Shown here: in pieces, positions 1-64,000 of the stretch
How positions within the stretch are numbered: the first letter of the stretch is position 1
Layout of the letters: each line of letters opens with the position of its first letter
Assembly (NCBI GenBank): GCA_035631515.1
Contig: DASQIP010000066.1
Coordinates: 738-64,737, forward strand
DNA length: 64,000 bases
Origin: Steroidobacteraceae bacterium
Lineage (GTDB): Bacteria > Pseudomonadota > Gammaproteobacteria > Steroidobacterales > Steroidobacteraceae
Reading direction: 5' to 3'
Made by a program: the position numbers and the translations under genes
Notes under the pieces: model-generated
What the model was told of the DNA's origin: nothing
What the model saw: only the letters and a program-made list of their open reading frames with translations
The model's database searches: none

Positions 1-32
1 GGTCCCGAGTTCAAATCTCGGCGCTCCGACCA
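1..32 (+). tRNA. tRNA gene, 3' portion only (identity undeterminable)
   Basis: The window opens inside a tRNA. T-arm CCGAG-TTCAAAT-CTCGG is followed by acceptor 3' strand CGCTCCG, discriminator A and an encoded CCA ending at nt 32. The anticodon lies outside the window. Confidence 0.7.
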
Positions 33-143
33 ATCTTTCAGGGTCCTTTCCGGTCACATCGCTGACGGTTTATACCGGGGACATCGCTGACACCTTAGCA
101 CTGAAGGGATTGGGGACAAATTCGACGCGGGTGCTCTGCTTGT

Positions 144-2810
144 TCAAATCCATTTGAGCCGTAGCAGCAGCACCTTGACGCCCTGTGTCAGCAGTACATA
201 GCACAGCAAGGTGGCCGCAAGGAGTGGCCAGTAGAGCGTGGGCAGCCTGGAGAATCCCAGATACGGGCCCAGTGGCGAGGACGGGATGGCGATTCCGATC
301 ACCATGATGACCAGGGTCATCGCGAGCACCGGCCAGGATGACTGGCTTTGCAGCAGCGGGATCTTGTTGGTGCGGATGACGTGAATGATCAGCGTCTGTG
401 TCAGCAGGCTCTCGACGAACCAGCCGGTCTGAAAGAGGCTCGCGCTATGCGTTGCCGCCTGTGGCGTCGAGACGTCCCAGCAGTTGAAGACGTATAGCAT
501 CATGAAATAGGTCGTGTAGTCGAATACCGACGAACACGGCCCGATAAAGAGGACAAAGCGGGTGAGCTCGGTGAGATTCCAGCGGCGCGGCGCGAGGACC
601 CGCTCCGGATCGACGGCATCGGTGGGAATGGTGGTCTGGCCGATATCGTAGAGCAGGTTGTTGGCGAGAATCTGCATCGGCAGCATCGGCAGGAACGGCA
701 GGAAGACGCTGGCCCCCAGCACGCTGAACATGTTGCCGAAGTTGCTCGAAGCTCCCATGCGGACGTACTTGATGATATTTGCGAATACCTTTCGGCCCTC
801 GATCACGCCTTCGTCCAGCACCAGCAGTGATTTCTGCAGAAGAATCATGTCGGCCGCCTCTTTGGCGATGTCGACGGCGGTGTCGACGCTGATACCGACG
901 TCGGCAGCGTGCAGGGCGGGGGCATCGTTGATGCCGTCGCCGATGAATCCGACGGTGTGCCCGTGCGATTGCAGTGCCTTGATGATCCGCTGCTTGTGCG
1001 CTGGCGACACGCGGGCGAATAGCGTAGTTCTCTCAGCCGCCGCGGCGAGCTCCTCGGCGCTCATCTTCTCCACCTCATCGCCCAGCAGCACGAACTGCGT
1101 TGCGATCCCGACCTCCTTACAGATCTTGCGGGCCACCAGGTCATTGTCGCCGCTCACTACCTTGACCGAGATTCCGTGGCGCTGCAGGGCCTCCAGTGCC
1201 GCGCTCGCGCCTTCCTTCGGTGGATCGAGAAACGCCACATAGCCCCGCAGGATCAGATCCTGCTCATCGGCCTTGCCGTAAGGCGTGGCGCCGGTCGCCA
1301 CAGTGCCACGCGGCTCGACATCCCTGGTGGCGATGGCCAGAACGCGGAAGCCGTCCGCACTCAGTAGTTCGTACTCGTTCTTGAGGTTCTCGATGTGCTG
1401 GTGGTCCATCGGCACCAGCGAGCCATCGAGCTCGGCGCTCCCGCATTTGGGGAATATCGACTCCGGGGCGCCCTTGGAGATGATCCGGTCCTTGCCTTCA
1501 GGCGTACGGACCACTACCGACATGACGCGTCGCTGGAAGTCGAACGGGATCTCGTCGACCTTGGTAAATGCGGAGACATTGGCCTCGGCATGCGTGTCGG
1601 CATGCGCGAGCACAGCACGGTCGAGGACATTCTTCAGTCCGGTCTGGAAGTGACTGTTCACATACGCGAGCGCGAGCACGTCGTCCTCCGCGCGCAGCAT
1701 GACGTTGCAGTAGCGCTCGAGGACGACTCGGTCCGTCGTCAATGTGCCGGTCTTGTCGGTGCAGAGTACGTCCATCGCACCCAGGTTCTGGATGGCGTTG
1801 ATTCGCTTGACGATGACTTTCTTGTGCCCCATTGCGACCGCCCCCTTCGACAGGCACACGGTCACGATCATCGGCAGCATCTCCGGCGTCAGGCCGACCG
1901 CCACTGCCAGCGCAAAAAAGAAGGCCTGTATCCAATTGTGTTTGGTCAGGCCGTTGATGAGAAACACCAGCGGCACCATCACCAGCATGAAGCGCAGCAT
2001 GAGCCAGGTAAATTGCGCAATGCCGCGATCGAAGGCCGTCTGAGGCTGCGGCTCCTGCAGGGACTCGGCCATGCTGCCCAAATACGTGTTCTTGCCGGTC
2101 GCCAACACCACCGCGCTGGCCGCGCCGCTTTCGACGCTGGTACCGAGGAACGCGACATTACGCAGGGCGATCGGTGCGCTCAGGGCGTCCGCGTCATTCG
2201 CCTGGATCTCGGATTTCTCGACCGGGAAGCTCTCTCCGGTAAGCGATCCCTGGCTTACGAAAAGGTCCTTCGCCTTAACGATCCTCACGTCGCCGGGAAC
2301 CATGTCACCGGCCGTGACCTGCACCACATCGCCGGGCACCAGTTGCGCTATGGCAATTTCCTGGGTCGCGCCATCGCGCGACACGGTTGCCGTCACCGAG
2401 ATCATTGCCCTGAGCTTTGCTGCAGCGCTGTCGGCCCGGGTCTCCTGAATGAGCTTGAGGCCGACGCTCAGGGCAATCATGGATAGCATCACCACCGCGG
2501 ATCGGAAGTCGCCGGTCGCAAAGGAGATCGTCGCGAGCCCGGCCAGCAGCAGCACCAGCGGGTTGAGAACCGCACGCCCAAGCAGTTTGAGGACGCCAGG
2601 ACGCTGGTCCCTGGCAAGGACATTGGGGCCGTAGCGTTCGAGTCGCTCCTGCGCTTCGACGCCGCTCAACCCTTCGGGGCGGGTGCCGAGCCTCGCGTAG
2701 ACGTGCGCCGCGTCCAGGGTCGCTGCCTCCGCGACGATTGGCGAGACGCGAATCGCCCGGACCTTGTGCTGGTCGGAGGCCAGCAGGCGTTTGGGCAGGA
2801 TGGTGGCCAA
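144..2810 (-). CDS. mgtA: Mg2+-importing P-type ATPase (MgtA/MgtB family)
   Basis: 888-aa ORF with P-type ATPase signatures TGES, DKTGTLT (phospho-Asp site) and GDGINDAPAL, plus a hydrophobic C-terminal TM bundle. Length and N-terminal layout fit the MgtA subfamily. The ORF-track start is TTG at 2810, so the exact start is uncertain. Confidence 0.85.
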   Translation of the reverse strand: MATILPKRLLASDQHKVRAIRVSPIVAEAATLDAAHVYARLGTRPEGLSGVEAQERLERYGPNVLARDQRPGVLKLLGRAVLNPLVLLLAGLATISFATGDFRSAVVMLSMIALSVGLKLIQETRADSAAAKLRAMISVTATVSRDGATQEIAIAQLVPGDVVQVTAGDMVPGDVRIVKAKDLFVSQGSLTGESFPVEKSEIQANDADALSAPIALRNVAFLGTSVESGAASAVVLATGKNTYLGSMAESLQEPQPQTAFDRGIAQFTWLMLRFMLVMVPLVFLINGLTKHNWIQAFFFALAVAVGLTPEMLPMIVTVCLSKGAVAMGHKKVIVKRINAIQNLGAMDVLCTDKTGTLTTDRVVLERYCNVMLRAEDDVLALAYVNSHFQTGLKNVLDRAVLAHADTHAEANVSAFTKVDEIPFDFQRRVMSVVVRTPEGKDRIISKGAPESIFPKCGSAELDGSLVPMDHQHIENLKNEYELLSADGFRVLAIATRDVEPRGTVATGATPYGKADEQDLILRGYVAFLDPPKEGASAALEALQRHGISVKVVSGDNDLVARKICKEVGIATQFVLLGDEVEKMSAEELAAAAERTTLFARVSPAHKQRIIKALQSHGHTVGFIGDGINDAPALHAADVGISVDTAVDIAKEAADMILLQKSLLVLDEGVIEGRKVFANIIKYVRMGASSNFGNMFSVLGASVFLPFLPMLPMQILANNLLYDIGQTTIPTDAVDPERVLAPRRWNLTELTRFVLFIGPCSSVFDYTTYFMMLYVFNCWDVSTPQAATHSASLFQTGWFVESLLTQTLIIHVIRTNKIPLLQSQSSWPVLAMTLVIMVIGIAIPSSPLGPYLGFSRLPTLYWPLLAATLLCYVLLTQGVKVLLLRLKWI

Positions 2811-3039
2811 TGTCGCGAGCTCGTCTATGTGGGGGGCGTACCAACAGCTTAACCGACCGTCATGATTTCCGTAGTCGGGACAGCCGGGTTCTCTGCTGTA
2901 TGGCCGGGACGATTCCCCGCGGGTCGCAGAACGCGCGGTGCTCGGGCTGATTCGCGCGGTCGAGGTCGGGTGACTGGAGCCTTATCTCATTGCTTCGGTG
3001 GTCATCTTCATGAAGACTCGCAGCAAGGAGGCTGACTCC

Positions 3040-3405
3040 ATGTCTGAAATTGTCGCGTCGACATTTGTACTCGCAGTCCAGGATCTTGACGCCTCGCGAA
3101 CGTTCTTCTGTCAGAAGTTGGGCTTCGTTGAAGACCTTCGTGTCGAGGGATGGTCCTTCCTGAGCCGCGGCGCCTGCAGGCTCCGACTCGGGCATTGCCC
3201 TGAGGCGTTGCCCATATCAAAGTGCGCCGATCACTCATGGTTCGCATATCTTCACGTCCGGGATATCACCGGACTATACGAGCAAGTGCGAAAGCAGGAT
3301 GTAGAGGTCTGGCACGTGTTGGAGGACAAGCCGTGGTGTATGCGTGAATTCGCAATTGTGACGCCGGATGGTCACCGCATAGTGTTCGGTGAGCCGCTTG
3401 TCTAG
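3040..3405 (+). CDS. VOC/glyoxalase/bleomycin-resistance family protein
   Basis: Small protein with a typical VOC beta-alpha-beta-beta-beta pattern (FVLAVQDLDASRTFF...GF, C-terminal REFAIVTPDGHRIVFGEP). ATG at 3040 is preceded by AAGGAGG; the ORF-track start at 2998 lacks an RBS. Confidence 0.7.
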   Translation: MSEIVASTFVLAVQDLDASRTFFCQKLGFVEDLRVEGWSFLSRGACRLRLGHCPEALPISKCADHSWFAYLHVRDITGLYEQVRKQDVEVWHVLEDKPWCMREFAIVTPDGHRIVFGEPLV

Positions 3406-3518
3406 TTGCCTTGGGGAGTGACTGTGCTTGACGCCGCCGACGCAACCCGACGCCTTGCGGATTCGGGTACAGTCGGGCTCGGGGGCTGCGTCGGTGTCGA
3501 TCCTGGGGGGCGATCAAG

Positions 3519-3800
3519 GTGAGAGCGACGGCACACGTTCAGGTCGAGAATGACTGGGTGAAAGTGACCGAGTGGCGATTTGCTCCGGGTGCGGAGACCG
3601 GGCATCACGTTCATGCCTGCGATTATGTGGTCGTGCCCTTGACCAGCGGCAGGCTCCGTCTCGAGGACGGGGCGACCACCAGCGAAGCGCAGCTCACCAG
3701 TGGCGTTGCCTACGCCCGCAGGAAGGGCGTCGCGCACAATGTGATCAACCCCAATGCCTTCGAGTTTCGGTTTCTGGAAATCGAGATCATTCGGGCGTGA
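3519..3800 (+). CDS. cupin domain protein
   Basis: 93-aa ORF with cupin-like metal motif G-HHVH and a beta-rich sequence. GTG start. The stop overlaps the next gene's start (GTGA at 3797-3800). Confidence 0.6.
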   Translation: MRATAHVQVENDWVKVTEWRFAPGAETGHHVHACDYVVVPLTSGRLRLEDGATTSEAQLTSGVAYARRKGVAHNVINPNAFEFRFLEIEIIRA

Positions 3801-5092
3801 GGCGCTCGCACGGCACCGGCCTATCCCGGGCCGCGGCCGGCACGGCCTATTCGTTCTATGTGCTGATACTCCTCACCCTCGTCTACATCACTAATTTCAT
3901 CGATCGTATCGTGCTCGGTATCCTGGTCGGGCCGATCAAGGCGGAGCTGCACTTGAGCGACAGCCAGCTCGGGCTCATCGGCGGTACCGCTTTCGCGCTG
4001 TTCTACACGGCCCTCGGGATCCCGGTCGGATGGTGGGCCGACCGCGCGAGCCGTGTGCGCATCATGACTGCTGCGCTCGTGTGCTGGAGCGTGTTCACGG
4101 CGCTCACCGGCTCGGTCCACGGCTTCCTCACCCTGTTTCTTGCGCGACTCGGTGTCGGCGTGGGCGAGGCCGGCGGAGTCGCACCCGCGTATGCCCTGAT
4201 CGCTGACTACTTTCGACCCGGCTGGCGTGCGCGGGTCCTCGGCCTGTTCTCGCTCGGTGTTCCGATAGGCAGCGCGCTCGGCTACCTGCTCGGCGGCTGT
4301 CTGACTACCGCCTTCACATGGCGGACGGCCTTCATCTGGCTGGGCGGCGCCGGCTTGTTGATCGCGCCGCTGTTTCTGCTGACGGTCCGGGAGCCTGAAC
4401 GCGGGCGACTCGATGCGGCTCCGGCCGCTCGCGCCGCGCCGCCGCTCACGCAGGTCTGGCGCACCCTCGCCGCCAAGCCGGCCTTCTGGCTGTTGTCGCT
4501 GGGGGCCGGCTGCGGCTCGCTCATGGGATACGGGCTGCTCTTCTGGTTGCCTTCGTTCTTCATGCGCAGTGACGGCATGAGCGTCATCGCGGTGTCGCGG
4601 CTGCTCGCCGCGCTGCTGCTCTGCGGTGGAGTGCCGGGGATTCTTCTCGGCAGCTACCTCGCCGACCGTCTGGGAATGCGCGATCGGCGCGCCTATGCCC
4701 TGGTGCCGGCGCTGGCGTTCCTCTGCATTCTTCCCTGCTACGCGCTCGGCACCGCGTTGCCGATGGGGCCGGCCGCGTTTGCGTGCTTCCTGGTGCCGGC
4801 GGCGCTGCAGCTCGTGTGGCTCGGGCCCGTGCTCTCGGCCATTCAACAGCTGGTGCCGCCGACCATGCGCTCACTCGCCTCCGCCATCTTCCTGTTCATC
4901 AACAATCTGCTCGGGCTGGGGCTCGGTGCACTGGTCATCGGATTCGCATCCGATCAGCTGGCGGCGAAGTTCGGCAGTGCCTCGCTGCGCTACGCGATCC
5001 TCGGGGGCACGGTGTTCTATGTGCTCGCCGCGGGGCTGTTCCTGGCGGCAGCGCGGCGGCTGCAGCGCGACCTCGAGCCGCTCAGCGCCTGA
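3797..5092 (+). CDS. MFS transporter
   Basis: About 12 hydrophobic segments and an MFS loop 2-3 motif (GWWADRASRVR). The N-terminal 75 aa of the 506-aa ORF overlap the cupin gene and look non-protein-like. An in-frame GTG at 3797 gives a GTGA overlap with the cupin stop. Confidence 0.8.
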   Translation: MRRSHGTGLSRAAAGTAYSFYVLILLTLVYITNFIDRIVLGILVGPIKAELHLSDSQLGLIGGTAFALFYTALGIPVGWWADRASRVRIMTAALVCWSVFTALTGSVHGFLTLFLARLGVGVGEAGGVAPAYALIADYFRPGWRARVLGLFSLGVPIGSALGYLLGGCLTTAFTWRTAFIWLGGAGLLIAPLFLLTVREPERGRLDAAPAARAAPPLTQVWRTLAAKPAFWLLSLGAGCGSLMGYGLLFWLPSFFMRSDGMSVIAVSRLLAALLLCGGVPGILLGSYLADRLGMRDRRAYALVPALAFLCILPCYALGTALPMGPAAFACFLVPAALQLVWLGPVLSAIQQLVPPTMRSLASAIFLFINNLLGLGLGALVIGFASDQLAAKFGSASLRYAILGGTVFYVLAAGLFLAAARRLQRDLEPLSA

Positions 5093-5140
5093 CCTGGACC
5101 GAGGAGTCTGCGCGCAACGCGCTGGCCGCCGTGCCTGCCG

Positions 5141-5917
5141 TCAGAACTCCTGCGCCCGCGCGGCGCTGACGCGATCGTTCAATTCCCGCCAGAACGTCTC
5201 GTACTTCGCCGGCCCCTCGCTCGCGGCGAAGCGCAGGGGGTGGACTCTCTTCACCAGGATCTCCGCCGCGTTCGGCTCGCTCTTCAGAATGGTCATCACC
5301 TCGGAGATGAAGTCGCGCAGCGGCATGGCACTGGGATCGCTGGCCTGCCGGCCGCCCATGAGCTCGGTCTGCACGTACGGGGGCACGAGCTCGATGACCG
5401 CAATGCGCGTCCCGCGCAGCTGATAGCGCAGACTCTGCGTGTAGGAATGGATCGCCGCCTTGGTCGCCGAGTAGCTTGGGGTCATCGCCAGCGGCACGAA
5501 GGCCAGCCCGGACGAGACCGTCATGATGGCCGCCTGCGTCTGCTTCAGGAGATGCGGCAGCAGGGCGCTCGTCAGGAGCATCGGGCCGGTCAGGTTGGTA
5601 GCGACCGTCTCCAGGGCGATGGCCGCGGTGTTGGTCGTGCGCAGGTTCTCGTTCTTCATGATGCCCGCGTTGTGGATGACGACGTTGAGGGCCGGGAATT
5701 TCTCCACGGCCGAGCGGGCCAGGGTCTCGATGCTGTGCGGGTCGGACATGTCGACACTCAGCCGCTCGAACCCCTGGCGCGCCGCAGCCTCGAGTCTGCG
5801 CGCCGAGCGGGCAGCGACGATTACCTTGTTGCCGAGCTTCGAGAACTCCTCGGCGAGCGCGAGCCCGATACCCGATCCGCCGCCGGTCAGCAGAATCGTG
5901 TTGTCCGTGATTCTCAT
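5141..5917 (-). CDS. short-chain dehydrogenase/reductase (SDR)
   Basis: TGGGSGIG Rossmann motif near the N-terminus, NAG motif and catalytic YSATK (YxxxK). Confidence 0.85.
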   Translation of the reverse strand: MRITDNTILLTGGGSGIGLALAEEFSKLGNKVIVAARSARRLEAAARQGFERLSVDMSDPHSIETLARSAVEKFPALNVVIHNAGIMKNENLRTTNTAAIALETVATNLTGPMLLTSALLPHLLKQTQAAIMTVSSGLAFVPLAMTPSYSATKAAIHSYTQSLRYQLRGTRIAVIELVPPYVQTELMGGRQASDPSAMPLRDFISEVMTILKSEPNAAEILVKRVHPLRFAASEGPAKYETFWRELNDRVSAARAQEF

Positions 5918-6064
5918 GAGCCATGCCTCCTCTCGCGCTCCGGCGCACGCGGACTCCGTACCGCGGGCGCGACGCGATGGGTACTCGATGGACGTTAGGG
6001 GTGCGGTTCGATCGTCGCCTCTCTCATAAGGGGCAAACTCGCGCCCCCGATCGGCAGGAACGGG

Positions 6065-6769
6065 CTAGCGGGCCCGCCGCGCTTCTCTGGCGGCGAACCA
6101 GCCCGCGTACACGACGGACAGCAGTCCGATCACGAAGATGCCGTCGAAGGTGCCGGCGCCGCCGATGGATGCAACCGGCGCGCCCAGCCCGCGGATCTTG
6201 TCGAGGTTGGTGAGATCGGCACCGATCAGTGTGCCGAGACTCCCGCAGATATAGGCGAGGGCGCCCGCGTGGCGCCTCGACAGGGTCAGCGCCATGACGG
6301 TCGTTACCACGCACGGAACGAAGATCGGTTCGGCGATGCCGATGCCGGGGACGGGAGTCGCGAGCAGGTGGCACGCCAGCGCCACGACCGCGATGCCCCA
6401 GAGGCTCAGGGTGTAGAGCTCGTTACGCAGGATCAGATAGAGCGACACGCAGATGGGAATCAGCGCGCCGCCCACGTTGATCGCCAGCACCGTCGCCGGC
6501 GCTGAGCGCATCACGGGCACTACATAGGGGATGCCGAAGTAGGTTACGACCGCCCGGGCGATCATGTGCTGCTCGGGCAGGTAGGCGATCGGGATATTGA
6601 TGTAGCTGCCGAGCAGCGAGGCCAGCAGCACTCCCATCATGGTGCCCGGGGCGAGTCCCATGCTCGCCGAAGCGAAGCTGAGAACCCGCGTCGCGACGAA
6701 TCCGCCCACGATCGCGAACAGCATCGCGAGCCCGAGCAGCGCCGGCGCGGCGACCGGAAAATAATGCAT
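6065..6769 (-). CDS. integral membrane protein (DUF1614-like)
   Basis: Multi-pass hydrophobic protein. The ATG at 6769 (MHYFPVAAPALLG...) starts the hydrophobic part; upstream ORF sequence is Arg/Ser-rich and unlikely to be coding. The family assignment is from memory of the DUF1614 pattern. Confidence 0.55.
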   Translation of the reverse strand: MHYFPVAAPALLGLAMLFAIVGGFVATRVLSFASASMGLAPGTMMGVLLASLLGSYINIPIAYLPEQHMIARAVVTYFGIPYVVPVMRSAPATVLAINVGGALIPICVSLYLILRNELYTLSLWGIAVVALACHLLATPVPGIGIAEPIFVPCVVTTVMALTLSRRHAGALAYICGSLGTLIGADLTNLDKIRGLGAPVASIGGAGTFDGIFVIGLLSVVYAGWFAAREARRAR

Positions 6770-6836
6770 GTGCCATGTTAGCGTGGGAATGCCGCGCCTG
6801 GCATCCGAACCGCCCGGGCATCCGCCTTGCGGCACG

Positions 6837-7136
6837 CTATCCGCGGCGGGCCGTCTGCTCGCAGTACTCCTGGAGCCGCTCCAGCACCGCTTCGAACGCA
6901 ACGAGGTAGTCCCTGCCGTCACGCTGCGCGTAGGCGGCTCGCCACAGCTCGTCGGGAAGCTCGCGATTCAGCAGGTTCGCGAAGTCCTCGAGGATGTCTT
7001 CCTTCACGGCCATCCAGAAGTCCTCACCGCGAACCCTCTCGGCGACCCAGCGGAGGTAACGCGCCTCGTCCGATCCCGGCGCAACGCCCGGATCGGGAGG
7101 GGCAGGTGGCGCCTTCGGGTGCTCGATCGTCATCAT
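6837..7136 (-). CDS. hypothetical small acidic protein
   Basis: 99-aa C-terminal part of a 211-aa ORF. ATG at 7136 is preceded by GGAGA. The sequence is helical and acidic with strong GC3 coding bias. No family recognised. Confidence 0.5.
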   Translation of the reverse strand: MMTIEHPKAPPAPPDPGVAPGSDEARYLRWVAERVRGEDFWMAVKEDILEDFANLLNRELPDELWRAAYAQRDGRDYLVAFEAVLERLQEYCEQTARRG

Positions 7137-7275
7137 CGTCGTCTCCTGGCAATCCCGGCTGCCGGTACGCCGACTTATACGTCCGAGAGTGGTTGATTCT
7201 TCCCCATCGGGGGACGCTGTGCCCGAGCCGTCGGGAAAAAGCGGTCTCAGGGGCGGCAGAGCCGCCCCGAGACCG

Positions 7276-7998
7276 TCAGCGATGCGCCATCCGCATGGGG
7301 GGGCCTGTCGCGGATGACGCAATTCGAGAGGGGGTGTTGCGTGCCTGCAGGGCTTGCTGCGCGCTCCGTGCCAATAGCTCGTCAACACCCGCCGGGTTCG
7401 AGGGTTCGAAGTGCGCGATGCCGACGTCGAGCCGGGCGCGTGCGGGCTCCAGGCCGGCGGTCCTCGCTCCAATCTGCCGTAGAATCGAATCGCGCGAGAG
7501 ATACTCGACGCGGGGCGTCAGCGCGGCGAACTCCGCGGCGCCGAGCCTTCCGAGCGCCTCGCGCACCCCGTAGTCCGGGAAGAGATCGCGCAGCGCATTG
7601 CCCATCTGGCGCAGTGCCATCATCGGCAGCCCGGCGCCCTGGTCGCCCTGCGGGCCGAGACGCAGATAGATGAGGTGGTGAGCACAGCGGTCCCGGACCG
7701 CGAGATCGAGCAGGCGGGTGGCGCACTGCAGGAAGCCGCGGCGGTTGTGCAGGCCGGTGACCTCGTCATTCATCGCCGCCGAACGCAGCTGATACACGAG
7801 GCTCTGCAGCGCCCGCTGCTGCAGGGCAATACTCTGCGCACGGCTCGATCCGCGGAAGCGCAGCAACTCTCCAAGCAGACGCGCTATGCCGGCATCGTCG
7901 CCGTTGCCGACGGCGATCCGCAGTTGAGCCGAGATCTCGAGGACACGGGCGCGGGAGTCGTTGGTCCGCCTGAGCTGCACCACCGATGCGGCGTCCAC
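7276..7998 (-). CDS. GGDEF-domain protein with degenerate active site (GAAEF)
   Basis: The C-terminal domain starts with the typical D-x-L-T-G-L-x-N-R-R pattern (VTGLHNRRGF). The GGDEF position reads LGAAEFAAL. The N-terminal ~90 aa are helical with no TM segment. Confidence 0.7.
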   Translation of the reverse strand: MDAASVVQLRRTNDSRARVLEISAQLRIAVGNGDDAGIARLLGELLRFRGSSRAQSIALQQRALQSLVYQLRSAAMNDEVTGLHNRRGFLQCATRLLDLAVRDRCAHHLIYLRLGPQGDQGAGLPMMALRQMGNALRDLFPDYGVREALGRLGAAEFAALTPRVEYLSRDSILRQIGARTAGLEPARARLDVGIAHFEPSNPAGVDELLARSAQQALQARNTPSRIASSATGPPMRMAHR

Positions 7999-8173
7999 TA
8001 CGCGCGACTCCTCTCTAATCTAAAGACATGCCCGTTACGAGCCAGCGTACGCGCCCGGTGGCCACAGCAGCAGCGGCATAACACCCGGTCGGGCGTCGGC
8101 TGATAACCGCCGCGCCCGTAAGGAAACTCCTACGACCGGCCGTTCCGTCGCAGCGCAGCACGACCCGCACGGT

Positions 8174-9574
8174 ATGATTCTTACGATGAACTCGGTCACC
8201 CGTCAGATGGTGGTGGTCGCGTTGCTGCTCGCCACGGTCGTCGGCCTGTTCGTCGCCGCCCAACTCGGTCAGCGCCGGCTCGAGGACGCGAGCGCGCGCA
8301 TCGTGCTCAACGCTCGCCGCCAGCAGGCGCTCGCTGACGTGTGGCAACTCCTGCGGCAGGCGGAGAGCAGCCAGCGCGGCTACATCCTGGTCGGCGACTC
8401 AGAGTATCTCGCCCCGTTCCGGCAGGCTTCTACGGACTTCGACGCCGCACTCGGGCGGCTCGACGCCGCCTACGCCGGCGCCGGCGCCGCGACGCGCTCC
8501 GACGTCGCGCAGCTCCGGCAGCTCGGTAACGCAAAATTCGATGAGATGCGCGCGACCGTCGAGGCCTTCGGCATCCGCGGCCGGGCGGCGGCGTTGCAGA
8601 TCATCCGCGGCGAAGTCGGCACCTCGACCATGTCGCAGATCGACGATCTGGTGCGCAGGATCGAGGCGCACGACAACGCCGAGGCAGTCGAGGCCAGCCG
8701 CCGCTGGCAGCTGAGCCGCTGGGGCGGCATCGCCACCACCAGCGCGGCCCTGGTGGCGAGCACGGGTCTGCTGCTGCTGCTGAGCGGGCTCACGCTGCGC
8801 CACCTGCGCTCCAAGGAGCGCGAGACCGAGCAGCTCGCGGCGCGGCAAGGCGAGCTCGAGCGCCTGGTCGAACAGCGCACCGGGGAGCTTTCGGAGCTCT
8901 CGACCCATCTGCAGTCGGTGGCCGAGCAGGAGAAGGCGGCACTCGCGCGCGAGCTGCACGATGAGCTCGGCGGTCTCCTGGTCGCGGCGCGCATGGACCT
9001 GTCATGGCTCGAGGCGCGCGTCGCCAGCGACGACCCGGAGGTGCACAGCTACTTCCAGCGCGTGCAGGACGCACTGCAGGCGGGCGTGGACATCAAGCGC
9101 CGGGTGATCGAGAGTCTGCGACCCACGCTGCTCGACAACCTCGGACTCGTGCCGGCGCTGCGCTGGCAGGTGGAGCAGGCCTGCCAGCGGGCCGGGCTCA
9201 AGAGCCTGGAGCGTTACCCCGCGGAGGAGCTGTTACTTACGCCGGAGGCCTCGATCGCCGTCTTTCGGATCGTGCAGGAGGCGCTCGCCAACATCGTCAA
9301 GCATGCGCGTGCCACTGCGGTCGAGGTGACGGTCGAAGTGGCGGAGCCCTGGCTGCTCGTGCGGGTGCGCGATGATGGCGTCGGCGTGCCGCCGCAACGG
9401 CTGCTCGCGCTCGGGGCGCATGGACTCGCGGTCATGCGTCACCGGGCACGGGCACTCGGCGGCCATTGGGAGCTGCGGCGCGCCGCTGCGGCCGGCACCG
9501 AGATCGAAGTACACCTGCCGCTCGCGCGCGTGCTGGCCCGCGAGGAGGGGAGCGGGTGTCGGCACGATGCCTGA
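8174..9574 (+). CDS. sensor histidine kinase, CHASE3 + HisKA_3 + HATPase_c (NarX/DegS class)
   Basis: N-terminal TM, CHASE3-like segment (SQRGYILVGDSEYLAPF), second TM, coiled coil, H-box ELHDELGG and a C-terminal ATPase region. Confidence 0.85.
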   Translation: MILTMNSVTRQMVVVALLLATVVGLFVAAQLGQRRLEDASARIVLNARRQQALADVWQLLRQAESSQRGYILVGDSEYLAPFRQASTDFDAALGRLDAAYAGAGAATRSDVAQLRQLGNAKFDEMRATVEAFGIRGRAAALQIIRGEVGTSTMSQIDDLVRRIEAHDNAEAVEASRRWQLSRWGGIATTSAALVASTGLLLLLSGLTLRHLRSKERETEQLAARQGELERLVEQRTGELSELSTHLQSVAEQEKAALARELHDELGGLLVAARMDLSWLEARVASDDPEVHSYFQRVQDALQAGVDIKRRVIESLRPTLLDNLGLVPALRWQVEQACQRAGLKSLERYPAEELLLTPEASIAVFRIVQEALANIVKHARATAVEVTVEVAEPWLLVRVRDDGVGVPPQRLLALGAHGLAVMRHRARALGGHWELRRAAAAGTEIEVHLPLARVLAREEGSGCRHDA

Positions 9575-9982
9575 TCAGTGCTGGGTTGCGGCGCCGCCGC
9601 CCTGGGCGGCGTAGGCGCGCAACAGCACCGGCAGCCGATCGTAGTCGCGCGACTTGTTGAGGAAGGCGTCGACCCCGAGGGCCTCGGCCTCGCGCCGATA
9701 TTGCGGCAGGTCGAAGCCCGTGAGGACCACGACCTTCGGCCGTGACGCGTGCGCGCGCCGCAGGGAACGCAGCACCCCGAACCCGGAGCCGTCGCGCAGG
9801 TGCAGATCGAGAATCAGCACGTCGGGCGCAGAGCTCGCTACCTGCTGCAGCGCGTCCGCTTCCGTGTCGACGGTACCGATCAGGTCGACGCGCGGCAGGC
9901 CGCGGATCAGCTCGGTGAGCCGGCGGGCGAGCACGCCGGAATCCTCGACGAGCAGCACGCGTACGGAGTGGGTGTCCGGCAT
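9575..9982 (-). CDS. single-domain response regulator (receiver only)
   Basis: The MPDTHSVRVLLVEDS...DVLILDLHLRDGSG...VVVLTG pattern matches a CheY-like receiver, and there is no output domain. Its stop codon directly abuts the kinase stop (TGATCA). Confidence 0.8.
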   Translation of the reverse strand: MPDTHSVRVLLVEDSGVLARRLTELIRGLPRVDLIGTVDTEADALQQVASSAPDVLILDLHLRDGSGFGVLRSLRRAHASRPKVVVLTGFDLPQYRREAEALGVDAFLNKSRDYDRLPVLLRAYAAQGGGAATQH

Positions 9983-10138
9983 ATGAGTTGTCGCCCGGCC
10001 TTCCTTACCAGGGGACGGTGTGCGACCGCAGGCACCGTCTGCGCCGCAGGGTAGCAACGACCGGCGCAGGCCCGATGCCGGTAGCCGCCCTCGTGGGGTG
10101 TCAGTGAACGCTGACCGGCCCTCGGGGGAAACCCCGCC

Positions 10139-10771
10139 CTACTGCATCAAGCCGTTTCTGAGGGCGTAGGCCGTCAAGTCAGCGTTTGTGCTGAAGTTCA
10201 TCTTCTCCAGGATACGGGCCCGGTAGGTGCTCACCGTCTTGACGCTGATGCACAGCTCCCGGGCGATCTCCGAGACGCTGCGCCCCACGGCCAGCTTGCA
10301 CAGAATCTGGAATTCCCGCTGCGACAGGGTCGAGTGCAGCGGCTGATCCGCGGGCACATCGAGCGCGCCCACCAGCAGCTCGGCGAGCGTCGCGCTCACG
10401 AAGCGCCGGCCGGCGAGCAGCGCATGGATCGCGCGCATGAAGTCCTCCGGAGCCTGATCCTTGGCGAGATAGCCGGCGGCGCCCGCGCGCAGCGCGTAGA
10501 TCGCGTACTGCTTCTCCGAGAACGCGCTGATGACCAGAACGCGCGTCCGGGGATATCCGGTACGGATATGCGCCAGCACGTCGATGCCGCTGCGGTCCGG
10601 CATGTTGATGTCGAGCACCACCACGTCCCAGGGGCTGTCGCGCAGCCGCTCGAGAGTCTCGGTGCCGCTCACGGCCTCGCCGATGGCGTCGATCGCCGAG
10701 TCCTGCTCCAGCCAGCGCCGCAACCCGGCCCGCACCATCGCGTGGTCGTCGGCAATGAGTACGCTCGCCAT
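10139..10771 (-). CDS. NarL/FixJ-family response regulator (REC + LuxR HTH)
   Basis: Receiver (VLIADDHAMVR...VVVLDINMPDRSG) plus a C-terminal LuxR-type HTH (LSQREFQILCKLAVGRSVSEIARELCISVKTVSTYRARI). Confidence 0.9.
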   Translation of the reverse strand: MASVLIADDHAMVRAGLRRWLEQDSAIDAIGEAVSGTETLERLRDSPWDVVVLDINMPDRSGIDVLAHIRTGYPRTRVLVISAFSEKQYAIYALRAGAAGYLAKDQAPEDFMRAIHALLAGRRFVSATLAELLVGALDVPADQPLHSTLSQREFQILCKLAVGRSVSEIARELCISVKTVSTYRARILEKMNFSTNADLTAYALRNGLMQ

Positions 10772-10927
10772 GCAGGAACTTCCCCCCTCCGCGGCCTAGT
10801 GGCGGACCCCTCAGGCGGAATCCTACACGCCGACCGGCCCCAGTCCAGCTCCGGATTGCGGTTCAGCCTGGGTTTAATCCCCAGGTGCGAACGTACCCCC
10901 CGTCTCGATAGAGCACAGGAGTGGAAC

Positions 10928-11494
10928 ATGAGACACCATCTGGCGAAATTGCTGGCGGCTGCCCTGCTCGTGTGGACGCCGGTACTCTGGGCCAACCCGT
11001 ACACGGATACGGTCGGCCTCTTCAGGAACGCCGGCGAGAGCGCCCGGTTCTTCGACAACTGCTACGGGTACGCCGTATTTCCCACCATCGGCAAGGCCGG
11101 CCTGGTGGTTGGCGGCGCGCACGGCAGCGGGCGCGTGTACGTGCACGGCAGCTACGTGGGCAATGTCACCATGAACCAGCTGAGCGCGGGCTTTCAGGCG
11201 GGTGGCCAGGCTTACAGCCAGATCGTCTTTTTCGAGAATCGGCGCGCGTTCGACGAGTTCACCAAGGGTACTTATGAGTTCGGCGCCGACGTCAATGCCG
11301 TGGCGATCACGGCCGCCGCGGGCGGCAGTGTCGGCACCACTGGCGCCAGCGCCGAAGCGAGCGGCGGCATGAAGGATGCCATTACCGCAGGCCGCTACTA
11401 CAAGGGACTGGCGGTCTTCACCATCGTCAAGGGCGGGGCGATGTACCAGGCGACGGTAGCGGGGCAGAAGTTCAGCTATACGCCGAAGGCCTGA
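10928..11494 (+). CDS. secreted SYLF/DUF500 (Ysc84-like) lipid-binding domain protein
   Basis: ATG at 10928, signal peptide MRHHLAKLLAAALLVWTPVLWA, then CYGYAVFPTIGKAGLVVGGAHGSGRVY...QAGGQAYSQIVFF, which is characteristic of bacterial SYLF proteins. The upstream part of the 386-aa ORF is antisense to the regulator gene. Confidence 0.7.
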   Translation: MRHHLAKLLAAALLVWTPVLWANPYTDTVGLFRNAGESARFFDNCYGYAVFPTIGKAGLVVGGAHGSGRVYVHGSYVGNVTMNQLSAGFQAGGQAYSQIVFFENRRAFDEFTKGTYEFGADVNAVAITAAAGGSVGTTGASAEASGGMKDAITAGRYYKGLAVFTIVKGGAMYQATVAGQKFSYTPKA

Positions 11495-11692
11495 GCATGG
11501 AACCGCGCCCGCGCAGGCCCGCGAGGTGTCTCCCGCTCCGTGTGATCCTCGGGGATCGCGCGCCGCAGCGCGGGAGTTTCAGCGGCCTGGGCGCAGTGCG
11601 AGGCTGCGCCGCCCCGCGGGCGCGGTGCCACCGGGCGCCCGCACTGCCGCGGCCACCAGCCTGACCGGCCCCTCGCGCTCGGCGGCGGCGGC

Positions 11693-12538
11693 TTATTCCG
11701 CCGCCGTCGGCGTCAGGCCGGCTGCTGCTCTTCGGGCGCGCTCGAGCAGCCGGGGGCTCGCGAATCTCTGCGTCCACGCCTCGAACTCGGGTGTCGGCCC
11801 CCGCCAGCGCAGCGCCGCGGCGCCCGCGAACAGCTCTGCATCGGTCCTCAAGGTCGCGAGCTGCTTGAAGAGCAGGGCGAGGTCGCGCCGCTCGCCGAGG
11901 ACCTGAGGCGGAAAGGTCTCGAGCGCGCCGTACCTGCCGATGAGCCGCGCCGCGCTCACGGGCCCGATGCCGGCGAGTCCCGGATAGCCGTCCGCGGCAT
12001 CGCCGACGAGCGCGAGGAAGTCGGGGATCAGCTCGGGGTCCACCCCGAACTTCGCACGCACCGCGGCGGAGTTACGGATCTCCTTCGTTCTGCGGTCGAC
12101 CTGAACCACCCGGTCGCCGGCGACACACTGCGCGAGGTCCTTGTCCGGGCTCCAGATCGAGACCTTCTCGACGCGCGGCTCCGCGGCGGCGATGCGCGCC
12201 GCCGAGGCAAGGCCGTCGTCCGCCTCGAGCTCCACCATCGGCCAGACGGCGACGCCCATGGCGGCGAGCGCGTCCTCGAGCGGATGAAACTGCTCGAGGA
12301 GCGCAGGCTCCACGCCGTCGCCGGTCTTGTATCCGGGCCAGAGGTGGTTGCGGAAGGATTCGATGACGTGGTCGGTCGCGACACCGAGGTGGGTCGCGCC
12401 TTCTTCGACCATCTTGAGAACGGTATTGAGTACCCCGACGGCGGCACCCAAGGGCGGATCCCCGCCTTTCGCGAAGCGCCGCAGCCCGTAGAAGTGACGA
12501 AACAGCTCGTAGGTGCCGTCGATGAGATGGACGATCAC
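11693..12538 (-). CDS. 5'-3' exonuclease / flap endonuclease family protein
   Basis: LIDGTYELFRHFY N-terminus, PGYK, DKD acidic clusters and an H3TH motif (DGYPGLAGIGPVSAARLI). GTG at 12538 is chosen as the start; the upstream ORF extension is Ser/Arg-rich. Confidence 0.75.
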   Translation of the reverse strand: MIVHLIDGTYELFRHFYGLRRFAKGGDPPLGAAVGVLNTVLKMVEEGATHLGVATDHVIESFRNHLWPGYKTGDGVEPALLEQFHPLEDALAAMGVAVWPMVELEADDGLASAARIAAAEPRVEKVSIWSPDKDLAQCVAGDRVVQVDRRTKEIRNSAAVRAKFGVDPELIPDFLALVGDAADGYPGLAGIGPVSAARLIGRYGALETFPPQVLGERRDLALLFKQLATLRTDAELFAGAAALRWRGPTPEFEAWTQRFASPRLLERARRAAAGLTPTAAE

Positions 12539-12827
12539 CCGCTGGAGGCTACCGCGGATGGCTGAGACGTGGCCACTCTCGCCGCGGCTTGAGGGTCGCC
12601 GGACCCGCTCGCCGCCGTTGCAGCGTGACGACCGTCCGGTAACCGATGAGAAACACCAGGGTAGCGCCGACATCGAAGAGGAGGAACTCCACGGACCACC
12701 TCCATCAGTCACGGGCAGTCACTCTAGTGTGTACCGCCCCCCGGAGTCGGCCTCCCGGCGAGGGAGTGAGAGGGTGAAATTAGCAGGGAGCGGACCTCCT
12801 CATTTGGAGAGAGATTCCGCTACAGTT

Positions 12828-12847
12828 GGCGGCCGAAATCGGCCGCC
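12828..12847 (+). promoter_or_regulatory. GC-rich hairpin immediately upstream of the OsmC-like gene RBS
   Basis: GGCGGCCG-AAAT-CGGCCGCC is a perfect 8-bp stem with a 4-nt loop. It ends 1 nt before AGGGAG and 14 nt before ATG 12861. Confidence 0.3.
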
Positions 12848-12860
12848 AGGGAGCGGACGC

Positions 12861-13292
12861 ATGCCGAACGCTGAACCGAAGCTCCTGCCGCATGCGCGGA
12901 TCGAGGTCGACTGGGTCGGTGCGAGCGAGTTCGCCGCGCACCGCGCCGGCGGACCGGAGATTCGTATCGACGGCGACTCAAAATCCGCGCCGAGCCCCTT
13001 CGACACGCTGCTCGCCGCCATCGCGAGCTGTGCGGCGACCGACGTCGTCTCCATTCTCGCGAAGCAGCGCACGCCGGTTCAGGCGCTCAGGGTCGGCGTC
13101 GAGGCACAGCGGCTCGACCAGACGCCGCGGCGCCTGGCGTCCGCGATCCTGCATTTCTCGGTAACCGCGCCCGGCGCCAGCCAGGCAAAGGCCGAGCGGG
13201 CCGTCGAGCTCGCCGTGACCAGGTACTGCAGCGTGCGCTCGTCATTGCTCGCAGAGATTGCGGTTACCTGGACCGTCCGGCTCGGCGCCTGA
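12861..13292 (+). CDS. OsmC/Ohr family peroxiredoxin-like protein
   Basis: 143 aa with the two family cysteines in typical contexts (AIASCAATDV and VTRYCSVRSSL). ATG at 12861 with an AGGGAG RBS. Confidence 0.75.
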   Translation: MPNAEPKLLPHARIEVDWVGASEFAAHRAGGPEIRIDGDSKSAPSPFDTLLAAIASCAATDVVSILAKQRTPVQALRVGVEAQRLDQTPRRLASAILHFSVTAPGASQAKAERAVELAVTRYCSVRSSLLAEIAVTWTVRLGA

Positions 13293-13432
13293 GCAGGGAG
13301 CCTGAGCCGCGCAAAAAATCCGCGCCAAGATCCGCGCCTTGGCCACTTTCCGCCACGATTGCCGCACCGCCTTGCCGTAAGCGCCCGGGAGAATTCTCCT
13401 CGTAGCAGACCATCCTCAGGAGGCCCCTCCTC

Positions 13433-14686
13433 ATGTCGGATCGCTTCGAGGCCTTTCTCCGTCTCGTGCAGCGGGCAGTCGGCGTGCCGCTCGGCAGACT
13501 CGGCGCCGTGTTGGCCGGGAAGTTTCGGGCCGTATCGGCGCGAGCCTGGCGCGCGCGGCTGGTGACGGCCGCGCTCCTCGCGGTCCTCGGCTATGGCCTG
13601 TCCGTCCACCCGCCGTTCGCTTCGGTGCACCGCAGCGAAGTGCTGGTGCGCACCAATGTGTTCGACGGCTCGGCCACGGCCTACAGCGCCGGAACCGTGC
13701 TGGTGCTGCCGGGAGTAGAGCAGGTTCGCCGTTACCCGACGCGCGACCAGGTGTACCGCCCGACCGACAGCGCGCGTGCCACGGGCGCGGCGCCGTTTCA
13801 GTCGAACGAAGGCCTGTCGCTCGGAGTGGACCTGACGGTGCGCTGGGCCATCGACCGCAGCCGCATCGCGCAGATGTCGCGCGAGTACCCGGATGACCTC
13901 AACGCCGACCTCGTGCGCCCGGCGGTGCAAGGGGTCATCTACCCGCTGTTCGCGCGCTATACCGTGCGCGAGATCTTCTCGAGCAGGCGGGCGCAGATCC
14001 AGGAGGAAATGACGCGGGAGTTGCGGCCGAAGCTCGCCGCCATCGGCCTCATCCTGCGCGGCGTCGACATGGGACAGGTGGATCTTCCCGAGGACTACCG
14101 TGCGGAGATGGAGAAGCTGCTCGCCGAGGAGCTCGAGACCGAGAAGATCCGCTACACGCTGCAGCTGAAGGAAGCGCAGGTGCGCGAGACGCAGCTGGTC
14201 GCGGAAGCGGACAAGGTGCGGCGGCAGAAGGCCGCCGAGGCGGCCGGCGATGAGCAGGTGATCGCGGCGCGCGCCCAGGAGGAGACCATGAAGCACATCC
14301 TGCCCTTCAAGCACAAGCAGATCGAGCAGCGCCAGCTCGAGGCCGAAGCGGACAAGATCGCGCGCATCCGCACCGCCGAAGGTGCCGCCGAAGCGCGCCG
14401 CATCGAGGCGAAGGGCGAAGCCGACTCGCGCCAGAAGCTCGCGGATGCCGAGGCGTACCGGGTCGAGGTCGTGGGCAAGAGCAATGCCGGCCAGATGCAG
14501 CGCGAGGGCGCCCTGGTCGCGCAGTATCCGCTCCTCATCCAGAAGACCCTCGCCGACAAGCTGTCCGACAAGGTGCAGGTCATCATCGCACCGGCTCCGG
14601 CGCCCGGGCAGTTCATCGGCTCGACTCTGCTCGGCATCGATCCGTCGAAGAGCGCCGATGCGGCGCGGAGCGCGGAGCGGCGCTGA
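13433..14686 (+). CDS. SPFH/Band-7 (prohibitin/HflK-like) membrane protein with long coiled-coil tail
   Basis: N-terminal TM, SPFH core (GVDLTVRWAIDRSRI...IGLILRGVDMGQVDLPEDY), then a ~170-aa Glu/Ala/Lys/Arg-rich coiled coil. Confidence 0.75.
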   Translation: MSDRFEAFLRLVQRAVGVPLGRLGAVLAGKFRAVSARAWRARLVTAALLAVLGYGLSVHPPFASVHRSEVLVRTNVFDGSATAYSAGTVLVLPGVEQVRRYPTRDQVYRPTDSARATGAAPFQSNEGLSLGVDLTVRWAIDRSRIAQMSREYPDDLNADLVRPAVQGVIYPLFARYTVREIFSSRRAQIQEEMTRELRPKLAAIGLILRGVDMGQVDLPEDYRAEMEKLLAEELETEKIRYTLQLKEAQVRETQLVAEADKVRRQKAAEAAGDEQVIAARAQEETMKHILPFKHKQIEQRQLEAEADKIARIRTAEGAAEARRIEAKGEADSRQKLADAEAYRVEVVGKSNAGQMQREGALVAQYPLLIQKTLADKLSDKVQVIIAPAPAPGQFIGSTLLGIDPSKSADAARSAERR

Positions 14687-16086
14687 TGCTGGTCGCGCTG
14701 GCCGCGGCCCTCGGGATCGTCGTCGCGGATCACGCGGCGCTGCGCGCGGCGCCGCGTGCCACCGCCGCCGAGCTCGAGACGCTCTGGCAGGGGGACGTGC
14801 TCGAGATCCGCGGCGAGCGCGCCGGTTACCTCAAGGTCTACGACCATCGGCGCGAGCGCGCGGGCTACCTCGCGGAGAGTGCGGCGCGCACGGCCGGCCT
14901 TGCGGAAGCGGACGCCCCGGAGCTGCTCGCAGTACTCAGGTTTCTCAGCGAGCGGCCGGGATCGGAGGCGCTCGGGATCAGCTACGGCGCGGCCTACCTG
15001 CGGGCGGTGCCGGCGCGGGACCTCGACGCCGAGCCCTTCGTCGCAATCGCACGGATGGCGGAGCGGCTCGCGGACCGCGCCTCCCGCAGCGGTGCCAGCC
15101 ATGCCGAGGTCGCCGCGCATCTCGAGGTGGTGAGGCAATTCGGTATCGGGATGCGTACCTTCGATCTCAACGGCCGCATGCAGCTGTGCTATGAAGGTGA
15201 GCTCTATCGGCGCGTGCTCGCGATGCCGGCGGCGGGCGCCGCGGAGCGCGCGCACGCGGCGCTCGGCCTCACGCGGCCCGACTGCATTGATCCGGCCATG
15301 GGCCAGGTGCTGCGCGCCGCGGCAGACGAGGAGCGCCGCTCGCTTCTCGAGCGGGTCGACGAGCGACCGCTCACGCCGCTGCTGCGCAGCCGTCTGCACG
15401 CGCGGCGAGCGCTGGTGTGGGCCTCGGTAGCCTACGGCCAGGCGCGGCGCGGCGAGCCGCCGGGCGTCGCCGGGCAACACGCGCTCGATGAGCTGCTCGC
15501 CGTGCATCCGGACGATCTCGGCGAGGACCGCCGCGCCGAGTACCTCGACGCGTTGCTGCGGGTCGCGGCGATCCGCTGGGCGGCAGCGCCGCCGACACCG
15601 CCCTCAGGTCCCCTGACGCTCACCGCGGCTTCGGGCGAGCCGGGACAGACCTGCGTCACGCTCACGAACGCCCGCGCACCTGCCGCGCCGCTCGTGCGGC
15701 GCTGCACCTACGGGATCGTGTGGACGGCATCCGCACAGCCGGTCGCGCAGGGGAGTGCAATGGTGCTTGCGGTGCAGCCGCTCGAGACCTGGCGTGAGCT
15801 CTGGGTGTTCCACCCGAGCGGCGCGCATTGGGCGATCGATGTGATCCCGCCGGGCGTCGAGGATCCGGAAGAGGGCTACGTCGAGTTTGCGGGCTTCGCT
15901 CCCGGCACGCGCCGGCTGCTGGTGGCGCGCGAGGTGAAGGAGCGCGGCCGCTTCCGCCGCCGCTTCGAGGAGCTGCGCCTCGATGACCTCGCTCTCGTGC
16001 GGCAGGCCAGCGCGCCGGAGCTGCTCGCGGACTTCGGCCGATGGCAGGACCTGGCCTGGCGGCGTGATACGCTCGCGCTGCACTGA
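14686..16086 (+). CDS. hypothetical protein (possible N-terminal SH3-like segment)
   Basis: 466-aa ORF with a 1-nt overlap with the SPFH stop (TGATG) and strong GC3 bias. LWQGDVLEIRGERAGYLKVY resembles bacterial SH3. The rest is unrecognised. Confidence 0.55.
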   Translation: MLVALAAALGIVVADHAALRAAPRATAAELETLWQGDVLEIRGERAGYLKVYDHRRERAGYLAESAARTAGLAEADAPELLAVLRFLSERPGSEALGISYGAAYLRAVPARDLDAEPFVAIARMAERLADRASRSGASHAEVAAHLEVVRQFGIGMRTFDLNGRMQLCYEGELYRRVLAMPAAGAAERAHAALGLTRPDCIDPAMGQVLRAAADEERRSLLERVDERPLTPLLRSRLHARRALVWASVAYGQARRGEPPGVAGQHALDELLAVHPDDLGEDRRAEYLDALLRVAAIRWAAAPPTPPSGPLTLTAASGEPGQTCVTLTNARAPAAPLVRRCTYGIVWTASAQPVAQGSAMVLAVQPLETWRELWVFHPSGAHWAIDVIPPGVEDPEEGYVEFAGFAPGTRRLLVAREVKERGRFRRRFEELRLDDLALVRQASAPELLADFGRWQDLAWRRDTLALH

Positions 16087-16113
16087 GCGCCGTCCAACGA
16101 TCAGAGGTTTGCC

Positions 16114-16428
16114 ATGAAGACCTGGTTACTTCCGCTTGCCTGCCTCGGGCTTTTCAGTGTGTGCGCACAGGCCGCGGACTCGCCCGCCGCCCCGCCCGGG
16201 GGGCCGGACGTGCGCGCCGCATGCGCCGCGGACGTCAAGAAATTCTGCGCCGGAGTACAGCCGGGCAAGGGCCGCGTCCGCGCCTGTATCACGGAACATC
16301 GCGACGCACTGTCCGAGGGCTGCCGCGGCGCGCTGCAACAGGAGCGGGCGCACCGGCCGCCGCCGCCGAAGCCCGGCGGTCAGGGCGCGCCCGGGCAGGC
16401 GGCTCCTCCACCGCAGCCGCAGCAGTAA
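16114..16428 (+). CDS. small secreted cysteine-rich-repeat protein with Pro-rich tail
   Basis: Signal peptide MKTWLLPLACLGLFSVCAQA, a C-x6-C...C-x13-C cysteine-rich repeat (CAADVKKFCAGV..RACITEHRDALSEGC) and a C-terminal PPPPKPGG...PPPQPQQ tail. Confidence 0.6.
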   Translation: MKTWLLPLACLGLFSVCAQAADSPAAPPGGPDVRAACAADVKKFCAGVQPGKGRVRACITEHRDALSEGCRGALQQERAHRPPPPKPGGQGAPGQAAPPPQPQQ

Positions 16429-16440
16429 CAACATGCTCAC

Positions 16441-17340
16441 ATGAGCGGGCTGGTGTTCGCCGGCGTCGAGACCGGAGGCACCAAGATCCTCGCCAGGATC
16501 GTCGACGAGGGCGGCCGCGTCCTCGCCGACGGCCGTTGGGCCACGACTACCCCGCAGGCGGCGCTCGAGGACCTGCTCACATTTCTCAGCAAGGCCGTGC
16601 CGGCCGGCCGGCCGCTCGGCGGGATCGGCATGGCGGCCTTCGGGCCCCTGGTACGCGATGAGCTCGCCCGCGATTACGGCCGCGTGCTCGAGACACCCAA
16701 ACCCGGTTGGAGCGGCTCGAATCTGCGCGCCGCACTTGCCGCCAGGCTCGGCGTGCCGGTCGCGATCGACACCGATGTCAATGCGGCGGCGTGTGCCGAG
16801 TGGCGGCGGGGCGCCGAACAGGGAGTGCGGTACCTCGCCTACGTGACGGTGGGCACGGGCATCGGTGGCGGACTCGTGGTGGAGGGCCGCCCGCTGCCGG
16901 GGGCACTGCACCCGGAGATCGGCCACATCAGGCTGGCGCGCCGGGACCGCGATCAGGTGCGCAGCGTATGCCCGTTCCACGACAACTGCGCCGAAGGGCT
17001 CGCCGCGGGACCTGCGATCGCGCGCCGGCTGGGAAGAGAGCGGGCGCTTGCCGATGAGCCGGCGGTCCTCGCGCTGGTGGCCGACTACCTCGGCGACCTC
17101 GCCGCGACGCTGGTGCTCTCCTGGTCGCCCGAACGGATCGTGTGGGGCGGGGGCGTCATGGCAACGCCGCAACTCCTCGGGCTGCTGCGCAGCGCTCTGA
17201 GTGCCACCCTGGCGGGGTACGGGGTGGGTGAGGCCGCGGCCTCGCCGGATTTCTGCGTGCCTGCTGCGCTTGCGGATCCCGGCCTCGAGGGAGCGCTGCT
17301 GCTCGCCCGGGCAGCCGGCGAGCGGCGCGCGGTGCGGTGA
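16441..17340 (+). CDS. ROK-family sugar kinase (fructokinase/glucokinase-like)
   Basis: N-terminal ATP-binding GVETGGTKI, central GTGIGGG and a Cys/His zinc motif region (CPFHDNCAEG). Confidence 0.75.
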   Translation: MSGLVFAGVETGGTKILARIVDEGGRVLADGRWATTTPQAALEDLLTFLSKAVPAGRPLGGIGMAAFGPLVRDELARDYGRVLETPKPGWSGSNLRAALAARLGVPVAIDTDVNAAACAEWRRGAEQGVRYLAYVTVGTGIGGGLVVEGRPLPGALHPEIGHIRLARRDRDQVRSVCPFHDNCAEGLAAGPAIARRLGRERALADEPAVLALVADYLGDLAATLVLSWSPERIVWGGGVMATPQLLGLLRSALSATLAGYGVGEAAASPDFCVPAALADPGLEGALLLARAAGERRAVR

Positions 17341-17370
17341 GTCACGGCGTCTTCATTGGTTCCGTCAGCG

Positions 17371-17583
17371 CTAACGAAGTGCAGCGCATGCCGGCCGGCG
17401 ACGCCGCCAGAGCCACAGCAGGAGAGCGAGCAGCGATCCGCCAGGCAGAATCAATTCGATAGCCGCGTAGGGGCCGAGCTCCCGCAACAGCGCCACGACG
17501 CGACCGGCCTGGCCCGTAAGCCCGGCAGCGAGCGAGGCGCGCGCGGCGATCAGGCGAGCGGTGAATTCGGCGAGTGCGGCCAT
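17371..17583 (-). CDS. small membrane protein, hypothetical
   Basis: 70 aa. ATG at 17583 is preceded by AAGGAGA. C-terminal TM LILPGGSLLALLLWLW is followed by RRRR. Confidence 0.45.
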   Translation of the reverse strand: MAALAEFTARLIAARASLAAGLTGQAGRVVALLRELGPYAAIELILPGGSLLALLLWLWRRRRPACAALR

Positions 17584-17674
17584 CGTCGTCTCCTTCGGGG
17601 TGCTTCTGACTGCAACGACGAAGGAGCACGCCGATTTTCGACATCGGCGGGGGAGACTCACGGAGCCAAGGGCG

Positions 17675-18433
17675 TTACGGGGAAGCCGGCCGGCTGCCCG
17701 ATCCGCCGACGCGTTTCAGCCGCACCTCGTTGTACTTGTGCAGCTCGCGCACCTCGGTGATGGCGCCGCTCCGGTCGCGCACGAAGATCATGGTGTGAAT
17801 ACTGCCCTGCTGAAAGAACACGAGCGGAGCGAGGGGAATGAGCCGCGTCGCAGTTGCCCGGTCGCCGCCGCCATAGAGGGCGCCATCGCGGACGAATACC
17901 TGGTAGCGCGAGGTGGCCGCGTCATTCAGCCGATATTCTCCCTCGAGAGCCGGCCAGAGCTCCGAGTCGACTCCGATCGGCTCGAGGTCGCGCGGTACGA
18001 CGGTCACCTGGGCGGCCAACATCCTCCAACCGCCGCCTGCGCGCCGGTAGACATCCGTTTCCACGTACACCGTCTTCAGCCGCTGATCGAAGATGTCCTC
18101 GGTCTCGTCGAGCCAGTAGTGGACGATTGCCGCGGGTCCGGCACGCCGAACGGTCAGGTCCCGCACTCTGATCCGTCCGGAGAACCCTCGCGGCAGCGGC
18201 CGCATCTGCTTCAGGAACGCGGGCTTGCCGATGACCTCCCCGTCCTCGGTCGTGATCATGCAGCTCTCATCCAGCACCCGGTCCCACACCGCCGTGTCGC
18301 CGCCCGCCACCGCGTCGTACAGGGCCTGCGTAGTCGACTGAAACCACCCGACCGAAGTGTCGGTTGACGCGCGGCACGGCGCGCAGATCGATAAGCCGAG
18401 GACTGCGATCAGGGAGCAAAGCGCACGGGCCAT
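17675..18433 (-). CDS. secreted SnoaL/DUF4440-like (NTF2-fold) protein
   Basis: Signal peptide MARALCSLIAVLGLSICAPCRA, then an NTF2-like segment (ALYDAVAGGDTAVWDRVLDESCMITTEDGEV...VHYW...GGWRMLAAQ) plus an extra C-terminal domain. Confidence 0.55.
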   Translation of the reverse strand: MARALCSLIAVLGLSICAPCRASTDTSVGWFQSTTQALYDAVAGGDTAVWDRVLDESCMITTEDGEVIGKPAFLKQMRPLPRGFSGRIRVRDLTVRRAGPAAIVHYWLDETEDIFDQRLKTVYVETDVYRRAGGGWRMLAAQVTVVPRDLEPIGVDSELWPALEGEYRLNDAATSRYQVFVRDGALYGGGDRATATRLIPLAPLVFFQQGSIHTMIFVRDRSGAITEVRELHKYNEVRLKRVGGSGSRPASP

Positions 18434-18450
18434 CGCAACCTCGTTACTGC

Positions 18451-18702
18451 TCAGAGCTTCTTGACGACCACTCGTCCCGTCGCGTCGACGAACACGTGGT
18501 AGCGGTTGCCGTCGTTACACGAGGCCGTGTAATCGCTGTCGCCGTTACGCGTGGCCGAAACCACCTTGTCGCACGGCAGGCCCTGCAGCACGATGGTGGC
18601 GGTGAGGTCTTTGAAGGCCGAGTCCTCGGCGGCCGGCAGGTACGGCGAGCCGGCTCCCATGACGGCCGCGAGGGCCGCGAGGGCATATGCACGTGGGCGC
18701 AT
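18451..18702 (-). CDS. small secreted protein, hypothetical
   Basis: 83 aa with a signal-peptide-like N-terminus, two Cys residues and a beta-rich sequence. Tightly packed between flanking same-strand genes. Confidence 0.5.
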   Translation of the reverse strand: MRPRAYALAALAAVMGAGSPYLPAAEDSAFKDLTATIVLQGLPCDKVVSATRNGDSDYTASCNDGNRYHVFVDATGRVVVKKL

Positions 18703-18721
18703 CGTTGCTCCTGTGAGTGAG

Positions 18722-19438
18722 TCAGAGTTGGGCGAACTTTACGGGATCGACCAGGACCGTCCAGATGGCGTCCCGGGAAGCGGATACGGCCGCGGCGAGC
18801 TGAGCGTCGCCACCCTGAAGCAGGCTGACGACCTTGAGCAACAGCACCTCGAAGCGCTGTCGCAGCGCCGGCAGGGCGACCGGGGACTGCCCGTGGTGAA
18901 ATGCCCTGAACTGTGCCAGCAGATCGTCGACCTGGTTCTTGAGAGAGAGCTTGGTGAACACGCCGATCGCGTGCGTGTCCCGCAGCCGCTGCTCCAATGA
19001 CGTGAGATCGAGGGCGGGTGGGGCGGGTGCAGCGGCTGCGGAGCCTGGCGTGGGCACGGCGGTTGGCGCGGGCGCGGCAGGGCTCGGCGGTTTGGCCGCG
19101 CTCTTCGCCGGCGATGCACCGCCTGCCGATGTAGTGGCGGTGGGGGCGGGCCTGCTGCCGGGTGCAGGCGCGCCCGCGCGGGCCGGTTTCTCAGCCGGCT
19201 GCGCCGTCTGCCCGGGCTGGAGCGCCTGGGCCGGGGGCGCGGGCACGGCGGGCGCCGCGCCCGGGCGCAGGGGAGGCGCAGCGTGGGTCGCTGCCGCTTC
19301 CGGCGCTCCGCCGGCAGCAGCCGGTGACGTGGGTACCGCGGGCGTCGCTGCACCGCCGGTCTGCCCGACCGGGTGCGGATGCACGCAGCCGGCGACGAGG
19401 AGCAGAACCGCACATCCTGCCAATGCTTTCCTGGACAT
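18722..19438 (-). CDS. lipoprotein with Ala/Pro-rich linker, hypothetical
   Basis: Lipobox LLVAGC at residues 13-18, a ~120-aa low-complexity A/P region, then a ~90-aa helical C-terminal domain. Confidence 0.6.
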   Translation of the reverse strand: MSRKALAGCAVLLLVAGCVHPHPVGQTGGAATPAVPTSPAAAGGAPEAAATHAAPPLRPGAAPAVPAPPAQALQPGQTAQPAEKPARAGAPAPGSRPAPTATTSAGGASPAKSAAKPPSPAAPAPTAVPTPGSAAAAPAPPALDLTSLEQRLRDTHAIGVFTKLSLKNQVDDLLAQFRAFHHGQSPVALPALRQRFEVLLLKVVSLLQGGDAQLAAAVSASRDAIWTVLVDPVKFAQL

Positions 19439-19658
19439 GTCTGCTCCGAACGATACACCGCCGAGGGGCAGCCCCCAGCGTTTGCCAGATAGCCCTTCCC
19501 GGTGTCAACGATTTCTTACAGAGTTCTCGGTGTGCGCCTACAGACGCGGCACTTCAGGGCGGGCATGGTGCCGCCACACGGCTGGTTTTGCGTCGTCGCG
19601 GGTTCTCTACAGGAGCGCGGTGATCGATAATCCCCCTCGGCGCTCCAGGGGAGAGGTG

Positions 19659-20765
19659 ATGAGTTCCCGACCGGAGGAGGCGAGCGTTCTTGCCGTCGAC
19701 GACGATGTCCGTAGCCTGACTGCCTTGCGGGCGCTCTTGAGCGACATGCCTCTGCGCGTGATGACCGCGAAGTCGGGAGAGGAGGCGCTGCGCTGCGTGT
19801 TGAAGGAGGATTTTGCCGTCATTCTGCTGGATGCGCGCATGCCCGGCATGGACGGCTTCGAGGTTGCGCGGCTGATCCGCGAGCGCGAGCACTCGCGCCA
19901 TACGCCCATCATCTTCCTCACCGGCGCTTACGAGGACACCTCGTCGATCACGCGCGGCTACGAAGCGGGCGCGGTGGACTACATCGTCAAGCCCCTCACG
20001 CCCGAGATCCTCAAATCAAAGATCGCGGTGTTCGTCGACCTCTACCGCAAGAACGCGGCGCTGCTGCAGGAGATCGGCGAGCGCGCGGCGGCCGAGAGGC
20101 ATCTCAAGGCCTCGGAGGAGAATCTGCGTGCGCTCGCCGCACACCTGCAGTCGGTACGCGAGGAGGAATGGACGCGCATTGCGCGGGAATTCCACGACCA
20201 GCTGGGCCAGGAGCTGACGGCTCTCAAGATGGACGCGAGCTGGATCGCGAGCCGGCTGCCGCGCAACGCGCGGGCGCTGCGCGAGCGGGTACAGGCGATG
20301 TCCGACCAGATCGATACCACCGTGCAGTCCGTGCGCCAGATCGTCTCGCGGCTGCGGGCGGACGTGCTCGACCAGCTCGGGCTGGTGGCGGCCCTCGAGT
20401 GGCAGGCGGACGAGTTCCAGCGCCGCAGCGGCATCCGCTGCCACGTGACGCTGCCGGCCGAGGCCGTGGAGCTCGACTCTGCGCGCTCCACCGCGCTCTT
20501 CAGGATCTGCCAGGAGCTGTTGACGAACGTCGCGCGCCACGCCAACGCCACCCGTGTCGAGGTGGCGGTGCGGCCGGAGGACGACCGGATAGTGCTGGCC
20601 GTCGAGGACAACGGCCGCGGCATCGACGGCGAGGCGGCGGCGAGCCCGAAGTCGCTCGGCCTGCTGGGAGTGCGCGAGCGCGTGCTGCCCTTCGGCGGGC
20701 GCGTCGATGTCAACGGGGAGCAGGGGCAGGGGACGCTGGTGAGGGTGACGCTGCCGAGGGACTGA
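19659..20765 (+). CDS. hybrid sensor: N-terminal receiver + HisKA_3 + HATPase_c histidine kinase
   Basis: ATG at 19659 (GTG at 19656 is also possible). REC (VLAVDDDVRSL...VILLDARMPGMDGF...IIFLTG), coiled coil, H-box EFHDQLGQ and an ATPase region. The upstream 240 aa of the ORF are antisense to the lipoprotein gene. Confidence 0.85.
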   Translation: MSSRPEEASVLAVDDDVRSLTALRALLSDMPLRVMTAKSGEEALRCVLKEDFAVILLDARMPGMDGFEVARLIREREHSRHTPIIFLTGAYEDTSSITRGYEAGAVDYIVKPLTPEILKSKIAVFVDLYRKNAALLQEIGERAAAERHLKASEENLRALAAHLQSVREEEWTRIAREFHDQLGQELTALKMDASWIASRLPRNARALRERVQAMSDQIDTTVQSVRQIVSRLRADVLDQLGLVAALEWQADEFQRRSGIRCHVTLPAEAVELDSARSTALFRICQELLTNVARHANATRVEVAVRPEDDRIVLAVEDNGRGIDGEAAASPKSLGLLGVRERVLPFGGRVDVNGEQGQGTLVRVTLPRD

Positions 20766-20781
20766 GTGTGGGTGAGGACCG

Positions 20782-21438
20782 ATGGGATCAATGGTACCGA
20801 GGAGACCCGCGGTGAGAATTCTGATCGCAGACGACCACCCCGTCGTTCGCCGGGGACTCCGGGACATCGTCGCCGCCGAGCAGGACATGACGGTCGTCGG
20901 CGAGGCGAGAAATGGCGACGAGGCGCTCGAGATGGCGCGCAAGCTCGAGTGGGACGTGGCGGTGCTCGACTACTCGATGCCGGGCTGCAGCGGCGCCGAT
21001 CTGGTGCGCGAGCTGAAGCGGCATCACCCGGAGCGCGCGGTCCTGGTACTGAGCATCCTGCCGGAGGACGTGCACGCCGGGCAGGTCTTCAAGGCCGGCG
21101 GCGCCGGCTACATCAACAAGGCGAGCGCCAACGAGGACCTCACCGGCGCGATCCGCAAGGTGGTGGGCGGCGGCAAGTACGTGAGCTCCGCGTTTGCGGA
21201 GAAACTCGCGACCGAGCTCGCCGGCGGTGGCGAGAAACCACCGCACGATCTGCTCTCGGATCGCGAGTACCGGGTGATGTGGCTGATCGCGTCCGGCAAA
21301 CAGATCAACGAGATCGCCGAGGAGATGTCGCTCAGCCCGAGTACCATCAGTACCTATCGGGCGCGCATCCTGCGGAAGCTGGCTCTGGCGAGCAATGCCG
21401 CGCTGGTTCGCTACGCCGTCAAGTACCGGCTGATCTGA
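20782..21438 (+). CDS. NarL/FixJ-family response regulator
   Basis: REC (RILIADDHPVVRRGL...VAVLDYSMPGCSG) plus LuxR HTH (LSDREYRVMWLIASGKQINEIAEEMSLSPSTISTYRARI). Confidence 0.9.
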   Translation: MGSMVPRRPAVRILIADDHPVVRRGLRDIVAAEQDMTVVGEARNGDEALEMARKLEWDVAVLDYSMPGCSGADLVRELKRHHPERAVLVLSILPEDVHAGQVFKAGGAGYINKASANEDLTGAIRKVVGGGKYVSSAFAEKLATELAGGGEKPPHDLLSDREYRVMWLIASGKQINEIAEEMSLSPSTISTYRARILRKLALASNAALVRYAVKYRLI

Positions 21439-21557
21439 GCCGTCCGCCGTCGCCGTTTCCTGTCGAGATTGGCCGACAGGCCTGCCGTTCGACGGCTACA
21501 TAAAGATCGGAATTCGGTGATACCCGCCCGTGCGGCGCCCACCTATGATTGCCCACC

Positions 21558-22250
21558 GTGCGTGGCGCGATTCTCATCGTCGAGGATGAACCGGTGACCC
21601 AGCGGCTCATCGCCGCCGGCCTCGAGCGCGCCGGGTTCGAGGTCATGCGGGCCGCCAACGTCGAGGAAGCGGCGGAGGCGATTCGCACCGAGCTGCCCGG
21701 GCTCATGCTGCTCGACTGGGTTTTGCCGACGGCGAGCGGCGTGAGCTTTCTGCGCGAGCTGCGCAACGACCGGCGCACCAAGCAAATGCCGATCATCATG
21801 CTCACCGGCCGCTCGGAGGAGACGGACAAGGTGACCGGGCTCGAGGCCGGCGCCGACGACTACCTCACCAAGCCGTTCTCGCACCGCGAGCTGCTGGCGC
21901 GCATCAAGGCGGTGGTGCGGCGTGGGGCGCCGCTGCTCGGCGAGGAGCCGATCGAATTCGACGGCCTGAAGCTCGATCCGGCCGCGCACCGCGTCACCGC
22001 GGGCGGCACCAACGTCAAGCTCTGGGCTACCGAGTTCCGCCTGCTGCACTTCATGATGACGCATCCGGAGCGCGTCTACAGCCGCAGCCAGCTGCTCGAT
22101 GAAGTGTGGGGCGATCACGTCTTCGTCGAGGACCGCACCGTCGACGTGCACATCCGCCAGCTGCGCCAGGCCCTGCAGCCGAGCGGCCACGACCGCATGA
22201 TCGAAACGGTGCGCGGCGCGGGCTATTGCTTCCGCACGGGCGCGGAGTGA
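21558..22250 (+). CDS. phoB: PhoB-like OmpR-family response regulator
   Basis: Near-colinear resemblance to E. coli PhoB as I remember it: [80 protein letters not shown]. GTG at 21558 gives the usual short N-terminus; TTG at 21549 is the alternative. Confidence 0.75.
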   Translation: [230 protein letters not shown]

Positions 22251-22307
22251 GGCCGCGTTCTCGCGGGCGATGAGCCGCCCGCAGTCGGCAGCTGCGCGCC
22301 CCGCCGG

Positions 22308-23705
22308 TCAGTAGGCGTTGCGCCCCTCGAGCGCGACGAACAACGTCTTCAGCACGATCCACAGATCGAGCCGCAGCGACCACTGACGCAGGTAAGCCAG
22401 GTCGCACTCGATCCGGCGCTGCATCTTCTCCAGAGTGTCGGTTTCTCCGCGGAAGCCGTTGACCTGTGCCCAGCCGGTGATGCCGGGGCGGACCTTGTGG
22501 CGGAACATGTAGCCCTTGATCAGCTTGCGATAGAGCTCGGTGTGGGCCACGGCGTGCGGCCGCGGACCCACCACGCTCATGCGCCCCTGCAGCACGTTGA
22601 TGAACTGCGGCAGCTCATCGAGCGAGGTGCGGCGCAGGAACGCGCCGAAGCGCGTCACGCGCGCGTCGCTGCGGGTGGCCTGGCGGATGTCCGCGCCATC
22701 CTCGGTGACCCTCATGGAGCGGAACTTGTAGACCACGATCTCGCGGCCGTCGAGCCCATAGCGGCGCTGCCGGAAGATCACCGGGCCCGGAGAGCTCAGC
22801 TTGATGCCGGCCGCGATGGCCAGCATCAGCGGCAGGGCGAGGATGCACACCAGCAGCGCGAGTACGATGTCGCTCGCGCGCTTGACGAGCCCGTCGAGTC
22901 CGCGGAACGGGGTCTCGCACACCGACACCACCGGCATGCCGTCGACCGTGTCGATGCGGCCCTGGATGAGATCGAACAGGAAGATGTCGGGCACGAAGTG
23001 AATCGAGGCCGTGGTGTCGTGCAGCTGATCGAGCAGCCGCACCGTACGCGGCTGAGATGCCATGGGCAGCGTGATGTAGATGAGATCGATGCGCTGCGCC
23101 TTGACGTACGCGGCCAGCTGATCGAGCGTCCCGAGGATGGCCTCGGCGGCCTGCTCGCCGGTGCGATCCGGGCCGCGGTCGTCGAAGAACCCGGCTACGC
23201 GGATCCCGAGCAGCGGATTGCGTTGCAGCCGCTCGGCGAGCGCGCGGCCGAGCTCGCAGGCACCGACGATGACCGCGACCCGCTGGGCGCGCCGCGCGGC
23301 ATACAGCCGTCGCAGCAGCGGCGGCAGCGCGAGGTGCCCGGCGACACGTGCGAACGGAGTTGCCACCAGCCAGGCGAGCAGTACGTGCGGGTCGAAGACC
23401 TCTATGGTGCGGGTCGCCCAGCCGATGACCGCGAGCACCACGACGGTCACGGACCAGCTCGTGCCCACCTCGCGGACCAGCGCCCCGAGACGGCCGGGCA
23501 CCGGCGCGTTGCCTGGAAAGGTCAGCGAGAAGACCAGCAGCCCGAGTATCAGGTATGCGCCCTGGAATTGTCCGTGGAACAGGGCGATGCAGCCGAGCAG
23601 CGTACCGATCGTCATCAGCGGATCGATCGCCGCCACGCCGCGGGCCGCCGGTGCGACCCGGCGGTCGTTCAAGACATGCTGCAGCTCCAGGCCCGTGGCC
23701 GCCAT
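22308..23705 (-). CDS. undecaprenyl-phosphate sugar-1-phosphate transferase (WcaJ/EpsB-type priming glycosyltransferase)
   Basis: Four to five N-terminal TMs, a central Rossmann-like domain and a C-terminal bacterial sugar transferase domain (PGPVIFRQRRYGLDGREIVVYKFRSM...RTSLDELPQFINVLQGRMSVVGPRP). Confidence 0.9.
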   Translation of the reverse strand: MAATGLELQHVLNDRRVAPAARGVAAIDPLMTIGTLLGCIALFHGQFQGAYLILGLLVFSLTFPGNAPVPGRLGALVREVGTSWSVTVVVLAVIGWATRTIEVFDPHVLLAWLVATPFARVAGHLALPPLLRRLYAARRAQRVAVIVGACELGRALAERLQRNPLLGIRVAGFFDDRGPDRTGEQAAEAILGTLDQLAAYVKAQRIDLIYITLPMASQPRTVRLLDQLHDTTASIHFVPDIFLFDLIQGRIDTVDGMPVVSVCETPFRGLDGLVKRASDIVLALLVCILALPLMLAIAAGIKLSSPGPVIFRQRRYGLDGREIVVYKFRSMRVTEDGADIRQATRSDARVTRFGAFLRRTSLDELPQFINVLQGRMSVVGPRPHAVAHTELYRKLIKGYMFRHKVRPGITGWAQVNGFRGETDTLEKMQRRIECDLAYLRQWSLRLDLWIVLKTLFVALEGRNAY

Positions 23706-23840
23706 GTAGAAAGCCTAAGAGGGCCGGAGTGCAAGCCGATGAATCGGCAGGCGCCTTTTCCTAGGCAGAACGGACTACCTGGGCGCGGACGCGCGCGCAT
23801 CACGACTGCATAACAAAGGCTTTCCATAGTGCCTGCCACT

Positions 23841-23858
23841 GCGGGGACTAGTCCCCGC
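23841..23858. promoter_or_regulatory. perfect 18-bp palindrome upstream of the EpsA-like regulator gene (candidate operator)
   Basis: GCGGGGACTAGTCCCCGC is perfectly self-complementary. It lies 21 nt upstream of ATG 23879, in the divergent promoter region shared with the priming transferase. Confidence 0.4.
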
Positions 23859-23878
23859 GATTGCGGCGAAGGGCGGCG

Positions 23879-24739
23879 ATGGTCATGCAGGCGAGCGAGA
23901 CCGAGGTGAAGATCCACACGCGACCCGGCGGACAGCGTACCCCCGCCCGCGGCGCCGAACGTGGGTCCGCGGGCGGTGCACGGCTGCTCGATGCGGGCAT
24001 ACTCGAATCGTTGCTGCTCAACATCGACGCATCGCTGCGGGTTCACTCGCGCCCGCAGCTGTTCGGCTGGACCCAGGGACTCATGCAGAATCTGCTGCGG
24101 CACGAGCTGCTGTTGTGCGCGGTGCGCGAGGAGCGTGCGCTCAGCTACCAGGCCGATTGCCTCGCGAGCCCGTGGATCGATTCGGAGCGAATCCGGGCGC
24201 TGTTCCAGCAGGACGTCGAGCTGATCGCCAGCCTCGTCAGGCGCTGGGTCGAGGCCGAGTTCCATCCGGTCGTGTGCCGCGTGGAAAGCGCGGACTCGCA
24301 GGCACGCGGCCAGTTCGCCGCCGAATTACACGGCATCGGCGCGGACAGCCTGATGGTGCACGGCACCTACGATTCACTCGGCAAGCCCGTGACCCTGTTC
24401 ATCGTCGGCGCGCTCGCCGACGACCTCGGCAGCGAGCAGGCGTTTCTGCTCGAGCTGATCGTGCCGTTTCTGCACCTCGCATGGATGCGCTCCCGGCTCG
24501 CGCGTCCGCTCGAGGACACTCAGGCGGCGGCGCACACGCCCGACCTGCTGACCGTGCGCGAGAAGGAGATTCTGCGCTGGATCCATCTCGGCAAGAGCAA
24601 CTTCGAGATCGGAACGATCCTCGGCATCAGTCCGCTGACGGTCAAGAATCACGTGCAGAAGATCCTGCGCAAGCTCAACGTGCGCAACCGCACCCAGGCG
24701 GTCGGCCGGGCACTGGCGTTGCGCTTTCTCGATCCTTAA
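23879..24739 (+). CDS. LuxR-family transcriptional regulator, EpsA-like (PEP-CTERM/EPS locus regulator type)
   Basis: C-terminal LuxR HTH (LTVREKEILRWIHLGKSNFEIGTILGISPLTVKNHVQKILRKLNVRNRTQAV) on a ~200-aa non-receiver N-terminal domain. This is the architecture I associate with Methylobacillus EpsA-type regulators. The start is ATG 23879 or TTG 23861. Confidence 0.7.
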   Translation: MVMQASETEVKIHTRPGGQRTPARGAERGSAGGARLLDAGILESLLLNIDASLRVHSRPQLFGWTQGLMQNLLRHELLLCAVREERALSYQADCLASPWIDSERIRALFQQDVELIASLVRRWVEAEFHPVVCRVESADSQARGQFAAELHGIGADSLMVHGTYDSLGKPVTLFIVGALADDLGSEQAFLLELIVPFLHLAWMRSRLARPLEDTQAAAHTPDLLTVREKEILRWIHLGKSNFEIGTILGISPLTVKNHVQKILRKLNVRNRTQAVGRALALRFLDP

Positions 24740-24757
24740 GTACTTCGAGGACCTGCC

Positions 24758-25087
24758 ATGGAACCCACGCGACCCCGGATGCCCCTGTGCCTGCGAAGAG
24801 CGCTGCTCGTGTTGTCGATCGCGGCGATGGCGACGGTCAGCGGGGCATCCGCGGCGCAGGAGATGACCCGCGCGCGGCCCGTGACCACGGCCGGGGCCGC
24901 CGCGCCCGCACTGTCCCGGGTGCTCGCGCAGCTCACCGGGCCGGCGAGCCCGGCGCGCGGCCTGCCGCCGTCGGGAAGCGGGGCGCTGCTGCTCGCCGGG
25001 CTGCTCGGAGTCTGGACGATCGGACACCGGCGCCTGTCCGTCCTCGGGAGCCGCACTCTCGACCCGCACGGCTTGCGGCGCCGATGA
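24758..25087 (+). CDS. small secreted protein with PEP-CTERM-like C-terminal sorting tail
   Basis: 109 aa. GAGGA lies 8 nt upstream of ATG. Signal peptide ...LLVLSIAAMATVSGASA/AQE, an Ala/Pro-rich spacer, then LPPSGSGALLLAGLLGVWTIGHRR (Pro-rich motif + TM helix + basic cluster). The stop overlaps the next gene's ATG (ATGA at 25084-25087), and GC3 bias is strong. Confidence 0.5.
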   Translation: MEPTRPRMPLCLRRALLVLSIAAMATVSGASAAQEMTRARPVTTAGAAAPALSRVLAQLTGPASPARGLPPSGSGALLLAGLLGVWTIGHRRLSVLGSRTLDPHGLRRR

Positions 25088-26391
25088 GGGTCGCGGCCGC
25101 AGGGAGCTCACCGCCGTGCCGGCAGGCACGCCGCGGCGCGGCGCACGCCGCGCCGTTCAGCGTGGGCGGCTGTCTCATGGTCGCGCTGACTCTGGGCGCG
25201 GCGCCCGCAGAGGCGCAGACACCGGCAGGGGGGCAGACACAGGCGCAGGAGACGGCGAAGATCACGCCATTCGCCGAGGAGACCATCACCGCCGACGACA
25301 ATGTCTTTCGCATTTCGAATCAGGTCGACCCGCTCGCGACCATTGGGTTCGCCTCGCGCGCCGATACCTATCGCACCACCACCGCGGGACTCAGCCTGGA
25401 TGTGCCGGTGAGCCTGCAGCGCTTCCAGGCGACGTTGACTTATAACAGCTACCGCTACCAGCGCTTCCGCGAGCTCGACTACGGCGGCTACGATCTGCGC
25501 GGCAGCTGGCTGTGGCAGGTCGGGAGCACCCTGAGCGGTGAGCTCGGAGTCGCGGAGAATTATTCGCAGGCGCCGTTCGAGGAGACGAACGTGAACGGCG
25601 TGTTCCCCGACCGCCTGCACCTGCGGGAGGAGTTTGCCAAGGGCTCATGGCTCGTCACCCCCGACTGGAAGCTGTATGCAGCGGGGGACGATCTGGCCCA
25701 GAGTAACAGCGACCCCGCCGGGCAATTCAACAACGTCACCGTGGACTCGCTCGAGGCCTCGCTGAGTCGCGGCGCCGGGACCGGTAACTGGTTCGGCCTC
25801 GACACGCGCTACGAGTCCGGCCGCTATCCCGTGGCCGAGCCGATCGGGACGGTGCTGATCGATAACGGCTATTCCCAGTACGGCTTCGGCGTGGTGGTCG
25901 ACGTGGGTGCCGACACGCCCTCGCACGTGGTGGCGCGCGCCGACCAGGTAAGCCGCCACTACGACCAGGTGACGTCGCGCAACTTCAACCGCGCCACCGG
26001 GCGTCTCGAGTACACCTGGACTCCGGACGTCAAGGTGTCGGTGAGCGCGCTCGCCGAGCGGGACATCAGTCCCTACGAGTACATCCACTCGAGCATCGTC
26101 ATGGTGAGAGGACTGACGCTGCGCCCGCTCTGGCATGCGACGGATTTCATCGACCTGTCGGCCAGCCTCGCCTGGCTCGGGCGCAGCTATCTCTCCGATC
26201 CCGCCGTAGCACTCGGCGCCGCTGCGCCGCGCGACGACAACGTGCGCAGCCTGAGCGCCTTGCTCGCCTACCACCCGGTGAGCTGGGCCACCGTACAGGT
26301 CAGCTACCTCCACGAGGACCGCTCTTCGAACATCGTCTTCGGCGGCTACGCCGTGAACGTCTTCTGGCTCAAGGCGCGGCTGTCGCTGTAG
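25084..26391 (+). CDS. outer-membrane beta-barrel-like protein, EpsL-like
   Basis: Signal-like LMVALTLGAAPAEA/QT, then ~400 aa of alternating amphipathic beta-strand pattern rich in Y/W/G/D turns. Its position next to an EpsA-like gene matches the EpsL family context. The upstream part of the 758-aa ORF is Arg-rich shadow sequence. Confidence 0.55.
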   Translation: MRVAAAGSSPPCRQARRGAAHAAPFSVGGCLMVALTLGAAPAEAQTPAGGQTQAQETAKITPFAEETITADDNVFRISNQVDPLATIGFASRADTYRTTTAGLSLDVPVSLQRFQATLTYNSYRYQRFRELDYGGYDLRGSWLWQVGSTLSGELGVAENYSQAPFEETNVNGVFPDRLHLREEFAKGSWLVTPDWKLYAAGDDLAQSNSDPAGQFNNVTVDSLEASLSRGAGTGNWFGLDTRYESGRYPVAEPIGTVLIDNGYSQYGFGVVVDVGADTPSHVVARADQVSRHYDQVTSRNFNRATGRLEYTWTPDVKVSVSALAERDISPYEYIHSSIVMVRGLTLRPLWHATDFIDLSASLAWLGRSYLSDPAVALGAAAPRDDNVRSLSALLAYHPVSWATVQVSYLHEDRSSNIVFGGYAVNVFWLKARLSL

Positions 26392-26441
26392 TTCATGCGC
26401 GGGAATCGCCTGCGGCGACTCGTGCGGACACCCGCCGGGCG

Positions 26442-28196
26442 TTATTGAAACACGGGGGCCAGGGGTTGCAGCGGCGTGCCGCCGCCGCCGACGGTGGTCG
26501 GCGAGTTGTTGCTGACGACCCGCAGATTATCGATGATCAGGCGAATGTCGCTCACCCATCTGGCCTGAGGGGTCGGCTGCCCCGTAGAGCCGGTGAGCGT
26601 CATATACCCGAGGCGGCCGTCGAACGGGAAGCCGTAGTCGGCCTGAAATTCGGCGGCCTTGCTGCCCGCGGCTCCGTCTTCGATGGCAAGGTCGAAGCCC
26701 GGACTGCCCCTGCTGTCGACGATGTACGCCCCGTAGTTCTGCAGCGTCCACGCCAGCATCCTCCCGGGAACCGACTGCAGGCCGATGGTGCCGATGTTGA
26801 CGCTCGCCGGGATCGCCAGCAGCGATCCCATCTTCATGGCCGAGTTGGTGTTGCCGGTCGCCGCGCCATAGCCGTTGCCGGCGTTTGCGGCATAACTGTC
26901 GGCGGTGGCCGCCGGCCAGGTGAAGCAGGCGCTGAACTTTCCGGTGCACAGCCCCAGCGACGTCGCCGAGTCGAGGTTGATCTTGAGGGCATGCAGCATC
27001 TGCGTTCCGGGTCGCAGCTCCCCCATGCGGATCGTGCCGCCGAGGGTGGAGAGATTGGAGCCGCCATGCGCGCCCAGGCGGCCGTCACCGGTTTGCAGGT
27101 TGTATTCCCACAGTGCGAGGCTGTAGGGAACCTGCATGGAAGTGCCGTAGCTATAGCCGGCGCACCTGGTGAACGGCTGCGTCTGCACGAGAGTGAGCCC
27201 GTCCGCGAGCAGAATTGCGGCACCGTTGTTGCCCGTGCTGTTGGGTACCACGTACGCCGCCGGGATCGGCGCCTGGAAGAACAGGGCACCCTGTTGAACG
27301 CAACGGTCGCCGCCGCTCCAGCCGACGTTGTTTATGTAGACGTCGGTCAGCGGCGCGCTCGGCGTGAGCACGATCCGCTCGTGGTCGGATTGCGGCATGT
27401 CGTACCAGTACTCGGTGCTGTTGGGAGTGGGCGTAAAGTGCAGACCCGAGGCTACGTAGCTGGCGCCCGCGCCGATCGGCATGTTCCAGATGCTGGTGGC
27501 TGCAAACGGCCACAACAGCGCATTGCGGGTTCCGGTTGACCCGGTGCCTCCGCTCGATCCGCCTCCGGAAGCTGCCTGCAGCGTATAGCTCACCGGAACG
27601 GAGTCGACCGAATCGTAATTGCCGACCGCGGTGATCCCGGCCGGTGAGCCGATGTCGGAACGTGCCACCGTCCAGGTCGCCACTCCGTTGGCTTTCGAAA
27701 GCGCGACGGTCTTGATCAGCGACCAGGCCCAGGAGCCTCCCGAGCCTGCGTATCGATACAGGAATCCGTTCTCGATCAGATAGTCGGCACCGGTGGTGCC
27801 GAGCGGATAACCCGTGCTCCCGCTCTGGTCGGAATCGATCCCGACGCGGACGAAGGTGGGAGTGCCCTGATAGGCGACCGCAAAAGTAACGGTGGTGGCG
27901 CTGCCGCTGATGGAGAGGCTGGCGGTGCCCGATGAGGCCGCTGCAGCCTGAGCGCCCAGCGCTCCGGCGGCCGACGGGCTGGGCGACGCGGCAGCGGGTG
28001 CGGCCGGCGCTGCGGGAGCGGCCGGCGCTGCGGGAGCGGCAGTGCCCGCGCTCGCCGTTCCGGTCGCGGCGGCCGCTGCCGCCCCGGTGCTGGCAACGCT
28101 CATTGAGGCTGCGGTGGCAGAGGTGCCCTGACCGCATGCGGCCAGAAACATCGACGACAAAACCAACACGGCCGTGACGGCGCTCGATAATTTCAT
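26442..28196 (-). CDS. large lipoprotein of unknown function (candidate glycan-active enzyme)
   Basis: Lipobox MFLAAC, an Ala/Pro-rich linker including (PAA)n, and ~480 aa of beta-rich sequence with no recognised motif. Transcribed divergently from the export genes. Confidence 0.6.
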   Translation of the reverse strand: MKLSSAVTAVLVLSSMFLAACGQGTSATAASMSVASTGAAAAAATGTASAGTAAPAAPAAPAAPAAPAAASPSPSAAGALGAQAAAASSGTASLSISGSATTVTFAVAYQGTPTFVRVGIDSDQSGSTGYPLGTTGADYLIENGFLYRYAGSGGSWAWSLIKTVALSKANGVATWTVARSDIGSPAGITAVGNYDSVDSVPVSYTLQAASGGGSSGGTGSTGTRNALLWPFAATSIWNMPIGAGASYVASGLHFTPTPNSTEYWYDMPQSDHERIVLTPSAPLTDVYINNVGWSGGDRCVQQGALFFQAPIPAAYVVPNSTGNNGAAILLADGLTLVQTQPFTRCAGYSYGTSMQVPYSLALWEYNLQTGDGRLGAHGGSNLSTLGGTIRMGELRPGTQMLHALKINLDSATSLGLCTGKFSACFTWPAATADSYAANAGNGYGAATGNTNSAMKMGSLLAIPASVNIGTIGLQSVPGRMLAWTLQNYGAYIVDSRGSPGFDLAIEDGAAGSKAAEFQADYGFPFDGRLGYMTLTGSTGQPTPQARWVSDIRLIIDNLRVVSNNSPTTVGGGGTPLQPLAPVFQ

Positions 28197-28379
28197 GTGA
28201 CTCCTCCTGGTCGAACGCGTCCCATATGTCGCTGAGCGGCGACATTATTCAGCTACAGAGATGTAGTGGAATTTCGACGGGCGCGTAGAGTAGTGACGAC
28301 CGTGTGGCAGTCGCAATAGCTCCGACGGACTACCCGGACGAGGTCGGGGAGATAACCCGCCGCCATTAGCGTTTGCACC

Positions 28380-29213
28380 ATGGCGCGGGCGACACGAATT
28401 GCAGTTCTTTGTCTGGCGTGGGCGCTGACGCTGCCGTGCGTCGTGCTGAGCGCAACGCCTCAGGCACCACCGCCTGCGGCGCCGCCGCCGCCTGAGTTGC
28501 TCGGCGATGGCGACTCAGTCCGCGTCACGGTGTTCCAGAACCCCGATCTGACGACCGAGGCGCGCATCTCCGAGCGCGGCTCGATCACGTTTCCACTGAT
28601 CGGCGAAGTGGTCGTTGCCGGCCTCACACCGGAGGCGGCCGCGGCGCGCATCGCCGACCGGCTGACGCGCGGCAAGTTCGTCGTCAGGCCGCAGGTGAGC
28701 CTCGCCGTGCAGCAGGTTCGAAGCCGGCAGGTCTCGGTGTTGGGAGAGGTCGGCAAGCCCGGCCGTTACGCCCTCGACGACGTCAGCAACAGCCTCACCG
28801 ACGTTCTGGCCCGTGCGGGCGGAATCAACGGCGAGGGCGATGGCGACGTGGTCGTGGTACGCAGCGTCGACGGCAAGGAGAGCCGCACGGCCATCGATGT
28901 GGCGCAGATGTACCGCAGCGGCAACATGTCGAATGACATGCGTCTGCAGAACGGCGATGTGGTCTACGTGCAGCGCGCGCCTCAGTTCTATCTCTACGGC
29001 CAGGTCCAGAAGGCCGGCGCCTATCGCCTGCAGCCGCAGATGACGGTGATGCAGGCGATCTCGGTCGGTGGGGGACTCACGCCGCGCGGCACGCTGCGCG
29101 GCCTGAAGATCGAGCGGCACACGCCGGACGGGCGGGTGAGCAAGCTCAGCGCTCAGCCGACCGACGTGGTGCGCGCCGACGACGTGATCATGGTGCGCGA
29201 GCGGCTCTTCTAG
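28380..29213 (+). CDS. polysaccharide export protein (Wza/EpsE family: Poly_export + SLBB)
   Basis: Signal peptide, GDGDSVRVTVFQNPDLTTEARISERGSITFPLIGEVVVAGLTPEAAAARI (Poly_export motif) and two SLBB-like repeats (VSVLGEVGKPGRY..., FYLYGQVQKAGAYRL). Confidence 0.85.
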   Translation: MARATRIAVLCLAWALTLPCVVLSATPQAPPPAAPPPPELLGDGDSVRVTVFQNPDLTTEARISERGSITFPLIGEVVVAGLTPEAAAARIADRLTRGKFVVRPQVSLAVQQVRSRQVSVLGEVGKPGRYALDDVSNSLTDVLARAGGINGEGDGDVVVVRSVDGKESRTAIDVAQMYRSGNMSNDMRLQNGDVVYVQRAPQFYLYGQVQKAGAYRLQPQMTVMQAISVGGGLTPRGTLRGLKIERHTPDGRVSKLSAQPTDVVRADDVIMVRERLF

Positions 29214-29225
29214 GGGCGCACCGGC

Positions 29226-30506
29226 GTGAGTCTGCGACAGTTCCTGCTCGCCTTGCGTGCCCGTTTCCGGGTGTTCGCCGTGTCGCTCGCGACGGTGGTG
29301 CTGGCCGCGGCGCTGGCGAGCTTCCTGATGCCGAAGAGCTACCGCGCGACGGTCTCGCTGCTCGTGAACGACAGGGATGAGCAGTCGATGGGCGAAGGGC
29401 TGCGCGCGCTCGGGCTGCCGCAGGAGCATCTGAGCTACCTGCAGACGCAGGCCGACATCCTCGCGAGCCCGAAGGTCGCCCGCCGCGTGGTCGAGCAGCT
29501 GAAGCTTGCCGGGAGTCCGGCGGCCCTGGCCGTGCTCGGCGTCCGGGCCGCGGGCAACCCGCGCCTCGAGGACGTGCTCGTCGAGCGGCTGCTGCAAGCT
29601 CTCAAGGTAGAGACCTCCCAGAGCAGCGTCATCCGCGCCACGGTGAGCTGCAGCGACGCGCGCCTCGCGGCGACGATCGCCAACGGCTTTGCGACCGCTT
29701 ATGTCGGCACGATGCTGGAGCTGCGCGTGGCGCCCAACCGCGAGGCCGCGGCCTGGTTCGATGAGCAGCTGAAGGGCCTGCGCGGGAGTCTCGAGGATGC
29801 GCAGCGCAAGCTGCGCGCCGACCAGGACGCGAGACGGCAGCAGCTGGCGCAGCACCCCGAGCGGCTCCCGGAGGTCAGGGACGACGTCTTCATCCAGCAG
29901 CTGCGGACGGACCTGCTGCACGGCGAGGAGAAGCTCCGCGAGCTCTCCACCCAGTACGGCGTGAACCATCCCGTCTACCAGCGTCAGGTGTCGGAGAATC
30001 TCCAGCTGCGTCGCAGATTGCAGGCCGAGCTGCGCAGAGTGGCGGAGGGCGTCGCCGATCCCGACGGCGCGGCGCTGCCGCGCACGGCACGCGAGAATGC
30101 GGCGAGCTCCGGACCCGGACAGCCGCTCGAGCCGGTCCTGCAGCACAACGTCGAATCCGCCGAGCATGCTTACGACACCGCGTTGCAGCGCTACTTCTCC
30201 AGCCAGGTCGACAGCCGGGCGAGCCAGACGAATGTCACGGTACTGAGTCCGGCGGCGGTGCCGCTGATACCCTACCGGCCCAACATTCCGCTCAACCTCG
30301 CGCTCGCGCTCGTCACGGGCCTGGGGTTGGGCTGCGCTTTGGTCGCGTGGATGGAGAGACAGGACGCGCGCGTGCGCTGCGCCGAGGATCTGGCCGCGGC
30401 GATGCAGCTGCCGCTGCTCGCGGTGCTCAGCAGCGAGGGCCGCAGCGCCGGCCTGCTGCCGCGGCCGCCCAGCGCGCCGCTGCGCGCGCTTCCCGGCCCC
30501 GGGTGA
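29226..30506 (+). CDS. chain-length determinant (Wzz/PCP, EpsF-like)
   Basis: N-terminal TM, Wzz-type segment (SYRATVSLLVN...), a long coiled-coil periplasmic region and a C-terminal TM (LNLALALVTGLGLGCALVAWM). GTG start. Confidence 0.8.
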   Translation: MSLRQFLLALRARFRVFAVSLATVVLAAALASFLMPKSYRATVSLLVNDRDEQSMGEGLRALGLPQEHLSYLQTQADILASPKVARRVVEQLKLAGSPAALAVLGVRAAGNPRLEDVLVERLLQALKVETSQSSVIRATVSCSDARLAATIANGFATAYVGTMLELRVAPNREAAAWFDEQLKGLRGSLEDAQRKLRADQDARRQQLAQHPERLPEVRDDVFIQQLRTDLLHGEEKLRELSTQYGVNHPVYQRQVSENLQLRRRLQAELRRVAEGVADPDGAALPRTARENAASSGPGQPLEPVLQHNVESAEHAYDTALQRYFSSQVDSRASQTNVTVLSPAAVPLIPYRPNIPLNLALALVTGLGLGCALVAWMERQDARVRCAEDLAAAMQLPLLAVLSSEGRSAGLLPRPPSAPLRALPGPG

Positions 30507-30513
30507 GCGCGCC

Positions 30514-31398
30514 ATGAGCGCCCGCGGCAGAGTACAGCCCATCGAAGGCACGGCCTGCGAGGCGCGTCGTGACCTGCGCATCGGCAGCATCCTGACGAGC
30601 GAGGGCAAGCTCGACAGCACGCGCATCGGCCAGGTTCTGCGTCTGCAGCAGATGCGGCACGGGGTGCGTTTCGGCGAAGCGGCGCTCGCCCTCGGGCTCA
30701 TCACGCGCGAAGACCTGCAGATGGCGCTCGCCAAGCAGTTCGACTTCCCGACCCAGCGGCCGAACGGCACTGCCGTCCATCCGGATCTGGTCGTCTGCCG
30801 CGACGCACTGCACCCGAGCTCCGAGCCGCTCAGGGCCCTGAGGACCCGGCTCCTCATTCGCCGCGCCGGCCTCGGCGGCCAGCCGCGCGCGCTGGCGATC
30901 GTGAGCCCCGGGTCCGGCGAAGGGCGCAGCTTCGTGGCGGCGAATCTCGCCGTGCTGTTCGCGCAGCTCGGCATGAGCACGCTGCTCGTCGATGCCGACC
31001 TGCGCGCGCCGCGGCAATCCCGCATCTTCGGCATTTCGGACCGGATGGGCCTCACGTCCGTGCTGTCGGGGCGTGCGGCGGGCGAGGTGCCGCTGCCGGC
31101 GTTCGGACCGCTGTCGGTGATGCCCTCGGGTCCGCTGCCGCCGAACCCCCAGGAGCTGCTGCTGCGGCCGGCGATGGCGACCTATCTCGAGCTTGCGAGC
31201 GCGCAGTTCGAAGTGGTCCTGGTCGACACCCCGCCGGCGCGGGACACCGCCGATGCGCACAGCGTGGCTTTCTGCGCCGGCAGCGCTCTGGTGCTGGCAC
31301 GATCCGACCATACCCGCCTCACCGAGGCCACCGCTCTGGCGCGCGACCTGGCTGAAGCCGGCGCGTTCGTGCACGGCGCCGTTCTCACCAGGTTCTGA
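30514..31398 (+). CDS. BY-kinase-like P-loop ATPase (EpsG-like chain-length regulator ATPase)
   Basis: N-terminal T2SSE_N-like segment (LTSEGKLDSTRIGQVLRLQQ...GLITREDLQMALAKQF), Walker A SPGSGEGRS, Walker A' LLVDADLR and Walker B VVLVDTPP. No C-terminal tyrosine cluster. Confidence 0.75.
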   Translation: MSARGRVQPIEGTACEARRDLRIGSILTSEGKLDSTRIGQVLRLQQMRHGVRFGEAALALGLITREDLQMALAKQFDFPTQRPNGTAVHPDLVVCRDALHPSSEPLRALRTRLLIRRAGLGGQPRALAIVSPGSGEGRSFVAANLAVLFAQLGMSTLLVDADLRAPRQSRIFGISDRMGLTSVLSGRAAGEVPLPAFGPLSVMPSGPLPPNPQELLLRPAMATYLELASAQFEVVLVDTPPARDTADAHSVAFCAGSALVLARSDHTRLTEATALARDLAEAGAFVHGAVLTRF

Positions 31399-31415
31399 CC
31401 GGGGGGCGCGGTGCA

Positions 31416-32891
31416 GTGACCCAACTGGCCCTGGACCAGCGGCTGATACTGCCGGGAATCGTGCTGTTGGGTGCGGCGTGCGGCGTGGCGCTCGCCGCCG
31501 GCGGCATGACCGCGTTCTATCTGTGCGTCTCGCTGCTCGCCTGCGGATTCGTGCTGGCCGACTTCCGCTGCGGCGTCGTGCTGCTGATTCTGCTCATGCC
31601 GCTTTCCGGCAGCGCCACCCTGTTCCCGCACGAGATGTTTGGCATCGTCGGACTCAATCCCCTCAACCTGCTGCTGGCGGGGACCTTCTGCTCCTGGCTC
31701 ATGCACGCCTTCGCCGACGGGAGCCTGAGGGGCTTCCTGCCGCGGCCGCTGCTCGTGCTCTACGTAGTGCCGATCCTGGTGGCCGGCGCGATCGGTACCC
31801 GCCACATTCACGAGATCGCGCCCACACTGCTCGTGATCTACCGGGGACTCGATTTCCCCGATGCCGCGAGCTACCTGAGGGAGCTGATGCTGAAACCTCT
31901 CCTCATGGTGCTGTTCGCGCTGCTGGTCGCGGCGGCCGTGGCGAAATCCGAGCGGCCGGTGCGCTGGCTGCTGCCGGCGGTCATCTCGATGTGCGCCATG
32001 GCGCCGATCGTGCTGGTGTACGTGGCGCAGTCGGGCATCGGGCTGCAGGCGCTCGCGGCGAGCGACGAGCGCGAGTTTCTCTCGGCGCTGGGTCTGCACG
32101 CCAACGACTTGGGCCGGCTGTATGCGATTGCCTACGCCCTGTTGTTATTCACCTGGGCAGAGGCGAAGGAGCTGCCGCTGCGCTGGGTGCTGCTCGCCGC
32201 AGCCGGCGCGACGGTCGTGGCGCTGGTGCTCACCTTCTCGCGGGGCGCATTCGTCGAGCTCGCCGTGGTGAGCGCTCTGTACGTGCTGTGGCGCCGCAGC
32301 CCGCGCACCGTCGCGTTCGCCGCGGTGGTCGCGGTCGCCGCGCTGGCGCTCGCGCCGGCAGCGCTCTACGAGCGCCTCGCGACCGGGGAGGGGGAGGGGC
32401 TGAACGCGATCAGTGCCGGCCGGGTCGATGGCCTGTGGCTGCCGCTGCTGCCTGAAGTGCTGCGCCATCCGCTGTTCGGCAACGGCATCAGCTCGATTCT
32501 CTGGTCCGAAGCCATGCGCGCGGGTGCCGGGCAGCAGGTGCTGGCCGTGACTCATCCGCACAATGCCTACCTCGAAGCGCTGCTCGACATGGGGCTGATC
32601 GGCACGGTGCTGGTGTGCGCTTACTTCGTGCACGTCTTCAGGTACCTGCGGGAGCTGTCGCGGGATCCGCGCCTCGAGCCGGCCCTGCGCGGCTTCTTTC
32701 AGGGCGCGGCCGCTGGGCTGGTCGGCATGCTGGTCTCGGACTTCACCGACAGCAGCCTGGCGCCGCGGCCCGAGCAGGCGTTCCTGTGGCTCGCGATCGG
32801 CATGATGTACGGCGAGTGCGCGCGACGGGTCGCGGCGGCCGCGCAGCCGGCCGTGCAGCCGGGTGCGCAGCCCGGTGCGCACCTGGCATGA
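31416..32891 (+). CDS. O-antigen ligase/polymerase-like membrane protein (Wzy_C family)
   Basis: About 11 TMs with a Wzy_C-type loop (TFSRGAFVELAVV...) and HPHNAYLEALLDMGLIG. GTG start. Confidence 0.75.
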   Translation: MTQLALDQRLILPGIVLLGAACGVALAAGGMTAFYLCVSLLACGFVLADFRCGVVLLILLMPLSGSATLFPHEMFGIVGLNPLNLLLAGTFCSWLMHAFADGSLRGFLPRPLLVLYVVPILVAGAIGTRHIHEIAPTLLVIYRGLDFPDAASYLRELMLKPLLMVLFALLVAAAVAKSERPVRWLLPAVISMCAMAPIVLVYVAQSGIGLQALAASDEREFLSALGLHANDLGRLYAIAYALLLFTWAEAKELPLRWVLLAAAGATVVALVLTFSRGAFVELAVVSALYVLWRRSPRTVAFAAVVAVAALALAPAALYERLATGEGEGLNAISAGRVDGLWLPLLPEVLRHPLFGNGISSILWSEAMRAGAGQQVLAVTHPHNAYLEALLDMGLIGTVLVCAYFVHVFRYLRELSRDPRLEPALRGFFQGAAAGLVGMLVSDFTDSSLAPRPEQAFLWLAIGMMYGECARRVAAAAQPAVQPGAQPGAHLA

Positions 32892-34402
32892 GCCCGGGAA
32901 CCCACACGGCGGTGGCGGCCGGCAGCTCCGTCCCGGAGAAGCTCGCACCGCGTGCCATGTCGCTCGGCGTCGCCAACGCCCTCGACTACGCGCTGCAGTT
33001 CCTGCTCCCCGTCGTGCTGGTGCGCTATCTGTCGCCGGCTGCCTTCGGGGGCTACCGGCTGCTGTGGCTCGCGACCGGCACGGTGATGGCCATGGTGACC
33101 CAGGCTATGGCCGGAAGCCTCTTCTACTTCCTGCCGCGCTCGGACGCCGATGGCAAGCGGCTCTACATCAACCAGGCGATCCTCTACCTGGGCGCGGCGG
33201 GACTCATCGGCGCCTGGGCCGTCAGCGCGCTCGATCCCTGGTTGCCGGCGAACGTACGCGATCTGGTCGGCAGCCGGCCGATCGTGCCGGTGTTCGTGCT
33301 GCTGTGGGTGATCGCCTCGCTCCTCGACCTGATCGGCAGCGCCGAGGAGCGCGTCGCCTGGCAGGCGCGCACGGTGGTGGGGCTGTCGGCCCTGCGCGCG
33401 CTCACGCTCTCGGCTACCGCGATCCTGACGCGCGAGCTCGAGCCGGTGCTGCTCGCGCTGCTCGGCTTCGCGGCTTTCAAGCTGGCGATGCTGATCGTGT
33501 ACGTGGCACGACATCACGGGGTGCGCGGGCCCTTTCTGCGGCGCGCCGCGTTCGTCGAGCAGCTGCGGCAGTCGGCGCCGTTCGGCTTCGCGGGCGCGCT
33601 CTACGGGATGCGCGGCCAGGCGGATCAGTGGGTGGCGAGCCTGCTGTTCCCGGTCGCGATGTTCGCCTCGTTCTCGATCGCCGCGCTTCTCGGTCCGCTG
33701 GTACACCTGTGCCGCCAGTCGGTGGGGCAGGCCTTCCTTCCGAGCCTGAGCCGGCTCGAGGCGGGAGGCGACAGCCGCGGGATGCTCGCGCTCAGCAGCC
33801 GGGCGAGCGTCATGGTCGCGACGCTCGCCTATCCGCTGCTCGCCTTTGCCTTCGTGTTCGGCAGGGAGATCGTCACCGTCATCTATACGTCGGCCTACGT
33901 CGATGCGGTGCCGGTGATGCGCATCTACATCGTGGGCCTCGTAGCCCTGGTGATCGAGCCCGCCAGCATCATGCTGTTGTTGCGGCAGGGAGCCTTCAGC
34001 ATGCGCATCGGGGTGCTGGCTCTGGCTTTCTCGGTTGCCGTGAGTTTCGCGGGGGCGCGCCTGTTCGGCCTGGCCGGCGCCGCGGCGGGCAGCGTGACGG
34101 CCATCTACTTCGAGCACCTGGTGACGCTGCGGCGCATAGGGAAACGCACCGCTATCCCGCTGCGCCGCGTGCAGGACTGGCGGTCGCTCGCGCTGCTGCT
34201 GCTGTGCGCGGCGCTGGCGGGGCTCGTGGCCTGGGGTGTGGTGCGTTTCCTCGACGTACCCGAGGCCGCGGCCCGCGCCGCGTTGGGCGGCGTGCTGCTC
34301 GGCACCGTGTACCTCGGCCTGGTGATGCTCTGCGGGCTCGGCAGGGACTGGTGGATGGCGCTGCAGCGCCTGGGGCGCCGCGGCGAGGCGGCAGTGCGAT
34401 GA
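32888..34402 (+). CDS. polysaccharide flippase (Wzx/MOP superfamily)
   Basis: About 12-14 TMs and an N-terminus (LGVANALDYALQFLLPVVLVRYLSPAAFGGY) typical of the polysaccharide biosynthesis protein family. ATGA overlap with the upstream stop. Confidence 0.7.
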   Translation: MSPGTHTAVAAGSSVPEKLAPRAMSLGVANALDYALQFLLPVVLVRYLSPAAFGGYRLLWLATGTVMAMVTQAMAGSLFYFLPRSDADGKRLYINQAILYLGAAGLIGAWAVSALDPWLPANVRDLVGSRPIVPVFVLLWVIASLLDLIGSAEERVAWQARTVVGLSALRALTLSATAILTRELEPVLLALLGFAAFKLAMLIVYVARHHGVRGPFLRRAAFVEQLRQSAPFGFAGALYGMRGQADQWVASLLFPVAMFASFSIAALLGPLVHLCRQSVGQAFLPSLSRLEAGGDSRGMLALSSRASVMVATLAYPLLAFAFVFGREIVTVIYTSAYVDAVPVMRIYIVGLVALVIEPASIMLLLRQGAFSMRIGVLALAFSVAVSFAGARLFGLAGAAAGSVTAIYFEHLVTLRRIGKRTAIPLRRVQDWRSLALLLLCAALAGLVAWGVVRFLDVPEAAARAALGGVLLGTVYLGLVMLCGLGRDWWMALQRLGRRGEAAVR

Positions 34403-35514
34403 GACTCATGTTCCTCACGGGCTCGCTTGCGTACGGCGGCGCCGAGCGTCATGCGATCACGCTCGCCAATCGCCTCAGCGAGCGCGGCCACGAGTGCCAC
34501 ACGGCCTGGGTGAAGCGCGACTCGGCGCAGCTCGCGCGCTTGCACCTCGACGGCGGGGCTTCCGCGTTCTGCCTCAACGCTGCGCGTTATCTCGATCTGC
34601 AGGCGGCCGGCCGGCTCGCCGCTGCGCTCGTGCGCCACCGGCCCGCGGCCATCGTGGCTGCCAACCCCTATGCCCTCATGTATGCCGCCCTGGCACGCGC
34701 GCGTACCCACCTGCGCATCCCGCTGGTCGTCATCTATCACTCCACGCGCTGGCCCGGCCTGAAAGAGCAGGCGCAGCTGCTGGTCTACCGTCTCTTCATG
34801 TGGGCGGCGGAGCGCGCCGTGTTCGTGTGCGAGTACCAGCGCCGCTACTGCCTGCGGCGCGGCCTGCGCGCACGGCGCAACGCGGTGATCCATAACGGCG
34901 TCGACGTGCAGTACCTGCGTGACGCGGCGACTCCCGCGGAGCGGGCGGCGCTGCGCTCCGCCCTCGGCTACGCCGCGGGCGACTACGTAGTAGGGGTCGT
35001 CGCCGGATTGCGGCCCGAGAAGAACCACGCGCAGCTCCTCGAAGCCGCCGCACGGCTGCGCGCCCAGGGTCTCGCCGTGAAGCTGCTGTTCGTCGGCGAC
35101 GGCCCGACGCGTGCGGCGCTCGAAGCGCGCGCGCACTCTCTCGGTCTCGACGCGCAGCTCAGGATTACCGGCTTTCGCGACGACATCCGTCCCTGCGTCA
35201 CCGCTTGTGACGTCATATGCACGTGCAGCCGCACCGAGGCGCTGTCCCTGGCGGCGATCGAGGCCATGGCGATGTCGCGCCCGGTGGTGCACTCGCAGGT
35301 GGGCGGAGTGGCCGAGCTCATCGAGAGCGGGCGCAACGGGCTGCTGTTCCCGGCGGGGGACGTCGATGCGCTGGTCGATTGCCTGCTGCGCCTCGCCGAT
35401 CCCGGCCGGCGCGCCGCGCTGGGGCGCGCCGCGCGCGCCACGGTCGAGCGCTGTTTCAGCGAGGGCCGCATGGTCGACTGCTACGAAGAGCTGCTCCGCG
35501 AGGTGTGCGCTTGA
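34399..35514 (+). CDS. GT4-family glycosyltransferase
   Basis: MRLMFLTGSLAYGGAERH N-terminus and a C-terminal GT1/GT4 E-x7-E region (SRTEALSLAAIEAMAMSRPVV). ATGA overlap with the flippase stop. Only the last 371 aa of the 883-aa ORF are real. Confidence 0.85.
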   Translation: MRLMFLTGSLAYGGAERHAITLANRLSERGHECHTAWVKRDSAQLARLHLDGGASAFCLNAARYLDLQAAGRLAAALVRHRPAAIVAANPYALMYAALARARTHLRIPLVVIYHSTRWPGLKEQAQLLVYRLFMWAAERAVFVCEYQRRYCLRRGLRARRNAVIHNGVDVQYLRDAATPAERAALRSALGYAAGDYVVGVVAGLRPEKNHAQLLEAAARLRAQGLAVKLLFVGDGPTRAALEARAHSLGLDAQLRITGFRDDIRPCVTACDVICTCSRTEALSLAAIEAMAMSRPVVHSQVGGVAELIESGRNGLLFPAGDVDALVDCLLRLADPGRRAALGRAARATVERCFSEGRMVDCYEELLREVCA

Positions 35515-36629
35515 AGCGCGCGGTCGCACTCCTGACCGGGCCGCGGTGCGCCGCGTTGAGCGGGGTCAGCACGCACGTCGAACTGCTGCTGCGCTCCGAG
35601 CTGGCGCGCGACTTCACCCTGATCCACTTCGAAGTGGGCCGCGAGGGACGTGACGAGGGCCTGGCCGGGCGCGTGCTGCGCCTGCTCGTCAGTCCGTTGC
35701 GGCTCGCCTGGCAGCTGTTGACGCGCCGCGTGGCCATCGTGCATCTCAACACGGCGCTCACTCTGCGCGCCTACTGGCGCGATCTCGCCTACATGCTGGT
35801 CGCGAGGCTATGCCGCGCGCGGGTGCTCTGTCAGATCCACGGCGGCCCCGCGCCCGAGGCCTTCGTCCGCGGGCGGCGGCTGGCGGCGGCCTTCGTGCGC
35901 GCGACGCTCGGGCTCGCCGACGTGATCGTCGTGCTGTCGAGCGCCGACCGCGAGGCATTCTGCCGCTTCGGCGTGGCGGCGCCGGTGCTGGCGCTTCCCA
36001 ACGCCGTCGATTGCGCCCCCTACGACGCGCTGGTGCACGAGCCGGCGGCGCCGGCCCGGCCGCTGCGTGTCCTGTATCTCGGGCGCCTGGTGCGCGAGAA
36101 GGGGTTGTACGAGCTCATCGAGGGGCTGGCGCTGGCGCGTGCGCAGGGCGCCGCCGCCGAGCTGATCGTGGCGGGCGAGGGACCCGAGGCGGCCGCCCTC
36201 GGTGCGGTCGCCGCGGCCGGCGGGCTCGCACCGGTCGGATTCGTCGGGCCGGTGCGCGGGGCTGACAAGCTGGCGCTGCTCTCGTGGGCGGACGTGCTCG
36301 CGCTTCCGAGCTACTCGGAGGGACTTCCGTACGCGCTGCTCGAGGGCATGGCGGCCGGGGTGCCGCCGATCGCGACACGGGTCGGTGCGATTCCGGAGGT
36401 GGTGGCCGACGGAGTGAACGGCCTGCTGCTCGAGCCGCGCTCGCCGCAGGCGATCGCGACGGCGCTGCACGCGCTCGGGCGCGACCGCGACGCGCTCGCC
36501 CGCATGGGCGCGGCGAGCCGCGCCACCATCTCGACGCGCTACTCCATCGACGGACTCGCGGCGCAACTGCGGGCGCTCTACGCGAGCCTCGAGGCGCGTG
36601 GCAGGGGGCACGATGTCGCACGAGCCTGA
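35505..36629 (+). CDS. GT4-family glycosyltransferase
   Basis: C-terminal SYSEGLPYALLEGMAAGVPPIATRVGAIPEVV motif. Start is GTG 35505 or TTG 35511, overlapping the upstream stop. Confidence 0.8.
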   Translation: MRLKRAVALLTGPRCAALSGVSTHVELLLRSELARDFTLIHFEVGREGRDEGLAGRVLRLLVSPLRLAWQLLTRRVAIVHLNTALTLRAYWRDLAYMLVARLCRARVLCQIHGGPAPEAFVRGRRLAAAFVRATLGLADVIVVLSSADREAFCRFGVAAPVLALPNAVDCAPYDALVHEPAAPARPLRVLYLGRLVREKGLYELIEGLALARAQGAAAELIVAGEGPEAAALGAVAAAGGLAPVGFVGPVRGADKLALLSWADVLALPSYSEGLPYALLEGMAAGVPPIATRVGAIPEVVADGVNGLLLEPRSPQAIATALHALGRDRDALARMGAASRATISTRYSIDGLAAQLRALYASLEARGRGHDVARA

Positions 36630-38649
36630 AGTCACCGCCGGCCGCACGCGCGCGCAGGCGCTGCGCTGGCGCATCAACCGACTGCGCTGCATGCGGCCCG
36701 CCGAGCTTCCCTTCCGCCTGGCGCGCTCGATCACCGCGCATCTCGAGCCCATCGCGCCGCGCCGCCACCGGGTTCCGCCCGCGGATCGCGCGGCGGCGCC
36801 CGAACCCTGGATATCCGTTCCGGAAGGCCTGGACAAGGCGCCGTATCTGGCGGCGGCCGACCGCATCGTCGCCGGCACGCTCGATATCTTCGGCATGAGC
36901 TGCGCGGGCAACGCGCCGCCACGCTGGAATCGCGACCCGAAGACCGGCGTCGAGGCGCCGCTCACATTCGGCAAGCGAATCGACTACCGCGACCGCCGCC
37001 GGGTCGGGGAGGTCAAGTACCTGTGGGAGGTCAACCGCCATCTGCACCTCGTGACCCTGGCGCAGGCGTACGCGCTCGGGGGCGATGCCCGGTACCTCGA
37101 GACCCTCCGGCAGCACCTCGACAGCTGGATCAGCGCCTGCCCCTACGGACTCGGCCCGAACTGGTGCAGCGCGCTCGAGGCCGCGATTCGCCTGATCAAC
37201 TGGTCCATCGCCTGGCAGCTCGCGGGCGGCGCGCAATCGCCGCTGTTCGCCGGCGTCGAGGGCGACCGCTTCCGGCAGCGCTGGCTCACCTCGATCTTCC
37301 AGCACGCGCGCTTCGTGCATGGCTACTTCTCGCGCCACTCCTCGGCCAACAACCACCTGATCGGCGAGGCCGCGGGTCTGTACATCGCGGGCCTCACCTG
37401 GCCGTGCTGGCCGGAGCTGCGGCGCTGGCGCGCCGGCGCGCGGCGCATCCTCGAGCACGAAGCCCTGGTGCAGAACTCCGCGGACGGCGTAAATCTCGAG
37501 CAGGCGGTCTGTTACCAGCAGTTCGTGCTCGACTTTCTGCTGCTGGCGCTGCTCGCGGGCGAGAGGGCCGGCGAGGCGCTGGCCACCGGCTACCGGCAGC
37601 GCATCGCGGCCATGCTCGCCTTCCTCGCCTCGATCATGGACGTCGGCGGCAGGGTGCCGATGTTCGGCGACGGCGACGACGGCGCGGTCACGCGGCTCGC
37701 GCCGCGCGCGGATTTCTGCCCGTACCGCTCGCTGCTGGCGAGCGGCGCGGTGCTGTTCGACGACGCCGCCCTGCGGCACAAGGCGGGGAAGCTCGACGAC
37801 AAGACCCGCTGGCTGTTCGGCGCGCGCGCGCAGGAGGCGTTCGAGCGGCTGCGCGGCCGGCCCGCCGTGCTGCCGCGCCGGCGCACGTTTCCGGGCGGCG
37901 GCTACTACGTGCTCGGCTGCGACCTCGAGACTGCCAGCGAGATGCGCGTGGTCGCCGATGTCGGTCCCCTGGGTTACGGCCCGCTCGCGGCTCACGGGCA
38001 CGCCGATGCACTGTCGTTCACGCTCTCGATCGGCGGGCTGCCGTTCCTCATCGATCCGGGCACCTACCTCTATCACGGCGGCGGCAGCTGGCGAGCCCAT
38101 TTCCGCGGCACCTCCGCCCATAACACCGTGAGTGTCGACGGCTTAGATCAGTCCGAGCAGGGCGGCGACTTTCTCTGGCTGCGCAAGGCCCGCACCACCT
38201 GCACCGCCATGGAGATCTCGGACTCGGTCGAGACGCTGGAGGGCTGGCACGACGGCTATCTGCGGCTCGCCGATCCGGTCCTGCACCACCGGCGCCTGCG
38301 GCTCGGAAAGCGCACGCGCACGCTCACGATCGACGACCGGCTCGAGATGTCCGGCGCGCACGACGTCGAGATCTTCTTCCATTGCGCGGCGGAGTGCGTC
38401 GTCGAACCCGCAGCGTCGGGTTTTGCCATCCGCCGCGGGCCGTGGACGCTGCAGCTGCTGCCGCCGCCGCATGTCGCGGGTGCGGCGCGGGTCTACCGCG
38501 GCAGCACGCGTCCGCTGTGCGGCTGGATCTCGCGGCATTACGGCCAGTACGAGCCCGCCCCGACCATCGTGTGGCGGGCGCGCCTCGCGGGGCCGGCCGT
38601 GCTGCGCACCTACCTCATATGCCATTCGGACTACTCCTCCGGTTCGTAG
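36613..38649 (+). CDS. heparinase II/III-like protein (no signal peptide)
   Basis: N-terminal alginate-lyase-like alpha/alpha toroid region (NWCSALEAAIRLINW, HSSANNHLIGEAAGL) followed by a heparinase II/III-like beta-sandwich (HGHADALSF...GTYLYHGG...RGTSAHNT). The N-terminus is Arg-rich and hydrophilic. Confidence 0.75.
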   Translation: MSHEPEVTAGRTRAQALRWRINRLRCMRPAELPFRLARSITAHLEPIAPRRHRVPPADRAAAPEPWISVPEGLDKAPYLAAADRIVAGTLDIFGMSCAGNAPPRWNRDPKTGVEAPLTFGKRIDYRDRRRVGEVKYLWEVNRHLHLVTLAQAYALGGDARYLETLRQHLDSWISACPYGLGPNWCSALEAAIRLINWSIAWQLAGGAQSPLFAGVEGDRFRQRWLTSIFQHARFVHGYFSRHSSANNHLIGEAAGLYIAGLTWPCWPELRRWRAGARRILEHEALVQNSADGVNLEQAVCYQQFVLDFLLLALLAGERAGEALATGYRQRIAAMLAFLASIMDVGGRVPMFGDGDDGAVTRLAPRADFCPYRSLLASGAVLFDDAALRHKAGKLDDKTRWLFGARAQEAFERLRGRPAVLPRRRTFPGGGYYVLGCDLETASEMRVVADVGPLGYGPLAAHGHADALSFTLSIGGLPFLIDPGTYLYHGGGSWRAHFRGTSAHNTVSVDGLDQSEQGGDFLWLRKARTTCTAMEISDSVETLEGWHDGYLRLADPVLHHRRLRLGKRTRTLTIDDRLEMSGAHDVEIFFHCAAECVVEPAASGFAIRRGPWTLQLLPPPHVAGAARVYRGSTRPLCGWISRHYGQYEPAPTIVWRARLAGPAVLRTYLICHSDYSSGS

Positions 38650-38709
38650 CGCGCCTGCTCGGTTGGTAAACGTGACTCCGGGCAAAGCTGACGTCGATCG
38701 GAGCGCATC

Positions 38710-39621
38710 ATGGATGGAGCACTGGCGCAGGAGCGGGTCCGCGAGCACTGGGACCGCCAGCCTTGTGATTCGGAGCTGAGCAGGCGCGAGCCCACCTCGC
38801 GCGACTTCTATCTCGACATCGAGCGGCAGCGCTACGCACTGCAGCCGCACATCCTCGAGTGCCACGGCTGGATCGACTGGCGCGGCAAACAGGTGCTCGA
38901 GGTCGGAGCCGGCATCGGCACCGATGCCCGGCGCCTGATCGGCGCGGGCGCACGCTACACCGGCATCAACGTCGACCGCGGCTCGGCCGAGGCCACGGCG
39001 CGGGCGCTGCGCCTGTTCGCGCTCCCGGGAGTCTCCCTGCAGCGCGACGCGCGCGCGCTCGACTTCTCCGACGGGGTCTTCGACGTGGTCTATTCCTTCG
39101 GCGTGCTGCAGCACATACCCGAGGCCGCCCGTGCGGTGGCGGAGATCGAGCGCGTGCTCACCCCCGGCGGTGAGCTGCTGGTCATGCTCTACAACCGCTC
39201 CTCGATCAACTACGCGCTCGAGATCATGGTCCTGCGCCGGCTCGGAGTACGGCTGCTCGCGATTCCGGGGATGATCGGCGTGCTGGCGCGTCTCGGCCTG
39301 CCGCGCGCGACGCTCGAGCGCCACCGCGAGATCCATCGCCAGCGCGGCAACATGTCGCGCGAAGAGTGGCTCAGCCGCAATACCAACGGCCCCGACTACC
39401 CCTGGTGCCGGGTGTACGGCGCGCGCGAGGCCGAAGAGCTGCTGTCGGGATTCGAGATCCTGCGCCACGAGGTGCGCTTCTTCGACCATCGTCACTGGGG
39501 CGTACTCGGGCGGCTGCTGCCGCCGTGGCTGCGCCGCACGCTCGGGCGGCGGTGGGGCTGGCACCGGATCCTGCACGTGCGCAAGCCCGTGCACCCGCCG
39601 GCGGCGGAGACGCGCTCATGA
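38710..39621 (+). CDS. class I SAM-dependent methyltransferase
   Basis: Motif I VLEVGAGIGTD, and the post-I/II pattern FDVVYSFGVLQHIP...LTPGGELLV. Confidence 0.8.
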   Translation: MDGALAQERVREHWDRQPCDSELSRREPTSRDFYLDIERQRYALQPHILECHGWIDWRGKQVLEVGAGIGTDARRLIGAGARYTGINVDRGSAEATARALRLFALPGVSLQRDARALDFSDGVFDVVYSFGVLQHIPEAARAVAEIERVLTPGGELLVMLYNRSSINYALEIMVLRRLGVRLLAIPGMIGVLARLGLPRATLERHREIHRQRGNMSREEWLSRNTNGPDYPWCRVYGAREAEELLSGFEILRHEVRFFDHRHWGVLGRLLPPWLRRTLGRRWGWHRILHVRKPVHPPAAETRS

Positions 39622-40931
39622 GGATCAGCGTACTCGGCCTCGGCTATGTCGGGGCGGTCGTTGCCGGGTGTCTGGCACGCCGCGGACACGAGGTGGTCGG
39701 CGTCGACACCGACGCCGGCAAGGTGGCGCTCCTCAAGGCGGGCCGCGCGCCGATCATCGAGCCCGAAATCGGCGAGATCACCGCGCGCGAAGTGGCCGCC
39801 GGCCGGTTGTCGGCGACCGTGGACGTCGCCGCCGCGATACCGCGCTCGGATCTCATCATGATCTGCGTCGGTACGCCGAGCCGCAGCAACGGCGGGATCG
39901 ATCTCAGCCACGTGCAGCGCGTCTGCCAGCAGATCGGCGCCGCGTTGCCCGCGCATGCGGGCGCTCCGGTCATCGTCGTGCGCAGTACGCTGCTGCCCGG
40001 GACGGCCCGCGACCTCGTGATTCCCACGCTCGAGGCGAGCTCCGGACGGCAGGCCGGCGTCGATTTCGGCGTGTGCATCAATCCCGAGTTCCTGCGTGAG
40101 GGCAGCGCGGTCCACGACTACCTCAATCCGCCGAAGACGGTGATCGGCGAGCTCAACCGGGCGAGCGGCGACCTGCTCGCGAGCCTCTATACCGACCTCG
40201 ACGCTCCGCTCATCCGCACCGACATCGAGACGGCGGAGATGGTCAAGTATGCGGACAACGCCTGGCACGCCTTGAAGGTCGGCTTCGCCAACGAGATCGG
40301 CCACTTCTGCAAGTCCCTCGGTGTCGACAGCCACCGGGTCATGGAAATCTTCTGCCGCGACACCAAGCTCAACCTCTCGGCCTGCTACCTGAAGCCCGGC
40401 TTCGCGTTCGGCGGCTCGTGCCTGCCGAAGGACCTCAAGGCGCTGCTGCACCGCGCGAGGTCGCTCGACGTCTCGCTGCCGATCCTGTCCTCGGTGTTGC
40501 CGAGCAACGAGCTGCAGATCGAGCGTGCCGTACAGACGGTGATCGAGCATGGCAGCCGCAAGGTCGGCATCCTCGGCCTCTCCTTCAAGGCCGGCTCCGA
40601 CGATCTGCGCAACAGCCCGGTGGTCGAGCTGGCCGAAAGGCTGCTCGGCAAGGGATTCGAGCTGCGCATCTTCGACGCCAACGTCAGGCTGGCGAGCATC
40701 CACGGCACCAACCGCGAATACATCATGCACCGCATTCCGCACATCTCTGCGCTGCTCGCCGCCAGCATCGAGGAGGTACTCGAGCACGCCGGCACCCTCG
40801 TGATCGGCAACGCGGCGCCCGAGTTCCAGGCCATCCTGCCACGGGTCGGATTCCGCCAGACCGTGGTCGACCTGGTGCGCATCGGCGAGTGTCACAGCGT
40901 GGCGGGTGTCTACGAAGGGGTGTGCTGGTGA
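39618..40931 (+). CDS. algD: GDP-mannose 6-dehydrogenase (AlgD-like; UDP-glucose/GDP-mannose dehydrogenase family)
   Basis: MRISVLGLGYVGAVVAGCLA NAD motif, catalytic GFAFGGSCLPKD, LGLSFKAGSDDLRNSP and a terminal ...YEGVCW. Colinear with my memory of P. aeruginosa AlgD (MRISIFGLGYVGAV...GFAFGGSCLPKD...AEGICW). ATGA overlap with the upstream stop. Confidence 0.75.
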   Translation: MRISVLGLGYVGAVVAGCLARRGHEVVGVDTDAGKVALLKAGRAPIIEPEIGEITAREVAAGRLSATVDVAAAIPRSDLIMICVGTPSRSNGGIDLSHVQRVCQQIGAALPAHAGAPVIVVRSTLLPGTARDLVIPTLEASSGRQAGVDFGVCINPEFLREGSAVHDYLNPPKTVIGELNRASGDLLASLYTDLDAPLIRTDIETAEMVKYADNAWHALKVGFANEIGHFCKSLGVDSHRVMEIFCRDTKLNLSACYLKPGFAFGGSCLPKDLKALLHRARSLDVSLPILSSVLPSNELQIERAVQTVIEHGSRKVGILGLSFKAGSDDLRNSPVVELAERLLGKGFELRIFDANVRLASIHGTNREYIMHRIPHISALLAASIEEVLEHAGTLVIGNAAPEFQAILPRVGFRQTVVDLVRIGECHSVAGVYEGVCW

Positions 40932-42169
40932 GGCGTGTTCTGATACTCGTCGAGAACCTGCCGAGCCCCTTCGACCGGCGCGTGTGGCAGGAGGCGTGCA
41001 CGCTGCGCGGCGCCGGCTACCAGGTGTCGATCATCTGCCCCACCGGACCGGGCTGCGAGCGCCGTTTCGAGATCATCGACGGCGTGCACATCTACCGCTA
41101 TCGGCTGCCGTTCGAGGCCGCCAATGCCCGTGGTTACCTCCTCGAGTACCTCGTCGCCGTCACCAGAACGTTCACGCTCGCGTGGCGCGTACTGCTCACG
41201 CGCGGTTTCGACGTGGTGCACGCCTGCAACCCCCCGGATCTGCTGTTTCTGGTCGGCGGCTTCTTCAAGCTGCTCGGCAAGAAGTTCCTGTTCGATCACC
41301 ACGACCTGTGCCCCGAGCTCTACCAGGCCAAGTTCGGGCGGCGCGACTTCTTCTACCGCCTGCTGCTGGCACTCGAGCGGGCGACCTTTCGTGCCGCCGA
41401 TGTCTCGATAGCCACCAACGACTCGTACCGGGAGATCGCGATCACGCGCGGCGGTATGCCGCCCGAGCGGGTGTTCGTCGTGCGCAGCGGGCCGAGTCTC
41501 GCGCGCATGCAGCGCCTGCCGCCGGACGTGCGGCTGAAGCGCGGACGGCGCTACCTGGTCGGCTACGTCGGCGTGATTGGCCAGCAGGAAGGAATCGACT
41601 CGCTGCTGCGCTCCGTGCGGCACCTCGTGTTCGGGATCGGGCGGCGCGACATCCACTTTGCGCTGGTCGGCTCCGGTCCGTCGCTCGAGCGCATGCAGGC
41701 CCTGGCCGTGGAGCTGCGGGTGGCCGCGTTCGTCACCTTCACCGGCCGCGTGCCGGACCACGAGCTGCTCACGGTTCTCAACACCGCCGAAGTGTGCGTC
41801 AACCCCGACACGGCGAACGACATGAACGACAAGTCGACCATGAACAAGGTGCTCGAATACATGGCGCTCGGCAAGCCGATCGTGCAGTTCGACCTCACCG
41901 AGGGCCGTTGGGCGGCGCAGGACGCCTCGCTCTATGCGCGCCGCCACGACAGCGCGGATTTCGCGGCGAAGATCGTCGAGCTCATCGACGATCCGGAGCG
42001 CCGCGCCGCCATGGGCGCCGCCGGCCGGCGGCGCGTGGAGACGCAGCTCGAGTGGAGCCACCAGGCCCCGAGGCTGCTCGCGGCCTACGAGGCCCTGTGG
42101 CGCCCCGGCGCCGGAGCCGTCTCGGCCGGGGAGCGCAGGCACCTCGGCACCCCTGGATCGCCGCAATGA
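40928..42169 (+). CDS. GT4-family glycosyltransferase
   Basis: VRRVLILVENLPSPFDRRVWQEA N-terminus and a C-terminal NDKSTMNKVLEYMALGKPIVQF region. GTGA overlap with the algD-like stop. Confidence 0.8.
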   Translation: MRRVLILVENLPSPFDRRVWQEACTLRGAGYQVSIICPTGPGCERRFEIIDGVHIYRYRLPFEAANARGYLLEYLVAVTRTFTLAWRVLLTRGFDVVHACNPPDLLFLVGGFFKLLGKKFLFDHHDLCPELYQAKFGRRDFFYRLLLALERATFRAADVSIATNDSYREIAITRGGMPPERVFVVRSGPSLARMQRLPPDVRLKRGRRYLVGYVGVIGQQEGIDSLLRSVRHLVFGIGRRDIHFALVGSGPSLERMQALAVELRVAAFVTFTGRVPDHELLTVLNTAEVCVNPDTANDMNDKSTMNKVLEYMALGKPIVQFDLTEGRWAAQDASLYARRHDSADFAAKIVELIDDPERRAAMGAAGRRRVETQLEWSHQAPRLLAAYEALWRPGAGAVSAGERRHLGTPGSPQ

Positions 42170-42741
42170 GGTTGCGGCAGCTCGCCACGCCCGCGGACTT
42201 CGAGCTGGCGGCGGGCTGGCTGCAGCGCAAAGAGAACCATCAGTGGCTGGATTTCGGCAGCAGCTGCCAGCGCATTACGCCCGCGCTGCTGCGGATCATG
42301 ACGCAGCGGGACACGCACTGTATCCGCTTCTATACCGCGCACGATGAGGATACCCCGCTCGGCATCGTGGCGCTCAGCAACGTCGACCGCAACATGCGCA
42401 CCGGCACTCTGTGGGGGATCGCCGGGGACAAGTCCTTCCGCCACCGCGGCTGGAGTCAGGTCGCGGCCTCACGCCTGTTGACGCTCGCATTCCAGGAGCT
42501 GGGGCTGCACTCGGTGAACACCTGGATCGTCGCCCACAACCCCTCGCAGCGCAGCGCCGCGCGCCTCGGGTTCCGCTACGTCGGCCGGCAGCGACAGTGC
42601 CACTTCATCGACGGCCGGGCCTACGACCGGCTGCTCTACGACCTGCTGGCGAGCGAGCATCGCGAGCTCGACCGTTACCCCCGGGCAGCCGCCCCGGGCC
42701 GCAGTCCCCGTGCAGCCCTCGAGGGCGTTATGGCGCTGTAA
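42166..42741 (+). CDS. GNAT-family N-acetyltransferase
   Basis: 191 aa with an acetyl-CoA-binding-like segment (FRHRGWSQVAASRLLTLAFQELGLHSV) and RimJ/RimL-type layout. ATGA overlap with the upstream stop. Confidence 0.7.
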   Translation: MRLRQLATPADFELAAGWLQRKENHQWLDFGSSCQRITPALLRIMTQRDTHCIRFYTAHDEDTPLGIVALSNVDRNMRTGTLWGIAGDKSFRHRGWSQVAASRLLTLAFQELGLHSVNTWIVAHNPSQRSAARLGFRYVGRQRQCHFIDGRAYDRLLYDLLASEHRELDRYPRAAAPGRSPRAALEGVMAL

Positions 42742-42922
42742 CGCGCCTTCCGCCCCCGTCCGGCTCCGCCGGCATAGTCCTTAGGAACTATGGCGCAGCT
42801 GCAAGTGCGCGGAGGCTTGGTATTGCAAGCTCGAACCTGAACGTAAGTCCGGCGCGGGCAGATCGGCGGCGCTCCGCGCGCCGGGCGTTCGTTGATCAGG
42901 GTTGCCAACGGCTGGAGCGTTG

Positions 42923-44530
42923 ATGACAGCGCCGAACGTCCTCTTGATCGGGCCGTACGATCCGCACTGCGGAGAGTACACATTCCTCGCTCCCCCGCTC
43001 GGGGTGTGGCGGCTCGCCGGTGTGCTCGAAGCCACGGGCACCACCGTCAAGGTGTTCGATCCGAACTGCTGCGCCGGCCCGGTTCACCGGGCGCTCGAGC
43101 GCGAGCTGCTGCGTTGCCCCTGGCACATCATCGGCGTCTCCACCACCGGCATGACGCTGCGCTTCGATCTGGAGCTCGCCCACCTGGCGCGCCGGCTGGC
43201 CCCGCGTGCGCTGCTGATCGCCGGAGGGATGGAGGCCACCTTCAGGCCCGAGCTCATGTTCCGGCTCGGTCCTTTCGATCGCGTCGTGCTCGGGGAGGGG
43301 GAGCGTCCGCTGCTCGAGATGGTGGCGCGGCTGCGCTCGGCGGCCCCGCTCGGCGGGATCAGCGGGACCGTGGAGCGCCGTGCCGACGGGCAGTGCCTCA
43401 GATTGCCGCAGCGCGCGCTCGGGCGCGAGGAGCTCCGGGACGCCATCTTCAGTACCCCCTACGCGCGCATGCCCTATGGCGCTTACTGGGAGCGGCTCGA
43501 GAAGGCCTATCGGGTCGGCGCCCTGCCCACCAAGGCCGCCCGCGAGGCGCTGCTCGCGGAGATCCGCTCGGTGCGGCTCATCACCCTCAATTACTGTCCG
43601 ATGGGCTGCAGCTTCTGCTCCTCGACGAACTTCCTGCACGAGGCCCAGGGGAGTGTCGCCGGCATCGCGCGCCTCGACGCCGACGAATGTGTGAGCATGC
43701 TCGGGCGCATCGTCGCCGCGCACCCCGGGGTGCGCACGGTGATCTTCCAGGACGACATCTTCGTGTTCACGCAGGATCGGCGCGTGCTGCCGCTGTGCGA
43801 GCGCATCGTCGCGGCCAAGGACAGCGGCGCACTGCCGCGCACGCTGCAGTTCATCAGCACCAATCGCGTCGATGCGATGACGCCCGAGCGGCTGACGGCC
43901 ATGCGCCGCGCCGGCTTTCGCGTGCTCGGCTTCGGGATCGAGAACTTCTCGCGCAATGTGCTCAGGGAATTCAACAAGGCCCGGATCTACGACCACATCG
44001 AGCCCATGCTGAGCGCCGCCTGCGGCCTCGGCATCACGCCGTTTCTGGACCTGATTCTGACCTCGCCGCGCGCGACGCTCGTCGACCTCGCCGAGACCCT
44101 GCGCCAGGCTTACCGCTGGCTGCAGCGCGGCTGCGAGGTGGGACTCTACCCCTACGTCATTCCGTTCTCGGGCGCGCCCATGGCGGCCGATCCGGCGCTC
44201 GCGCCCTTCACGGTCTGCCAGCGCCGCGAGATTGCCGGCACCGCGATTGCGTGGCAGCAGCCGGCCAAGATCCTGCCGATCGACCCGCTGCTGCGCGAGA
44301 CCATTCTGGCGATCGAGAGCGACGTCGAGGCGTTTCTCGCCCAGGCACAGGCGAACGCGGCCCATCTGCCTTCGCGTCTGCGCTCGCTCATCTGGATATC
44401 GTGCTCGCTGCGGCACATGGCCGAGCGGGGCATGCCGATTGCCGACGAGGATGAGGTACGCCGTGAGCTGGCCGCGCGGCTCCCGGCAGCGGGGCCGCAG
44501 CTCCCCGCGATGGGAGTCGCGAGCGCATGA
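42923..44530 (+). CDS. B12-binding-domain radical SAM enzyme
   Basis: N-terminal Rossmann-like cobalamin-binding-type domain (VLLIGPY...IIGVSTTG...LLIAGGMEAT...VVLGEGE) and a radical SAM cluster motif CPMGCSFC (CxxxCxxC) at nt 43595-43618. ATG at 42923; TTG at 42902 is the alternative. Confidence 0.8.
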   Translation: MTAPNVLLIGPYDPHCGEYTFLAPPLGVWRLAGVLEATGTTVKVFDPNCCAGPVHRALERELLRCPWHIIGVSTTGMTLRFDLELAHLARRLAPRALLIAGGMEATFRPELMFRLGPFDRVVLGEGERPLLEMVARLRSAAPLGGISGTVERRADGQCLRLPQRALGREELRDAIFSTPYARMPYGAYWERLEKAYRVGALPTKAAREALLAEIRSVRLITLNYCPMGCSFCSSTNFLHEAQGSVAGIARLDADECVSMLGRIVAAHPGVRTVIFQDDIFVFTQDRRVLPLCERIVAAKDSGALPRTLQFISTNRVDAMTPERLTAMRRAGFRVLGFGIENFSRNVLREFNKARIYDHIEPMLSAACGLGITPFLDLILTSPRATLVDLAETLRQAYRWLQRGCEVGLYPYVIPFSGAPMAADPALAPFTVCQRREIAGTAIAWQQPAKILPIDPLLRETILAIESDVEAFLAQAQANAAHLPSRLRSLIWISCSLRHMAERGMPIADEDEVRRELAARLPAAGPQLPAMGVASA

Positions 44531-45306
44531 GCTCCACCTACTGGGAAGACCGTGCGAGCCGCTTCGCCTCCAGCGGCGCGGGGCTCGGCGCCGTGTGCTC
44601 CTACGGGATGCCGGCGTTCTACAACCGGATGATCGACTGGTGTCAGCGCCTCGCGCTCGCAAGGTGGCTCGGCGTGCGTCCCGGCGCCCGCGTGCTCGAC
44701 GTGGGCTGCGGCGTCGGCCGCTGGAGTTGCCGGCTCGCGGCGCGCGGGGCGAGCGTCACCGGCGTCGACCTGAGTCGCACCATGATCGCGCAGGCGAAGC
44801 GGCGCGCCGCGGAGCAGGGCGTCGGCGCGCGCTGCCGATTCCTCGTACAGAACCTGGCCGCCCTGGAGGTGGAAGGGCAGTTTGATCTGATACTCGGCGT
44901 GACGGTGCTGCAGCACATTCTCGAGCCCGAGGCGCTGCGCTCGGCGGTGCAGCGCCTCGCGGCTCACCTGGCGCCGGACGGCACGCTGATTCTCCTGGAG
45001 GCGGCGCCGGCGCGCGCCGTCACGAGGTGCAATAGTGCGATCTTCGAGGCGCGTCCGCGCCTCGAGTATCGGCGGCTCTTCGCCGCCTGCGGCCTCACGG
45101 TGCAGGCCGTCACCGGAGTCGATCCGGCGCCGTTCAAGTCCTGGTTACTGCCGCTGCTGCCGCGGATGCCGCGCGCACTGCGAATGCCGGCGCTGGCGGT
45201 CATCACGCTGCTCTCGATCCCGATCGACGTGCCGTTCGGCCGGATCGCGCCCGGGCATTCGTGGCATGCCGTATTCGTCCTGAAGCGCGCGGAGGGACGG
45301 CCGTGA
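44527..45306 (+). CDS. class I SAM-dependent methyltransferase
   Basis: Motif I VLDVGCGVGRWS, then VTGVDLS, FDLILGVTVLQHI and DGTLILLE. ATGA overlap with the radical SAM stop. Confidence 0.85.
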   Translation: MSSTYWEDRASRFASSGAGLGAVCSYGMPAFYNRMIDWCQRLALARWLGVRPGARVLDVGCGVGRWSCRLAARGASVTGVDLSRTMIAQAKRRAAEQGVGARCRFLVQNLAALEVEGQFDLILGVTVLQHILEPEALRSAVQRLAAHLAPDGTLILLEAAPARAVTRCNSAIFEARPRLEYRRLFAACGLTVQAVTGVDPAPFKSWLLPLLPRMPRALRMPALAVITLLSIPIDVPFGRIAPGHSWHAVFVLKRAEGRP

Positions 45307-46556
45307 ACGCACAGCAACAGATCTGGTCTGCCGTCATTACCGCCACGGTGCTCGGCGTGGTGGCCGCCGGCAGCTGGTGGTACCACTCGCAGCATCCGGG
45401 CGCCGGCGCCGGTGCTGCGGACGTGACCGTGAGCGTCACCAACCCGGATGACATGGGGGCGGGGTCACTGCGGGAGGCGCTGTTCGTGGCCGCCTCCGCC
45501 AGAAGCCGGACCAGCGTGCTGATCGAGACGAGAAGGATTACGCTGAAGACCGCGCTGCCGCCGCTCATGAACCGCTACGGGCTGCGGCTGATCGCGCAGC
45601 CGGCGGGCGCCGAGATCGACGCGCATGCCCTGGCCGGCGGCGCGGTGCTCGATGTCGTCGGGCCCAACGCCTCGATCGAGGGCGTGGTCGTGCGCCATTG
45701 CCCCGGGGCGGCCGTGCTGCTGCGCGCGGCTCACTTTCACATGCGCGCCAGCCTGGTCGACTCCTGCGACGTCGGCGTCGAGATCGCCGCGAATGCGGCG
45801 GATGTGCTGCTCGAAGACAACCGCTTCGTGAATGACGGGGTCGGAGTGCGCTTCGGCGCCGCCAACCCCAACACGGCGGTGGTGCGTAACACCTTCACGC
45901 ACGCCACGGCGGCCGGGCTGTGGGCGGTGCGCGGGGACTCGGGCACGCCGGGCGAGGACGCCATTCATGTGCGCGACAACCGGTTCACCGACGACCATGC
46001 CGGCGTGGTCGCGGGCAACATACCGATCGTCGTCGAGCACAATGAATTCTCCGGCAACGCTCCGGAAGCCGCGGTGCATCTGATCGGCTCGAGCGGTGTG
46101 GTGCGCAACAACCGCATCGCCGGCCCGGCGCCCCTGGGGATCGTCGCGGAAAACGCCCGCGACGCGCTCATCGAGGGCAACGAGCTGCACGGACTGAGCT
46201 CCTACGCCATCATGCTGCGCAGCTCCGCCGGCGCCGTGGCGCGCGCAAATCGCATCGCGGATTGTGCCTCGGGACTCGCGTTCGTTCTCGGCGACCCGGA
46301 GCATCCCGGCAAGGCGATCGGCAATACCATCGTCGATGCCAGGCTCGACGCGATCGACGTCATCGGCGACTCGCCGATCCTCACGGACAACCAGGTGGTA
46401 CGCCCGCGCGCCCTGGCGCTGCGCGTCACGGACTACGCGCAGCCCGGGGGCCGGAATCTGCGCGCACACCCCTCCCTGCAGGGAAACAACTTCCGCGCCA
46501 ACACGGTCGGCACGATGCCGGTCGAGCCCACGACCGCGGCGGTCGGCCGGCCATGA
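45303..46556 (+). CDS. membrane-anchored right-handed parallel beta-helix repeat protein (NosD/CASH-like)
   Basis: N-terminal TM (IWSAVITATVLGVVAAGSWWY), then at least 8 PbH1-like repeats (NRFVNDGVGVRF, VRNTFTHATAAGLWAV, VRDNRFTDDHAGVVAG, VEHNEFSG, VRNNRIAG, IEGNELHG, ARANRIAD, IGNTIVD). GTGA overlap with the upstream stop. Confidence 0.75.
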   Translation: MNAQQQIWSAVITATVLGVVAAGSWWYHSQHPGAGAGAADVTVSVTNPDDMGAGSLREALFVAASARSRTSVLIETRRITLKTALPPLMNRYGLRLIAQPAGAEIDAHALAGGAVLDVVGPNASIEGVVVRHCPGAAVLLRAAHFHMRASLVDSCDVGVEIAANAADVLLEDNRFVNDGVGVRFGAANPNTAVVRNTFTHATAAGLWAVRGDSGTPGEDAIHVRDNRFTDDHAGVVAGNIPIVVEHNEFSGNAPEAAVHLIGSSGVVRNNRIAGPAPLGIVAENARDALIEGNELHGLSSYAIMLRSSAGAVARANRIADCASGLAFVLGDPEHPGKAIGNTIVDARLDAIDVIGDSPILTDNQVVRPRALALRVTDYAQPGGRNLRAHPSLQGNNFRANTVGTMPVEPTTAAVGRP

Positions 46557-47998
46557 CGGACCGCAACCCGACCCAGATCCTGCCGGTTTACAACTGGCTC
46601 GATCCGCGCGCGCATCCGCTCGGGGATACCTGGCTGCTCACCATCTTCGCGATCCTGCTGGCGATCGGCCTGCCGCGCGTCGTCGGCGGTCTCACGATCG
46701 ACTTCGCGGTTTGTGCGCTCGGCCTGCTGACGCTCGGGGTGATTCACGTCGGCTTCGCCGTCGTCGCCGCACGCCTCGGCACCCGGCCGCAGCTGCGCAC
46801 GCGGCTGCTCACCGCCCTGCATCTGCTCGGCGTCCTGACCGTCGCCTTCATCTGGCAGCGGGCCGGAGGACTGCAGAACCCCGTGCTGCTCGCGGTGTTC
46901 GTGCTGCCGGTCATCGGCGCCGTCTTCATCTCGCGCTGGCAGGCGTATGTCACGGCGGCGCTCGCGGTCTTTGCGGTGATGGCGCTCGCCTCGGGACAGG
47001 CGCCGTCGCTGACGGAACCCCACTGGTTCGTGCCGGGCCTGCGGGCGGCGGCCGGCTGGCTGAGCTCCGCAGCCCGGCTGGCGGGTGACGGCGAGCGGCC
47101 GTTCGCCGCCTTCTATGCGCCCGCGGGCTACTACGCCGCGCTGCTGCAGGTATTCGCGGTCGTGTTGTTCGGCTGCGCGGTGGCCGCGGAGTACGTGCGC
47201 ACGGTCTTCGATCGGCTGAACGCCCAGCTGGCCATGGCCCGCAGCGAGACGTTGCGCAGCCGTGGGCTCTGGTCGGCGCTGGTGGAGGAGCTGCCGCTGC
47301 CGGCGGCGCTCGTCGACACCGACACTCACGAAATTCTCTGCGCGAGCGCCCTCGCCGTCGGCGTCTGGGGCGCAGGCGGGGAGGCCATCAACGGGCGGGG
47401 CTTCTTCGAGGTAGTGCGGTTCTCGTACCCGGAAGCGATCGAGGCGCTGATCGACGGGCGCGACGGAGTCGAGCCGCTCAGCATGGTGCGCATGGGCGGG
47501 CAGCTGCTCGCCACCGAGGTGCGTGTACGGCACGTCGCCCAGGATGGGCGCCGCCTCGCGCTCGTTACCGTCAGCGACACGACCGAGGCCTTCTGCGTAC
47601 GAGCGACCCTGGATGCGGCCGAGCACGCGGCGCTGATCGTCAACGCCTCCGGCCGCGTGCTCGCCCTCAACAGACCCGCCCGCGCGGTGTTTCCCGAGGC
47701 ACAGCCCGGCGCGGAAATCTCCAAACTCGCGCCGGAGGCCGGTGGCGGACTGGCCTGGTGGGACCCGGGAATGAGCCGGCGCAAGAAGATGCATCTGACC
47801 GTGGCGCGGCGCGTCTACCAGGTCACGGCTACCGCGGTCGCGCTGCCCGGCGAGGAGGAACGGCTGTACGTAGTCGCGTTCGCGCCGACGTCGACTTTCG
47901 CGGGCTGGGATCGCAGCGGCACGGTGCGCGCGGCGGCCGTCGCCGGCGGGGATCTCGACACCACCATGCTGACCGCCGTGAGGCGGAGGCGAACGTGA
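46553..47998 (+). CDS. polytopic membrane protein with two PAS-like cytoplasmic domains and no output domain
   Basis: About 6 TMs in the first 250 aa, then two PAS-like blocks (LPLPAALVDTDTHEILCAS..., AEHAALIVNASGRVLALNRPA...). No H-box, GGDEF, EAL or HTH recognised. ATGA overlap with the upstream stop. Confidence 0.65.
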   Translation: MTDRNPTQILPVYNWLDPRAHPLGDTWLLTIFAILLAIGLPRVVGGLTIDFAVCALGLLTLGVIHVGFAVVAARLGTRPQLRTRLLTALHLLGVLTVAFIWQRAGGLQNPVLLAVFVLPVIGAVFISRWQAYVTAALAVFAVMALASGQAPSLTEPHWFVPGLRAAAGWLSSAARLAGDGERPFAAFYAPAGYYAALLQVFAVVLFGCAVAAEYVRTVFDRLNAQLAMARSETLRSRGLWSALVEELPLPAALVDTDTHEILCASALAVGVWGAGGEAINGRGFFEVVRFSYPEAIEALIDGRDGVEPLSMVRMGGQLLATEVRVRHVAQDGRRLALVTVSDTTEAFCVRATLDAAEHAALIVNASGRVLALNRPARAVFPEAQPGAEISKLAPEAGGGLAWWDPGMSRRKKMHLTVARRVYQVTATAVALPGEEERLYVVAFAPTSTFAGWDRSGTVRAAAVAGGDLDTTMLTAVRRRRT

Positions 47999-48825
47999 AG
48001 GCGCGGGCGCCGGCGATCGCTTTGATCCTGCTGGCGTGCGCGCGGCAGGCGGCGGTGGCGGACCAGGCGCAGCTGCCGCCCGCGCCGGCCTCCGCCGGCG
48101 AGGATCGCCTGCTCTTCAGCGCGGACGGTGGCTGGCTCACCGGCGGCAGCGGCGCCGGCGGCGCCTCGGCACTGTGGTCGCACACCTTCGCGCCGCGGGA
48201 CGTGATCAACGTGGGCGCCGAGTACGAGCAGGTTGCCAATTCGCATTGGACGAACGGAATTCTCAGCGGCTCCTTCGGGCTGGGGAGCGGCACATCCGCC
48301 CCGGCGATCTACTTCGACGCTCATGAAGGCGCGGGCGATCTGGCGTCGCGCAGTTTCAGGTACTCGGTGGTCACGGTGGGACTGCTCGATGCGCCGACCC
48401 AATGGCTGACCGTGCAGCTGGAGGAGCGGCGCATCGACGTCGACACGAGCCACGGCAACCTGCCGAAGCTCAGTCTGTCGTTCCGCGTGGCGCAGCCGCT
48501 GCTGCTGTCTGCGTCTTATGCGGATTCCGCGGGCGGCAATCTGGGCACGCAGCTCGCTGCTTTACGCGTCGACTACGTCGGACAGGCGTCTACGGCCCTC
48601 GCCGGAGCGGCCCACGGCCGCGCCGCACCGGCCGTTCTCAACCTGCAGGGTCAGATCGTGCAACCCAGCCCGACGCTGACGGAGGTGTTCGCCGGCGCCG
48701 GGCACTCCTTCGGCCGCGCCGACTGGAAGCTGCTCGCGGACTACCAGGACATCGAGGGCTTCAAACGCACCACCATCACGTTGCTGTGCACGCTGCATCT
48801 CGATGAGCACGGTCGCTCGCCATGA
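47995..48825 (+). CDS. small secreted beta-rich protein, candidate outer-membrane beta-barrel (possibly YaiO-like)
   Basis: GTG start in a GTGA overlap. Signal peptide VKARAPAIALILLACARQAAVA, then an alternating-hydrophobicity strand pattern with G/S/D turns. The family assignment is speculative. Confidence 0.45.
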   Translation: MKARAPAIALILLACARQAAVADQAQLPPAPASAGEDRLLFSADGGWLTGGSGAGGASALWSHTFAPRDVINVGAEYEQVANSHWTNGILSGSFGLGSGTSAPAIYFDAHEGAGDLASRSFRYSVVTVGLLDAPTQWLTVQLEERRIDVDTSHGNLPKLSLSFRVAQPLLLSASYADSAGGNLGTQLAALRVDYVGQASTALAGAAHGRAAPAVLNLQGQIVQPSPTLTEVFAGAGHSFGRADWKLLADYQDIEGFKRTTITLLCTLHLDEHGRSP

Positions 48826-51233
48826 AGCTCGACGCGTACAAGGGCTACCCGTCCTGGATTCCGGCCGCCGCGGTCGGGGCCGTGGTAGTGCTCGCCGGCG
48901 CGCGCCTCATCACCCTGAGCGTGCGCGATCACGCCGCGCAGCTGCACAGCGCCGCTCAGGCCGCAGTCCTGCAACAGACGCAGGCGATCGACGTGCAACT
49001 GCAGGCGCTTCTCGAGCGTGCGCGCAGCGAGGCGCGCCGCGCCGCCGGCGCGGTCGCGGAGGGCGTCCCGTCGCGCGATGCCTTCTGGGTTTCGGGCACC
49101 GGCGTCCTGCTGCGCAGTGCAGACCCCGACCCGGCCGTCAGCCGCGCCCTGGCGAGCGAATGGGCAGCCGCGCAGCACGCCGCGCCCCCGGCAGCGGGAC
49201 TCTTCGGCCCGGTCCGCTACGGCAGCCGGTGGTTCGTGGCGGCGCAGCAGCCGGTCGGTCTGCGGCAGTCAGGCGCGGCGCCGGCCGGCGCGCGCGCATT
49301 TGCCTACGAGGGCCTCGATGGGCTGCTGCTGCGGGCCGGGTTCGCGCGGCTCGCCCGCGAGGGCTACGATTTCGAGCTGCGCGAGCACGAGCCGGGCTCA
49401 GGCGTGCGCCGGGTGTTCCTCAGCTCACGCGCCGGGACGCTCGCGGAGCCGGTGACGGGCGCAATCCATCCGCTGGGCGCTGCATCGACTGGGCAGCCCG
49501 CCTATCTGGAGCTGGCCATCCAGCCCCGCGCTGGCTGGTACCCGATCGGGCCGCTAGCCGCCGACATCGCCGTGCTGGTCCTGCTCGCCTGGGCACTCGC
49601 ATTCGGCGCCTACGATCTTGCTTACAGCGTGCGCCGCACCAGGCGCGCGCTCGCGAACGCCCGCGCGCGCCTGAGCGTCGTCCACGCGCGCCTCACGGCG
49701 GAAATCGAGCAGCACGATGCCCTGCAGAAGAATCTCGAGCACGCCCGCTACCACGACCCCTCCACCGGGTTGCCGAATCGCCGCTACTTCATGAGCCAGG
49801 TCGACCGGGCGCTGCGCGATCTGCACGCGCGGCGGCGGCAGCGCCTCGCGATTGCACTCATCGAGATCGACCGCTTCGCGCTCATCAACGATACGCTCGG
49901 CCACACTGCCGGGGATGATCTGGTGCTGCAGGTCGCGCAGCGCTTCGCCAAGGTGCTCGAGTCGAAAGAGCATACGCTGGCGCGCTGGAGCGGCGATCAG
50001 TGCGCGGCCTTGCTCTACGACGTCGATTCCGCCGAGGTACGCGCCATCGCCGCGGCGCTGCACGGCACGCGTCAGCAGCCGCTCTCACTGCGCAAGCACC
50101 GCGTCAAGGTCGCGACGCGCATCGGGTTCACGTCCATCGCACGCAGCCTGCACCGTCCGGAGGAGGCGCTGCGCGAAGCCGACGTCGCCTTGTCGGTGGC
50201 CAAGGGCGAGTCGGGCCTCGACACGGTCGAGTACACCCCGGACATGGGCGGCGCGGCGGTGAGCCTGGTCAGCCTCGAGGCGGATCTGTACCTGGCGCTC
50301 GAGCGCGGGGAATTCGGCCTGCTGTTCCAGCCCATATTCGAGCTGCGCGGACCGCGGGTAGTGGGCTTCGAGGCGCTGCTGCGCTGGCATCATCCCGTGG
50401 AGGGGACACTGACGCCGGATCGGTTCCTCGCCATCGCGGATGAGGCCGGCGTGACCGTGCCCGTTACGCGCTGGATCGTCCAAAGGGTCTGCAGGCTCAT
50501 CGCCGACTGGCGCGCCAGCCTGCGGCGGGACGCCGATTTCTACATCAGCGTCAATCTCTCGGCGGCGGCCCTGCACGACCCGGGATTGTGCGAGCACGTC
50601 GCCCAGGTGCTGCGCGACACGCACGTCCCGCCGGGTTACCTCAAGTTCGAGCTCGCCGAGCGCGGCCTGGTCGAGAACGTGAGCGCCGCGCGTGCGGTGA
50701 CGGCCGGATTCCACGATCTGGGCGTCGAGCTGATGCTGGATGATTTCGGAACCGGCTATTCATCCCTCAGCTATCTGCAGCTGCTGCCGTTCGACTATGT
50801 GAAGATCGATCGGCCGTTCGCCAACCGGACGGGATCGGAGCGCGCCAACAACGCCATTACCGGCGCCGTATTGCAGATGACCTCGAGCCTCGGGCTGCGC
50901 GCCATCGCCGAGGTAGTGGAAAGCGAGGCGGCGGCACGCGCGCTCGGTGAGCTCGGCTGCAACTTTGCGCAGGGCTACTACTTCTCCGAACCGCTCGAAG
51001 CGGCGGACGCCTTCGAGCTCCTGCGGAGCTCTCCGGGCGTGTCGACGGTGGTTACGCCCGGCCCGGGCGCCGCCGCGCCGCGCACCGCCGGCGCGGGGGA
51101 CCAGACGATGGTGATCGAGGACTCGCCCACGCTGGCACTGCCGGACACGCCCACTCTCGTGCTGCAGGCTCCGATCGATCCCGAGATCGCGGTCACGGAA
51201 GAGCAGGACGCCGGCAAGCGCTCGGGAGGCTGA
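48822..51233 (+). CDS. membrane GGDEF-EAL protein with periplasmic sensor domain (degenerate GGDEF, intact EAL)
   Basis: TM1, a ~220-aa periplasmic region and TM2. The GGDEF domain starts at STGLPNRRYF, but the active-site position reads SGDQC (nt 49989-50003). The EAL domain has EALLRW (nt 50370-50378), NLS, ELAE, DDFGTGYSS and KID. ATGA overlap with the upstream stop. Confidence 0.85.
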   Translation: MKLDAYKGYPSWIPAAAVGAVVVLAGARLITLSVRDHAAQLHSAAQAAVLQQTQAIDVQLQALLERARSEARRAAGAVAEGVPSRDAFWVSGTGVLLRSADPDPAVSRALASEWAAAQHAAPPAAGLFGPVRYGSRWFVAAQQPVGLRQSGAAPAGARAFAYEGLDGLLLRAGFARLAREGYDFELREHEPGSGVRRVFLSSRAGTLAEPVTGAIHPLGAASTGQPAYLELAIQPRAGWYPIGPLAADIAVLVLLAWALAFGAYDLAYSVRRTRRALANARARLSVVHARLTAEIEQHDALQKNLEHARYHDPSTGLPNRRYFMSQVDRALRDLHARRRQRLAIALIEIDRFALINDTLGHTAGDDLVLQVAQRFAKVLESKEHTLARWSGDQCAALLYDVDSAEVRAIAAALHGTRQQPLSLRKHRVKVATRIGFTSIARSLHRPEEALREADVALSVAKGESGLDTVEYTPDMGGAAVSLVSLEADLYLALERGEFGLLFQPIFELRGPRVVGFEALLRWHHPVEGTLTPDRFLAIADEAGVTVPVTRWIVQRVCRLIADWRASLRRDADFYISVNLSAAALHDPGLCEHVAQVLRDTHVPPGYLKFELAERGLVENVSAARAVTAGFHDLGVELMLDDFGTGYSSLSYLQLLPFDYVKIDRPFANRTGSERANNAITGAVLQMTSSLGLRAIAEVVESEAAARALGELGCNFAQGYYFSEPLEAADAFELLRSSPGVSTVVTPGPGAAAPRTAGAGDQTMVIEDSPTLALPDTPTLVLQAPIDPEIAVTEEQDAGKRSGG

Positions 51234-51237
51234 GCAT

Positions 51238-52671
51238 ATGAGCGTGAGCGTCAGACGCCCGTGGAACCTGCTGGTGCCCATCGGCGTCTACGCGCTGCTC
51301 GCCGTGTGGATTGCGCTCACCTCGGCCGAGTTCGACGCCGGCAACTTCTCGTTCCTGATCTACGGCGTGGCGAACATCATCGTGTTCACGGACGCGGTGG
51401 ACTTCGGCGTGCGCCTGTACGCGCACCGCCGGCACACCGCGGCTTCGGCGGGCCGGGGCACGGCGGACTGCGGCCTGCTCTCGGTCGATCTGCCGTCTCT
51501 GGGAAGGCCGTTCATCGGCAGAGCGCGCGCCCGTCCTTTCGCGATCGTCGCTTCGATATTCAATCTCGAAGACGGCATCGAGCAATTCATGGCGCGGCTG
51601 GCGCCCTACCGGGAGCACGTCTGGCTCATCAGCGATGGCTCCACCGACCAGACGGTCCAGCGCCTGCACCAGGCGGGTTGGCGCTGCCTGGAGGAGGAGG
51701 TGAATCGCCGCAAGCCGGGCGCGCTGCGGCGGCTGCTGGCGACCCTGCCGGCGCGCATCGAGACCGTCATGGTCATCGACCCGGACGTCAGAATCTGCTC
51801 GCGCCGTGAAGGCAGTGCCGTCGATCTTGAGCGCGTCGTGGCGGACCTGCAGCAGTCCGGCGCGGCGGCGGCGTGCCCGCGCGTCGAGATGGAGCGCGAC
51901 GGGCTGCTCGGGCGATTCCAGGCATTGGAGTACGCGCTGACGTTCGTCGTCGGGCGGCGCAGCATGGCCGACTACGGCGTGACTTCCGGGGTCTCCATTT
52001 ACCGCCGGGACGCGCTCGAGCACGCGCTCGCGCGCCATTCACTGTCGGTCTATGCCGAGGACCTCGAGACCGCGCTCATCCTGCTCAACGACGGCGAGCG
52101 CATCTACTACGACGGCCGCCTGGTGGTGAGCACCGACCGGCCGAACTCGTTTCGCCACTGGTTCTCGCAGCGCGTCGGCTGGTATCACGGACTGCTGCGG
52201 GTCTATACGGAACGCCTCCCCGAGCTGTGGCGGGTCGGCCGGCGCGACCCGTTCGCGATGTACAACTACATCGGCTACCTCGGCGTGCTCGGACTCGGCC
52301 TGCACGCGCTCAAGCTCGTGAGCGCGGCGCTGCTGTCCGTGAGCGTCGCGGCGATCTTCGACAACCTGTTCGTCCTGCACCTGCTGCCCTACGCCGGGAT
52401 GGTCAATCCCGTGTACTTCGTCGGCGCCTCCGTGAGCTATCTCGGGCTCGGCTCGCTCGCGCTGTTCACCGTCGTGCCGCATCGCGACCGCGCCTACATT
52501 GCCCCGATCCTGCCGATCTACTTCATCTACGTACTGCTGCACCTGGTGCCGATCACGCTCGGGTTCGCCAACTGGGTGGCGCTCAAGCTGTGGCACCGCC
52601 GGGTGTTCCGCGATCACTACCAGTCGCACGAGGACGTCCCGAGTCTCTACGGCGCGCTGTATCGGCCATGA
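51238..52671 (+). CDS. membrane-embedded family-2 glycosyltransferase (processive synthase type)
   Basis: Two N-terminal TMs, GT-A domain (ISDGSTDQT, VIDPDV, AEDLE), a Q-R-V-G-W variant of the QxxRW processivity motif (nt 52168-52182), then about 4 C-terminal TMs. Confidence 0.8.
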   Translation: MSVSVRRPWNLLVPIGVYALLAVWIALTSAEFDAGNFSFLIYGVANIIVFTDAVDFGVRLYAHRRHTAASAGRGTADCGLLSVDLPSLGRPFIGRARARPFAIVASIFNLEDGIEQFMARLAPYREHVWLISDGSTDQTVQRLHQAGWRCLEEEVNRRKPGALRRLLATLPARIETVMVIDPDVRICSRREGSAVDLERVVADLQQSGAAAACPRVEMERDGLLGRFQALEYALTFVVGRRSMADYGVTSGVSIYRRDALEHALARHSLSVYAEDLETALILLNDGERIYYDGRLVVSTDRPNSFRHWFSQRVGWYHGLLRVYTERLPELWRVGRRDPFAMYNYIGYLGVLGLGLHALKLVSAALLSVSVAAIFDNLFVLHLLPYAGMVNPVYFVGASVSYLGLGSLALFTVVPHRDRAYIAPILPIYFIYVLLHLVPITLGFANWVALKLWHRRVFRDHYQSHEDVPSLYGALYRP

Positions 52672-53642
52672 TGCTCACGGACTGCCGCGGCTGGCTGCCG
52701 GACGGCAAGCAGGCGGCCGTGTGCTTCAGTATCGACGATGTCCATCCGGCAGGCTCGGCGGATGCGTTCGATGCGGGCGGAGATCTCGGCCGCGGTGCCC
52801 TGGGCCGCGTCGAGCGGCTGCTCGAGCGTCACCCGCGGCTGCGCATCACGATGTTCGTCACGCCCGACTGGCGGCGGGTGGAGCTGGTCAGGACCCGCAA
52901 GTGGTTGACACGCGTTCCGCTGCTGCGTGAGCGCATCCACTGGGCACCCCTCGCGCCCAGAGGGCGTTTTCGCATCGACCGGTTCCCGGACTTCGTCGCC
53001 TACCTGAACGCGCTGCCGCGCACCGATTGCGCCATACATGGCCTGCATCACGCCCACCCGGGGCCGCGGCTCGCCACGGAATTCCAGGGACAGTCGCGCC
53101 GCAGGTGCCGCGCACTGGTGCAGGAGGCCCGGCGGATCTTCGTCGCCGCCGGGCTCAGGCACGTCCCGGGCTTCGCAGCGCCGGCCTGGAATACGCCTCC
53201 CGCGCTCTGTGCGGCCCTCGGCGACGAGGAATTTCGCTTCGTGGCTTCGGCACGTGACCTCGATACCCCGGTGAGCGCCGGGGCGCGCACGGCCGGCCAC
53301 GGGCTGCGCGGCGCCTCGCTCATTCACCCGACCTGGATTGCGGGCGCGCCCGCGCACGAGCCCGCGGCTGCGGCCCGGCGACTGGTGCACTTCACCACGA
53401 ACTTTCAGGCGACTTCGACGCTCGAGCGTGCCCACGCCATCATCGAGGCCGGCGGCCTGCTCTTCATCAAGGCGCACGTCTTCAAGAAGGGTGGCGGGAT
53501 CACCATGCTCGACGGACTCGACGACGACTACTGCGCCTACCTGGAGCGGCTGTGGCGCGAGCTCCATCGCCGCTATGGCGATGCTCTGTGGTGGACCTCG
53601 CTCGATGAGGTAGCGAACCGATGCCGGGCGCTGGCGAACTGA
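52668..53642 (+). CDS. polysaccharide deacetylase-like protein (DUF2334-type)
   Basis: CFSIDDVHP near the N-terminus, TMFVTPDW and HGLHHAH histidine clusters consistent with deacetylase-fold metal sites. No signal peptide. ATGA overlap with the GT2 stop. Confidence 0.55.
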   Translation: MMLTDCRGWLPDGKQAAVCFSIDDVHPAGSADAFDAGGDLGRGALGRVERLLERHPRLRITMFVTPDWRRVELVRTRKWLTRVPLLRERIHWAPLAPRGRFRIDRFPDFVAYLNALPRTDCAIHGLHHAHPGPRLATEFQGQSRRRCRALVQEARRIFVAAGLRHVPGFAAPAWNTPPALCAALGDEEFRFVASARDLDTPVSAGARTAGHGLRGASLIHPTWIAGAPAHEPAAAARRLVHFTTNFQATSTLERAHAIIEAGGLLFIKAHVFKKGGGITMLDGLDDDYCAYLERLWRELHRRYGDALWWTSLDEVANRCRALAN

Positions 53643-54559
53643 GGATTCTCGTCAATCCGGAGGATCGCGAGGCCGAGGTCGGCCCGGCATTTCTGACCCG
53701 GTGTTTCGCCGCCCGCTGGACCGAGGCGATGTACCGCTGGTACCTGCAGCGTCCTTTCGCCGGTGAGCTTCCCGACCGGCTGATATTGACGGAGGGCGGG
53801 CGCGCGGTGGCGGCGTGCGGCGTGGTCTATCGGCAGCTGCGCACCCAGGATGGGGAGGTGCATCGGGTCGGCATCGCACTCGCCGCCGCTACGCTGCCCA
53901 GCGCGCGCGGCCGCGGTTGCTACGCACGCGTGCTGCGGGCGACGGCGGAGCGGAGTGCGGCCCGCGGTTGTGCCGCGCTGCTCGGCTTCGTCACCGCGGA
54001 TAACACCTCGGGGCGGGGGCTCGCGCGCCTCGGGGCCACGGCCATCCCGAGCGCCTACATCGTGTCGCGCGCTCGCTCAGCCGGTCCGCCGGCGGGCCTG
54101 CTGCAGCTGCGGGACGCGCGGGCGGCGGACGACTGGCCGCTGCGCGCTGCGGCGCGCGTGCGCCCACCGGCGGCGCCAGCCGGGTTCCACTACCCCGACG
54201 CGAGTGCCTGGCGCTCGCAGCTGGTGGATCGCCCGGATGGGGTGCAGACACTGCGCATCGGGGCCACGTGCCGTGCCGTGATCGAGCGGGTTGCCGACAC
54301 CGATCGCCTGCAATGGCTCGACGGCGATGGGCGCGAGCGCGTGGCCGCCATCCGTGCCGTCGTGGAGTGCGCACGGCGCCGCGGGCGTAAGTTCTTCATG
54401 TTCTCGACCTGCCCGCACGAGACGGCGGCGGCGCGCCGCCTCGGACTCGCGGCGCATCCCGGATACATGCTGGTCCTGCCGCTGCAACCAGCGTATGCCT
54501 CCGCGGTGCGCGGCTGGGCGGGCATGTCCTGGCGCGTGCAGTCCGGAGACCGGATGTAG
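53621..54559 (+). CDS. GNAT-fold acetyltransferase-like protein
   Basis: 312 aa. Central segment IALAAATLPSARGRGCYARVLRATAERSAARG resembles the GNAT acetyl-CoA-binding Q/R-x-x-G-x-G/A motif. Overlaps the upstream gene by 22 nt. Confidence 0.55.
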   Translation: MPGAGELRILVNPEDREAEVGPAFLTRCFAARWTEAMYRWYLQRPFAGELPDRLILTEGGRAVAACGVVYRQLRTQDGEVHRVGIALAAATLPSARGRGCYARVLRATAERSAARGCAALLGFVTADNTSGRGLARLGATAIPSAYIVSRARSAGPPAGLLQLRDARAADDWPLRAAARVRPPAAPAGFHYPDASAWRSQLVDRPDGVQTLRIGATCRAVIERVADTDRLQWLDGDGRERVAAIRAVVECARRRGRKFFMFSTCPHETAAARRLGLAAHPGYMLVLPLQPAYASAVRGWAGMSWRVQSGDRM

Positions 54560-54561
54560 TC

Positions 54562-55395
54562 ATGAGCCGGACGCGCTGCGGCCGCGAGTACCTGTCGGCA
54601 GCCGGCTGCGCGGTGGCCGCGGCTCTGCTCGCGGCAGCGGCGCCGGCTGCCGGCGGCTCCGAGGACTCCACCCCCGCGGCTTTTTCCTGCACGCTGTCGA
54701 GCTCCTGGAGGAGCTGCGGATTCGCAGCGCAGGCGAAGTCGTCCGATCGCATCACGGAGGTCGAGGTTGCGGGTGTGCCCGGCGTGCGCCTCGAAACGAT
54801 GCCGGGGGACGAGCGCATCGCCGGCAGCGGCCGCGCCGAACGCGCAGACCTCGCCCTGTCGCCGGAGGAGACCGGCTGCTCCCAGGGCGCCGAGCAGTGG
54901 TGGACGCACGCGCTGCTCTTCCCCGATGACTACACTCCGCCGCGCGCCACGGCGGCGGACTCCTGGCCGTGGGGCGTGGTCTTCGACTTTCATCAGACGG
55001 GCTCCGAGGGCCAGGCCAACTTCGAGATCGACGTCGTCGGCAAGCCTCCCGGGATGCAGTTCGCGATCTCCGCAGGGCCGGTGGTCTCGAACGGGGCGCC
55101 CGGCTCGCCGACCCGGATATTCCCCGTGGGCCCCATAATAAAGAATCACTGGTACCGCTTCGTCTACCACATCCGCTGGTCGTCCGGGCGCGATGGCTTT
55201 TTCGACGCCTGGGTCGACGGCCGGCGGGCGCTCGACTACCGCGGGCCCACGCTGTACGCGGGGCAGGCCTGTTACCTGAAGCTCGCCAACTACCACACGC
55301 CCGTCGGGAGCCCGGTGGCCGTCGTGCACGCGCAACTCAAGCGCGCGGCGACCCGGGAGGCGCTCGGCCTGACGTCCGTGGAGCGCGCTCAGTGA
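54562..55395 (+). CDS. secreted polysaccharide lyase (concanavalin-fold, heparin-lyase-I/PL-like)
   Basis: Signal or lipoprotein-like N-terminus (LSAAGCAVAAALLAAAAP). WWTHALLFPDDY, VFDFHQ and NHWYRFVYHIRWSSGRDGFFDAWVDGRRALDYRGPTLY match the pattern I associate with the generic 'polysaccharide lyase' jelly-roll family. Confidence 0.55.
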   Translation: MSRTRCGREYLSAAGCAVAAALLAAAAPAAGGSEDSTPAAFSCTLSSSWRSCGFAAQAKSSDRITEVEVAGVPGVRLETMPGDERIAGSGRAERADLALSPEETGCSQGAEQWWTHALLFPDDYTPPRATAADSWPWGVVFDFHQTGSEGQANFEIDVVGKPPGMQFAISAGPVVSNGAPGSPTRIFPVGPIIKNHWYRFVYHIRWSSGRDGFFDAWVDGRRALDYRGPTLYAGQACYLKLANYHTPVGSPVAVVHAQLKRAATREALGLTSVERAQ

Positions 55396-56213
55396 GGCGG
55401 CCGCCGGGCGTACAGCGACACGGTGGGCGAGAGCAGGTAGAACAACCACTTGCCGCGCGCCGGCCGCTTGCCATCCGGAACCATCCAGCGAGCGATCGAT
55501 CGCAGCCCCTGCATCTGGCCCGGATGCAGCAGATCGAGGCGGTCGTATACCTCGAGGTCCCTGTCGCGCAGCACACGCGAGAGTTGGGGGTAGGTAAACC
55601 AGTGCACGGCCGGATAATCCGTGTAGTTAACGAGATCACGCCGATGCTTCATGATCCAGCTCAGCACACGATCACGAAGCGGTCTCGGGAGCCAGGGGTA
55701 GAACGGAAAGTGGTTTACCTCGCCCTGGAATGGATGATGACCATTGGTCGTGTGCAGCAGCAGGACGCCACCGGGAGGAAGCACATTCACCGCCGCACTC
55801 ACCGCGGCGCGCCAGTCGGGCACGTGCTCGAGGAGTGAGTTGAGCGACACCACGTCGAACTCACCGATATCCCCTGGCAGCCGGGTGGCGTCCGCGACGA
55901 TGCCCCGGAAGCGGCCGTTGGCGAGCACGTCCCGCTCTCGCGCCCGCTCGATGAAAGTCGCGTCGAAGTCGACGCCCGTGACTTTGCAGCCCTGCGCCAC
56001 CCAATGCACGCTCCACGCGCCGGTTCCGCAGCCGATGTCGAGGACGCGCAGCGGCCGGCGCGGCGGCAACAGTCGGCTGAAGCGCTCGTACTCGCGGCGG
56101 AACTCCGCCAGGTCGCCTGCGGCGCCTGTCGCGATCCTGTTCGTCGCAAGATAGGTGGCGCGTATCCCCTGAGCCGCGGCGGCTCCGGTGCGTGCCGATG
56201 CCGCGCTCTTCAT
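55389..56213 (-). CDS. class I SAM-dependent methyltransferase
   Basis: Motif I VLDIGCGTGAWS, then VTGVDFD, FDVVSLNSLLEHVP and PGGVLLL. The 3' end overlaps the convergent lyase gene by 7 nt. Confidence 0.85.
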   Translation of the reverse strand: MKSAASARTGAAAAQGIRATYLATNRIATGAAGDLAEFRREYERFSRLLPPRRPLRVLDIGCGTGAWSVHWVAQGCKVTGVDFDATFIERARERDVLANGRFRGIVADATRLPGDIGEFDVVSLNSLLEHVPDWRAAVSAAVNVLPPGGVLLLHTTNGHHPFQGEVNHFPFYPWLPRPLRDRVLSWIMKHRRDLVNYTDYPAVHWFTYPQLSRVLRDRDLEVYDRLDLLHPGQMQGLRSIARWMVPDGKRPARGKWLFYLLSPTVSLYARRPPH

Positions 56214-56228
56214 GAGCTGCTCCTCATC

Positions 56229-57011
56229 TCACGCCGCGCTCGCCGCTTCGGGCCGCGGGCGCTGCGCGTCGCGCCGCAGCAGGCCGCGCAGCGTGAGCCA
56301 CATTCGGCCGCGCAGCGTGACGGGGATCGAGCACTCGTAAGCCAGCACCGGCGTGCCGCCGAAGGCGCGCTTGAAGCGGTTGATGCCGGCGCGCTCGGGG
56401 GTGGACTCCTGCGCAAACATGCCGCCCCAGTCGTAATGCAGCAGGCCCGCGGCCTTGAAGGCCAGCATGTCCTGCCAGTGCAGCCAGCGATTCGCGCGCG
56501 CGACGAGCGAGCGGTGATCGCCGTCCGCTCCGCGGAACCAGGAGGCCGAGTGTGCGAGTTGCGCCGTGCGGCCGGCGCACAGGTGTGCATGCCATACGAG
56601 CGTCTCGCCGTTGCGGACGACGCGGCTCAGGGCGAGCTGCCGCGCCTCGGCCGCACGCGTGAGCCAGTGGCGGTCGGCGAGCCACAGGCCCTTCTGCCGC
56701 GCGAACACGTCGTAGAAGTCGATGAACTCAGCGAGGTCCGCGGCCGGCTCGGCGGACATCTCATACCGCAAGGCGTCTTCACGTCCGGCGCGGCGAATCT
56801 GCCGGCGGCAGGTCTCGTCGAACCGCGCCAGAATCGCCTCGCCCGGCGGCGTGAGATCGGTGCGCAGCGAGTGCAGCGGGGAGTTGCGCGCGTCGGCGAT
56901 CGGCGTCGAGCGATAGCGGTAGACCAGGATGTCGACGCCCGCATCCGCCGGCGGCGGCTCATCGAGCCACAGCTCGCCGTAGGTTACGGCGCGGCCCCGA
57001 ACGCGGATCAC
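56229..57011 (-). CDS. FemAB-like / GNAT-fold (Acetyltransf_6-type) acyl- or aminoacyl-transferase
   Basis: 260 aa. The pattern ...ARFDETCRRQIRRAGRE..., WHAHLCAG..., ARANRWLHWQDMLAFKAAGLLHYDWGG and INRFKRAFGG resembles the FemAB/BioF2-like acetyltransferase family. GTG at 57011 forms a GTGA overlap with the upstream stop. Confidence 0.5.
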   Translation of the reverse strand: MIRVRGRAVTYGELWLDEPPPADAGVDILVYRYRSTPIADARNSPLHSLRTDLTPPGEAILARFDETCRRQIRRAGREDALRYEMSAEPAADLAEFIDFYDVFARQKGLWLADRHWLTRAAEARQLALSRVVRNGETLVWHAHLCAGRTAQLAHSASWFRGADGDHRSLVARANRWLHWQDMLAFKAAGLLHYDWGGMFAQESTPERAGINRFKRAFGGTPVLAYECSIPVTLRGRMWLTLRGLLRRDAQRPRPEAASAA

Positions 57012-57994
57012 GCCGCGACCTTCATGGCGAAGCCGGAGTGAAATTCCGCGAGCGTCGTGCCCTTGCACCACGCGGCCAGCTCCTCGAACAGCACCTCGAG
57101 GCTCGCGTACAGCCGCTCGATGTCGGCGGACGCGCGAAATCGCGGGCTGCCGCCCGGCATCAGCTCGGAGGAGTGCACCAGGAACTCGACGCACACCGCG
57201 CCGTTGACGCGCGCCGCGCGCGCCGCGCGCAGCATGCCCGCGAGACCGTTCTCCCCGGGACACGCCCAGCTGTGCATCGGCGAGATGCGATTGAAGATGG
57301 GGCCCGCCAGCGGCAGACGGTAGGCCCAGGGCGCCGCCCGGTAGAGGCCGCTCGTCCCGATGGTCACCGGCACCTCGAGCAGGCCGCGGCGCGCCGGAGC
57401 GGCAATGTTAGCGGGCGTGAGGAAGTACGGATAGTCGGGAAAGCCGCGATAGTCCGGCCCGCCGGCTCCGTCCGGCGCGCCGGGCGTGGTGCTCCAGTCG
57501 ACCCCGGGAGTCACGGAGCAATCCACGAGGTAACCCTGCTCGAGCAGCATCTCCGCGTAGCGGCCGTCGAATCCGAGGCGTCCGGCCCGGTGGCTCACGA
57601 TCCGCCGGTCGAAGCGCTCCTCGAGGAGCCGCGTCATGACGGCGATCTTCTCCCGCATCACGTCGTCGGGATATTCGATGAGGTACGGCTGGTGCCGGCC
57701 GTCGTCGTCCGTCAGCGGGATCAGCGGCGGCGAGTTCCAGGCGTGCAGGTGCATGCCGATCTCGCCCGCATCGCGCCTCAGGACATCGCGCCCGAACTCC
57801 ACGAGCTCCGGGCAGGTCGCCATCTCGTAGTTGACGAGATAGACGGGCCGATAGCCGAAGCGCTCGCACAGCGCCTGAAAGCGCGGCAGGAAGCGGGCGT
57901 TGCGGGTCGTGATCTCGCGGGGCCGCGACCAGATGTCGTCCCCCTCGGTGTCGACGGTGATGATGAACGGTGTTTCAGACACGGCGTCCGCCAC
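57008..57994 (-). CDS. polysaccharide deacetylase-like protein (WalW-type)
   Basis: PFIITVDTEGDDIW N-terminus, HLHAW histidine motif, no signal peptide. Pattern recalled from divergent carbohydrate-esterase-4-like proteins in LPS/EPS loci. Confidence 0.55.
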   Translation of the reverse strand: MADAVSETPFIITVDTEGDDIWSRPREITTRNARFLPRFQALCERFGYRPVYLVNYEMATCPELVEFGRDVLRRDAGEIGMHLHAWNSPPLIPLTDDDGRHQPYLIEYPDDVMREKIAVMTRLLEERFDRRIVSHRAGRLGFDGRYAEMLLEQGYLVDCSVTPGVDWSTTPGAPDGAGGPDYRGFPDYPYFLTPANIAAPARRGLLEVPVTIGTSGLYRAAPWAYRLPLAGPIFNRISPMHSWACPGENGLAGMLRAARAARVNGAVCVEFLVHSSELMPGGSPRFRASADIERLYASLEVLFEELAAWCKGTTLAEFHSGFAMKVAA

Positions 57995-59135
57995 CGGCGA
58001 ACAGCTGCTGCGCGCCTGCCGGACTCCGCGTCAGCTCCTCGAAGGCGGCGAGATACGGCGCGAGGATCCGCTCCTCGGCATATTCCCGCCGCATGTACTC
58101 GCGGCAGCGCACCCCGAGCGCCGCCAGCTCGTCCGGGTCGGCGAGCAGGCGCTGGATCGCACCCCGCATCGCGAGCGGGGATCTGACCACCTCGCCGAGA
58201 CCGTGGCAGTCGATGACCCCGTCCGGGTCGCTGAAGGTCACGACCGGGACGCCCAGCATCCAGGCCTGCAGGTAGGCGTTCGGAAAGCCTTCGGCCTCGG
58301 AGGTGTTGACGAGCAGCCGGGCCCGCCCGTACATCGCGCTCGCCTCCCAGTAGGGCAGGTGGCCGTGAAAGACGACGTTGCGGCAGCGCGCCGCGGCGGC
58401 GCGGATGCGCTCGTACAACGACCGCTCGTCAGGCACCGGACCGCCGACCATGTGAAATACAACCCCGGGCAGCCGCGCGGCGAGCTCGAGGAGGCGCTCG
58501 GGACGCTTTACGCGCCGGATGTTGCCGGTCCAGAGAACGTCGAGGTCACGCCGGGCCGCCGGGGGCGCCGGCTCGGCCAGCATGCCGGCGACGCGGCCGC
58601 TGCGACCGAAGCGCTGCGCCAGGCGCTGCGCCTGAGAAGCGCTCTGTACGAGTACCGCGTGCGCCCGCCGCAGCCCGTAGGCGTACAGCCAGCGATCGCG
58701 TGCGTAGCGCACCAGCAGCCTCGCAGGGTCGCAGTCGGTGTCGCTCGCACAACGGAAGACGAAGCGGCGGTCATGACGCGCACAGAACAGCGACAGCAGC
58801 CCGACGTGCATCCCGGCGCAGCTGGTGTAGTAGACCTGCGCGTCGGCGCGCGCCAGCGCCGACCACAGGCCGCTCCAGCGCGGATGGATGAAGCGCAGCA
58901 CGGGAACTCCGGCTGCCGGCCGGTAGGCCTTGTAGACGCAGATACCGTCGCGGACCATGCCATCGTGCTGGCCGCAGTCGGCGGTCACCATGCTGACCTG
59001 GTGTCCGCGGCGTACCAGAGCGCGCGCGAGCAGTGTCTGCTGCACCGACTCGCCGCCGATTGCCTCCCCGCGGAACTCCGGCGCCAGCACCGGCAGGTTG
59101 TCGAGGCCGATCAGGCAGATGCTCATTCTCGGCAT
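57975..59135 (-). CDS. GT4-family glycosyltransferase
   Basis: N-terminal ICLIGLDNLPVLAPEF...GGESVQQ and a C-terminal SEAEGFPNAYLQAWMLGVPVV E-x7-E-type region. Confidence 0.8.
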   Translation of the reverse strand: MPRMSICLIGLDNLPVLAPEFRGEAIGGESVQQTLLARALVRRGHQVSMVTADCGQHDGMVRDGICVYKAYRPAAGVPVLRFIHPRWSGLWSALARADAQVYYTSCAGMHVGLLSLFCARHDRRFVFRCASDTDCDPARLLVRYARDRWLYAYGLRRAHAVLVQSASQAQRLAQRFGRSGRVAGMLAEPAPPAARRDLDVLWTGNIRRVKRPERLLELAARLPGVVFHMVGGPVPDERSLYERIRAAAARCRNVVFHGHLPYWEASAMYGRARLLVNTSEAEGFPNAYLQAWMLGVPVVTFSDPDGVIDCHGLGEVVRSPLAMRGAIQRLLADPDELAALGVRCREYMRREYAEERILAPYLAAFEELTRSPAGAQQLFAGGGRRV

Positions 59136-59207
59136 GTGGGCGTGAGGTTATGCGTCGTGCGTTATCTGAAAGCGGGCCCGGCCGTGCGTCCCCATGGACC
59201 CTTCGGC

Positions 59208-60308
59208 TCACCCGCCGATGAACCGCAGCCACCACTCACCGTCCAGGCGGCTTATCCCGGCGCTGCCTCGCTCGATGGCGTCGACGAGGTCGGCATGGCG
59301 CGAATGGACGAGGGTCCAGGCGCCCTCGCGGCGCATCCAGCAATGCCGGTCGGAGAGCTCCTGCAGGGGATAGGGATCGAGCCGGCCGCGCACCGCCGTG
59401 GCGCCCTGGCGCCATGCGTCGCAGAGCAGGCGCCGCAACACGCGGTCGAAGGCGCCGTCGCAGGCGGCGAGCTGCAGCACCTCGTTGACCGCTCCGGGCT
59501 GCGCGTAGTACATGAACCAGCCGAGCACGCGATCGCCTTCGCGCACTGCACGTGCGCGCAGCCGGCCGTGACGCGTCTTGCGTTCCGCCTGGCCCAACAC
59601 CCAGGCGAGCGATTCGCGGTCGTAGTACGAGCGCAACGGGTATCCGCCGTTCACCACTTCGGGCAGATGATCGAGCATGCCGCCGGCATCGAGCGGCTCG
59701 TCGCAGATCCGGTCGTCTTCGCGCGCGAAACGGTTGGGCCGCACCCGGGCGGCGACCGCGTCCGCGAGCGCGCACGAGGCACGCGCGGCGAAGTGCAGCG
59801 GGCCATGGCGCCCCGGTCTTTCGACCAGCGCCAGCGCATAGCGGCTCGGCCGCAGCAGTCGTGTCCAGTCGAGGTTGTGCAGCATCGGGACCGTGCCACC
59901 GACGGCGCGCCACAGGTGCTTCACCTGCTCGTTGGCGCCGTCGGTGATGAACAGGTCCTGCGGGCCCGCCAGCGCACGCTTGAGCAGCTGCAGCGCCACG
60001 AGGCTGTGACGCCAGTCGGGGTGGACCATGAACTGGCAGCCCACCGCCACCCTGAGGGTCCGCGTGCCGAACAGCATCGGCCGCGGCAACACTCCGGCGA
60101 AGCCGACGGCAGCGCCGTCGGCCTCGGCGATCCAGGAGGGGAGCTCGAGATCGCGCCAGGGATTGGCGAACAGGATTTCGCGGAAGTAGCGCTCGCAGCC
60201 CGGGCGCGACGGCCAGCGTTGCTCGGGATAGACCCGCTCGAACAGCCCGACGACGGCCGGCAGGTCCTCCTCCTCGAGCTCGCGCAGGCTAGTCACGCCG
60301 GCTCGCAC
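59208..60308 (-). CDS. GNAT-like acyltransferase, two-domain (~366 aa)
   Basis: N-terminal LRELEEEDLPAVVGLFERVY...AVGFAGVLPRPM...QFMVHPDWRHSLVALQLLKRAL is a GNAT-like fold with an additional C-terminal domain. Immediately downstream of the carrier-protein gene. Confidence 0.5.
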   Translation of the reverse strand: MRAGVTSLRELEEEDLPAVVGLFERVYPEQRWPSRPGCERYFREILFANPWRDLELPSWIAEADGAAVGFAGVLPRPMLFGTRTLRVAVGCQFMVHPDWRHSLVALQLLKRALAGPQDLFITDGANEQVKHLWRAVGGTVPMLHNLDWTRLLRPSRYALALVERPGRHGPLHFAARASCALADAVAARVRPNRFAREDDRICDEPLDAGGMLDHLPEVVNGGYPLRSYYDRESLAWVLGQAERKTRHGRLRARAVREGDRVLGWFMYYAQPGAVNEVLQLAACDGAFDRVLRRLLCDAWRQGATAVRGRLDPYPLQELSDRHCWMRREGAWTLVHSRHADLVDAIERGSAGISRLDGEWWLRFIGG

Positions 60309-60612
60309 CGCGACGCCGCACGGCCCTCAGGTCTGCGACCCGCGGCTCGGGCCCGGCGCCGCCGTCGCCGGCGGGCGGGTCGTTCAGCAGTCGGGCCAGA
60401 CGCCCCAGGGAGCGGAGGTCATCGAGATCGACGGACTCGATGGCGATGCGGCGGCCGAAGCGCTGCTCGACGAGCAGCAGGAGATCCACGAGCTGCAACG
60501 AGTCGAGCACGCCGCTCTCGAGCAGATCGACTTCGGGCGAGGGCACGTCGACGTGCAGATGCTCGCGCAGCAGGGCGCGCAGCCGGTCGACGTCGATGGC
60601 CGGGTCGGACAT
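60289..60612 (-). CDS. acyl/peptidyl carrier protein (DltC/ACP-like)
   Basis: ATG at 60612. The four-helix carrier pattern has a phosphopantetheine-attachment motif GVLDSLQLVDLLLLVEQRF. The C-terminal ~30 aa form an unusual Gly/Pro/Arg tail overlapping the next gene. Confidence 0.7.
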   Translation of the reverse strand: MSDPAIDVDRLRALLREHLHVDVPSPEVDLLESGVLDSLQLVDLLLLVEQRFGRRIAIESVDLDDLRSLGRLARLLNDPPAGDGGAGPEPRVADLRAVRRRGASRRD

Positions 60613-60625
60613 GGGGCCGCGGCGC

Positions 60626-62272
60626 TCAGTGGCTCCCGGGGATCGCGACCGCCGGCGCGGCGTCTGCGGGCGCGGCCCGCTTGGCCTCGAGAAAGCGCCG
60701 CCGCAGCAGCGGGCGGTCCGTCTTGCCGTTGGCGTTGCGGGGCAGCGCGTCGCAGCGCATCCAGTGTGCCGGCAGCATGTAGCCGGGCAGCACGCGCGCC
60801 AGCCGCTGCCGCAGGAACTGCGGATCGAGGCTGCGGCCGCGCACCGGCACGTAGGCACAGCAGATCATCCAGCCCTCGAAGCCCTCGGACTGCACCGCGA
60901 CTACCGCGCTCTCGCGCAGCTCGGGCAGCGCGGCGAGCGCCGTTTCGATCTCGCCGAGCTCGATGCGGTAGCCGCGACTCTTGATCTGGTGGTCGCAGCG
61001 GCCGGCGAAATAGATGAGTCCGTCGGCACCGCGGCGCGCCAGGTCGCCGGTGCGGTAGATGCGATCTTCGGCGCCCGTAGCGGTGCGGTACGGCAGGAAG
61101 GCGGCCGCGGTCTTTTGCGGGTCGCGCCAGTAGCCGGGGCTCAGGCCCACGCCGCGGATGTACAGATCGCCGGTCTCGCCCGCGGCCACCGGACGCATCT
61201 CGGCATCGAGTATCAGCAGCTCCTCGCCCGCGCAGGCGGTGCCGATCGGGATCGGCTCGCGCGCGTCCGCGGGACAATGCGGCACGGTGTAATGGCTGCT
61301 CGCGATGGTGGTCTCGGTGGGGCCGTAGAGATTGGTGAAGCGTGCGTGCGGCAGGCGCCGCATCCAGTAGATCAGCGTCGGCGTCGGCAGCACCTCGCCG
61401 CACCAGAGCACGCGGCGCAGCTCGGGAAAGTCCCCCTGCTGCACGACGTCGAATTTGGCCATGAGGTTCAGGACCGAGGGCACGGAGAACCATTGCGTCA
61501 GGCGGGACCTGCGGATGAGCTGCGCGAGCTTGTGCGGCAGAAGATTCAGGGTCTGGGGAATGAGATGCAGCTCCGCGCCGGCGCCGAGCGTGCCGAAGAC
61601 GTCGAAGGTCGAGAGGTCGAAGTGCAGCGGGGGGTGCTGCGAGGCGCGGTCCGCGGGCGAGGGGCGGAAGCAGTCCGCCGCCCACTCGAGGAAGCGCATC
61701 ACGCTGTAGTGCGTGATCATCACCCCCTTCGGTTGGCCGGTGGAGCCCGACGTGAAGAGGATGTGCGCGAGGTCCGTGTCGCGGTTCAGGCTCGCCGGCG
61801 CGCTCGCGGGCAGAGCCGGGAGATCCGCGGCCGTGAACGCCGGGGCGAGCTCCTCGTCCGGTGGCGCGCCGGCATCGAGCCAGCCGACGAGCGGGCGCCG
61901 CTCGAGGCTCGCGCATGCGAGCGTCGCGCGCAGCTGAGCGGCCGTCTGGCGCGCCGCCAGAATCGAATGGCAGCCGCATGCTTCCAGCATCCGCGCCAGC
62001 CGCGCGGGAGGACCGGCCGGGTCGAGCGGCACGTAAGCTGCGTCCGCCTTCAGAACGCCGACGAGACCGGCGATCGCCGCCGGCGTCTTCGGCATCAGCA
62101 CGGCGACACGGTCGCCGCGGCGGCAAGCGAGCTCGCGCAGCATGCGCGCGAGACGATTGCTCGAGGCCTCGAGCTCACCGTAGGTCAGAGTGCCGTCCTG
62201 CGAGACGATCGCCCGGGATTCCGGACGGGCGTCCGTCCGTTCGCTGATGGCCGTCTGCAGCAGACGGCTCAT
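60626..62272 (-). CDS. adenylate-forming enzyme, amino-acid-adenylation/DltA-like (ANL superfamily)
   Basis: Core motifs are present in order: LTYGELE (A1), FTSGSTGQPKGV (A3), NLYGPTE (A5), GDLYIRGVGLSPGYW (A6), YRTGDLARR (A7), GRCDHQIKSRGYRIELGEIE (A8) and PRNANGKTDR (A10). ATG at 62272 overlaps the upstream stop (ATGA). Confidence 0.85.
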   Translation of the reverse strand: MSRLLQTAISERTDARPESRAIVSQDGTLTYGELEASSNRLARMLRELACRRGDRVAVLMPKTPAAIAGLVGVLKADAAYVPLDPAGPPARLARMLEACGCHSILAARQTAAQLRATLACASLERRPLVGWLDAGAPPDEELAPAFTAADLPALPASAPASLNRDTDLAHILFTSGSTGQPKGVMITHYSVMRFLEWAADCFRPSPADRASQHPPLHFDLSTFDVFGTLGAGAELHLIPQTLNLLPHKLAQLIRRSRLTQWFSVPSVLNLMAKFDVVQQGDFPELRRVLWCGEVLPTPTLIYWMRRLPHARFTNLYGPTETTIASSHYTVPHCPADAREPIPIGTACAGEELLILDAEMRPVAAGETGDLYIRGVGLSPGYWRDPQKTAAAFLPYRTATGAEDRIYRTGDLARRGADGLIYFAGRCDHQIKSRGYRIELGEIETALAALPELRESAVVAVQSEGFEGWMICCAYVPVRGRSLDPQFLRQRLARVLPGYMLPAHWMRCDALPRNANGKTDRPLLRRRFLEAKRAAPADAAPAVAIPGSH

Positions 62273-63285
62273 GCCGCGAGCGAGTCGGCGGCCGCTCCGA
62301 AGGCGGCACCGATGTGCCGCAGCTCTTCGGCAGCCGCCGGCACATCGAGCACGAAGGTCCGATAGCCGGCCTGCACGTAGCCGGCAATCGCGTGCGCCAC
62401 CCGCGAGTAACTCCCGACGAGATAGGGACAGAAGGTCTTGTAGTTCTTGAAGGGCACCAGCCAATAGGGGTTGTGCGCCCCGGCCGGCGTCTCGCCGAGA
62501 TCCGAAAGCTGCCGATGCCACGCCGAGTCCGACACTTTCATCGCCAGCTCGTGTGCGAGCTGGCCACGGCGGTCGGGCGGAAAACGCGCATGCGCGACGC
62601 GCCAGGCCTCCGCGTCGGCGCTGCGGGCGATGATGCCGATACGGATGCCGCGCGAGGCCGGGGCGGGCCCCGTGACGCGGGCGTATTCGGCGGCGGGCTT
62701 CGGGTATTCGATCGCGGTCGCCTCCAGCCGCAGCGCCGCCGCCATGCCTGCCTCCGAGGAGCCGGACACCAGGATCCCGGGTAGCAGCTCGCGCGGTACC
62801 CGCGGTGTCAGCTTGAGATTCTTCACCCGGTAGTGGGTGCCGTCGAACGTGACCGGCTCCTCCGATTGCAGCAGCAGCTGGACGATCGTGGTGTATTCGA
62901 TCAGCCGCTCGTAGCGCTGGTCGTGCGGCGTGCGGTCGTCGAGCGCGGCCAGGTCGTTCGCGAAGCCGCCCGCCACCATGTTGAGATACACGCGGCGGCC
63001 GTGCAGGAAGGCGAGCGAAGCAACCATCTTGGCGACGCTGTAGGGGTGCATGTAGATGGGCTGAACCGCGACCAGAGGACAGAGGCTGCGGGTAGCGCCG
63101 ATGATCGTCTGTGCGACGAGCCAGGCATCCACCTGCCCGTTGTCGGTGTAGACGAGGATCCCTTCGCAGCCGGCATCTTCGCTCCAGCTGGCGATTTCTT
63201 CGACCTGCTCGAGATAAGCCTCCGGGCTCGCGGTGGCCGAGGGCGGGCAGGTGGAGAAGACCCGGATGTTCGGGGCGGCGGACAT
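62269..63285 (-). CDS. LLM-class (luciferase-like) flavin-dependent oxidoreductase
   Basis: 338 aa TIM-barrel-like pattern (ILVYTDNG...AVQPIYMHPY...LNMVAGGF...ERLIEY) typical of luciferase-like monooxygenases. ATG at 63285; the upstream ORF extension is Arg-rich. Confidence 0.65.
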   Translation of the reverse strand: MSAAPNIRVFSTCPPSATASPEAYLEQVEEIASWSEDAGCEGILVYTDNGQVDAWLVAQTIIGATRSLCPLVAVQPIYMHPYSVAKMVASLAFLHGRRVYLNMVAGGFANDLAALDDRTPHDQRYERLIEYTTIVQLLLQSEEPVTFDGTHYRVKNLKLTPRVPRELLPGILVSGSSEAGMAAALRLEATAIEYPKPAAEYARVTGPAPASRGIRIGIIARSADAEAWRVAHARFPPDRRGQLAHELAMKVSDSAWHRQLSDLGETPAGAHNPYWLVPFKNYKTFCPYLVGSYSRVAHAIAGYVQAGYRTFVLDVPAAAEELRHIGAAFGAAADSLAA

Positions 63286-63571
63286 GTTGACCCTCGCTAG
63301 CAGATGAAGGGGTGGGCGAGCCATGCGGGGACGATAGAGACGAGGCCTTAAGGCCGTGTGGGCGCGCCGCCGTGCCGAATGGTCCGTTCGGACCAATCCC
63401 TGCCCCGAAGGACTACCGTGTAGCCGAATGACTACACGGCTGACGGTGAATCGCCACACTCTCATGGTGATCCGACGATGGTGGCCGGATTTCGCAGGCA
63501 CTACGATGTCGGGACTGCTGAGGCGCCCGAACGTGGGGTTGGGGCGTCCCGGTGTGTGCGGGGGAGGCTGG

Positions 63572-64000
63572 ATGAACGACGTTGCTTATGTGCCCGAGGC
63601 TCGCGATCAACGCGAGGCTCCCGAACCACGGAAGGCCCGCGATCCGCGCGATGGTCAGGAACCGCGCGAGAGTCTCGATCAGCGCGCGCTGCTCGGCGCG
63701 CTGCGCGCGCTCCGCAAGGGCGACTTCACGGTACGGCTGCCGCTCGATCTCACGGGTGTCGACGGTGAGATTGCCCAGGTCTTCAACGACGTAGCCGAAT
63801 TGAATACCGCGATGAGCGAGGAGCTCACGCTCGTGTGTGAGGCCGTGGGCAAGGAGGGTCAGATCAACCGCCGCATGCGGGTCGCGGGTGCGGTCGGCTC
63901 GTGGGCGAGCAAAATCGAGTCCGTCAATACGCTCATCGCCGACCTGATGCGTCCGATCACCGCCGTCGCCGACGTGATCGAGGCGGTGGCGAGCGGCGAT
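63572..64000 (+). CDS. HAMP-repeat sensor protein, N-terminal fragment (continues beyond window)
   Basis: Open frame from ATG 63572 (GGGGGAGG RBS), not in the ORF track because no stop occurs in the window. LLGALRALRKGDFTVRLPLDLTGVDGEIAQVFNDV and a second ...IADLMRPITAVADVIEAVASGD are typical of tandem HAMP modules in large hybrid kinases. Confidence 0.65.
   Translation, partial: MNDVAYVPEARDQREAPEPRKARDPRDGQEPRESLDQRALLGALRALRKGDFTVRLPLDLTGVDGEIAQVFNDVAELNTAMSEELTLVCEAVGKEGQINRRMRVAGAVGSWASKIESVNTLIADLMRPITAVADVIEAVASGD

Follow-up and report, generated by a model that had tools for sequence, protein, structure and literature searches.

A lineage-specific gene cassette of Steroidobacteraceae that most likely builds and exports a chemically tailored glycan

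What do ten tightly packed genes make when a membrane glycosyltransferase shares them with a B12 radical enzyme and c-di-GMP proteins, and do all ten belong together? The genes (g1 to g10) lie on the forward strand at 42923-55395 of a 64,000-nucleotide window, the whole stretch of DNA analysed, from a soil gammaproteobacterium of the family Steroidobacteraceae. All ten reading frames are intact with their stops as described, and a third-position GC of 0.84-0.90 in each of them is strong coding evidence (the window GC is mostly 66-73%, and that of the operon 69-71%). The layout and all nine junctions are those given in the earlier note: ATGA at 44527 (g1/g2), 46553 (g3/g4), 48822 (g5/g6), and 52668 (g7/g8), GTGA at 45303 (g2/g3) and 47995 (g4/g5), a 22-nt overlap at 53621 (g8/g9), and gaps of 4 nt at 51234-51237 (g6/g7) and 2 nt before 54562 (g9/g10). 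The sole gap longer than 4 nt in the unit is the 181-nt leader upstream of g1 (42742..42922, forward strand), the presumed promoter region, in which no match to the sigma-70 consensus and no Rfam riboswitch was found. A GGAG-like Shine-Dalgarno sequence lies 7 nt 5' of the g1 ATG (42923), and the 3' end of g10 overlaps a convergent methyltransferase gene (55389-56213, reverse strand) by 7 nt. Almost all of the domain assignments made earlier hold in Pfam. We lean, slightly, towards synthase-dependent secretion of a glycan that is tailored by radical SAM and methyl chemistry and tuned by c-di-GMP.

Co-conservation of the neighbourhood had been set beforehand as a test of the grouping, and it was found across 63 eligible loci outside this genome, metagenomes included. 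Cultured carriers of the cassette include Steroidobacter agaridevorans, S. gossypii, S. flavus, and Peristeroidobacter soli. Five genes (g1, g2, g3, g4, and g7) are present in all 63 loci, while g5 and g6 are each present in 60. Recurrence of the gene set in 63/63 loci indicates that the grouping is not due to chance. The co-evolving unit is seven genes (g1, g7, g2, g3, g4, g5, and g6), not ten: the proposed ten-gene operon stands as a co-conserved set, but g8 and g9 are clade-specific and g10 occurs in one other locus. Two gene orders have been observed, and in the commonest the GT2 gene (g7) directly follows the radical SAM gene (g1) through an ATGA overlap. The order in the window is a minority arrangement, and its ten-gene co-linear layout is found only in the closest subclade. 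The neighbours of the cassette differ between genomes, so that it behaves as an autonomous module. A deep second clade carries the same cassette, with 43-46% identity for the GT2 and 61-65% for the radical SAM enzyme. A distant lineage keeps only the GT2, the methyltransferase, and the radical SAM enzyme, with no barrel, beta-helix, or c-di-GMP genes nearby. The radical SAM/methyltransferase "front end" is therefore not an add-on; together with the GT2, it is the ancestral core. Such an ancestral trio needs no export apparatus, and the trio-only lineage is a point against a secreted glycan.

The GT2 glycosyltransferase g7 (51238..52671; 477 aa) has its GT-A domain between two N-terminal and about four C-terminal TM helices, in agreement with the flanking TM bundles reported before. 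The motifs SDGSTD, DPD, YAED, and SQRVGW are invariant in the family, as are the D, DxD, ED, and Q-R-x-G-W signatures. QRVGW stands in place of QxxRW, with the arginine replaced by an invariant glycine. In known synthases this arginine contacts the UDP diphosphate, and its loss also counts against a secreted glycan. The best NCBIfam family of g7 is PgaC_IcaA (E 1e-13), where it scores 50.8 bits against a cutoff of 422. As a PgaC or CelA equivalog, g7 fails both thresholds, which upholds the view that this is not an already characterised system. Hyaluronan synthase is the sole PDB sequence match (0.003), and its QQTRW aligns with QRVGW. The AlphaFold model (pTM 0.67, overall pLDDT 63.6) is well defined in the GT-A core (pLDDT 80-94) and of low confidence in the TM region, a further point against secretion. 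Hyaluronan synthases, followed by BcsA and chitin synthases, make up almost all of the top 20 Foldseek matches (E 3e-10 to 1e-7). By predicted fold and motifs, g7 belongs to the processive hyaluronan synthase/PgaC/BcsA/chitin synthase class, within the limit that Foldseek cannot tell polymer synthases from lipid glycosyltransferases whose structures may not have been solved. Another match is the cyclic glucan synthase Cgs (E ~6e-6 to 9e-6). This bears on a very improbable alternative in which the GT2, like OpgH or Cgs, produces a glucan-like oligosaccharide of the periplasm, osmoregulated or cyclic, that is kept in the envelope and decorated by the tailoring enzymes. The hyaluronan, cellulose, and chitin synthases all rank far above Cgs.

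The earlier assignments of g1 and g2 have been confirmed by Pfam. The cytoplasmic radical SAM enzyme g1 (42923..44530; 535 aa) has a cobalamin-binding domain (B12-binding 52.3 bits, Radical_SAM 40.3 bits) and an invariant C225-x3-C229-x2-C232 motif, and with 59-84% identity to its relatives across loci it is the most conserved core gene. Its best solved relatives are AprD4 (1.6e-6), TokK, and OxsB, and it reaches no equivalog cutoff in NCBIfam. The core gene g2 (44527..45306; 259 aa) encodes a class I SAM-dependent methyltransferase (Methyltransf_25 83.8 bits) with a hydrophobic C-terminal segment. Its best NCBIfam matches, CpaM, BchM, CFA synthase, and NodS, are all far under cutoff.

These enzymes bear on the main rival to a secreted glycan, which we consider unlikely: that the product is not a secreted polymer of high molecular weight but a modified glycolipid, lipo-oligosaccharide, or glycosylated small molecule. 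In that case g7 would transfer a single sugar or a few to an acceptor in the membrane, g1 and g2 would modify the lipid, aglycone, or sugar, and the barrel and beta-helix proteins would serve transport or turnover of the product. Hopanoids and ether lipids are well-known substrates of B12-radical SAM enzymes, and the hydrophobic segment of g2, together with its matches to the NodS and cyclopropane-fatty-acid-synthase families (E 1e-11 to 1e-14), is consistent with such a role. A weak match of g7 to the mycofactocin glycosyltransferase MftF (E 9e-7, NCBIfam) and the distant trio, with no envelope or signalling genes nearby, point the same way. However, the HpnJ score is 26 bits against a cutoff of 578, the NodS equivalog score is 43.5 bits against 300, and the methyltransferase matches are generic for class I. 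The best family of g7 is PgaC/IcaA, with no match to the NCBIfam models for HpnI, HpnB, GT21, or NodC at E <= 0.01. Taken together, a periplasmic beta-helix protein, a barrel in the outer membrane, a number of c-di-GMP enzymes, and the secreted lyase of the subclade are the signature of an exopolysaccharide system.

The first envelope component, g3 (45303..46556; 417 aa), is a core protein anchored in the inner membrane by a TM segment (7-25), with a periplasmic right-handed beta-helix of the CASH type (Beta_helix 74 bits, NosD 61 bits), as the earlier description of a TM-anchored parallel beta-helix had it. Searched with the family profile, the PDB yields weak matches to the Vi-antigen lyase VexL (0.014) and a polysaccharide lyase (0.026). 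The second, g5 (47995..48825; 276 aa), core in most lineages, had been described as a small secreted beta-rich protein; it has a signal peptide and is predicted to form an outer-membrane beta-barrel of about 14 strands. It matches no Pfam family, and all of its 278 homologues are annotated 'hypothetical'. The AlphaFold model (pLDDT 81.5, pTM 0.75) has 14-15 long antiparallel strands, and its top Foldseek matches are to OmpG (TM-score 0.59-0.66). Known EPS porins, at 16-18 strands, are larger than the predicted barrel. This small size counts against a secreted glycan, as does the absence of g5 from two of the three second-clade loci. For a product retained in the periplasm, g3 could be a glucan-modifying enzyme, and the lack of a TPR scaffold in the window is consistent with this. 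On the other hand, a dedicated outer-membrane barrel is kept in 60 of the 63 loci, and, to our knowledge, loci for periplasmic glucans are not known for a secreted lyase or for dense c-di-GMP signalling.

Two further core genes encode signalling proteins. The polytopic membrane protein g4 (46553..47998; 481 aa; 6-7 TM) has a PAS-fold region on the cytoplasmic side and lacks an output domain. PAS is weak in the window protein (E 0.0066) and is matched by 18 of 39 family members (best 2.7e-8), so the earlier assignment holds at the family level; no relative of g4 was found in the PDB. The membrane protein g6 (48822..51233; 803 aa) has a periplasmic domain between TM segments 16-34 and 245-263, a degenerate GGDEF (SGDQC; 110.8 bits), and an intact EAL (234.6 bits). 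Motif analysis of 64 homologues bears out the degenerate GGDEF-EAL assignment: the GGDEF motif is always (S/G)GDQ(F/L/C) with no RxxD, and E-x-L, N, ExxE, DDFGTG, KID, and QG are kept in nearly all. The retained EAL catalytic motifs and the lost cyclase motif predict phosphodiesterase activity for g6, and the link of the cassette to c-di-GMP would therefore be through turnover. No c-di-GMP receptor was found (no PilZ match, no I-site), which is another point against the secreted glycan. In the second clade, a REC-GGDEF-EAL gene and a PAS histidine kinase with a REC-HD-GYP gene adjoin the cassette, and a distant low-GC relative of the GT2 adjoins a REC-GGDEF-HD-GYP gene.

The clade-specific g8 (52668..53642; 324 aa) encodes a DUF2334/deacetylase-superfamily-like protein. 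The proposed similarity to DUF2334 stands at 24.2 bits, just below the 26-bit cutoff, and a DUF2334 match is on record for the homologues in L001 and L002. Residues D23, D24, H26, and H124-x3-H128-x-H130 are invariant, and no relative was found in the PDB. No signal peptide is predicted, and the proposed analogy to Pga fails: PgaB is a periplasmic deacetylase, whereas g8 is cytoplasmic, which is more typical of glycolipid or Nod-factor deacetylases than of EPS deacetylases. The cytoplasmic location of g8 counts against a secreted glycan. Its single NCBIfam match, to N-acetylglucosaminyl-phosphatidylglycerol deacetylase, is not significant (E 0.0054) and, with the missing signal peptide, favours the glycolipid. 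The accessory g9 (53621..54559; 312 aa) is the GNAT-like acyltransferase noted before, with weak Pfam matches to Acetyltransf_9 and Acetyltransf_1 (E 8e-4 to 2.5e-3). For a glycolipid, g8 and g9 would re-acylate an amino sugar following the logic of Nod factors (NodC/NodB/NodA/NodS) or hopanoids (HpnI/HpnK/HpnJ), but both are missing from most carriers. They are always paired, occur in 8 of the 63 loci, mostly on the opposite strand in relatives, and share the 22-nt overlap in the relatives checked (L001 and L002). The third accessory, g10 (54562..55395; 277 aa), is a secreted polysaccharide lyase, as proposed (Polysacc_lyase PF14099, 63.8 bits, over cutoff), and in the PDB it weakly matches glucuronan lyase A (E 0.013). 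This subclade-specific addition is nearly unique to the subclade of the window, with a homologue near the cassette in 1 of the 63 loci (L006).

In this genome the operon sits within a separate Wzx/Wzy polysaccharide cluster. A full set lies upstream of it, at ~22-43 kb of the window (Bac_transf, Wza, Wzz/GNVR, Wzy, flippase, GT4, heparinase II/III, methyltransferase, UGDH, and GNAT), with further GT4, GNAT, and methyltransferase genes downstream, and this context is common only to the nearest relatives (L006-L008). Together with the sparse distribution of g8, g9, and g10, this is consistent with a quite improbable reading in which the ten genes are not one unit: a seven-gene cassette landed in the cluster, and between one and three genes at its end (g10, possibly g8/g9) serve that neighbouring pathway, which has a UDP-glucose dehydrogenase, heparinase-like lyase, GT4s, methyltransferases, and GNATs of its own. 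Their co-transcription with the cassette would then be a mere accident of position. Against this, g8/g9 directly adjoin the GT2, on either strand, in 19 loci among the first 83 inspected (duplicate contigs counted), including genomes with no surrounding Wzy cluster (e.g., L001, L002, L010-L018, and L059), and the short junctions in the window (4, 22, and 2 nt) imply that translation is coupled. The L006 copy of g10 sits at the opposite end of the cassette, immediately upstream of g1, indicating that it moved with the cassette and not with the flanking genes. Its attachment at two different positions has been counted in favour of the lyase belonging to the glycan machine.

Of the signature subunits of known systems, the earlier note recognised no PilZ, PgaD-like, or TPR component, and Pfam likewise detects none in the ten products. 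In Steroidobacter sensu stricto, a gene for TPR repeats and a BBP2_2 barrel immediately precedes g1, which favours export. The parallel drawn with E. coli yaiO-yaiP-yaiS is functional at most, since g5 and g8 have no similarity to YaiO and YaiS, respectively, and g7 is 24% identical to YaiP over the GT-A core only. The combination of a synthase, a B12 radical enzyme, a methyltransferase, an outer-membrane pore, and c-di-GMP proteins matches no characterised polysaccharide secretion system.

We infer that the product is an exopolysaccharide. For this secreted glycan, g7 would polymerise a nucleotide sugar on the cytoplasmic side of the membrane and thread the chain through its own TM channel. 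The sugar or nascent chain would be modified in the cytoplasm by g1 (candidate chemistry: C-methylation, deoxygenation, or rearrangement by a radical route) and g2 (O- or N-methylation), which may be tightly tied to the synthase, as the g1/g7 overlap in the commonest order suggests. In the periplasm, g3 may process or guide the chain like an AlgG-type epimerase or a lyase, and g5 would provide the outer-membrane exit. Local c-di-GMP levels would be set by an inner-membrane sensory module of g4 and g6, in which the phosphodiesterase may be gated by its own periplasmic domain and the degenerate GGDEF domain. In this clade, g8/g9 may exchange one N-acyl group on an amino sugar for another, and g10 would add a secreted lyase to the transcription unit. 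Overall, the cassette is specific to the Steroidobacteraceae lineage, and its proteins most likely form a synthase-dependent machine that spans the envelope and both produces and exports a glycan with chemical tailoring.

Ten open reading frames, g1 to g10, occupy 42923-55395 of the window, all on the plus strand and uninterrupted, as expected from the earlier note, which had described a ten-gene same-strand operon. The third-position GC of each (0.84-0.90) is that expected of real genes at this GC, which is mostly 66-73% in the window and 69-71% over the operon. Exactly as originally described, six of the nine junctions are 4-nt overlaps (ATGA or GTGA) and one is an overlap of 22 nt, the remaining two being gaps of 4 and 2 nt. 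The sole sizeable non-coding stretch of the operon is a 181-nt leader 5' of g1, which shows no consensus promoter and a chance-level sRNA match (E 0.29); no Rfam family reaches the gathering threshold anywhere in the window, and internal promoters and terminators are not more numerous in the operon than in shuffled sequence. At the distal end, g10 and a convergent methyltransferase gene (55389-56213, minus strand) overlap by 7 nt, at the stop codon of the one and the end of the other. The operon is real, non-random, and uncharacterised, and a literature search found no description of the genes it shares with its relatives.

Pfam assigns B12-binding and radical SAM domains to g1, with an invariant CxxxCxxC motif, and a class I SAM methyltransferase domain to g2. 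The g3 product has an N-terminal transmembrane (TM) anchor followed by a right-handed beta-helix (Pfam Beta_helix/NosD). In g4, 6-7 TM helices precede a PAS region that is marginal in the window's protein (E 0.0066) and solid in the family, where it is found in 18 of 39 members (best 2.7e-8). The 276-aa g5 product matches no family; it has a signal peptide, and its AlphaFold model (pLDDT 81.5, pTM 0.75) is an outer-membrane barrel of ~14 strands, the nearest structures by Foldseek being those of OmpG (TM-score 0.59-0.66). Two TM helices around a ~210-aa periplasmic domain, followed by GGDEF and EAL domains, make up g6, and g7 is a membrane GT2. The DUF2334-like g8 scores 24.2 bits against a 26-bit cutoff and carries the invariant pattern DD..H and HxxxHxH. 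Because g8 is without a signal peptide it is predicted to be cytoplasmic, and the PgaB-like deacetylase parallel drawn in the earlier note has to be given up. A weak GNAT match (Pfam) is found for g9, and g10 is a secreted PF14099 polysaccharide lyase (63.8 bits) with a faint match to glucuronan lyase. Sequence and profile searches of the PDB give nothing usable for g4 or g8 and weak matches only for g3 and g10.

In the GTDB set, 217 species-level genomes carry the GT2 family of g7. The best 80 of these 217 have mostly Steroidobacteraceae or unclassified Gammaproteobacteria labels, with a few other MAG labels, and include cultured Steroidobacter and Peristeroidobacter strains. All ten proteins were searched by tblastn against 83 loci from genomes or contigs and an independent 80 from metagenomes, and 63 loci were long enough to judge. 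The neighbourhood proved to be conserved, g1, g2, g3, g4, and g7 being present at all 63 of these loci and g5 and g6 at 60, while g8 and g9 are present at 8/63 and g10 at 1/63. The commonest order, g1-g7-g2-g3-g4-g5-g6, in which an ATGA overlap joins g1 to g7, is seen at 53 of the 63 loci, and the order of the window, with the GT2 last, at seven. The up- and downstream neighbours are otherwise unrelated between genomes. Together, the pattern of gene presence and the varying neighbours identify a seven-gene cassette, g1 to g7, as the evolutionary unit. The proposal of a ten-gene system therefore holds in that the genes are co-conserved and uncharacterised, but the conserved unit is seven genes, and the co-linear arrangement of all ten is derived and specific to the closest subclade. 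Cultured carriers of the cassette include Steroidobacter agaridevorans SA29-B (L076), S. gossypii S1-65 (L024), S. flavus (L032), and Peristeroidobacter soli JW-3 (L037). A conserved regulator upstream of g1 was also considered and rejected, since the neighbour varies: a REC-GerE gene is found in a few loci and a TPR-barrel gene in Steroidobacter sensu stricto only.

The three genes outside the cassette have different histories. Wherever they occur, g8 and g9 are paired and adjoin the GT2 gene, on the opposite strand in most relatives. Outside the window g10 is found only in L006, the locus of a near relative, and there it flanks the cassette on the other side. In the window the cassette sits within a separate Wzx/Wzy-type polysaccharide cluster, a point on which the earlier note needs correction. 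The complete cluster lies directly upstream (18900-42741). It begins with a hybrid histidine kinase (18900-20765), a REC-GerE regulator (20776-21438), an OmpR-type response regulator (21549-22250), a Bac_transf initiating transferase (22308-23714, minus strand), a GerE regulator (23852-24739), and a well-supported 600-aa ORF with no Pfam family (26442-28244, minus strand, GC3 0.81). These are followed by Wza (28356-29213), Wzz/GNVR (29214-30506), Wzy (31356-32891), a MurJ/Wzx-like flippase (32456-34402), a GT4 (35211-36629), a heparinase II/III-like lyase (36598-38649), a methyltransferase (38710-39621), a UDP-glucose dehydrogenase (39366-40931), and a GNAT (40906-42741). Downstream, a convergent polysaccharide-type block on the minus strand (55389-60308) starts with the methyltransferase that overlaps g10 and continues with a 328-aa protein with no Pfam family (57008-57994, GC3 0.90), a GT4 (57975-59135), and a GNAT (59208-60308). 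The last three genes (57008-60308) adjoin the cassette elsewhere only in L006-L008, the loci of the nearest relatives, to which the flanking Wzx/Wzy context is likewise restricted. These surroundings raise the possibility that g10, perhaps along with g8 and g9, belongs functionally to the neighbouring pathway, so that the operon would be composite in its last genes only. That g10 is attached to the cassette on the opposite side in L006 speaks for its moving together with the cassette, and a composite operon is considered rather improbable.

Further upstream, ~32 kb from the cassette, the window carries a GGDEF-like gene (7276-8019, minus strand), a CHASE3 histidine kinase (8024-9574), and a REC-GerE regulator (10139-10795, minus strand). 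The genes of this group (7276-10795) show 30-38% identity to GGDEF and REC-GerE genes located directly upstream of the cassette in two related loci, L001 and L002.

The best curated family for g7 is PgaC/IcaA (TIGR03937, E 1e-13), but its score of 50.8 bits against a cutoff of 422.3 bits indicates that g7 is not PgaC. By sequence profile, the only PDB relative is hyaluronan synthase (E 0.003). The AlphaFold model (pTM 0.67) has a confident GT-A core and low-confidence TM helices; helices are placed at residues 9-30, 37-72, 338-377, 391-411, and 415-452, and the chain ends ~25 residues past the last TM helix. In Foldseek searches with this model, the Chlorella virus and Xenopus hyaluronan synthases are closest, followed by BcsA and the chitin synthases. 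The motifs SDGSTD, DPD, YAED, and SQRVGW are invariant, as are the acidic residues D133, D181-x-D183, and E274-D275, which form the D, DxD, and ED motifs. As modelled, g7 appears to combine a GT-A domain with flanking TM helices in the manner of the processive GT2 synthases (HAS/BcsA/Chs/PgaC/NodC class). It departs from the canonical Q(Q/R)xRW motif, having instead QRVGW, which is invariant in 64 sequences. SQRVGW aligns with QQTRW of HAS1, so that the conserved arginine is replaced by glycine throughout the g7 family. Relatives down to ~30% identity follow the pattern Q-R-x-(G/W/S)-W, with glycine in six of eight inspected sequences and W or S in the other two. The occurrence of QRxGW for QxxRW across a GT2 family with members in low-GC bacteria and in a cluster labelled as methanogen MAGs bears on donor binding. 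A PilZ-like RxxxR in the conserved C-terminal tail of g7 (RRVFRDHY) was dropped as a candidate because second-tier relatives do not keep it.

In structure, the g7 model thus most closely resembles the class I hyaluronan synthases (Cv-HAS and vertebrate HAS1; E 3e-10, full-length TM-score ~0.5). They are ~480-570 aa long, a size similar to that of g7, and share with it TM helices on either side of the GT-A domain and the D/DxD/ED motifs. A hyaluronan synthase both polymerises and translocates its product as one protein, and the modelled architecture of g7 is similar. On the other hand, identity between the two is 13-15%, and QxxRW is replaced by the invariant QRVGW. Hyaluronan synthases also act by themselves, whereas g7 always has a B12-radical SAM protein and a methyltransferase as companions and, in the window, periplasmic, outer-membrane, and c-di-GMP partners as well.

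Both domains of g1 score above their thresholds (PF02310, 52.3 versus 32.1 bits; PF04055, 40.3 versus 29.5 bits), and the cluster cysteines C225, C229, and C232 are invariant. With both domains and CxxxCxxC, g1 is predicted to belong to the cobalamin-binding-domain radical SAM superfamily, and it shares these features with members that act on carbohydrates and natural products (AprD4, TokK, OxsB, GenK-type). The nearest solved relatives are AprD4, TokK, and OxsB, each matched weakly and over one domain (E 1e-6 to 1e-3), and g1 nears no NCBIfam equivalog cutoff (best 60 versus 750 bits). AprD4 is an aminoglycoside sugar 3'-dehydratase, and TokK and OxsB are B12 methylases; from these relatives, the g1 reaction could be C-methylation, deoxygenation, or rearrangement. 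To our knowledge, no radical SAM enzyme of this kind has been described as constantly associated with a membrane polysaccharide synthase, and none was found in the literature searched.

The association of g1 and g2 with the synthase extends well beyond the nearest relatives. A deeper clade (L085-L087), one member cluster of which is also annotated Steroidobacteraceae, carries the same cassette, with GT2 proteins 43-46% and radical SAM proteins 61-65% identical to those of the window; the barrel gene g5 is detectable in L086 alone of the three. In L085 and L086 a pair of genes for a ~260-aa protein and a hexapeptide-repeat acyltransferase adjoins the cassette. The ~260-aa protein, taken by eye for a CE4 deacetylase analogous to g8/g9, finds no support as such in profile-profile comparison with g8, Pfam, or the PDB. 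A more distant locus (L095:6708-10527, GC 0.63) has only the GT2 (33%), methyltransferase (38%), and radical SAM (31% identity) genes, as a three-gene unit flanked by AddAB-like helicase-nuclease genes, a zinc-ribbon protein, and DUF5996, with no envelope or c-di-GMP genes nearby. This conservation, including the distant trio, argues that the radical SAM and methyltransferase proteins are ancestral partners of the synthase and not an add-on; what the earlier note had called a front end is part of the core. The stand-alone trio also bears on the nature of the product, which could be a modified glycolipid or oligoglycoside instead of a polymer. Such a product would fit the cytoplasmic g8, the generic NodS and CFA-synthase-like matches of g2, and the low-confidence TM portion of the g7 model, but is considered unlikely, and secretion of a tailored polymer is the reading we prefer.

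Distant GT2 relatives include a cluster annotated Methanobacteriaceae. Another distant family member, P0289 (1129 aa), is a fusion with its GT2 at ~756-1124; its long N-terminal region is lysine- and proline-rich, and the first ~100 residues look Roadblock/LC7-like by eye.

In g6 the EAL domain scores 234.6 bits and has all of E-x-L, N, E-x-x-E, DDFGTG, K-x-D, E, and Q-G, as do nearly all of its 63 homologues. The GGDEF site reads SGDQC in g6 and (S/G)GDQ(F/L/C) or further variants in the family; the second acidic residue is never present (64 homologues), and an I-site RxxD upstream of the degenerate motif is absent from g6 and its 63 homologues. The residues of an EAL c-di-GMP phosphodiesterase are thus in place, and those of an intact GG(D/E)EF cyclase are not. 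From its residues, g6 is predicted to be catalytically active as a c-di-GMP phosphodiesterase, with its pseudo-cyclase domain in a regulatory role. The proposed link to c-di-GMP therefore stands through the degenerate GGDEF-EAL protein, but its nature is corrected to that of a predicted phosphodiesterase without an I-site or PilZ. Among the loci of the deeper clade, a PAS histidine kinase and a REC-HD-GYP regulator lie downstream of the cassette in 3/3 and a REC-GGDEF-EAL gene lies upstream in two (L085, L086). In a 33%-GC bacterium (L097:202-3088), a GT2 29% identical to g7 is convergent with a REC-GGDEF-HD-GYP response regulator. These neighbours indicate that linkage to c-di-GMP enzymes has recurred independently.

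Only a small number of synthase-dependent exopolysaccharide systems have been characterised, among them those for cellulose, alginate, PNAG, and Pel. The PgaABCD/IcaADBC system shares with the operon its logic of a membrane GT2, an outer-membrane beta-barrel, a deacetylase-superfamily protein, and c-di-GMP dependence. However, no PgaD or TPR match is found in any of the ten products, and g5 is a ~14-strand barrel without TPR, whereas PgaA consists of a TPR region and a 16-strand porin. PgaB is a periplasmic CE4 lipoprotein, unlike the cytoplasmic g8, which lies outside the conserved core, and neither a radical SAM enzyme nor a methyltransferase, beta-helix protein, or phosphodiesterase is part of Pga. 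Some lineages may add a PgaA/BcsC-like scaffold or scaffold-porin, since in Steroidobacter and Peristeroidobacter sensu stricto a gene for a ~511-aa TPR and BBP2_2 barrel protein lies directly upstream of the g1 homologue (L032:6720-8255, with equivalents in L024, L028, L030, L031, L037, L039, L050, and L076); the window has no counterpart of it.

Like the operon, the alginate system brings together a membrane GT2, a right-handed beta-helix protein in the periplasm (the C5-epimerase AlgG), a barrel in the outer membrane, a lyase, and control by c-di-GMP. Here too the parts differ. No PilZ domain of the Alg44 or BcsA type matches in the ten products, which, with the lack of PgaD and TPR matches in Pfam, agrees with the original failure to recognise these subunits. 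The operon encodes no TPR lipoprotein like AlgK, AlgE has 18 strands to the ~14 of g5 and ranks 38th in Foldseek (TM-score 0.39), and g10 belongs to PF14099, not to the AlgL/Alginate_lyase family. Only generic Beta_helix/NosD repeats link AlgG and g3, whose best PDB profile matches are lyases (E 0.01-0.03). Alginate is tailored by O-acetylation and epimerisation, not by radical SAM or methyl chemistry. The known exopolysaccharide porins are larger than the g5 barrel.

The remaining systems are further removed. Against the CelA model (TIGR03030), g7 scores 15.5 bits versus 699, well short of a BcsA equivalog; with the PgaC and CelA cutoffs both missed by a wide margin, the view that the operon is not orthologous to a characterised system is upheld. 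Pel uses a cytosolic GT4 (PelF), whereas the synthase here is a membrane GT2, and PelD binds c-di-GMP at the RxxD I-site of a degenerate GGDEF domain, which g6 is without. No NodC model is among the g7 NCBIfam matches at E <= 0.01; the NodS equivalog gives g2 43.5 bits versus 300, and Pfam NodS (48.7 bits) is one of its 20 generic methyltransferase matches. The hopanoid model HpnJ (TIGR03471) scores 26.2 versus 577.6 bits, and no HpnI or HpnB model is among the g7 matches. Identity with Pga, Bcs, Alg, Pel, NodC, or Hpn components was rejected on the curated Pfam and NCBIfam cutoffs. By annotation, the E. coli genes yaiO-yaiP-yaiS, also uncharacterised, nominally supply the same three functions (outer-membrane barrel, GT2, and putative deacetylase), and the earlier note had named them as a similar trio. 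Homology was not borne out, with E > 1 between g5 and YaiO, no match between g8 and YaiS, and 24% identity over 194 aa between g7 and YaiP, within the generic GT-A core. Judged by their sequences, the two are not homologous systems. In function, the operon is closest to Pga and alginate, and in synthase fold to the hyaluronan synthases, and it belongs to none of these systems. The earlier note's reading is largely right, with six points corrected.

Synthase-dependent secretion of a tailored glycan, tuned by c-di-GMP, is on balance the best explanation, held with a slight lean in its favour. The modelled g7 would polymerise and translocate the glycan, and g1 and g2 would tailor the sugar or the chain in the cytoplasm. 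In the periplasm the chain may be handled by g3, whose weak PDB matches are polysaccharide lyases, and the barrel modelled for g5 would provide the outer-membrane exit; a periplasmic glucan as the product is regarded as very improbable. Finally, g4 and g6 would form a sensory module that sets local c-di-GMP.

We propose, more tentatively, that this may be the first synthase-dependent polysaccharide secretion system with an obligatory B12-radical SAM enzyme and methyltransferase. The trio would be ancient, extending from Gammaproteobacteria to distant lineages, and would make a radical-modified glycan (with C-methyl, deoxy, or rearranged sugars) that leaves through a new kind of minimal 14-strand porin, under the control of an inner-membrane module not described before, in which a PAS-membrane protein and a trigger phosphodiesterase replace a PilZ or I-site receptor. 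It would be a fifth kind of system, and each known one has been instructive on polymer translocation and c-di-GMP control. Its accessory parts are without detectable homology to those of the known systems, and a radical SAM enzyme is unprecedented in such machinery, so the product may carry sugar chemistry new to matrix polysaccharides. Cassette-bearing Steroidobacteraceae MAGs recur in soil metagenomes, and the product may therefore matter for soil aggregation and root-associated biofilms. The cultured Steroidobacter and Peristeroidobacter carriers make both the product and the radical chemistry directly testable.

Follow-up and report, generated by a model that had tools for sequence, protein, structure and literature searches.

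Three genes on the forward strand (42923-46556) of the window, that is, of the whole 64,000-nucleotide stretch of Steroidobacteraceae DNA analysed here, encode a B12-type radical SAM enzyme, a methyltransferase and a membrane-anchored beta-helix protein. This composition had been proposed in an earlier note, and both the open reading frames and their Pfam matches bear it out. The radical SAM protein (42923..44530, + strand, 535 aa) starts at an ATG internal to a TTG-initiated ORF (42902-44530). It carries a B12-binding domain (PF02310, residues 19-132, E 6e-14) followed by a Radical_SAM domain (PF04055, residues 220-395, E 5e-10). The CX3CX2C motif of its [4Fe-4S]/SAM cluster, read from the sequence as CPMGCSFC, occupies exactly the nucleotides previously assigned to it (43595..43618, +), and C225, C229 and C232 are invariant among 30 homologues. 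The second gene (44527..45306, +) specifies a class I SAM-dependent methyltransferase of 259 aa (Methyltransf_25, E 1.5e-23) with a conserved hydrophobic helix and SWH motif at its C-terminus. The third (45303..46556, +) encodes a 417-aa protein that Pfam and an AF2 model identify as an inner-membrane-anchored, periplasmic right-handed beta-helix (Beta_helix PF13229, E 1e-20; NosD PF05048, E 1e-16). The gene is real and its membrane anchor stands, while position 45261, given before as its start, merely opens the longest ORF; GTG 45303 is the likely start, since most orthologues are about 417 aa long. Translational coupling of the three genes is seen in stop-start overlaps, ATGA between the radical SAM and methyltransferase genes and GTGA between the methyltransferase and beta-helix genes. 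Because GC3 is 0.82-0.89 in the three frames and the radical SAM and beta-helix proteins have hundreds of homologues (45-99% identity), these ORFs did not arise by chance.

The series goes on in the same direction. A membrane protein here called memPAS (46553..47998, +), whose ATG overlaps the beta-helix stop codon (ATGA), has by hydropathy about six TM segments and by profile matches cytoplasmic PAS domains, with no output domain; PAS-family matches occur in 18 of its 23 orthologues. The GTG of the next gene (47995..48825, +) overlaps the memPAS stop. Its product of about 276 aa is a putative outer-membrane barrel: all orthologues have a signal-peptide-like N-terminus, and six of 19 family members give weak TonB-barrel or OMP_b-brl matches. 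The gene that follows, again with an ATGA overlap (48822..51233, +), encodes a membrane GGDEF-EAL protein (EAL, E 1e-69; GGDEF, E 7e-32) with a loop of about 200 aa between two TM segments. Its EAL motifs are intact and its GGDEF motif is degenerate, reading (S/G)GDQF; a census of 25 orthologues found the same state in all. No c-di-GMP receptor of PilZ, PgaD or PelD type was found for the cassette.

Next comes a membrane-embedded glycosyltransferase of family GT2 (51238..52671, +, 477 aa), presumably a synthase, with two N-terminal and about four C-terminal TM segments. It resembles E. coli PgaC (hhalign 92%, E 7e-7; BLASTP 26% identity, E 1e-14) and, in a profile search of the PDB, hyaluronan synthase 1 (E 0.002). 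Its D, DxD, ED and Q-R-x-G-W motifs, present as DGSTD, DPD, AED and QRVGW, align to both PgaC and hyaluronan synthase; the canonical Arg of QxxRW is missing, and QRxGW is specific to the clade. Three accessory genes of the window's subclade complete the run: a DUF2334-like, deacetylase-like gene (52668..53642, +; weak Pfam match, 24.2 bits against a cutoff of 26), which overlaps the GT2 gene (ATGA), a GNAT-like acyltransferase gene (53621..54559, +; weak matches) that co-occurs with it, and, closing the run, a gene for a secreted polysaccharide lyase with an N-terminal hydrophobic segment (54562..55395, +; PF14099, E 3e-17). Altogether, five stop-start overlaps chain the genes from radical SAM to GGDQF-EAL, and the GT2/DUF2334 overlap is the sixth. 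Gaps in the series are 5 nt or less except for the 181-nt intergenic region ahead of the first gene (42742..42922, +), the presumed promoter or leader; neither a sigma-70 consensus match within it nor an Rfam riboswitch (cobalamin or c-di-GMP) upstream of the radical SAM gene was detected.

Comparison of loci revealed that the three genes belong to an autonomous seven-gene cassette, which is conserved in Steroidobacteraceae and partly kept in unrelated bacteria. Its members are the radical SAM enzyme, the PgaC-like GT2, the methyltransferase, the beta-helix protein, memPAS, the secreted protein of about 270 aa and the GGDQF-EAL protein, and every Steroidobacteraceae locus of sufficient length has all seven, in this order in 55 loci. 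There the GT2 gene directly follows the radical SAM gene; in the window's subclade it has been moved away from it. The radical SAM gene is the most conserved member, with orthologues 69-91% identical in 80 Steroidobacteraceae loci. Flanking genes vary from locus to locus (cytochrome oxidase, isoamylase or an EPS island), and dedicated nucleotide-sugar genes are absent from the core. The three genes, described before as heading a polysaccharide operon, do not head the Wzx/Wzy cluster lying upstream, nor are they an appendage of that cluster or of its sugar dehydrogenase; they head a synthase-type cassette of their own. The DUF2334 gene adjoins it in no loci other than the window, L005, L009, L010, L012, L013 and L016, and the lyase gene of L005 and L006 immediately precedes the radical SAM gene.

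In distant contigs (32-60% GC), orthologues of the radical SAM, GT2 and methyltransferase genes remain adjacent, with 36-42%, 30-37% and 33-44% identity to the window, respectively; those of the methyltransferase, an obligate neighbour of the other two, are found in L084, L085 and L087-L089. Five of these contigs also encode a YaiO outer-membrane barrel, recognised by Pfam in four and by homology to those in the fifth (L092). A metagenomic cassette, L093, is more complete: besides core proteins 36-41% identical to their L085/L088 orthologues, it encodes homologues of the window's beta-helix protein (32% identity), of the secreted signal-peptide protein (hhalign 98%, E 8e-15) and of memPAS (hhalign E 6e-45), the last fused to an intact, canonical GGDEF domain. 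This co-inheritance with a PgaC-like GT2 and a methyltransferase across distant taxa makes the link of the radical SAM enzyme to carbohydrate stronger than the earlier note could see. Judging by neighbouring genes and domain fusions, its wider clade too is sugar-linked: one relative lies within a NeuB/CMP-sugar/WbqC capsule cluster, and others are fused to UDPGP, WbqC, NAD-epimerase, ROK kinase or DHQ-synthase domains.

The class-B-type architecture attributed to the enzyme holds at the level of both domains and predicted fold. Its AF2 model (pLDDT 91) finds TsrM, OxsB, TokK, CysS, MgmA and AprD4 as best PDB matches in Foldseek (E 1e-19 to 1e-15, TM 0.55-0.66, 14-18% identity). With class B enzymes (TsrM, TokK, CysS, MgmA/Mmp10, OxsB) it shares an N-terminal Rossmann-type B12 domain, a barrel with CX3CX2C and a C-terminal helical domain. 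It differs from them in its low identity, in its genomic setting, together with a polymer synthase and not within a cluster for an antibiotic, a cofactor or a RiPP, and in falling far below the cutoffs of all curated NCBIfam subfamily models (best ApyD, 60 against 750 bits). The modelled fold fits methylases, OxsB-type and AprD4-type enzymes equally well and does not separate them. GenK and GenD1 are sugar C-methylases among cobalamin-dependent radical SAM enzymes.

In the model of the beta-helix protein (pLDDT 86), a TM helix (residues 3-30) precedes the beta-helix. Its Foldseek matches spread weakly over GH87, tailspikes, RbmB, GH28, AlgE4/6, PL6 and VexL; carbohydrate-active beta-helix enzymes take up the first ten places and almost all of the first 50. 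As modelled, it is a generic carbohydrate-active fold lacking the AlgG/AlgE epimerase motif. VexL of the Vi antigen and the Vibrio VPS lyase RbmB are similar in fold, periplasmic location and placement of the gene in a glycan export locus, and the N-terminal motif VTSxxDxGPGTLREAL aligns to VexL. The E-values are however weak (sequence 0.03, fold 2e-5 to 2e-4), the vWiDH motif of PL1 was not seen, and the cassette protein has a TM-helix anchor.

Among known systems as a whole, E. coli PgaABCD, which secretes poly-beta-1,6-GlcNAc in synthase-dependent fashion, is comparable in its GT2, with N- and C-terminal TM bundles and an alignable D, DxD, ED, Q-R-x-x-W region, and the cassette likewise has candidates for a periplasmic polymer enzyme and an outer-membrane component as well as a c-di-GMP link. 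By contrast, its radical SAM enzyme and methyltransferase are obligate and cytoplasmic, its GT2 reads QRxGW instead of QRxRW and scores 51 bits with the PgaC_IcaA model (cutoff 422), a beta-helix protein replaces the deacetylase/hydrolase, and homologues of PgaD, PgaA (TPR plus barrel) and PgaB were not found in it. A second parallel is the E. coli yaiO-yaiX-yaiP-yaiS locus (outer-membrane barrel, GT2, deacetylase), which is uncharacterised and has, to our knowledge, no known function. Distant cassettes have a YaiO barrel beside the GT2, and hhalign aligns the GT2 profile with YaiP (79%, E 2e-5), whereas the E. coli locus lacks radical SAM and methyltransferase genes and no similarity to YaiO is detectable in the window's secreted protein.

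Taken together, the genes at 42923-46556 probably open a self-contained operon that makes a synthase-dependent, c-di-GMP-linked secreted glycan, whose sugar would be modified by the radical SAM enzyme and by methylation; we favour this reading with modest confidence. It builds on the gene content, order, coupling and co-inheritance across taxa, on the folds and on the motifs; what we infer from sequence and predicted structure is the polymer and the chemistry, the place where each protein acts, and the control of activity by c-di-GMP.

An alginate-like reading extends the earlier note, which thought that an AlgD-like enzyme upstream would fit an epimerase role for the beta-helix protein: the latter would be an AlgG-like mannuronan C5-epimerase acting on polymer made from the GDP-mannuronate of that enzyme, and the radical SAM protein would add a C-methyl group. 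A periplasmic right-handed beta-helix inside a synthase-type operon does recall AlgG and AlgE, AlgE4 and AlgE6 epimerase modules are among the fold matches (E 5e-5 to 2e-4), an NDP-sugar dehydrogenase is encoded 2 kb upstream, and a PF14099 lyase stands at the operon end. Nonetheless, we consider this reading very improbable. The beta-helix family has neither DPHD nor YG(F/I)DPH, nor DPH(D/E), nor any invariant His, and glucanases, tailspikes and lyases match the model, about equally weakly, as well as epimerases or better. The dehydrogenase scores as a generic NDP-sugar dehydrogenase, nearest to the UDP-glucose dehydrogenase equivalogs AglM and TuaD (all below cutoff), with no score for the NCBIfam AlgD model; it is no conserved partner of the cassette, since of 83 loci just L005 and L006, the two closest, have it within 10 kb. 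The GT2 is nearest to PgaC, and Pfam/NCBIfam-type searches found no Alg44, AlgK, AlgE, AlgX or AlgI/J/F homologues. Still less credit is due to modification of a peptide or protein (RiPP-like, or post-translational on a cassette protein) with the sugar genes as mere neighbours. The RiPP enzymes ApyD and rSAM_ocin_1 are among the top NCBIfam matches and L089 has a PEP-CTERM protein upstream, yet both scores stay below 10% of their cutoffs, radical SAM homologues share no conserved SPASM or twitch cysteines, no small ORF adjoins the radical SAM gene in loci with examined gene lists, it is the GT2 and the methyltransferase that constantly accompany it, and relatives are fused or adjacent to sugar-nucleotide enzymes.

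Two further readings keep the link to sugar. Instead of a long exopolysaccharide, the radical SAM enzyme, GT2 and methyltransferase might make a small, cytoplasmically tailored product, a methylated oligosaccharide or a glycolipid, following the logic of Nod factors or of hopanoid HpnI/J/K, with the outer-membrane and beta-helix proteins handling its release; we regard this as rather unlikely. In Nod factor synthesis, the GT2 NodC acts with the deacetylase NodB and the methyltransferase NodS. The cassette similarly pairs a GT2 of PgaC/NodC size with a SAM methyltransferase, which, like the radical SAM enzyme, must act in the cytoplasm as Nod tailoring enzymes do; the subclade adds a GNAT and a deacetylase-like DUF2334 protein without signal peptide beside the GT2, and HpnJ is a B12 radical SAM enzyme working alongside a GT2. 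With 48.7 bits the methyltransferase is above Pfam's threshold for NodS, but generic methyltransferase models score higher, the NodS and HpnJ equivalogs reach 43 of 300 and 26 of 578 bits, and the GT2 has no HpnI match in NCBIfam. NodA and NodIJ are missing from the window's cassette, and DUF2334 and GNAT from most cassettes. The window's cassette further departs from Nod factor loci by its radical SAM enzyme, beta-helix protein, outer-membrane candidate and c-di-GMP genes. On the other side, the outer-membrane barrel, the periplasmic polysaccharide-enzyme fold and the c-di-GMP proteins are hallmarks of polymer secretion. A possibility with more in its favour, though still a minority view, leaves the system as it is and makes the radical SAM enzyme no methylase: it would catalyse a radical rearrangement, ring contraction, dehydration or cyclisation of the sugar, like OxsB, AprD4, HpnJ or BchE, and the sole methyl group would come from the methyltransferase, which might act ahead of the radical SAM enzyme, as BchM precedes BchE. 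OxsB is indeed the top PDB sequence-profile match (E 4e-9) and second-best fold match, AprD4, among the top matches, acts on a sugar diol, and relatives carry fused sugar cyclases of DHQ-synthase type. Of the NCBIfam models, CpaM and BchM score best with the methyltransferase, both under cutoff, and a self-sufficient methylase would not need a constant, dedicated methyltransferase partner. Yet the fold is just as near to that of the methylases TsrM, TokK, CysS and MgmA, methylation is what the majority of characterised cobalamin radical SAM enzymes catalyse, and similarities of 14-18% identity do not discriminate.

For the secreted glycan that we favour, the PgaC-like GT2 would polymerise a common nucleotide sugar and move the polymer through the inner membrane. 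The radical SAM enzyme and the methyltransferase would act on its cytoplasmic side, either on the sugar donor or on the chain as it forms; the likeliest chemistry is C-methylation by the radical SAM enzyme at an unactivated carbon combined with conventional O- or N-methylation, and a radical rearrangement or dehydration, with methylation after it, is hardly less plausible. In the periplasm, where BcsZ, PgaB, AlgL and PelA process the polymers of known systems, the anchored beta-helix protein may trim or process the chain. The signal-peptide protein would provide the outer-membrane exit, a role taken by the YaiO barrel in distant cassettes, and memPAS and the GGDQF-EAL protein may couple output to c-di-GMP. 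Our literature search found no B12-type radical SAM enzyme and methyltransferase combined with a PgaC-like sugar-polymer synthase under control of c-di-GMP type. Since known synthase-dependent systems modify their polymers in the periplasm and not in the cytoplasm, the cytoplasmic radical SAM/methyltransferase step proposed here would be without precedent among them.

Comparison of the window proteins with related loci by tblastn revealed 55 loci that share the gene order radical SAM enzyme, PgaC-like membrane glycosyltransferase (GT2), class I SAM methyltransferase (MT), beta-helix protein, PAS-containing membrane protein (memPAS), secreted protein and GGDEF/EAL protein. Loci devoid of some of these genes are truncated contigs. 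The window belongs to a subclade (radical SAM proteins at least 77% identical) in which GT2 is relocated behind the GGDEF-EAL gene, often beside DUF2334 and GNAT genes. Compared with loci L014-L083, this shift is a clean lineage-specific operon rearrangement. In the window, which has about 70% GC and whose real genes are marked by GC3 of 0.8-0.9, the coupled gene series extends downstream of the beta-helix gene, and GT2 (51238-52671) is followed by genes for a DUF2334-like protein (52668-53642), a GNAT protein (53621-54559) and a PF14099 lyase (54562-55395). Flanks of the cassette vary by genome (e.g. cytochrome oxidase, isoamylase), and the dehydrogenase, methyltransferase and heparinase-like genes located upstream accompany it in only two related loci, L005 and L006. 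The cassette is thus autonomous, and the upstream dehydrogenase is its neighbour through island adjacency.

The upstream region is a separate polysaccharide island of the Wzx/Wzy type (22308-42741). Its genes encode Bac_transf (22308-23714, minus strand), a LuxR regulator, Wza (28356), Wzc split in two (29214 and 30268), a Wzy/O-antigen-ligase-like protein (31356), a flippase (32456) and GT4 (35217). Further genes specify a heparinase II/III-like protein (36598), a methyltransferase (38710), an NDP-sugar dehydrogenase (about 39618-40931) and a 611-aa protein that ends in a GNAT domain (40906). The portion between 36.6 and 42.7 kb is common to the window, L005 and L006 only. GC content falls to 66.5% at 40001-42000, against about 70% in the flanks; the dip covers the 3' portion of the dehydrogenase gene together with the 611-aa ORF, in which GC3 is reduced too. 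On the other side of the cassette lies a convergent minus-strand cluster (55389-63585) coding for a methyltransferase, FemAB-like Acetyltransf_6, a protein of unknown type, GT4 and GNAT, along with a PP-binding (carrier protein) domain (60289-60864) and a luciferase-like monooxygenase (62269-63585). By its content, the cluster resembles a tailoring set for glycans or lipids that depends on an acyl carrier.

The radical SAM ORF (42923-44530) encodes 535 aa, with Pfam matches to B12-binding (PF02310, residues 19-132, E 6e-14) and Radical_SAM (PF04055, residues 220-395, E 5e-10) domains. The CPMGCSFC motif occupies residues 225-232 (nt 43595-43618), and its three cysteines are unchanged in 30 of 30 homologues. 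Both features of class B enzymes, CX3CX2C in the radical SAM barrel and an N-terminal Rossmann-type B12 domain, are therefore present at the level of motif and domain. Sequence-profile matches in PDB include OxsB (4e-9), TsrM (2e-6), AprD4 (2e-5) and TokK (3e-4), the alignment covering B12 domains of OxsB, TsrM and TokK. The AF2 model (pLDDT 91, pTM 0.89) superposes on TsrM, OxsB, TokK and CysS; these four, together with MgmA and AprD4, are its closest structures (TM 0.55-0.66, 14-18% identity). The B12-type domain, the cysteine motif and the class B architecture, all proposed in an earlier note made from the nucleotide sequence, are thus borne out by Pfam and by the model. Membership in the cobalamin radical SAM fold class is confirmed; the modelled fold does not in itself settle the catalysed reaction. 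Nor does it prove cobalamin binding, since AprD4 has the same fold and does not bind cobalamin. A DxHxG-like stretch is found at D13-P-H-C-G17, and its histidine varies in distant homologues. This variation is compatible with a predicted His-off mode of cobalamin binding, which is known among class B radical SAM methylases.

No curated subfamily fits the enzyme. Fifteen NCBIfam radical SAM models match it, all at less than one fifth of their cutoffs (e.g. ApyD 60/750, BchE 41/481, HpnR 35/650), and 11 of them are of B12 type or AprD4. Neither a cobalamin nor a c-di-GMP riboswitch was found upstream of the gene, and matches in a promoter/terminator scan were no more frequent than in shuffled sequence.

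The MT gene (44527-45306, assigned by Pfam) overlaps the radical SAM gene by ATGA, and the beta-helix gene overlaps MT by GTGA at 45303. The latter start is favoured over 45261, as most beta-helix orthologues measure about 417 aa. A hydrophobic helix near the MT C-terminus was considered as a membrane anchor but is not claimed as one; it is conserved, but just precedes the last beta-strand motif SWH..F.F, and may represent a substrate lid. The beta-helix ORF matches Pfam Beta_helix and NosD and starts with a transmembrane helix, present also in its AF2 model (pLDDT 86). Foldseek retrieved GH87 glucanase, Sf6 tailspike, RbmB lyase, GH28, AlgE4/6, PL6 lyases and VexL with E-values from 1e-6 to 3e-4 and no class favoured, while the sequence profile aligns the N-terminal GPGTLREAL motif alone, to VexL. 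At the level of the predicted fold, the operon thus contains a candidate polymer-processing enzyme, membrane-anchored and similar to polysaccharide hydrolases, lyases and epimerases. The orthologue at L093:4150-5697, from a metagenome cassette, has at its C-terminus a further domain of about 100 aa that the Steroidobacteraceae proteins lack. A NosD role was rejected: Pfam NosD scores 61 bits, but NCBIfam NosD_copper_fam reaches 32 against a cutoff of 300, neither the window nor the compared loci contain nos genes (nosZ, nosF, nosY, nosL), and NosD structures are outside the top 50 fold matches.

In the same earlier note, the radical SAM, MT and membrane-anchored beta-helix genes were regarded as a coupled set linked to carbohydrate, with a possible C5-epimerase role for the beta-helix protein that an AlgD-like enzyme upstream would fit. 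The architectural part of this interpretation stands, and so does the carbohydrate link, for the radical SAM gene is co-inherited with GT2 across genomes. The alginate part does not. Catalysis in AlgG depends on DPHD and in AlgE on YG(F/I)DPH(D/E), with an essential histidine; in alignments of 22 and 25 beta-helix orthologues neither motif occurs and no histidine is invariant. Together with NCBIfam scores, a fold search showing no preference for epimerases and confinement of the dehydrogenase to L005 and L006, this led us to abandon both the epimerase role and the AlgD partnership. Two further systems were likewise rejected. Kinship with hopanoid HpnI/J/K disagrees with the HpnJ score (26 bits against 578) and with the lack of an NCBIfam HpnI match in GT2, and orthology to Nod factor synthesis with the NodS score (43 bits against a cutoff of 300) and the absence of NodA and NodIJ.

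GT2 carries transmembrane bundles at both ends (2 and about 4 segments) and the motifs DGSTD, DPD, AED and QRVGW. Searches of PDB with single sequences gave nothing useful for GT2 or the beta-helix protein, and profiles were needed. GT2 aligns with E. coli PgaC (hhalign 92%, E 7e-7; BLASTP 26% identity, E 1e-14) and with hyaluronan synthase 1 (profile E 0.002); alignment with BcsA is weak. Every cassette GT2 orthologue possesses QR(V/I/M)GW, with glycine in place of the arginine of QxxRW found in processive GT2s. The variant motif (residues 311-315, window about 52168-52182) is seen as well in orthologues from the distant contigs L084-L089, whereas a PgaC-like paralogue neighbouring the L088 cassette retains QRLRW.

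The remaining genes of the cassette encode memPAS (46553-47998; about six transmembrane segments plus PAS domains), a 276-aa signal-peptide protein (47995-48825) and a membrane GGDEF-EAL protein (48822-51233). PAS-family matches were obtained for 18 of the 23 memPAS orthologues. The GGDEF motif reads (S/G)GDQF in all GGDEF-EAL orthologues, with EAL, DDFGTGYSS, ELTE and QGY intact, and on these motifs the protein is likely to be a phosphodiesterase or sensor rather than a cyclase. Its gene occurs in all complete Steroidobacteraceae cassettes except one (L056). No PilZ, PgaD or PelD homologue was detected among c-di-GMP receptors with Pfam and NCBIfam models. The 276-aa protein gives weak barrel matches; its identification as YaiO was dismissed, as three hhalign tests found no detectable similarity.

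Representatives of the radical SAM enzyme at 30-43% identity led to distant cassettes on contigs of 32-60% GC. The simplest arrangements are rSAM-GT2-MT (L084) and GT2-MT-rSAM (L097), where rSAM denotes the radical SAM gene. Four contigs (L085, L087, L089, L092) display rSAM-YaiO-GT2-MT, and L088 rSAM-YaiO-MT-GT2-beta-helix followed by a memPAS homologue whose GGDEF domain, after its first part, is cut off where the contig stops. The YaiO barrel was recognised by Pfam in L085 and L087-L089 and by homology in L092. In L084, L085 and L087-L089, identities to the window proteins are 36-42% for the radical SAM enzyme, 30-37% for GT2 and 33-44% for MT. L093 is the most similar in content: rSAM, GT2, MT and beta-helix genes are followed by a memPAS homologue (hhalign E 6e-45) fused to a canonical RLGGDEF domain, and then by a 274-aa protein homologous to the window secreted protein (hhalign E 8e-15), the only such homologue among the distant-cassette candidates tested. 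The putative c-di-GMP link, like the accessory proteins, is thus a recurrent trait and no local accident.

The enzyme has more than 1850 relatives, the best 120 of which are at least 73% identical. When one genome per species was scanned with a 7-sequence alignment as query, 206 relatives emerged; the best 80 of these come from Steroidobacteraceae, genera related to Steroidobacter or gammaproteobacterial MAGs, and include cultured species of Steroidobacter and Peristeroidobacter. The surrounding orphan clade contains 203 clusters at E < 1e-30, and the wider clade is sugar-linked. Several members deserve separate mention. L084 harbours two paralogous genes, 3402-5120 (63% identical to the window protein) and 7607-9184 (42%), GT2 and MT coming after the latter. 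At L086:9288-13369, a 32%-identical relative is flanked on one side by WbqC and on the other by an MbnB/TglH-like gene with a second radical SAM-SPASM gene, in a capsule-type cluster (NeuB/CMP-sugar/WbqC/DegT); this context suggests that a nonulosonic acid is modified by radical chemistry. Four giant proteins of 2000-6600 aa (P0145, P0182, P0184, P0195) have the radical SAM domain embedded among WbqC, UDPGP, DUF4922, PHP, NAD-epimerase, ROK kinase, DHQ synthase and PRTase domains, and may be of eukaryotic or viral source. Finally, the 51%-identical relative P0123 lacks CX3CX2C (sequence there LADGPIGIGCACS) and, judged by this, may be a paralogue that has degenerated or lost catalysis.

The best-supported interpretation of the cassette is a synthase-dependent glycan secretion system, its chemistry being deduced from co-inheritance, folds and motifs. 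GT2 would polymerise and export the chain, the beta-helix protein would handle the polymer in the periplasm and a putative barrel protein would provide the outer-membrane exit, with c-di-GMP input set by the PAS, GGDEF and EAL proteins. Since radical SAM enzymes need SAM and reductant, the radical SAM enzyme and MT would modify the sugar donor or nascent chain on the cytoplasmic side. The cassette would work like PgaABCD and other synthase-dependent systems, yet is a member of none. Tailoring of cellulose, PNAG, alginate and Pel proceeds by periplasmic acetylation, deacetylation, epimerisation or phosphoethanolamine addition; the cassette is distinguished by an obligate module of B12-type radical SAM enzyme and MT and by the variant synthase motif. 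In the literature searched, no paper ties a radical SAM enzyme to a synthase-dependent exopolysaccharide system, and nothing relevant was found on this gene combination, on Steroidobacter exopolysaccharide or on YaiO/YaiP function.

That functional coupling of the radical SAM enzyme and the presumed synthase is real is argued from the former being the most conserved protein of the cassette and from their co-inheritance across very different genomes. As to the reaction, methylation is the default expectation for the modelled fold class. Chemistry of OxsB, AprD4 or BchE type is a live alternative, and constant presence of a separate MT speaks in its favour. We propose only tentatively, and with more doubt than conviction, that a cobalamin-type radical SAM enzyme acts as the obligate partner of a novel PgaC-like synthase clade, marked by QRxGW, and brings about radical-derived modification of a secreted, c-di-GMP-linked exopolysaccharide, for example C-methylation at an unactivated sugar carbon. 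Cultured carriers are known, among them Steroidobacter agaridevorans (L034), S. gossypii (L021), S. flavus (L038) and Peristeroidobacter soli (L029), so the hypothesis is testable. If confirmed, it would bring radical chemistry into polysaccharide tailoring, explain what B12-type radical SAM enzymes of a large orphan clade do and describe a matrix polymer of Steroidobacteraceae. The cassette would then represent a class of synthase-dependent glycan system not recognised before, distributed over several bacterial lineages and near-universal in this soil family.

Follow-up and report, generated by a model that had tools for sequence, protein, structure and literature searches.

In Gram-positive bacteria, decoration of a cell-surface glycopolymer by the Dlt system (DltA-DltC-DltB-DltD) depends on a stand-alone adenylation (A) enzyme for a small amino acid and a dedicated carrier protein of ~80 aa with an (I/L)LDS motif, and with the MBOAT protein DltB and DltD yields an ester on teichoic acid. 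In Nod factor synthesis (NodC, NodB, NodA, NodF; NodS, NodU), a glycosyltransferase is followed by a CE4 de-N-acetylase, which frees one amine, and a carrier-dependent N-acyltransferase, with methyl- and carbamoyl-transferases as optional additions. AlmG is a lipid A acyltransferase-family protein. Together with AlmE and AlmF, it serves in the glycine modification of Vibrio cholerae lipid A, where a Gram-negative DltA-like ligase and a carrier feed a cytoplasmic-face acyltransferase with neither DltB nor DltD (PMC4278540). The AHBA side chain of butirosin involves the carrier BtrI, the LLM monooxygenase BtrO and the transferase BtrH: an amino-acid-derived acyl group is built, then hydroxylated by the LLM enzyme on the carrier and then moved to the amine of an amino sugar (see PMC2922099). 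The cassette described here appears, by analogy, to be a variant of this Dlt/AlmEFG/NodAF/butirosin logic.

The window (the whole analysed stretch, 64,000 nucleotides of a Steroidobacteraceae genome) carries eight genes on its minus strand that are co-directional and tightly packed or overlapping, and the domain assignments bear out the gene order given in a first-pass annotation of the same DNA:

62269-63285, minus strand: LLM, an SsuD-like FMNH2-dependent luciferase-like monooxygenase (338 aa; Pfam Bac_luciferase, 111 bits)
60626-62272, minus strand: stand-alone NRPS/DltA-type A enzyme (548 aa; AMP-binding, 280 bits)
60289-60612, minus strand: DltC-like carrier protein (107-aa ORF; PP-binding, 37 bits, residues 9-76)
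59208-60308, minus strand: GNAT366, a putative tandem GNAT (362-366 aa; Acetyltransf_9, 26.6 bits versus a cut-off of 25)
57975-59135, minus strand: GT4 glycosyltransferase (386 aa; Pfam Glyco_trans_1_4, Glycos_transf_1, Glyco_transf_4)
57008-57994, minus strand: p328, with a CE4 (NodB-type) deacetylase-like fold in its predicted structure (324-328 aa)
56229-57011, minus strand: p260, a single-domain FemABX-type transferase (260 aa; Acetyltransf_6, 22.2 bits versus a cut-off of 22)
55389-56213, minus strand: SAM-dependent methyltransferase (274 aa; Methyltransf_23, _25, _11)
63286-63571, no strand assigned: divergent intergenic region between the operon and a HAMP-array histidine kinase gene, presumed to hold the promoter and regulatory region

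The ATGA at 62272-62269, where the LLM stop overlaps the A-enzyme start, and the GTGA at 57011-57008, where the p260 start overlaps the p328 stop, are exact as first reported. The two 20-nt overlaps reported with them (GNAT366/carrier and p328/GT4) are true for the longest ORFs, but homologue lengths (362 aa for P0121 and 324 aa for P0241) point to starts at 60296 and 57982, with 8-nt overlaps instead (GTGACTAG and GTGTCTGA, respectively). The probable start codon is thus a GTG in both genes, at 60296 for GNAT366 (the 8-nt overlap taking in the carrier stop) and at 57982 for p328. The remaining gaps are of 13, 72 and 15 nt, with a GAGGAG in the 15-nt gap ahead of the methyltransferase ATG, and a search of the minus strand for a terminator-like site found none. 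Transmembrane segments or signal peptides are predicted in none of the eight proteins, all of which are predicted to be cytoplasmic. The host setting of the operon is a soil-type proteobacterial exopolysaccharide (EPS) island.

The A enzyme scores 400 bits against TIGR01733, the amino-acid adenylation domain (cut-off 317), and the full set of A1-A10 core motifs claimed for it is legible in its translation. Among solved structures it is best matched by module 2 (A2 domain) of LgrA, with the DltA structures lower (203-216 bits) and AlmE (4OXI) detectable as a relative at 184 bits. It falls short of the cut-offs of the DltA equivalog models (295 and 282 bits versus 476 and 560), and assignment as the exosortase-A-associated ligase TIGR03098 was rejected (255 bits, cut-off 592). 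The specificity code, read with calibration on EntF, is DLFFLCLIAK. When set beside the code of the verified B. cereus DltA (DLMTLCTVAK), the comparison that the first-pass annotation had suggested, it is identical at six of the ten positions (D, L, L, C, A and K), among them the Cys that corresponds to DltA Cys269; at three positions the pocket residue is larger than its DltA counterpart, and the code Asp (GrsA position 235) and Lys (position 517) are both present. This code is kept from the Steroidobacteraceae to Nitrospira despite an overall identity of just 52-65%. Because the pocket is DltA-like and conserved across phyla, the substrate is predicted to be a small amino acid, e.g. Ala or Gly, with the qualification that specificity codes cannot tell D-Ala, L-Ala and Gly apart.

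In the carrier, the previously claimed GVLDS phosphopantetheine site is present, with Ser38 in ESGVLDSLQLV as its serine and 60499-60501 confirmed as the codon, and the motif is conserved among orthologues. The top NCBIfam matches are dltC models, at 29.5 and 28.4 bits and below the cut-offs of 52 and 68, and there are weak matches also to ornithine-lipid and cispentacin ACPs. The label ‘Dlt-like' is apt as a statement of resemblance, in the pocket and in the best carrier models; both proteins lie under the DltA and DltC equivalog cut-offs. The cassette differs from Dlt also in the lack of the MBOAT protein DltB and of DltD among the genes scanned, in partners that are all cytoplasmic, in transferase candidates of GNAT and Fem folds and in the predicted product, an amide on a sugar amine instead of an ester.

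The arrangement is recurrent in dozens of species-level genomes, and its distribution divides it in two. The LLM-A-carrier-GNAT366 set occurs in Gamma- and Betaproteobacteria, Rokubacteria, Gemmatimonadetes and Nitrospira, and is complete in 13 of 19 close and 9 of 13 mid-distance loci, the counts that also apply to co-occurrence of the LLM with the A enzyme. The GT4, p328 and p260 genes, which are invariably together in the loci possessing them, occur in Gamma- and Betaproteobacteria only; many loci with the four-gene module are without this triad (L010, L039 and L062, for example), so that the acceptor would there be made by other means. The operon is thus two conserved sub-modules side by side, each also found apart, and the earlier view of one operon unit holds for its co-directional and recurrent arrangement but not for its being a single unit. 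The methyltransferase at 55389-56213, although present in the operon as first described, is an accessory gene and no conserved member of the cassette: outside the window it was seen in L016 alone, where it is inverted.

The Nitrospira loci show a non-orthologous replacement, p328 and p260 giving way to CE4 deacetylase and FemAB genes of the XrtA type, and related loci of that group carry a TIGR03019 FemAB and a TIGR03006 deacetylase, both above their cut-offs, which recalls the XrtA/PEP-CTERM set of FemAB, deacetylase, ligase and ACP genes. The window differs from that set in its A enzyme, which is not TIGR03098, and in having no exosortase among those of its genes that were scanned. Between their A and carrier genes, the Nitrospira loci contain an insertion of formyl- or carbamoyl-transferase genes, which suggests tailoring or N-capping on the carrier; carbamoyl-transferase and NodS-like methyltransferase genes are also present in related loci.

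GNAT366 belongs to a family of 1132 clusters at 50% identity (E<=1e-30), and has no match among NCBIfam models, hence no curated family model, or among PDB sequences. Foldseek with a poor predicted model (pLDDT 60, pTM 0.41) returned Eis-like double GNATs (4MY3, 3N7Z, 2OZG), VipF and NMT, in alignments that span about 330-365 columns with a TM of only about 0.3. Immediately upstream of GNAT366 homologues there is a carrier gene in 23 of 29 close and 12 of 19 mid-distance loci, and one is found within 6 kb in 12 of 23 distant relatives, whose loci contain a ligase of a different, TIGR03098-like type (479 bits) and an ACP, a further likeness to the XrtA/PEP-CTERM set. Fem-like genes occur within 10 kb in 17 of 18 well-flanked loci (11/11 and 6/7), and there are separate fusions of GNAT366 with Acetyltransf_6 (Fem) and with ATP-grasp. 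Since the carrier-GNAT366 linkage holds across phyla, GNAT366 is proposed as a candidate aminoacyl or acyl transferase whose donor would come from the carrier. The nomination of the GNAT-like and FemAB-like proteins as transfer candidates in the first-pass annotation thereby gains comparative support, from cross-phylum adjacency, Fem co-occurrence and fusion.

For p328, no Pfam (Polysacc_deac_1 included), NCBIfam or PDB sequence match was found, even at E = 10. Its AF2 model (pLDDT 66.6, pTM 0.70) nevertheless has the NodB-homology fold at the level of the structure model: the top Foldseek matches are the CE4 deacetylases 3RXZ, BA3943, HP0310 and Bc1960, together with ChbG and ArnD, and for 3RXZ, 6HM9, 3QBU and 4L1G the E values are 5e-5 to 5e-4 with a probability of 1.0 and TM of 0.41-0.62. 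Nine Asp, Glu and His residues are invariant (D15, E17, D19, H82, H84, H135, D158, H274, E277); the canonical CE4 motifs TFDD and H-S/T-x-x-x-H are absent, with TVDTEGDD and GMHLHAW instead. On the strength of this model p328 is proposed to be a de-N-acetylase. The smaller p260 has a Fem-type GNAT domain, with profile matches in the PDB to an aminoacyl-tRNA-dependent peptide synthase (9WQY, 2e-7), FemX (5e-5) and FmhB (5e-3), and its C-terminal GINRFKRAFGG fits the Fem motif G-x-x-x-F-K-x-x-F-G; it differs from the FemABX and XrtA-associated proteins in being a single domain of 260 aa with no NCBIfam match. The usual donor of Fem-family enzymes is aminoacyl-tRNA, which implies two donors in the pathway proposed below. 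The LLM has SsuD as its best solved relative (79 bits), and the module has a flavin reductase gene next to it in L010, L012, L013 and L024, although no homologue of that gene was found in the window.

Taken together, these features suggest a cytoplasmic, carrier-dependent cassette that decorates an amino sugar of the EPS produced by the surrounding genes, either with a small N-acyl group derived from an amino acid or with a short side chain of peptide-like type, a reading to which we give slightly less than an even chance. The A enzyme would adenylate an Ala/Gly-sized amino acid, possibly D-Ala, judging from homology and the conserved pocket, and would then, again by homology, load it as a thioester onto Ser38 of the carrier. 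The SsuD-like LLM might modify this residue while it is tethered, in the manner of BtrO in butirosin biosynthesis, a speculative step for which the substrate is a guess. GNAT366 would draw its aminoacyl group from the thioester on the carrier and not from acyl-CoA, and pass it to an amine, as its gene linkage across phyla suggests. The GT4 enzyme would add a HexNAc, from which p328 would strip the N-acetyl group, and the amine so exposed would receive an amino acid through p260, with aminoacyl-tRNA or the carrier as donor. The methyltransferase would be a lineage-specific extra, and the decorated unit would then be flipped and polymerised by Wzx/Wzy machinery. Both the sugar acceptor and the transfer chemistry are putative.

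The roles of the two transferases may also be exchanged, which we consider unlikely. GNAT366 would then use acyl-CoA in the ordinary way, to N-acylate either the alpha-amine of the amino acid on the carrier or a sugar amine, and p260 would move the capped aminoacyl group from the carrier to the de-N-acetylated sugar, giving an N-(N-acyl-aminoacyl) amino sugar. N-acetyl-alanyl groups are known in O-antigens. The families that GNAT366 matches are CoA-dependent GNATs, and acyl-CoA is the donor for Eis, VipF and NMT, its neighbours in structure, none of which is known to be carrier-dependent. The Nitrospira insertions would fit N-capping on the carrier, and the near-obligatory Fem-like partners and the fusion with a Fem-type transferase are also consistent with this exchange. 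However, the tightest and widest linkage, with overlapping genes, is that between the carrier and GNAT366 and not that between the carrier and Fem; the glycine-rich CoA-pyrophosphate motif R/Q-x-x-G-x-G/A has the form R-H-S-L-V-A in the aligned GNAT366, which is only suggestive; and a thioester donor is unknown for any Fem-family enzyme (PMC2922099).

The assumption of an EPS product rests on the neighbourhoods. The operon sits inside an EPS island, as first annotated, with EpsE/F/G-like genes in the window, and the neighbourhoods are polysaccharide loci in every lineage examined, with genes for a priming transferase, Wza/Wzc, Wzy, Wzx, UDP-sugar dehydrogenase, AsnB and DegT. This context weighs against the quite improbable alternative of a soluble or membrane-associated small glycoconjugate, either mycothiol- or bacillithiol-like (MshA-D, BshA-C), with a GT4 enzyme, a deacetylase, amino-acid ligation to the GlcN amine and a double-GNAT cap, or a Nod-factor-type signal. 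The series of GT4, deacetylase, aminoacyl donor and tandem GNAT does parallel MshA-B-C-D, the proteins are all predicted to be cytoplasmic, and the operon itself is without a transporter, flippase or polymerase. A signalling role could also be read into the divergent sensor kinases and GGDEF proteins: the alignment of the histidine kinase homologue begins at 63572 (67% identity to cluster c11), and the same divergent set of histidine kinase, hybrid histidine kinase and RR-GGDEF protein is found in L001, L002, L006 and L016, while 63286-63571 contains no match to a sigma-70 consensus. Yet the cassette lies inside polysaccharide loci throughout, none of the genes linked to it would supply a small acceptor (inositol phosphate, malate or the like), and the GT4 enzyme falls well short of the MshA and BshA models in score. 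The enzyme families differ except for GT4 and GNAT, and an A domain with a carrier takes the place of the aaRS-like MshC (which is mentioned in PMC2922099).

Condensation, thioesterase, MBOAT (DltB) and DltD domains, noted as missing in the first-pass annotation, are indeed absent from the operon, from the 38 window ORFs scanned and from the precomputed Pfam assignments of L001 and L002. Two window genes, a GT4 and a small GNAT at 40931-42687, owe their assignment to tblastn alone. The operon and conserved neighbourhoods also lack condensation and thioesterase or reductase release domains, in which the cassette differs from a modular NRPS despite its adenylation domain (TIGR01733) and PP-binding carrier. 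A minimal NRPS-like route to a secondary metabolite, siderophore or aminolipid, adjacent to EPS genes by chance, is very improbable, for although the A enzyme is nearest to NRPS A domains and the carrier weakly matches the ornithine-lipid and cispentacin ACPs, C, TE, KS and lipid acyltransferase genes are all absent from the genes scanned, and at least five phyla share the placement of the cassette with sugar-handling enzymes and in EPS loci.

Returning to the carrier-dependent EPS cassette, it has a Gram-negative precedent in AlmEFG, on account of which carrier-dependent aminoacylation without DltB and DltD is less new than the first-pass annotation implied (PMC4278540). The cassette differs from it in the extra LLM, GT4, deacetylase and Fem-like partners, in its EPS rather than lipid A context and in its transferase: no AlmG-type lipid A acyltransferase domain was found among the operon or neighbourhood proteins, and a putative tandem GNAT adjoins the carrier instead. 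In butirosin biosynthesis, by comparison, loading is by the ATP-grasp enzyme BtrJ and not by an A enzyme, BtrH has a papain-like rather than a GNAT fold, and the product is an antibiotic. The proposed order of glycosyltransferase, de-N-acetylase and carrier-dependent N-acylation follows that of the Nod factors, with a predicted aminoacyl carrier here as against a fatty acyl-ACP donor and a NodA of unrelated fold there; no NodA homologue was seen.

Beyond this locus, we put forward tentatively, as a proposal with rather more against it than for it, that GNAT366 founds a widespread class of tandem GNATs (at least 1,100 clusters at 50% identity, in at least eight phyla) that take aminoacyl or acyl groups from DltC-like carrier thioesters instead of CoA and, in concert with Fem-like enzymes that depend on tRNA and in some cases with ATP-grasp ligases, build short peptide-like side chains on de-N-acetylated EPS sugars. 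If this is true, the GNAT366 class would represent a cytoplasmic, condensation-domain-free, non-ribosomal route to the peptide bond that is devoted to glycan decoration.

The operon occupies the end of a ~40-kb polysaccharide island and comprises eight co-directional genes on the minus strand (55389-63285), which were picked out by codon-position G+C in this ~70% G+C window and assigned from Pfam and NCBIfam.

Genes of the operon.
62269-63285 (-), LLM, luciferase-like monooxygenase, 111 bits; SsuD supplies the nearest models and structures
60626-62272 (-), A enzyme, 548 aa; TIGR01733, 400 bits versus a curated cut-off of 317
60289-60612 (-), carrier, 107-aa ORF with a PP-binding domain; Ser38 codon at 60499-60501
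59208-60308 (-), GNAT366, 366-aa GNAT
57975-59135 (-), GT4, glycosyltransferase family 4
57008-57994 (-), p328, 328 aa, without family match
56229-57011 (-), p260, 260 aa, borderline Acetyltransf_6
55389-56213 (-), SAM-dependent methyltransferase

The genes are tightly packed, and the ATGA and GTGA junctions described in the first-pass annotation are indeed found at 62272-62269 and 57011-57008. The overlaps that it placed at the carrier/GNAT and GT4/p328 junctions are also present, but probably not at the length of 20 nt, since the lengths of homologous proteins (362 aa for P0121, related to GNAT366, and 324 aa for P0241, related to p328) favor the second GTG as the start codon (60296 for GNAT366 and 57982 for p328), which reduces both overlaps to 8 nt. 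The other intergenic gaps measure 13, 72 and 15 nt. Scans for promoters and terminators were uninformative, giving 0 promoters and no terminator-like site on the minus strand, and hydrophobic segments or signal-like N-termini are absent from all eight proteins.

The A enzyme exceeds the curated cut-off of TIGR01733, the amino-acid adenylation domain model, and the full complement of core motifs ascribed to it earlier is readable in the translation, all ten being found (LTYGEL, LKADAAYVPLD, FTSGSTGQPKG, FDLS, NLYGPTE, GDLYIRGVGLSPGY, YRTGD, GRCDHQIKSRGYRIELGEIE, LPGYMLP and NGKTDR); the carrier likewise has a predicted modifiable serine, Ser38 of ESGVLDSLQLV. The ten specificity positions were calibrated on E. 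coli EntF, for which the known Ser code (DVWHFSLVDK) was recovered. The comparison with DltA proposed in the first-pass annotation reveals six positions common to the codes of the window enzyme (DLFFLCLIAK) and of B. cereus DltA (DLMTLCTVAK; sequence matched residue-for-residue to PDB 3DHV). One of these is the Cys corresponding to Cys269 of DltA, a residue reported to govern enantiomer selection. At three further positions of the pocket the window enzyme has a bulkier residue than DltA (M to F, T to F and T to L). The code is near-invariant from Steroidobacteraceae to Gemmatimonadota, Rokubacteria (DLYFLCLIAK) and Nitrospira (DLMFLCLIAK), a range over which overall A-enzyme identity is only 52-65%, and this constancy points to a single substrate kept throughout, a small amino acid predicted to be of Ala or Gly size, the stereochemistry of which is beyond the reach of the specificity code. 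A betaproteobacterial subgroup carries the code DVFFLA(L/M)I(V/S)K, with Ala in place of the Cys; this variant occurs in the A orthologues of loci L010, L012, L016, L017, L019 and L024 and in 9 of 20 proteins sampled from P0001-P0120, and could mean that another stereoisomer or another amino acid is used. The earlier description of the system as Dlt-like holds in that the A/carrier pair resembles DltA/DltC, but the pair is not an equivalog, because the carrier, DltC-like in its motif and best NCBIfam matches, scores below the cut-offs. The A enzyme is in fact slightly nearer to NRPS A domains, specifically module 2 of LgrA.

Downstream of this pair, p328 has no relative by sequence or profile in Pfam, NCBIfam or the PDB, the Pfam and PDB searches returning noise only. 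Its family is large (3,947 matches), with invariant Asp, Glu and His clusters, and its fold is visible only through structure prediction: the AF2 model (pLDDT 66.6, pTM 0.70) resembles the CE4 de-N-acetylases 3RXZ, BA3943, HP0310 and Bc1960, as well as ChbG and ArnD (probability 1.0, TM ~0.5). Profile matches of p260 are to 9WQY, an aminoacyl-tRNA-dependent peptide synthase (2e-7), to Weissella FemX (5e-5) and to FmhB, and its C-terminus bears the Fem-type motif GINRFKRAFGG. GNAT366 has marginal Pfam support, no NCBIfam match and no significant match in a PDB profile search; its assignment as a putative tandem GNAT rests on Pfam together with full-length Foldseek alignments of a weak AF2 model, at low TM, to Eis homologues, VipF and N-myristoyltransferase. 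An exhaustive profile search (E<=1e-30) places it in a family of 1,132 clusters at 50% identity, nearly all ~360 aa in length. At alignment residues 97-106 of this protein, the ‘R/Q-x-x-G-x-G/A' pyrophosphate-binding loop reads P-x-x-R-(H/D/R)-(S/G)-L-x-A, both glycines usually being replaced, a sequence that could fit a donor other than CoA.

Many close relatives of the A enzyme are present in soil metagenomes (66-92% identity), the named ones deriving from Steroidobacteraceae and Burkholderiales MAGs. In two of these loci, L001 and L002, precomputed Pfam assignments give the gene order of the window; the methyltransferase is absent from L001 (92% identity), and in L002 (Burkholderiales) a 376-aa Fem-like protein, a cupin_8 protein and a 232-aa ORF without Pfam match are encoded between GNAT366 and GT4. 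A scan of species-representative genomes with the GNAT366 alignment yielded 108 encoding loci, in Steroidobacteraceae, Burkholderiales, Gemmatimonadota, Rokubacteria, Binatia, Nitrospira (including the cultured N. moscoviensis), Planctomycetota, Ignavibacteria, Bacteroidota, myxobacteria, and MAGs labelled Acidobacteriota and Actinomycetes. When the window proteins were compared with 80 retained loci by tblastn, the co-conservation anticipated for the operon took the form of two conserved sub-modules, LLM-A-carrier-GNAT366 and GT4-p328-p260, but did not extend to the methyltransferase, found elsewhere only in L016, where it is inverted. The GT4-p328-p260 triad is all-or-none, and is missing from several fully flanked loci of the four-gene module (L010, L039 and L062).

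Genes accompanying GNAT366, by GNAT366 identity (carriers located with an HMM of DltC-like carriers; Fem-like genes counted within 10 kb in well-flanked loci).
At least 50%: A orthologue upstream 16/19; LLM upstream 13/19; triad downstream 10/17; carrier directly upstream 23/29, within 6 kb 23/29; Fem-like gene 11/11
37-49%: A orthologue upstream 9/13; LLM upstream 9/13; triad downstream 0; carrier directly upstream 12/19, within 6 kb 16/19; Fem-like gene 6/7
Below 37%: A orthologue upstream essentially none; LLM none; triad 0; carrier directly upstream 3/23, within 6 kb 12/23; Fem-like gene 4/9

In the most distant loci (below 37%), the ligase found alongside is another type of ANL enzyme, similar to TIGR03098. 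The carrier-GNAT366 pair is thus kept while the type of ligase differs; it predates the particular loader and varies less, as would be expected of a GNAT366 that reads the carrier. Two proteins, P0485 (761 aa) and P0362 (801 aa), have GNAT366 fused to a Fem-like Acetyltransf_6 domain (127 bits) and to an ATP-grasp domain, respectively, either naturally or as artefacts of assembly or gene calling. p328 and p260 are absent from the Nitrospira loci; in L049 they are replaced by an XrtA-type CE4 deacetylase and an XrtA-type FemAB, both above curated cut-offs, and L062 contains two Fem-like genes, a PglC-size priming transferase and a DegT aminotransferase. Furthermore, the genes lying between A enzyme and carrier in Nitrospira, a formyltransferase in L049 (8696-9640) and a NodU/CmcH-type carbamoyltransferase in L062 and L058 (~13.3-15.6 kb), hint that the amino acid, while tethered, receives an N-formyl or carbamoyl group. 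In related loci of several betaproteobacteria the module adjoins a flavin reductase gene, an arrangement that fits a two-component, FMNH2-dependent LLM. A role for the LLM as an SsuD sulfur scavenger was dropped because its gene is translationally coupled to, and co-conserved with, that of the A enzyme.

The surrounding island contains the following genes.

Polysaccharide island, in order.
22308-23705, WcaJ-type priming transferase, then a LuxR regulator
EpsE/Wza, EpsF-like co-polymerase and EpsG-like kinase
Wzy, Wzx and two GT4s
36598-42687 (+), heparinase II/III-like protein, methyltransferase, UDP-sugar 6-dehydrogenase, another GT4 and a small GNAT
42902-46556 (+), B12-binding radical-SAM enzyme, NodS-like methyltransferase and right-handed beta-helix protein
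48822-55395 (+), convergent five-gene unit: GGDEF-EAL, multi-TM GT2, DUF2334, 312-aa GNAT and polysaccharide lyase

The block at 36598-42687 is kept in related loci (the methyltransferase variably), often followed by a flavin reductase in those of betaproteobacteria. It directly adjoins the four-gene module in L010, L012, L024 and L035, a position which suggests that the cassette targets one specific uronic-acid-containing polymer. The convergent unit, retained beside the cassette in L001, L003 and L006, looks like a c-di-GMP-linked synthase-type polysaccharide system without match to a described one; its GT2 is weakly similar to PgaC/IcaA (51 bits), its DUF2334 protein is cytoplasmic and deacetylase-like, and its lyase, secreted-looking, has a stop (55395) that overlaps that of the methyltransferase (55389) by 7 nt. 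Its GNAT and DUF2334 proteins were tested as paralogues of GNAT366 and p328, which they are not. On the other side of the operon, a divergent HAMP-array histidine kinase (63572-64000, +) continues beyond the window end, its start being 67% identical to kinases of 1,300-1,700 aa upstream of the cassette in L001, L002, L006 and L016. In L001 and L002, precomputed Pfam places after it a hybrid kinase and then a response-regulator-GGDEF protein, and a hybrid-kinase homologue is common to L006 and L016; the HAMP-array kinase is a conserved divergent regulatory neighbor of the cassette.

As had been noted from the sequence, MBOAT, DltD, condensation and thioesterase domains are missing from the 38 ORFs of the window that were scanned, a set that takes in all but about a dozen smaller ones. 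No exosortase was found in the scanned ORFs either, the 34.3-35.6 kb gap, where one was sought, containing a further GT4. The window is also without homologues of the flavin reductase, 376-aa Fem-like, cupin_8, AsnB, carbamoyltransferase and formyltransferase proteins of related loci. Two ORFs at 46262-48825 lack a family match, and a 584-aa ORF that lies between the LuxR and Wza genes (26442-28196, -) and whose codon bias is coding-like has none in Pfam or NCBIfam.

In the mechanism that we propose, a small amino acid would be loaded by the A enzyme onto Ser38 of the carrier, a step well supported by homology, and the LLM might, speculatively and by analogy with BtrO, alter the carrier-bound group. 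GNAT366 would then move this group from thioester to amine, as its linkage to the carrier suggests. Judging from the folds and the all-or-none triad, GT4 would add a HexNAc from which p328 would remove the acetyl group, and p260 would add an amino acid to the freed amine; methylation would be optional, and all steps would be cytoplasmic and precede Wzx flipping. The main rival to this scheme reverses the roles of the two transferases in carrier reading and amide formation, so that capping falls to GNAT366 and transfer to the Fem-like enzyme. The constancy of the polysaccharide context makes two other products less likely, a soluble one of the mycothiol type and an unrelated one of the NRPS type.

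The logic of the cassette has a precedent in each of Dlt, AlmEFG, which achieves carrier-dependent aminoacylation without DltB/DltD in a Gram-negative bacterium (PMC4278540), butirosin biosynthesis (BtrI, BtrO and BtrH; PMC2922099) and NodB/NodA/NodF. Filing the cassette as a Dlt, AlmEFG, modular NRPS or TIGR03098 set was nevertheless rejected, because for each a defining component was tested and is absent or below cut-off. Literature searches yielded no description of this gene set, only background on AlmEFG and on butirosin/Fem enzymes and a link between N-acyl amino acid synthases and exosortases. While the general concept thus has precedent, new elements are a tandem GNAT that presumably acts as the transferase reading the carrier, a near-obligatory Fem-like partner, the co-conservation of the LLM, and a setting among EPS genes over many phyla.

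Bacterial O-antigens, capsules and EPS commonly bear amino-acid and unusual N-acyl substituents, which influence charge, antigenicity and matrix properties; to our knowledge, few of the enzymes that attach these groups have been identified. The A enzyme, DltC-like carrier and tandem GNAT, aided by a deacetylase and a Fem-like enzyme, constitute a concrete, testable candidate route, kept in Nitrospira and in uncultured lineages of soil and groundwater. The GNAT366 family is large, conserved and unnamed, and the hypothesis is sharply defined. If true, Dlt/Alm-type carrier chemistry would reach polysaccharides, GNAT enzymes would gain a new type of donor, three unannotated families (GNAT366, p328 and p260) would acquire names, and the modification would be tied to c-di-GMP and two-component control of the biofilm matrix.
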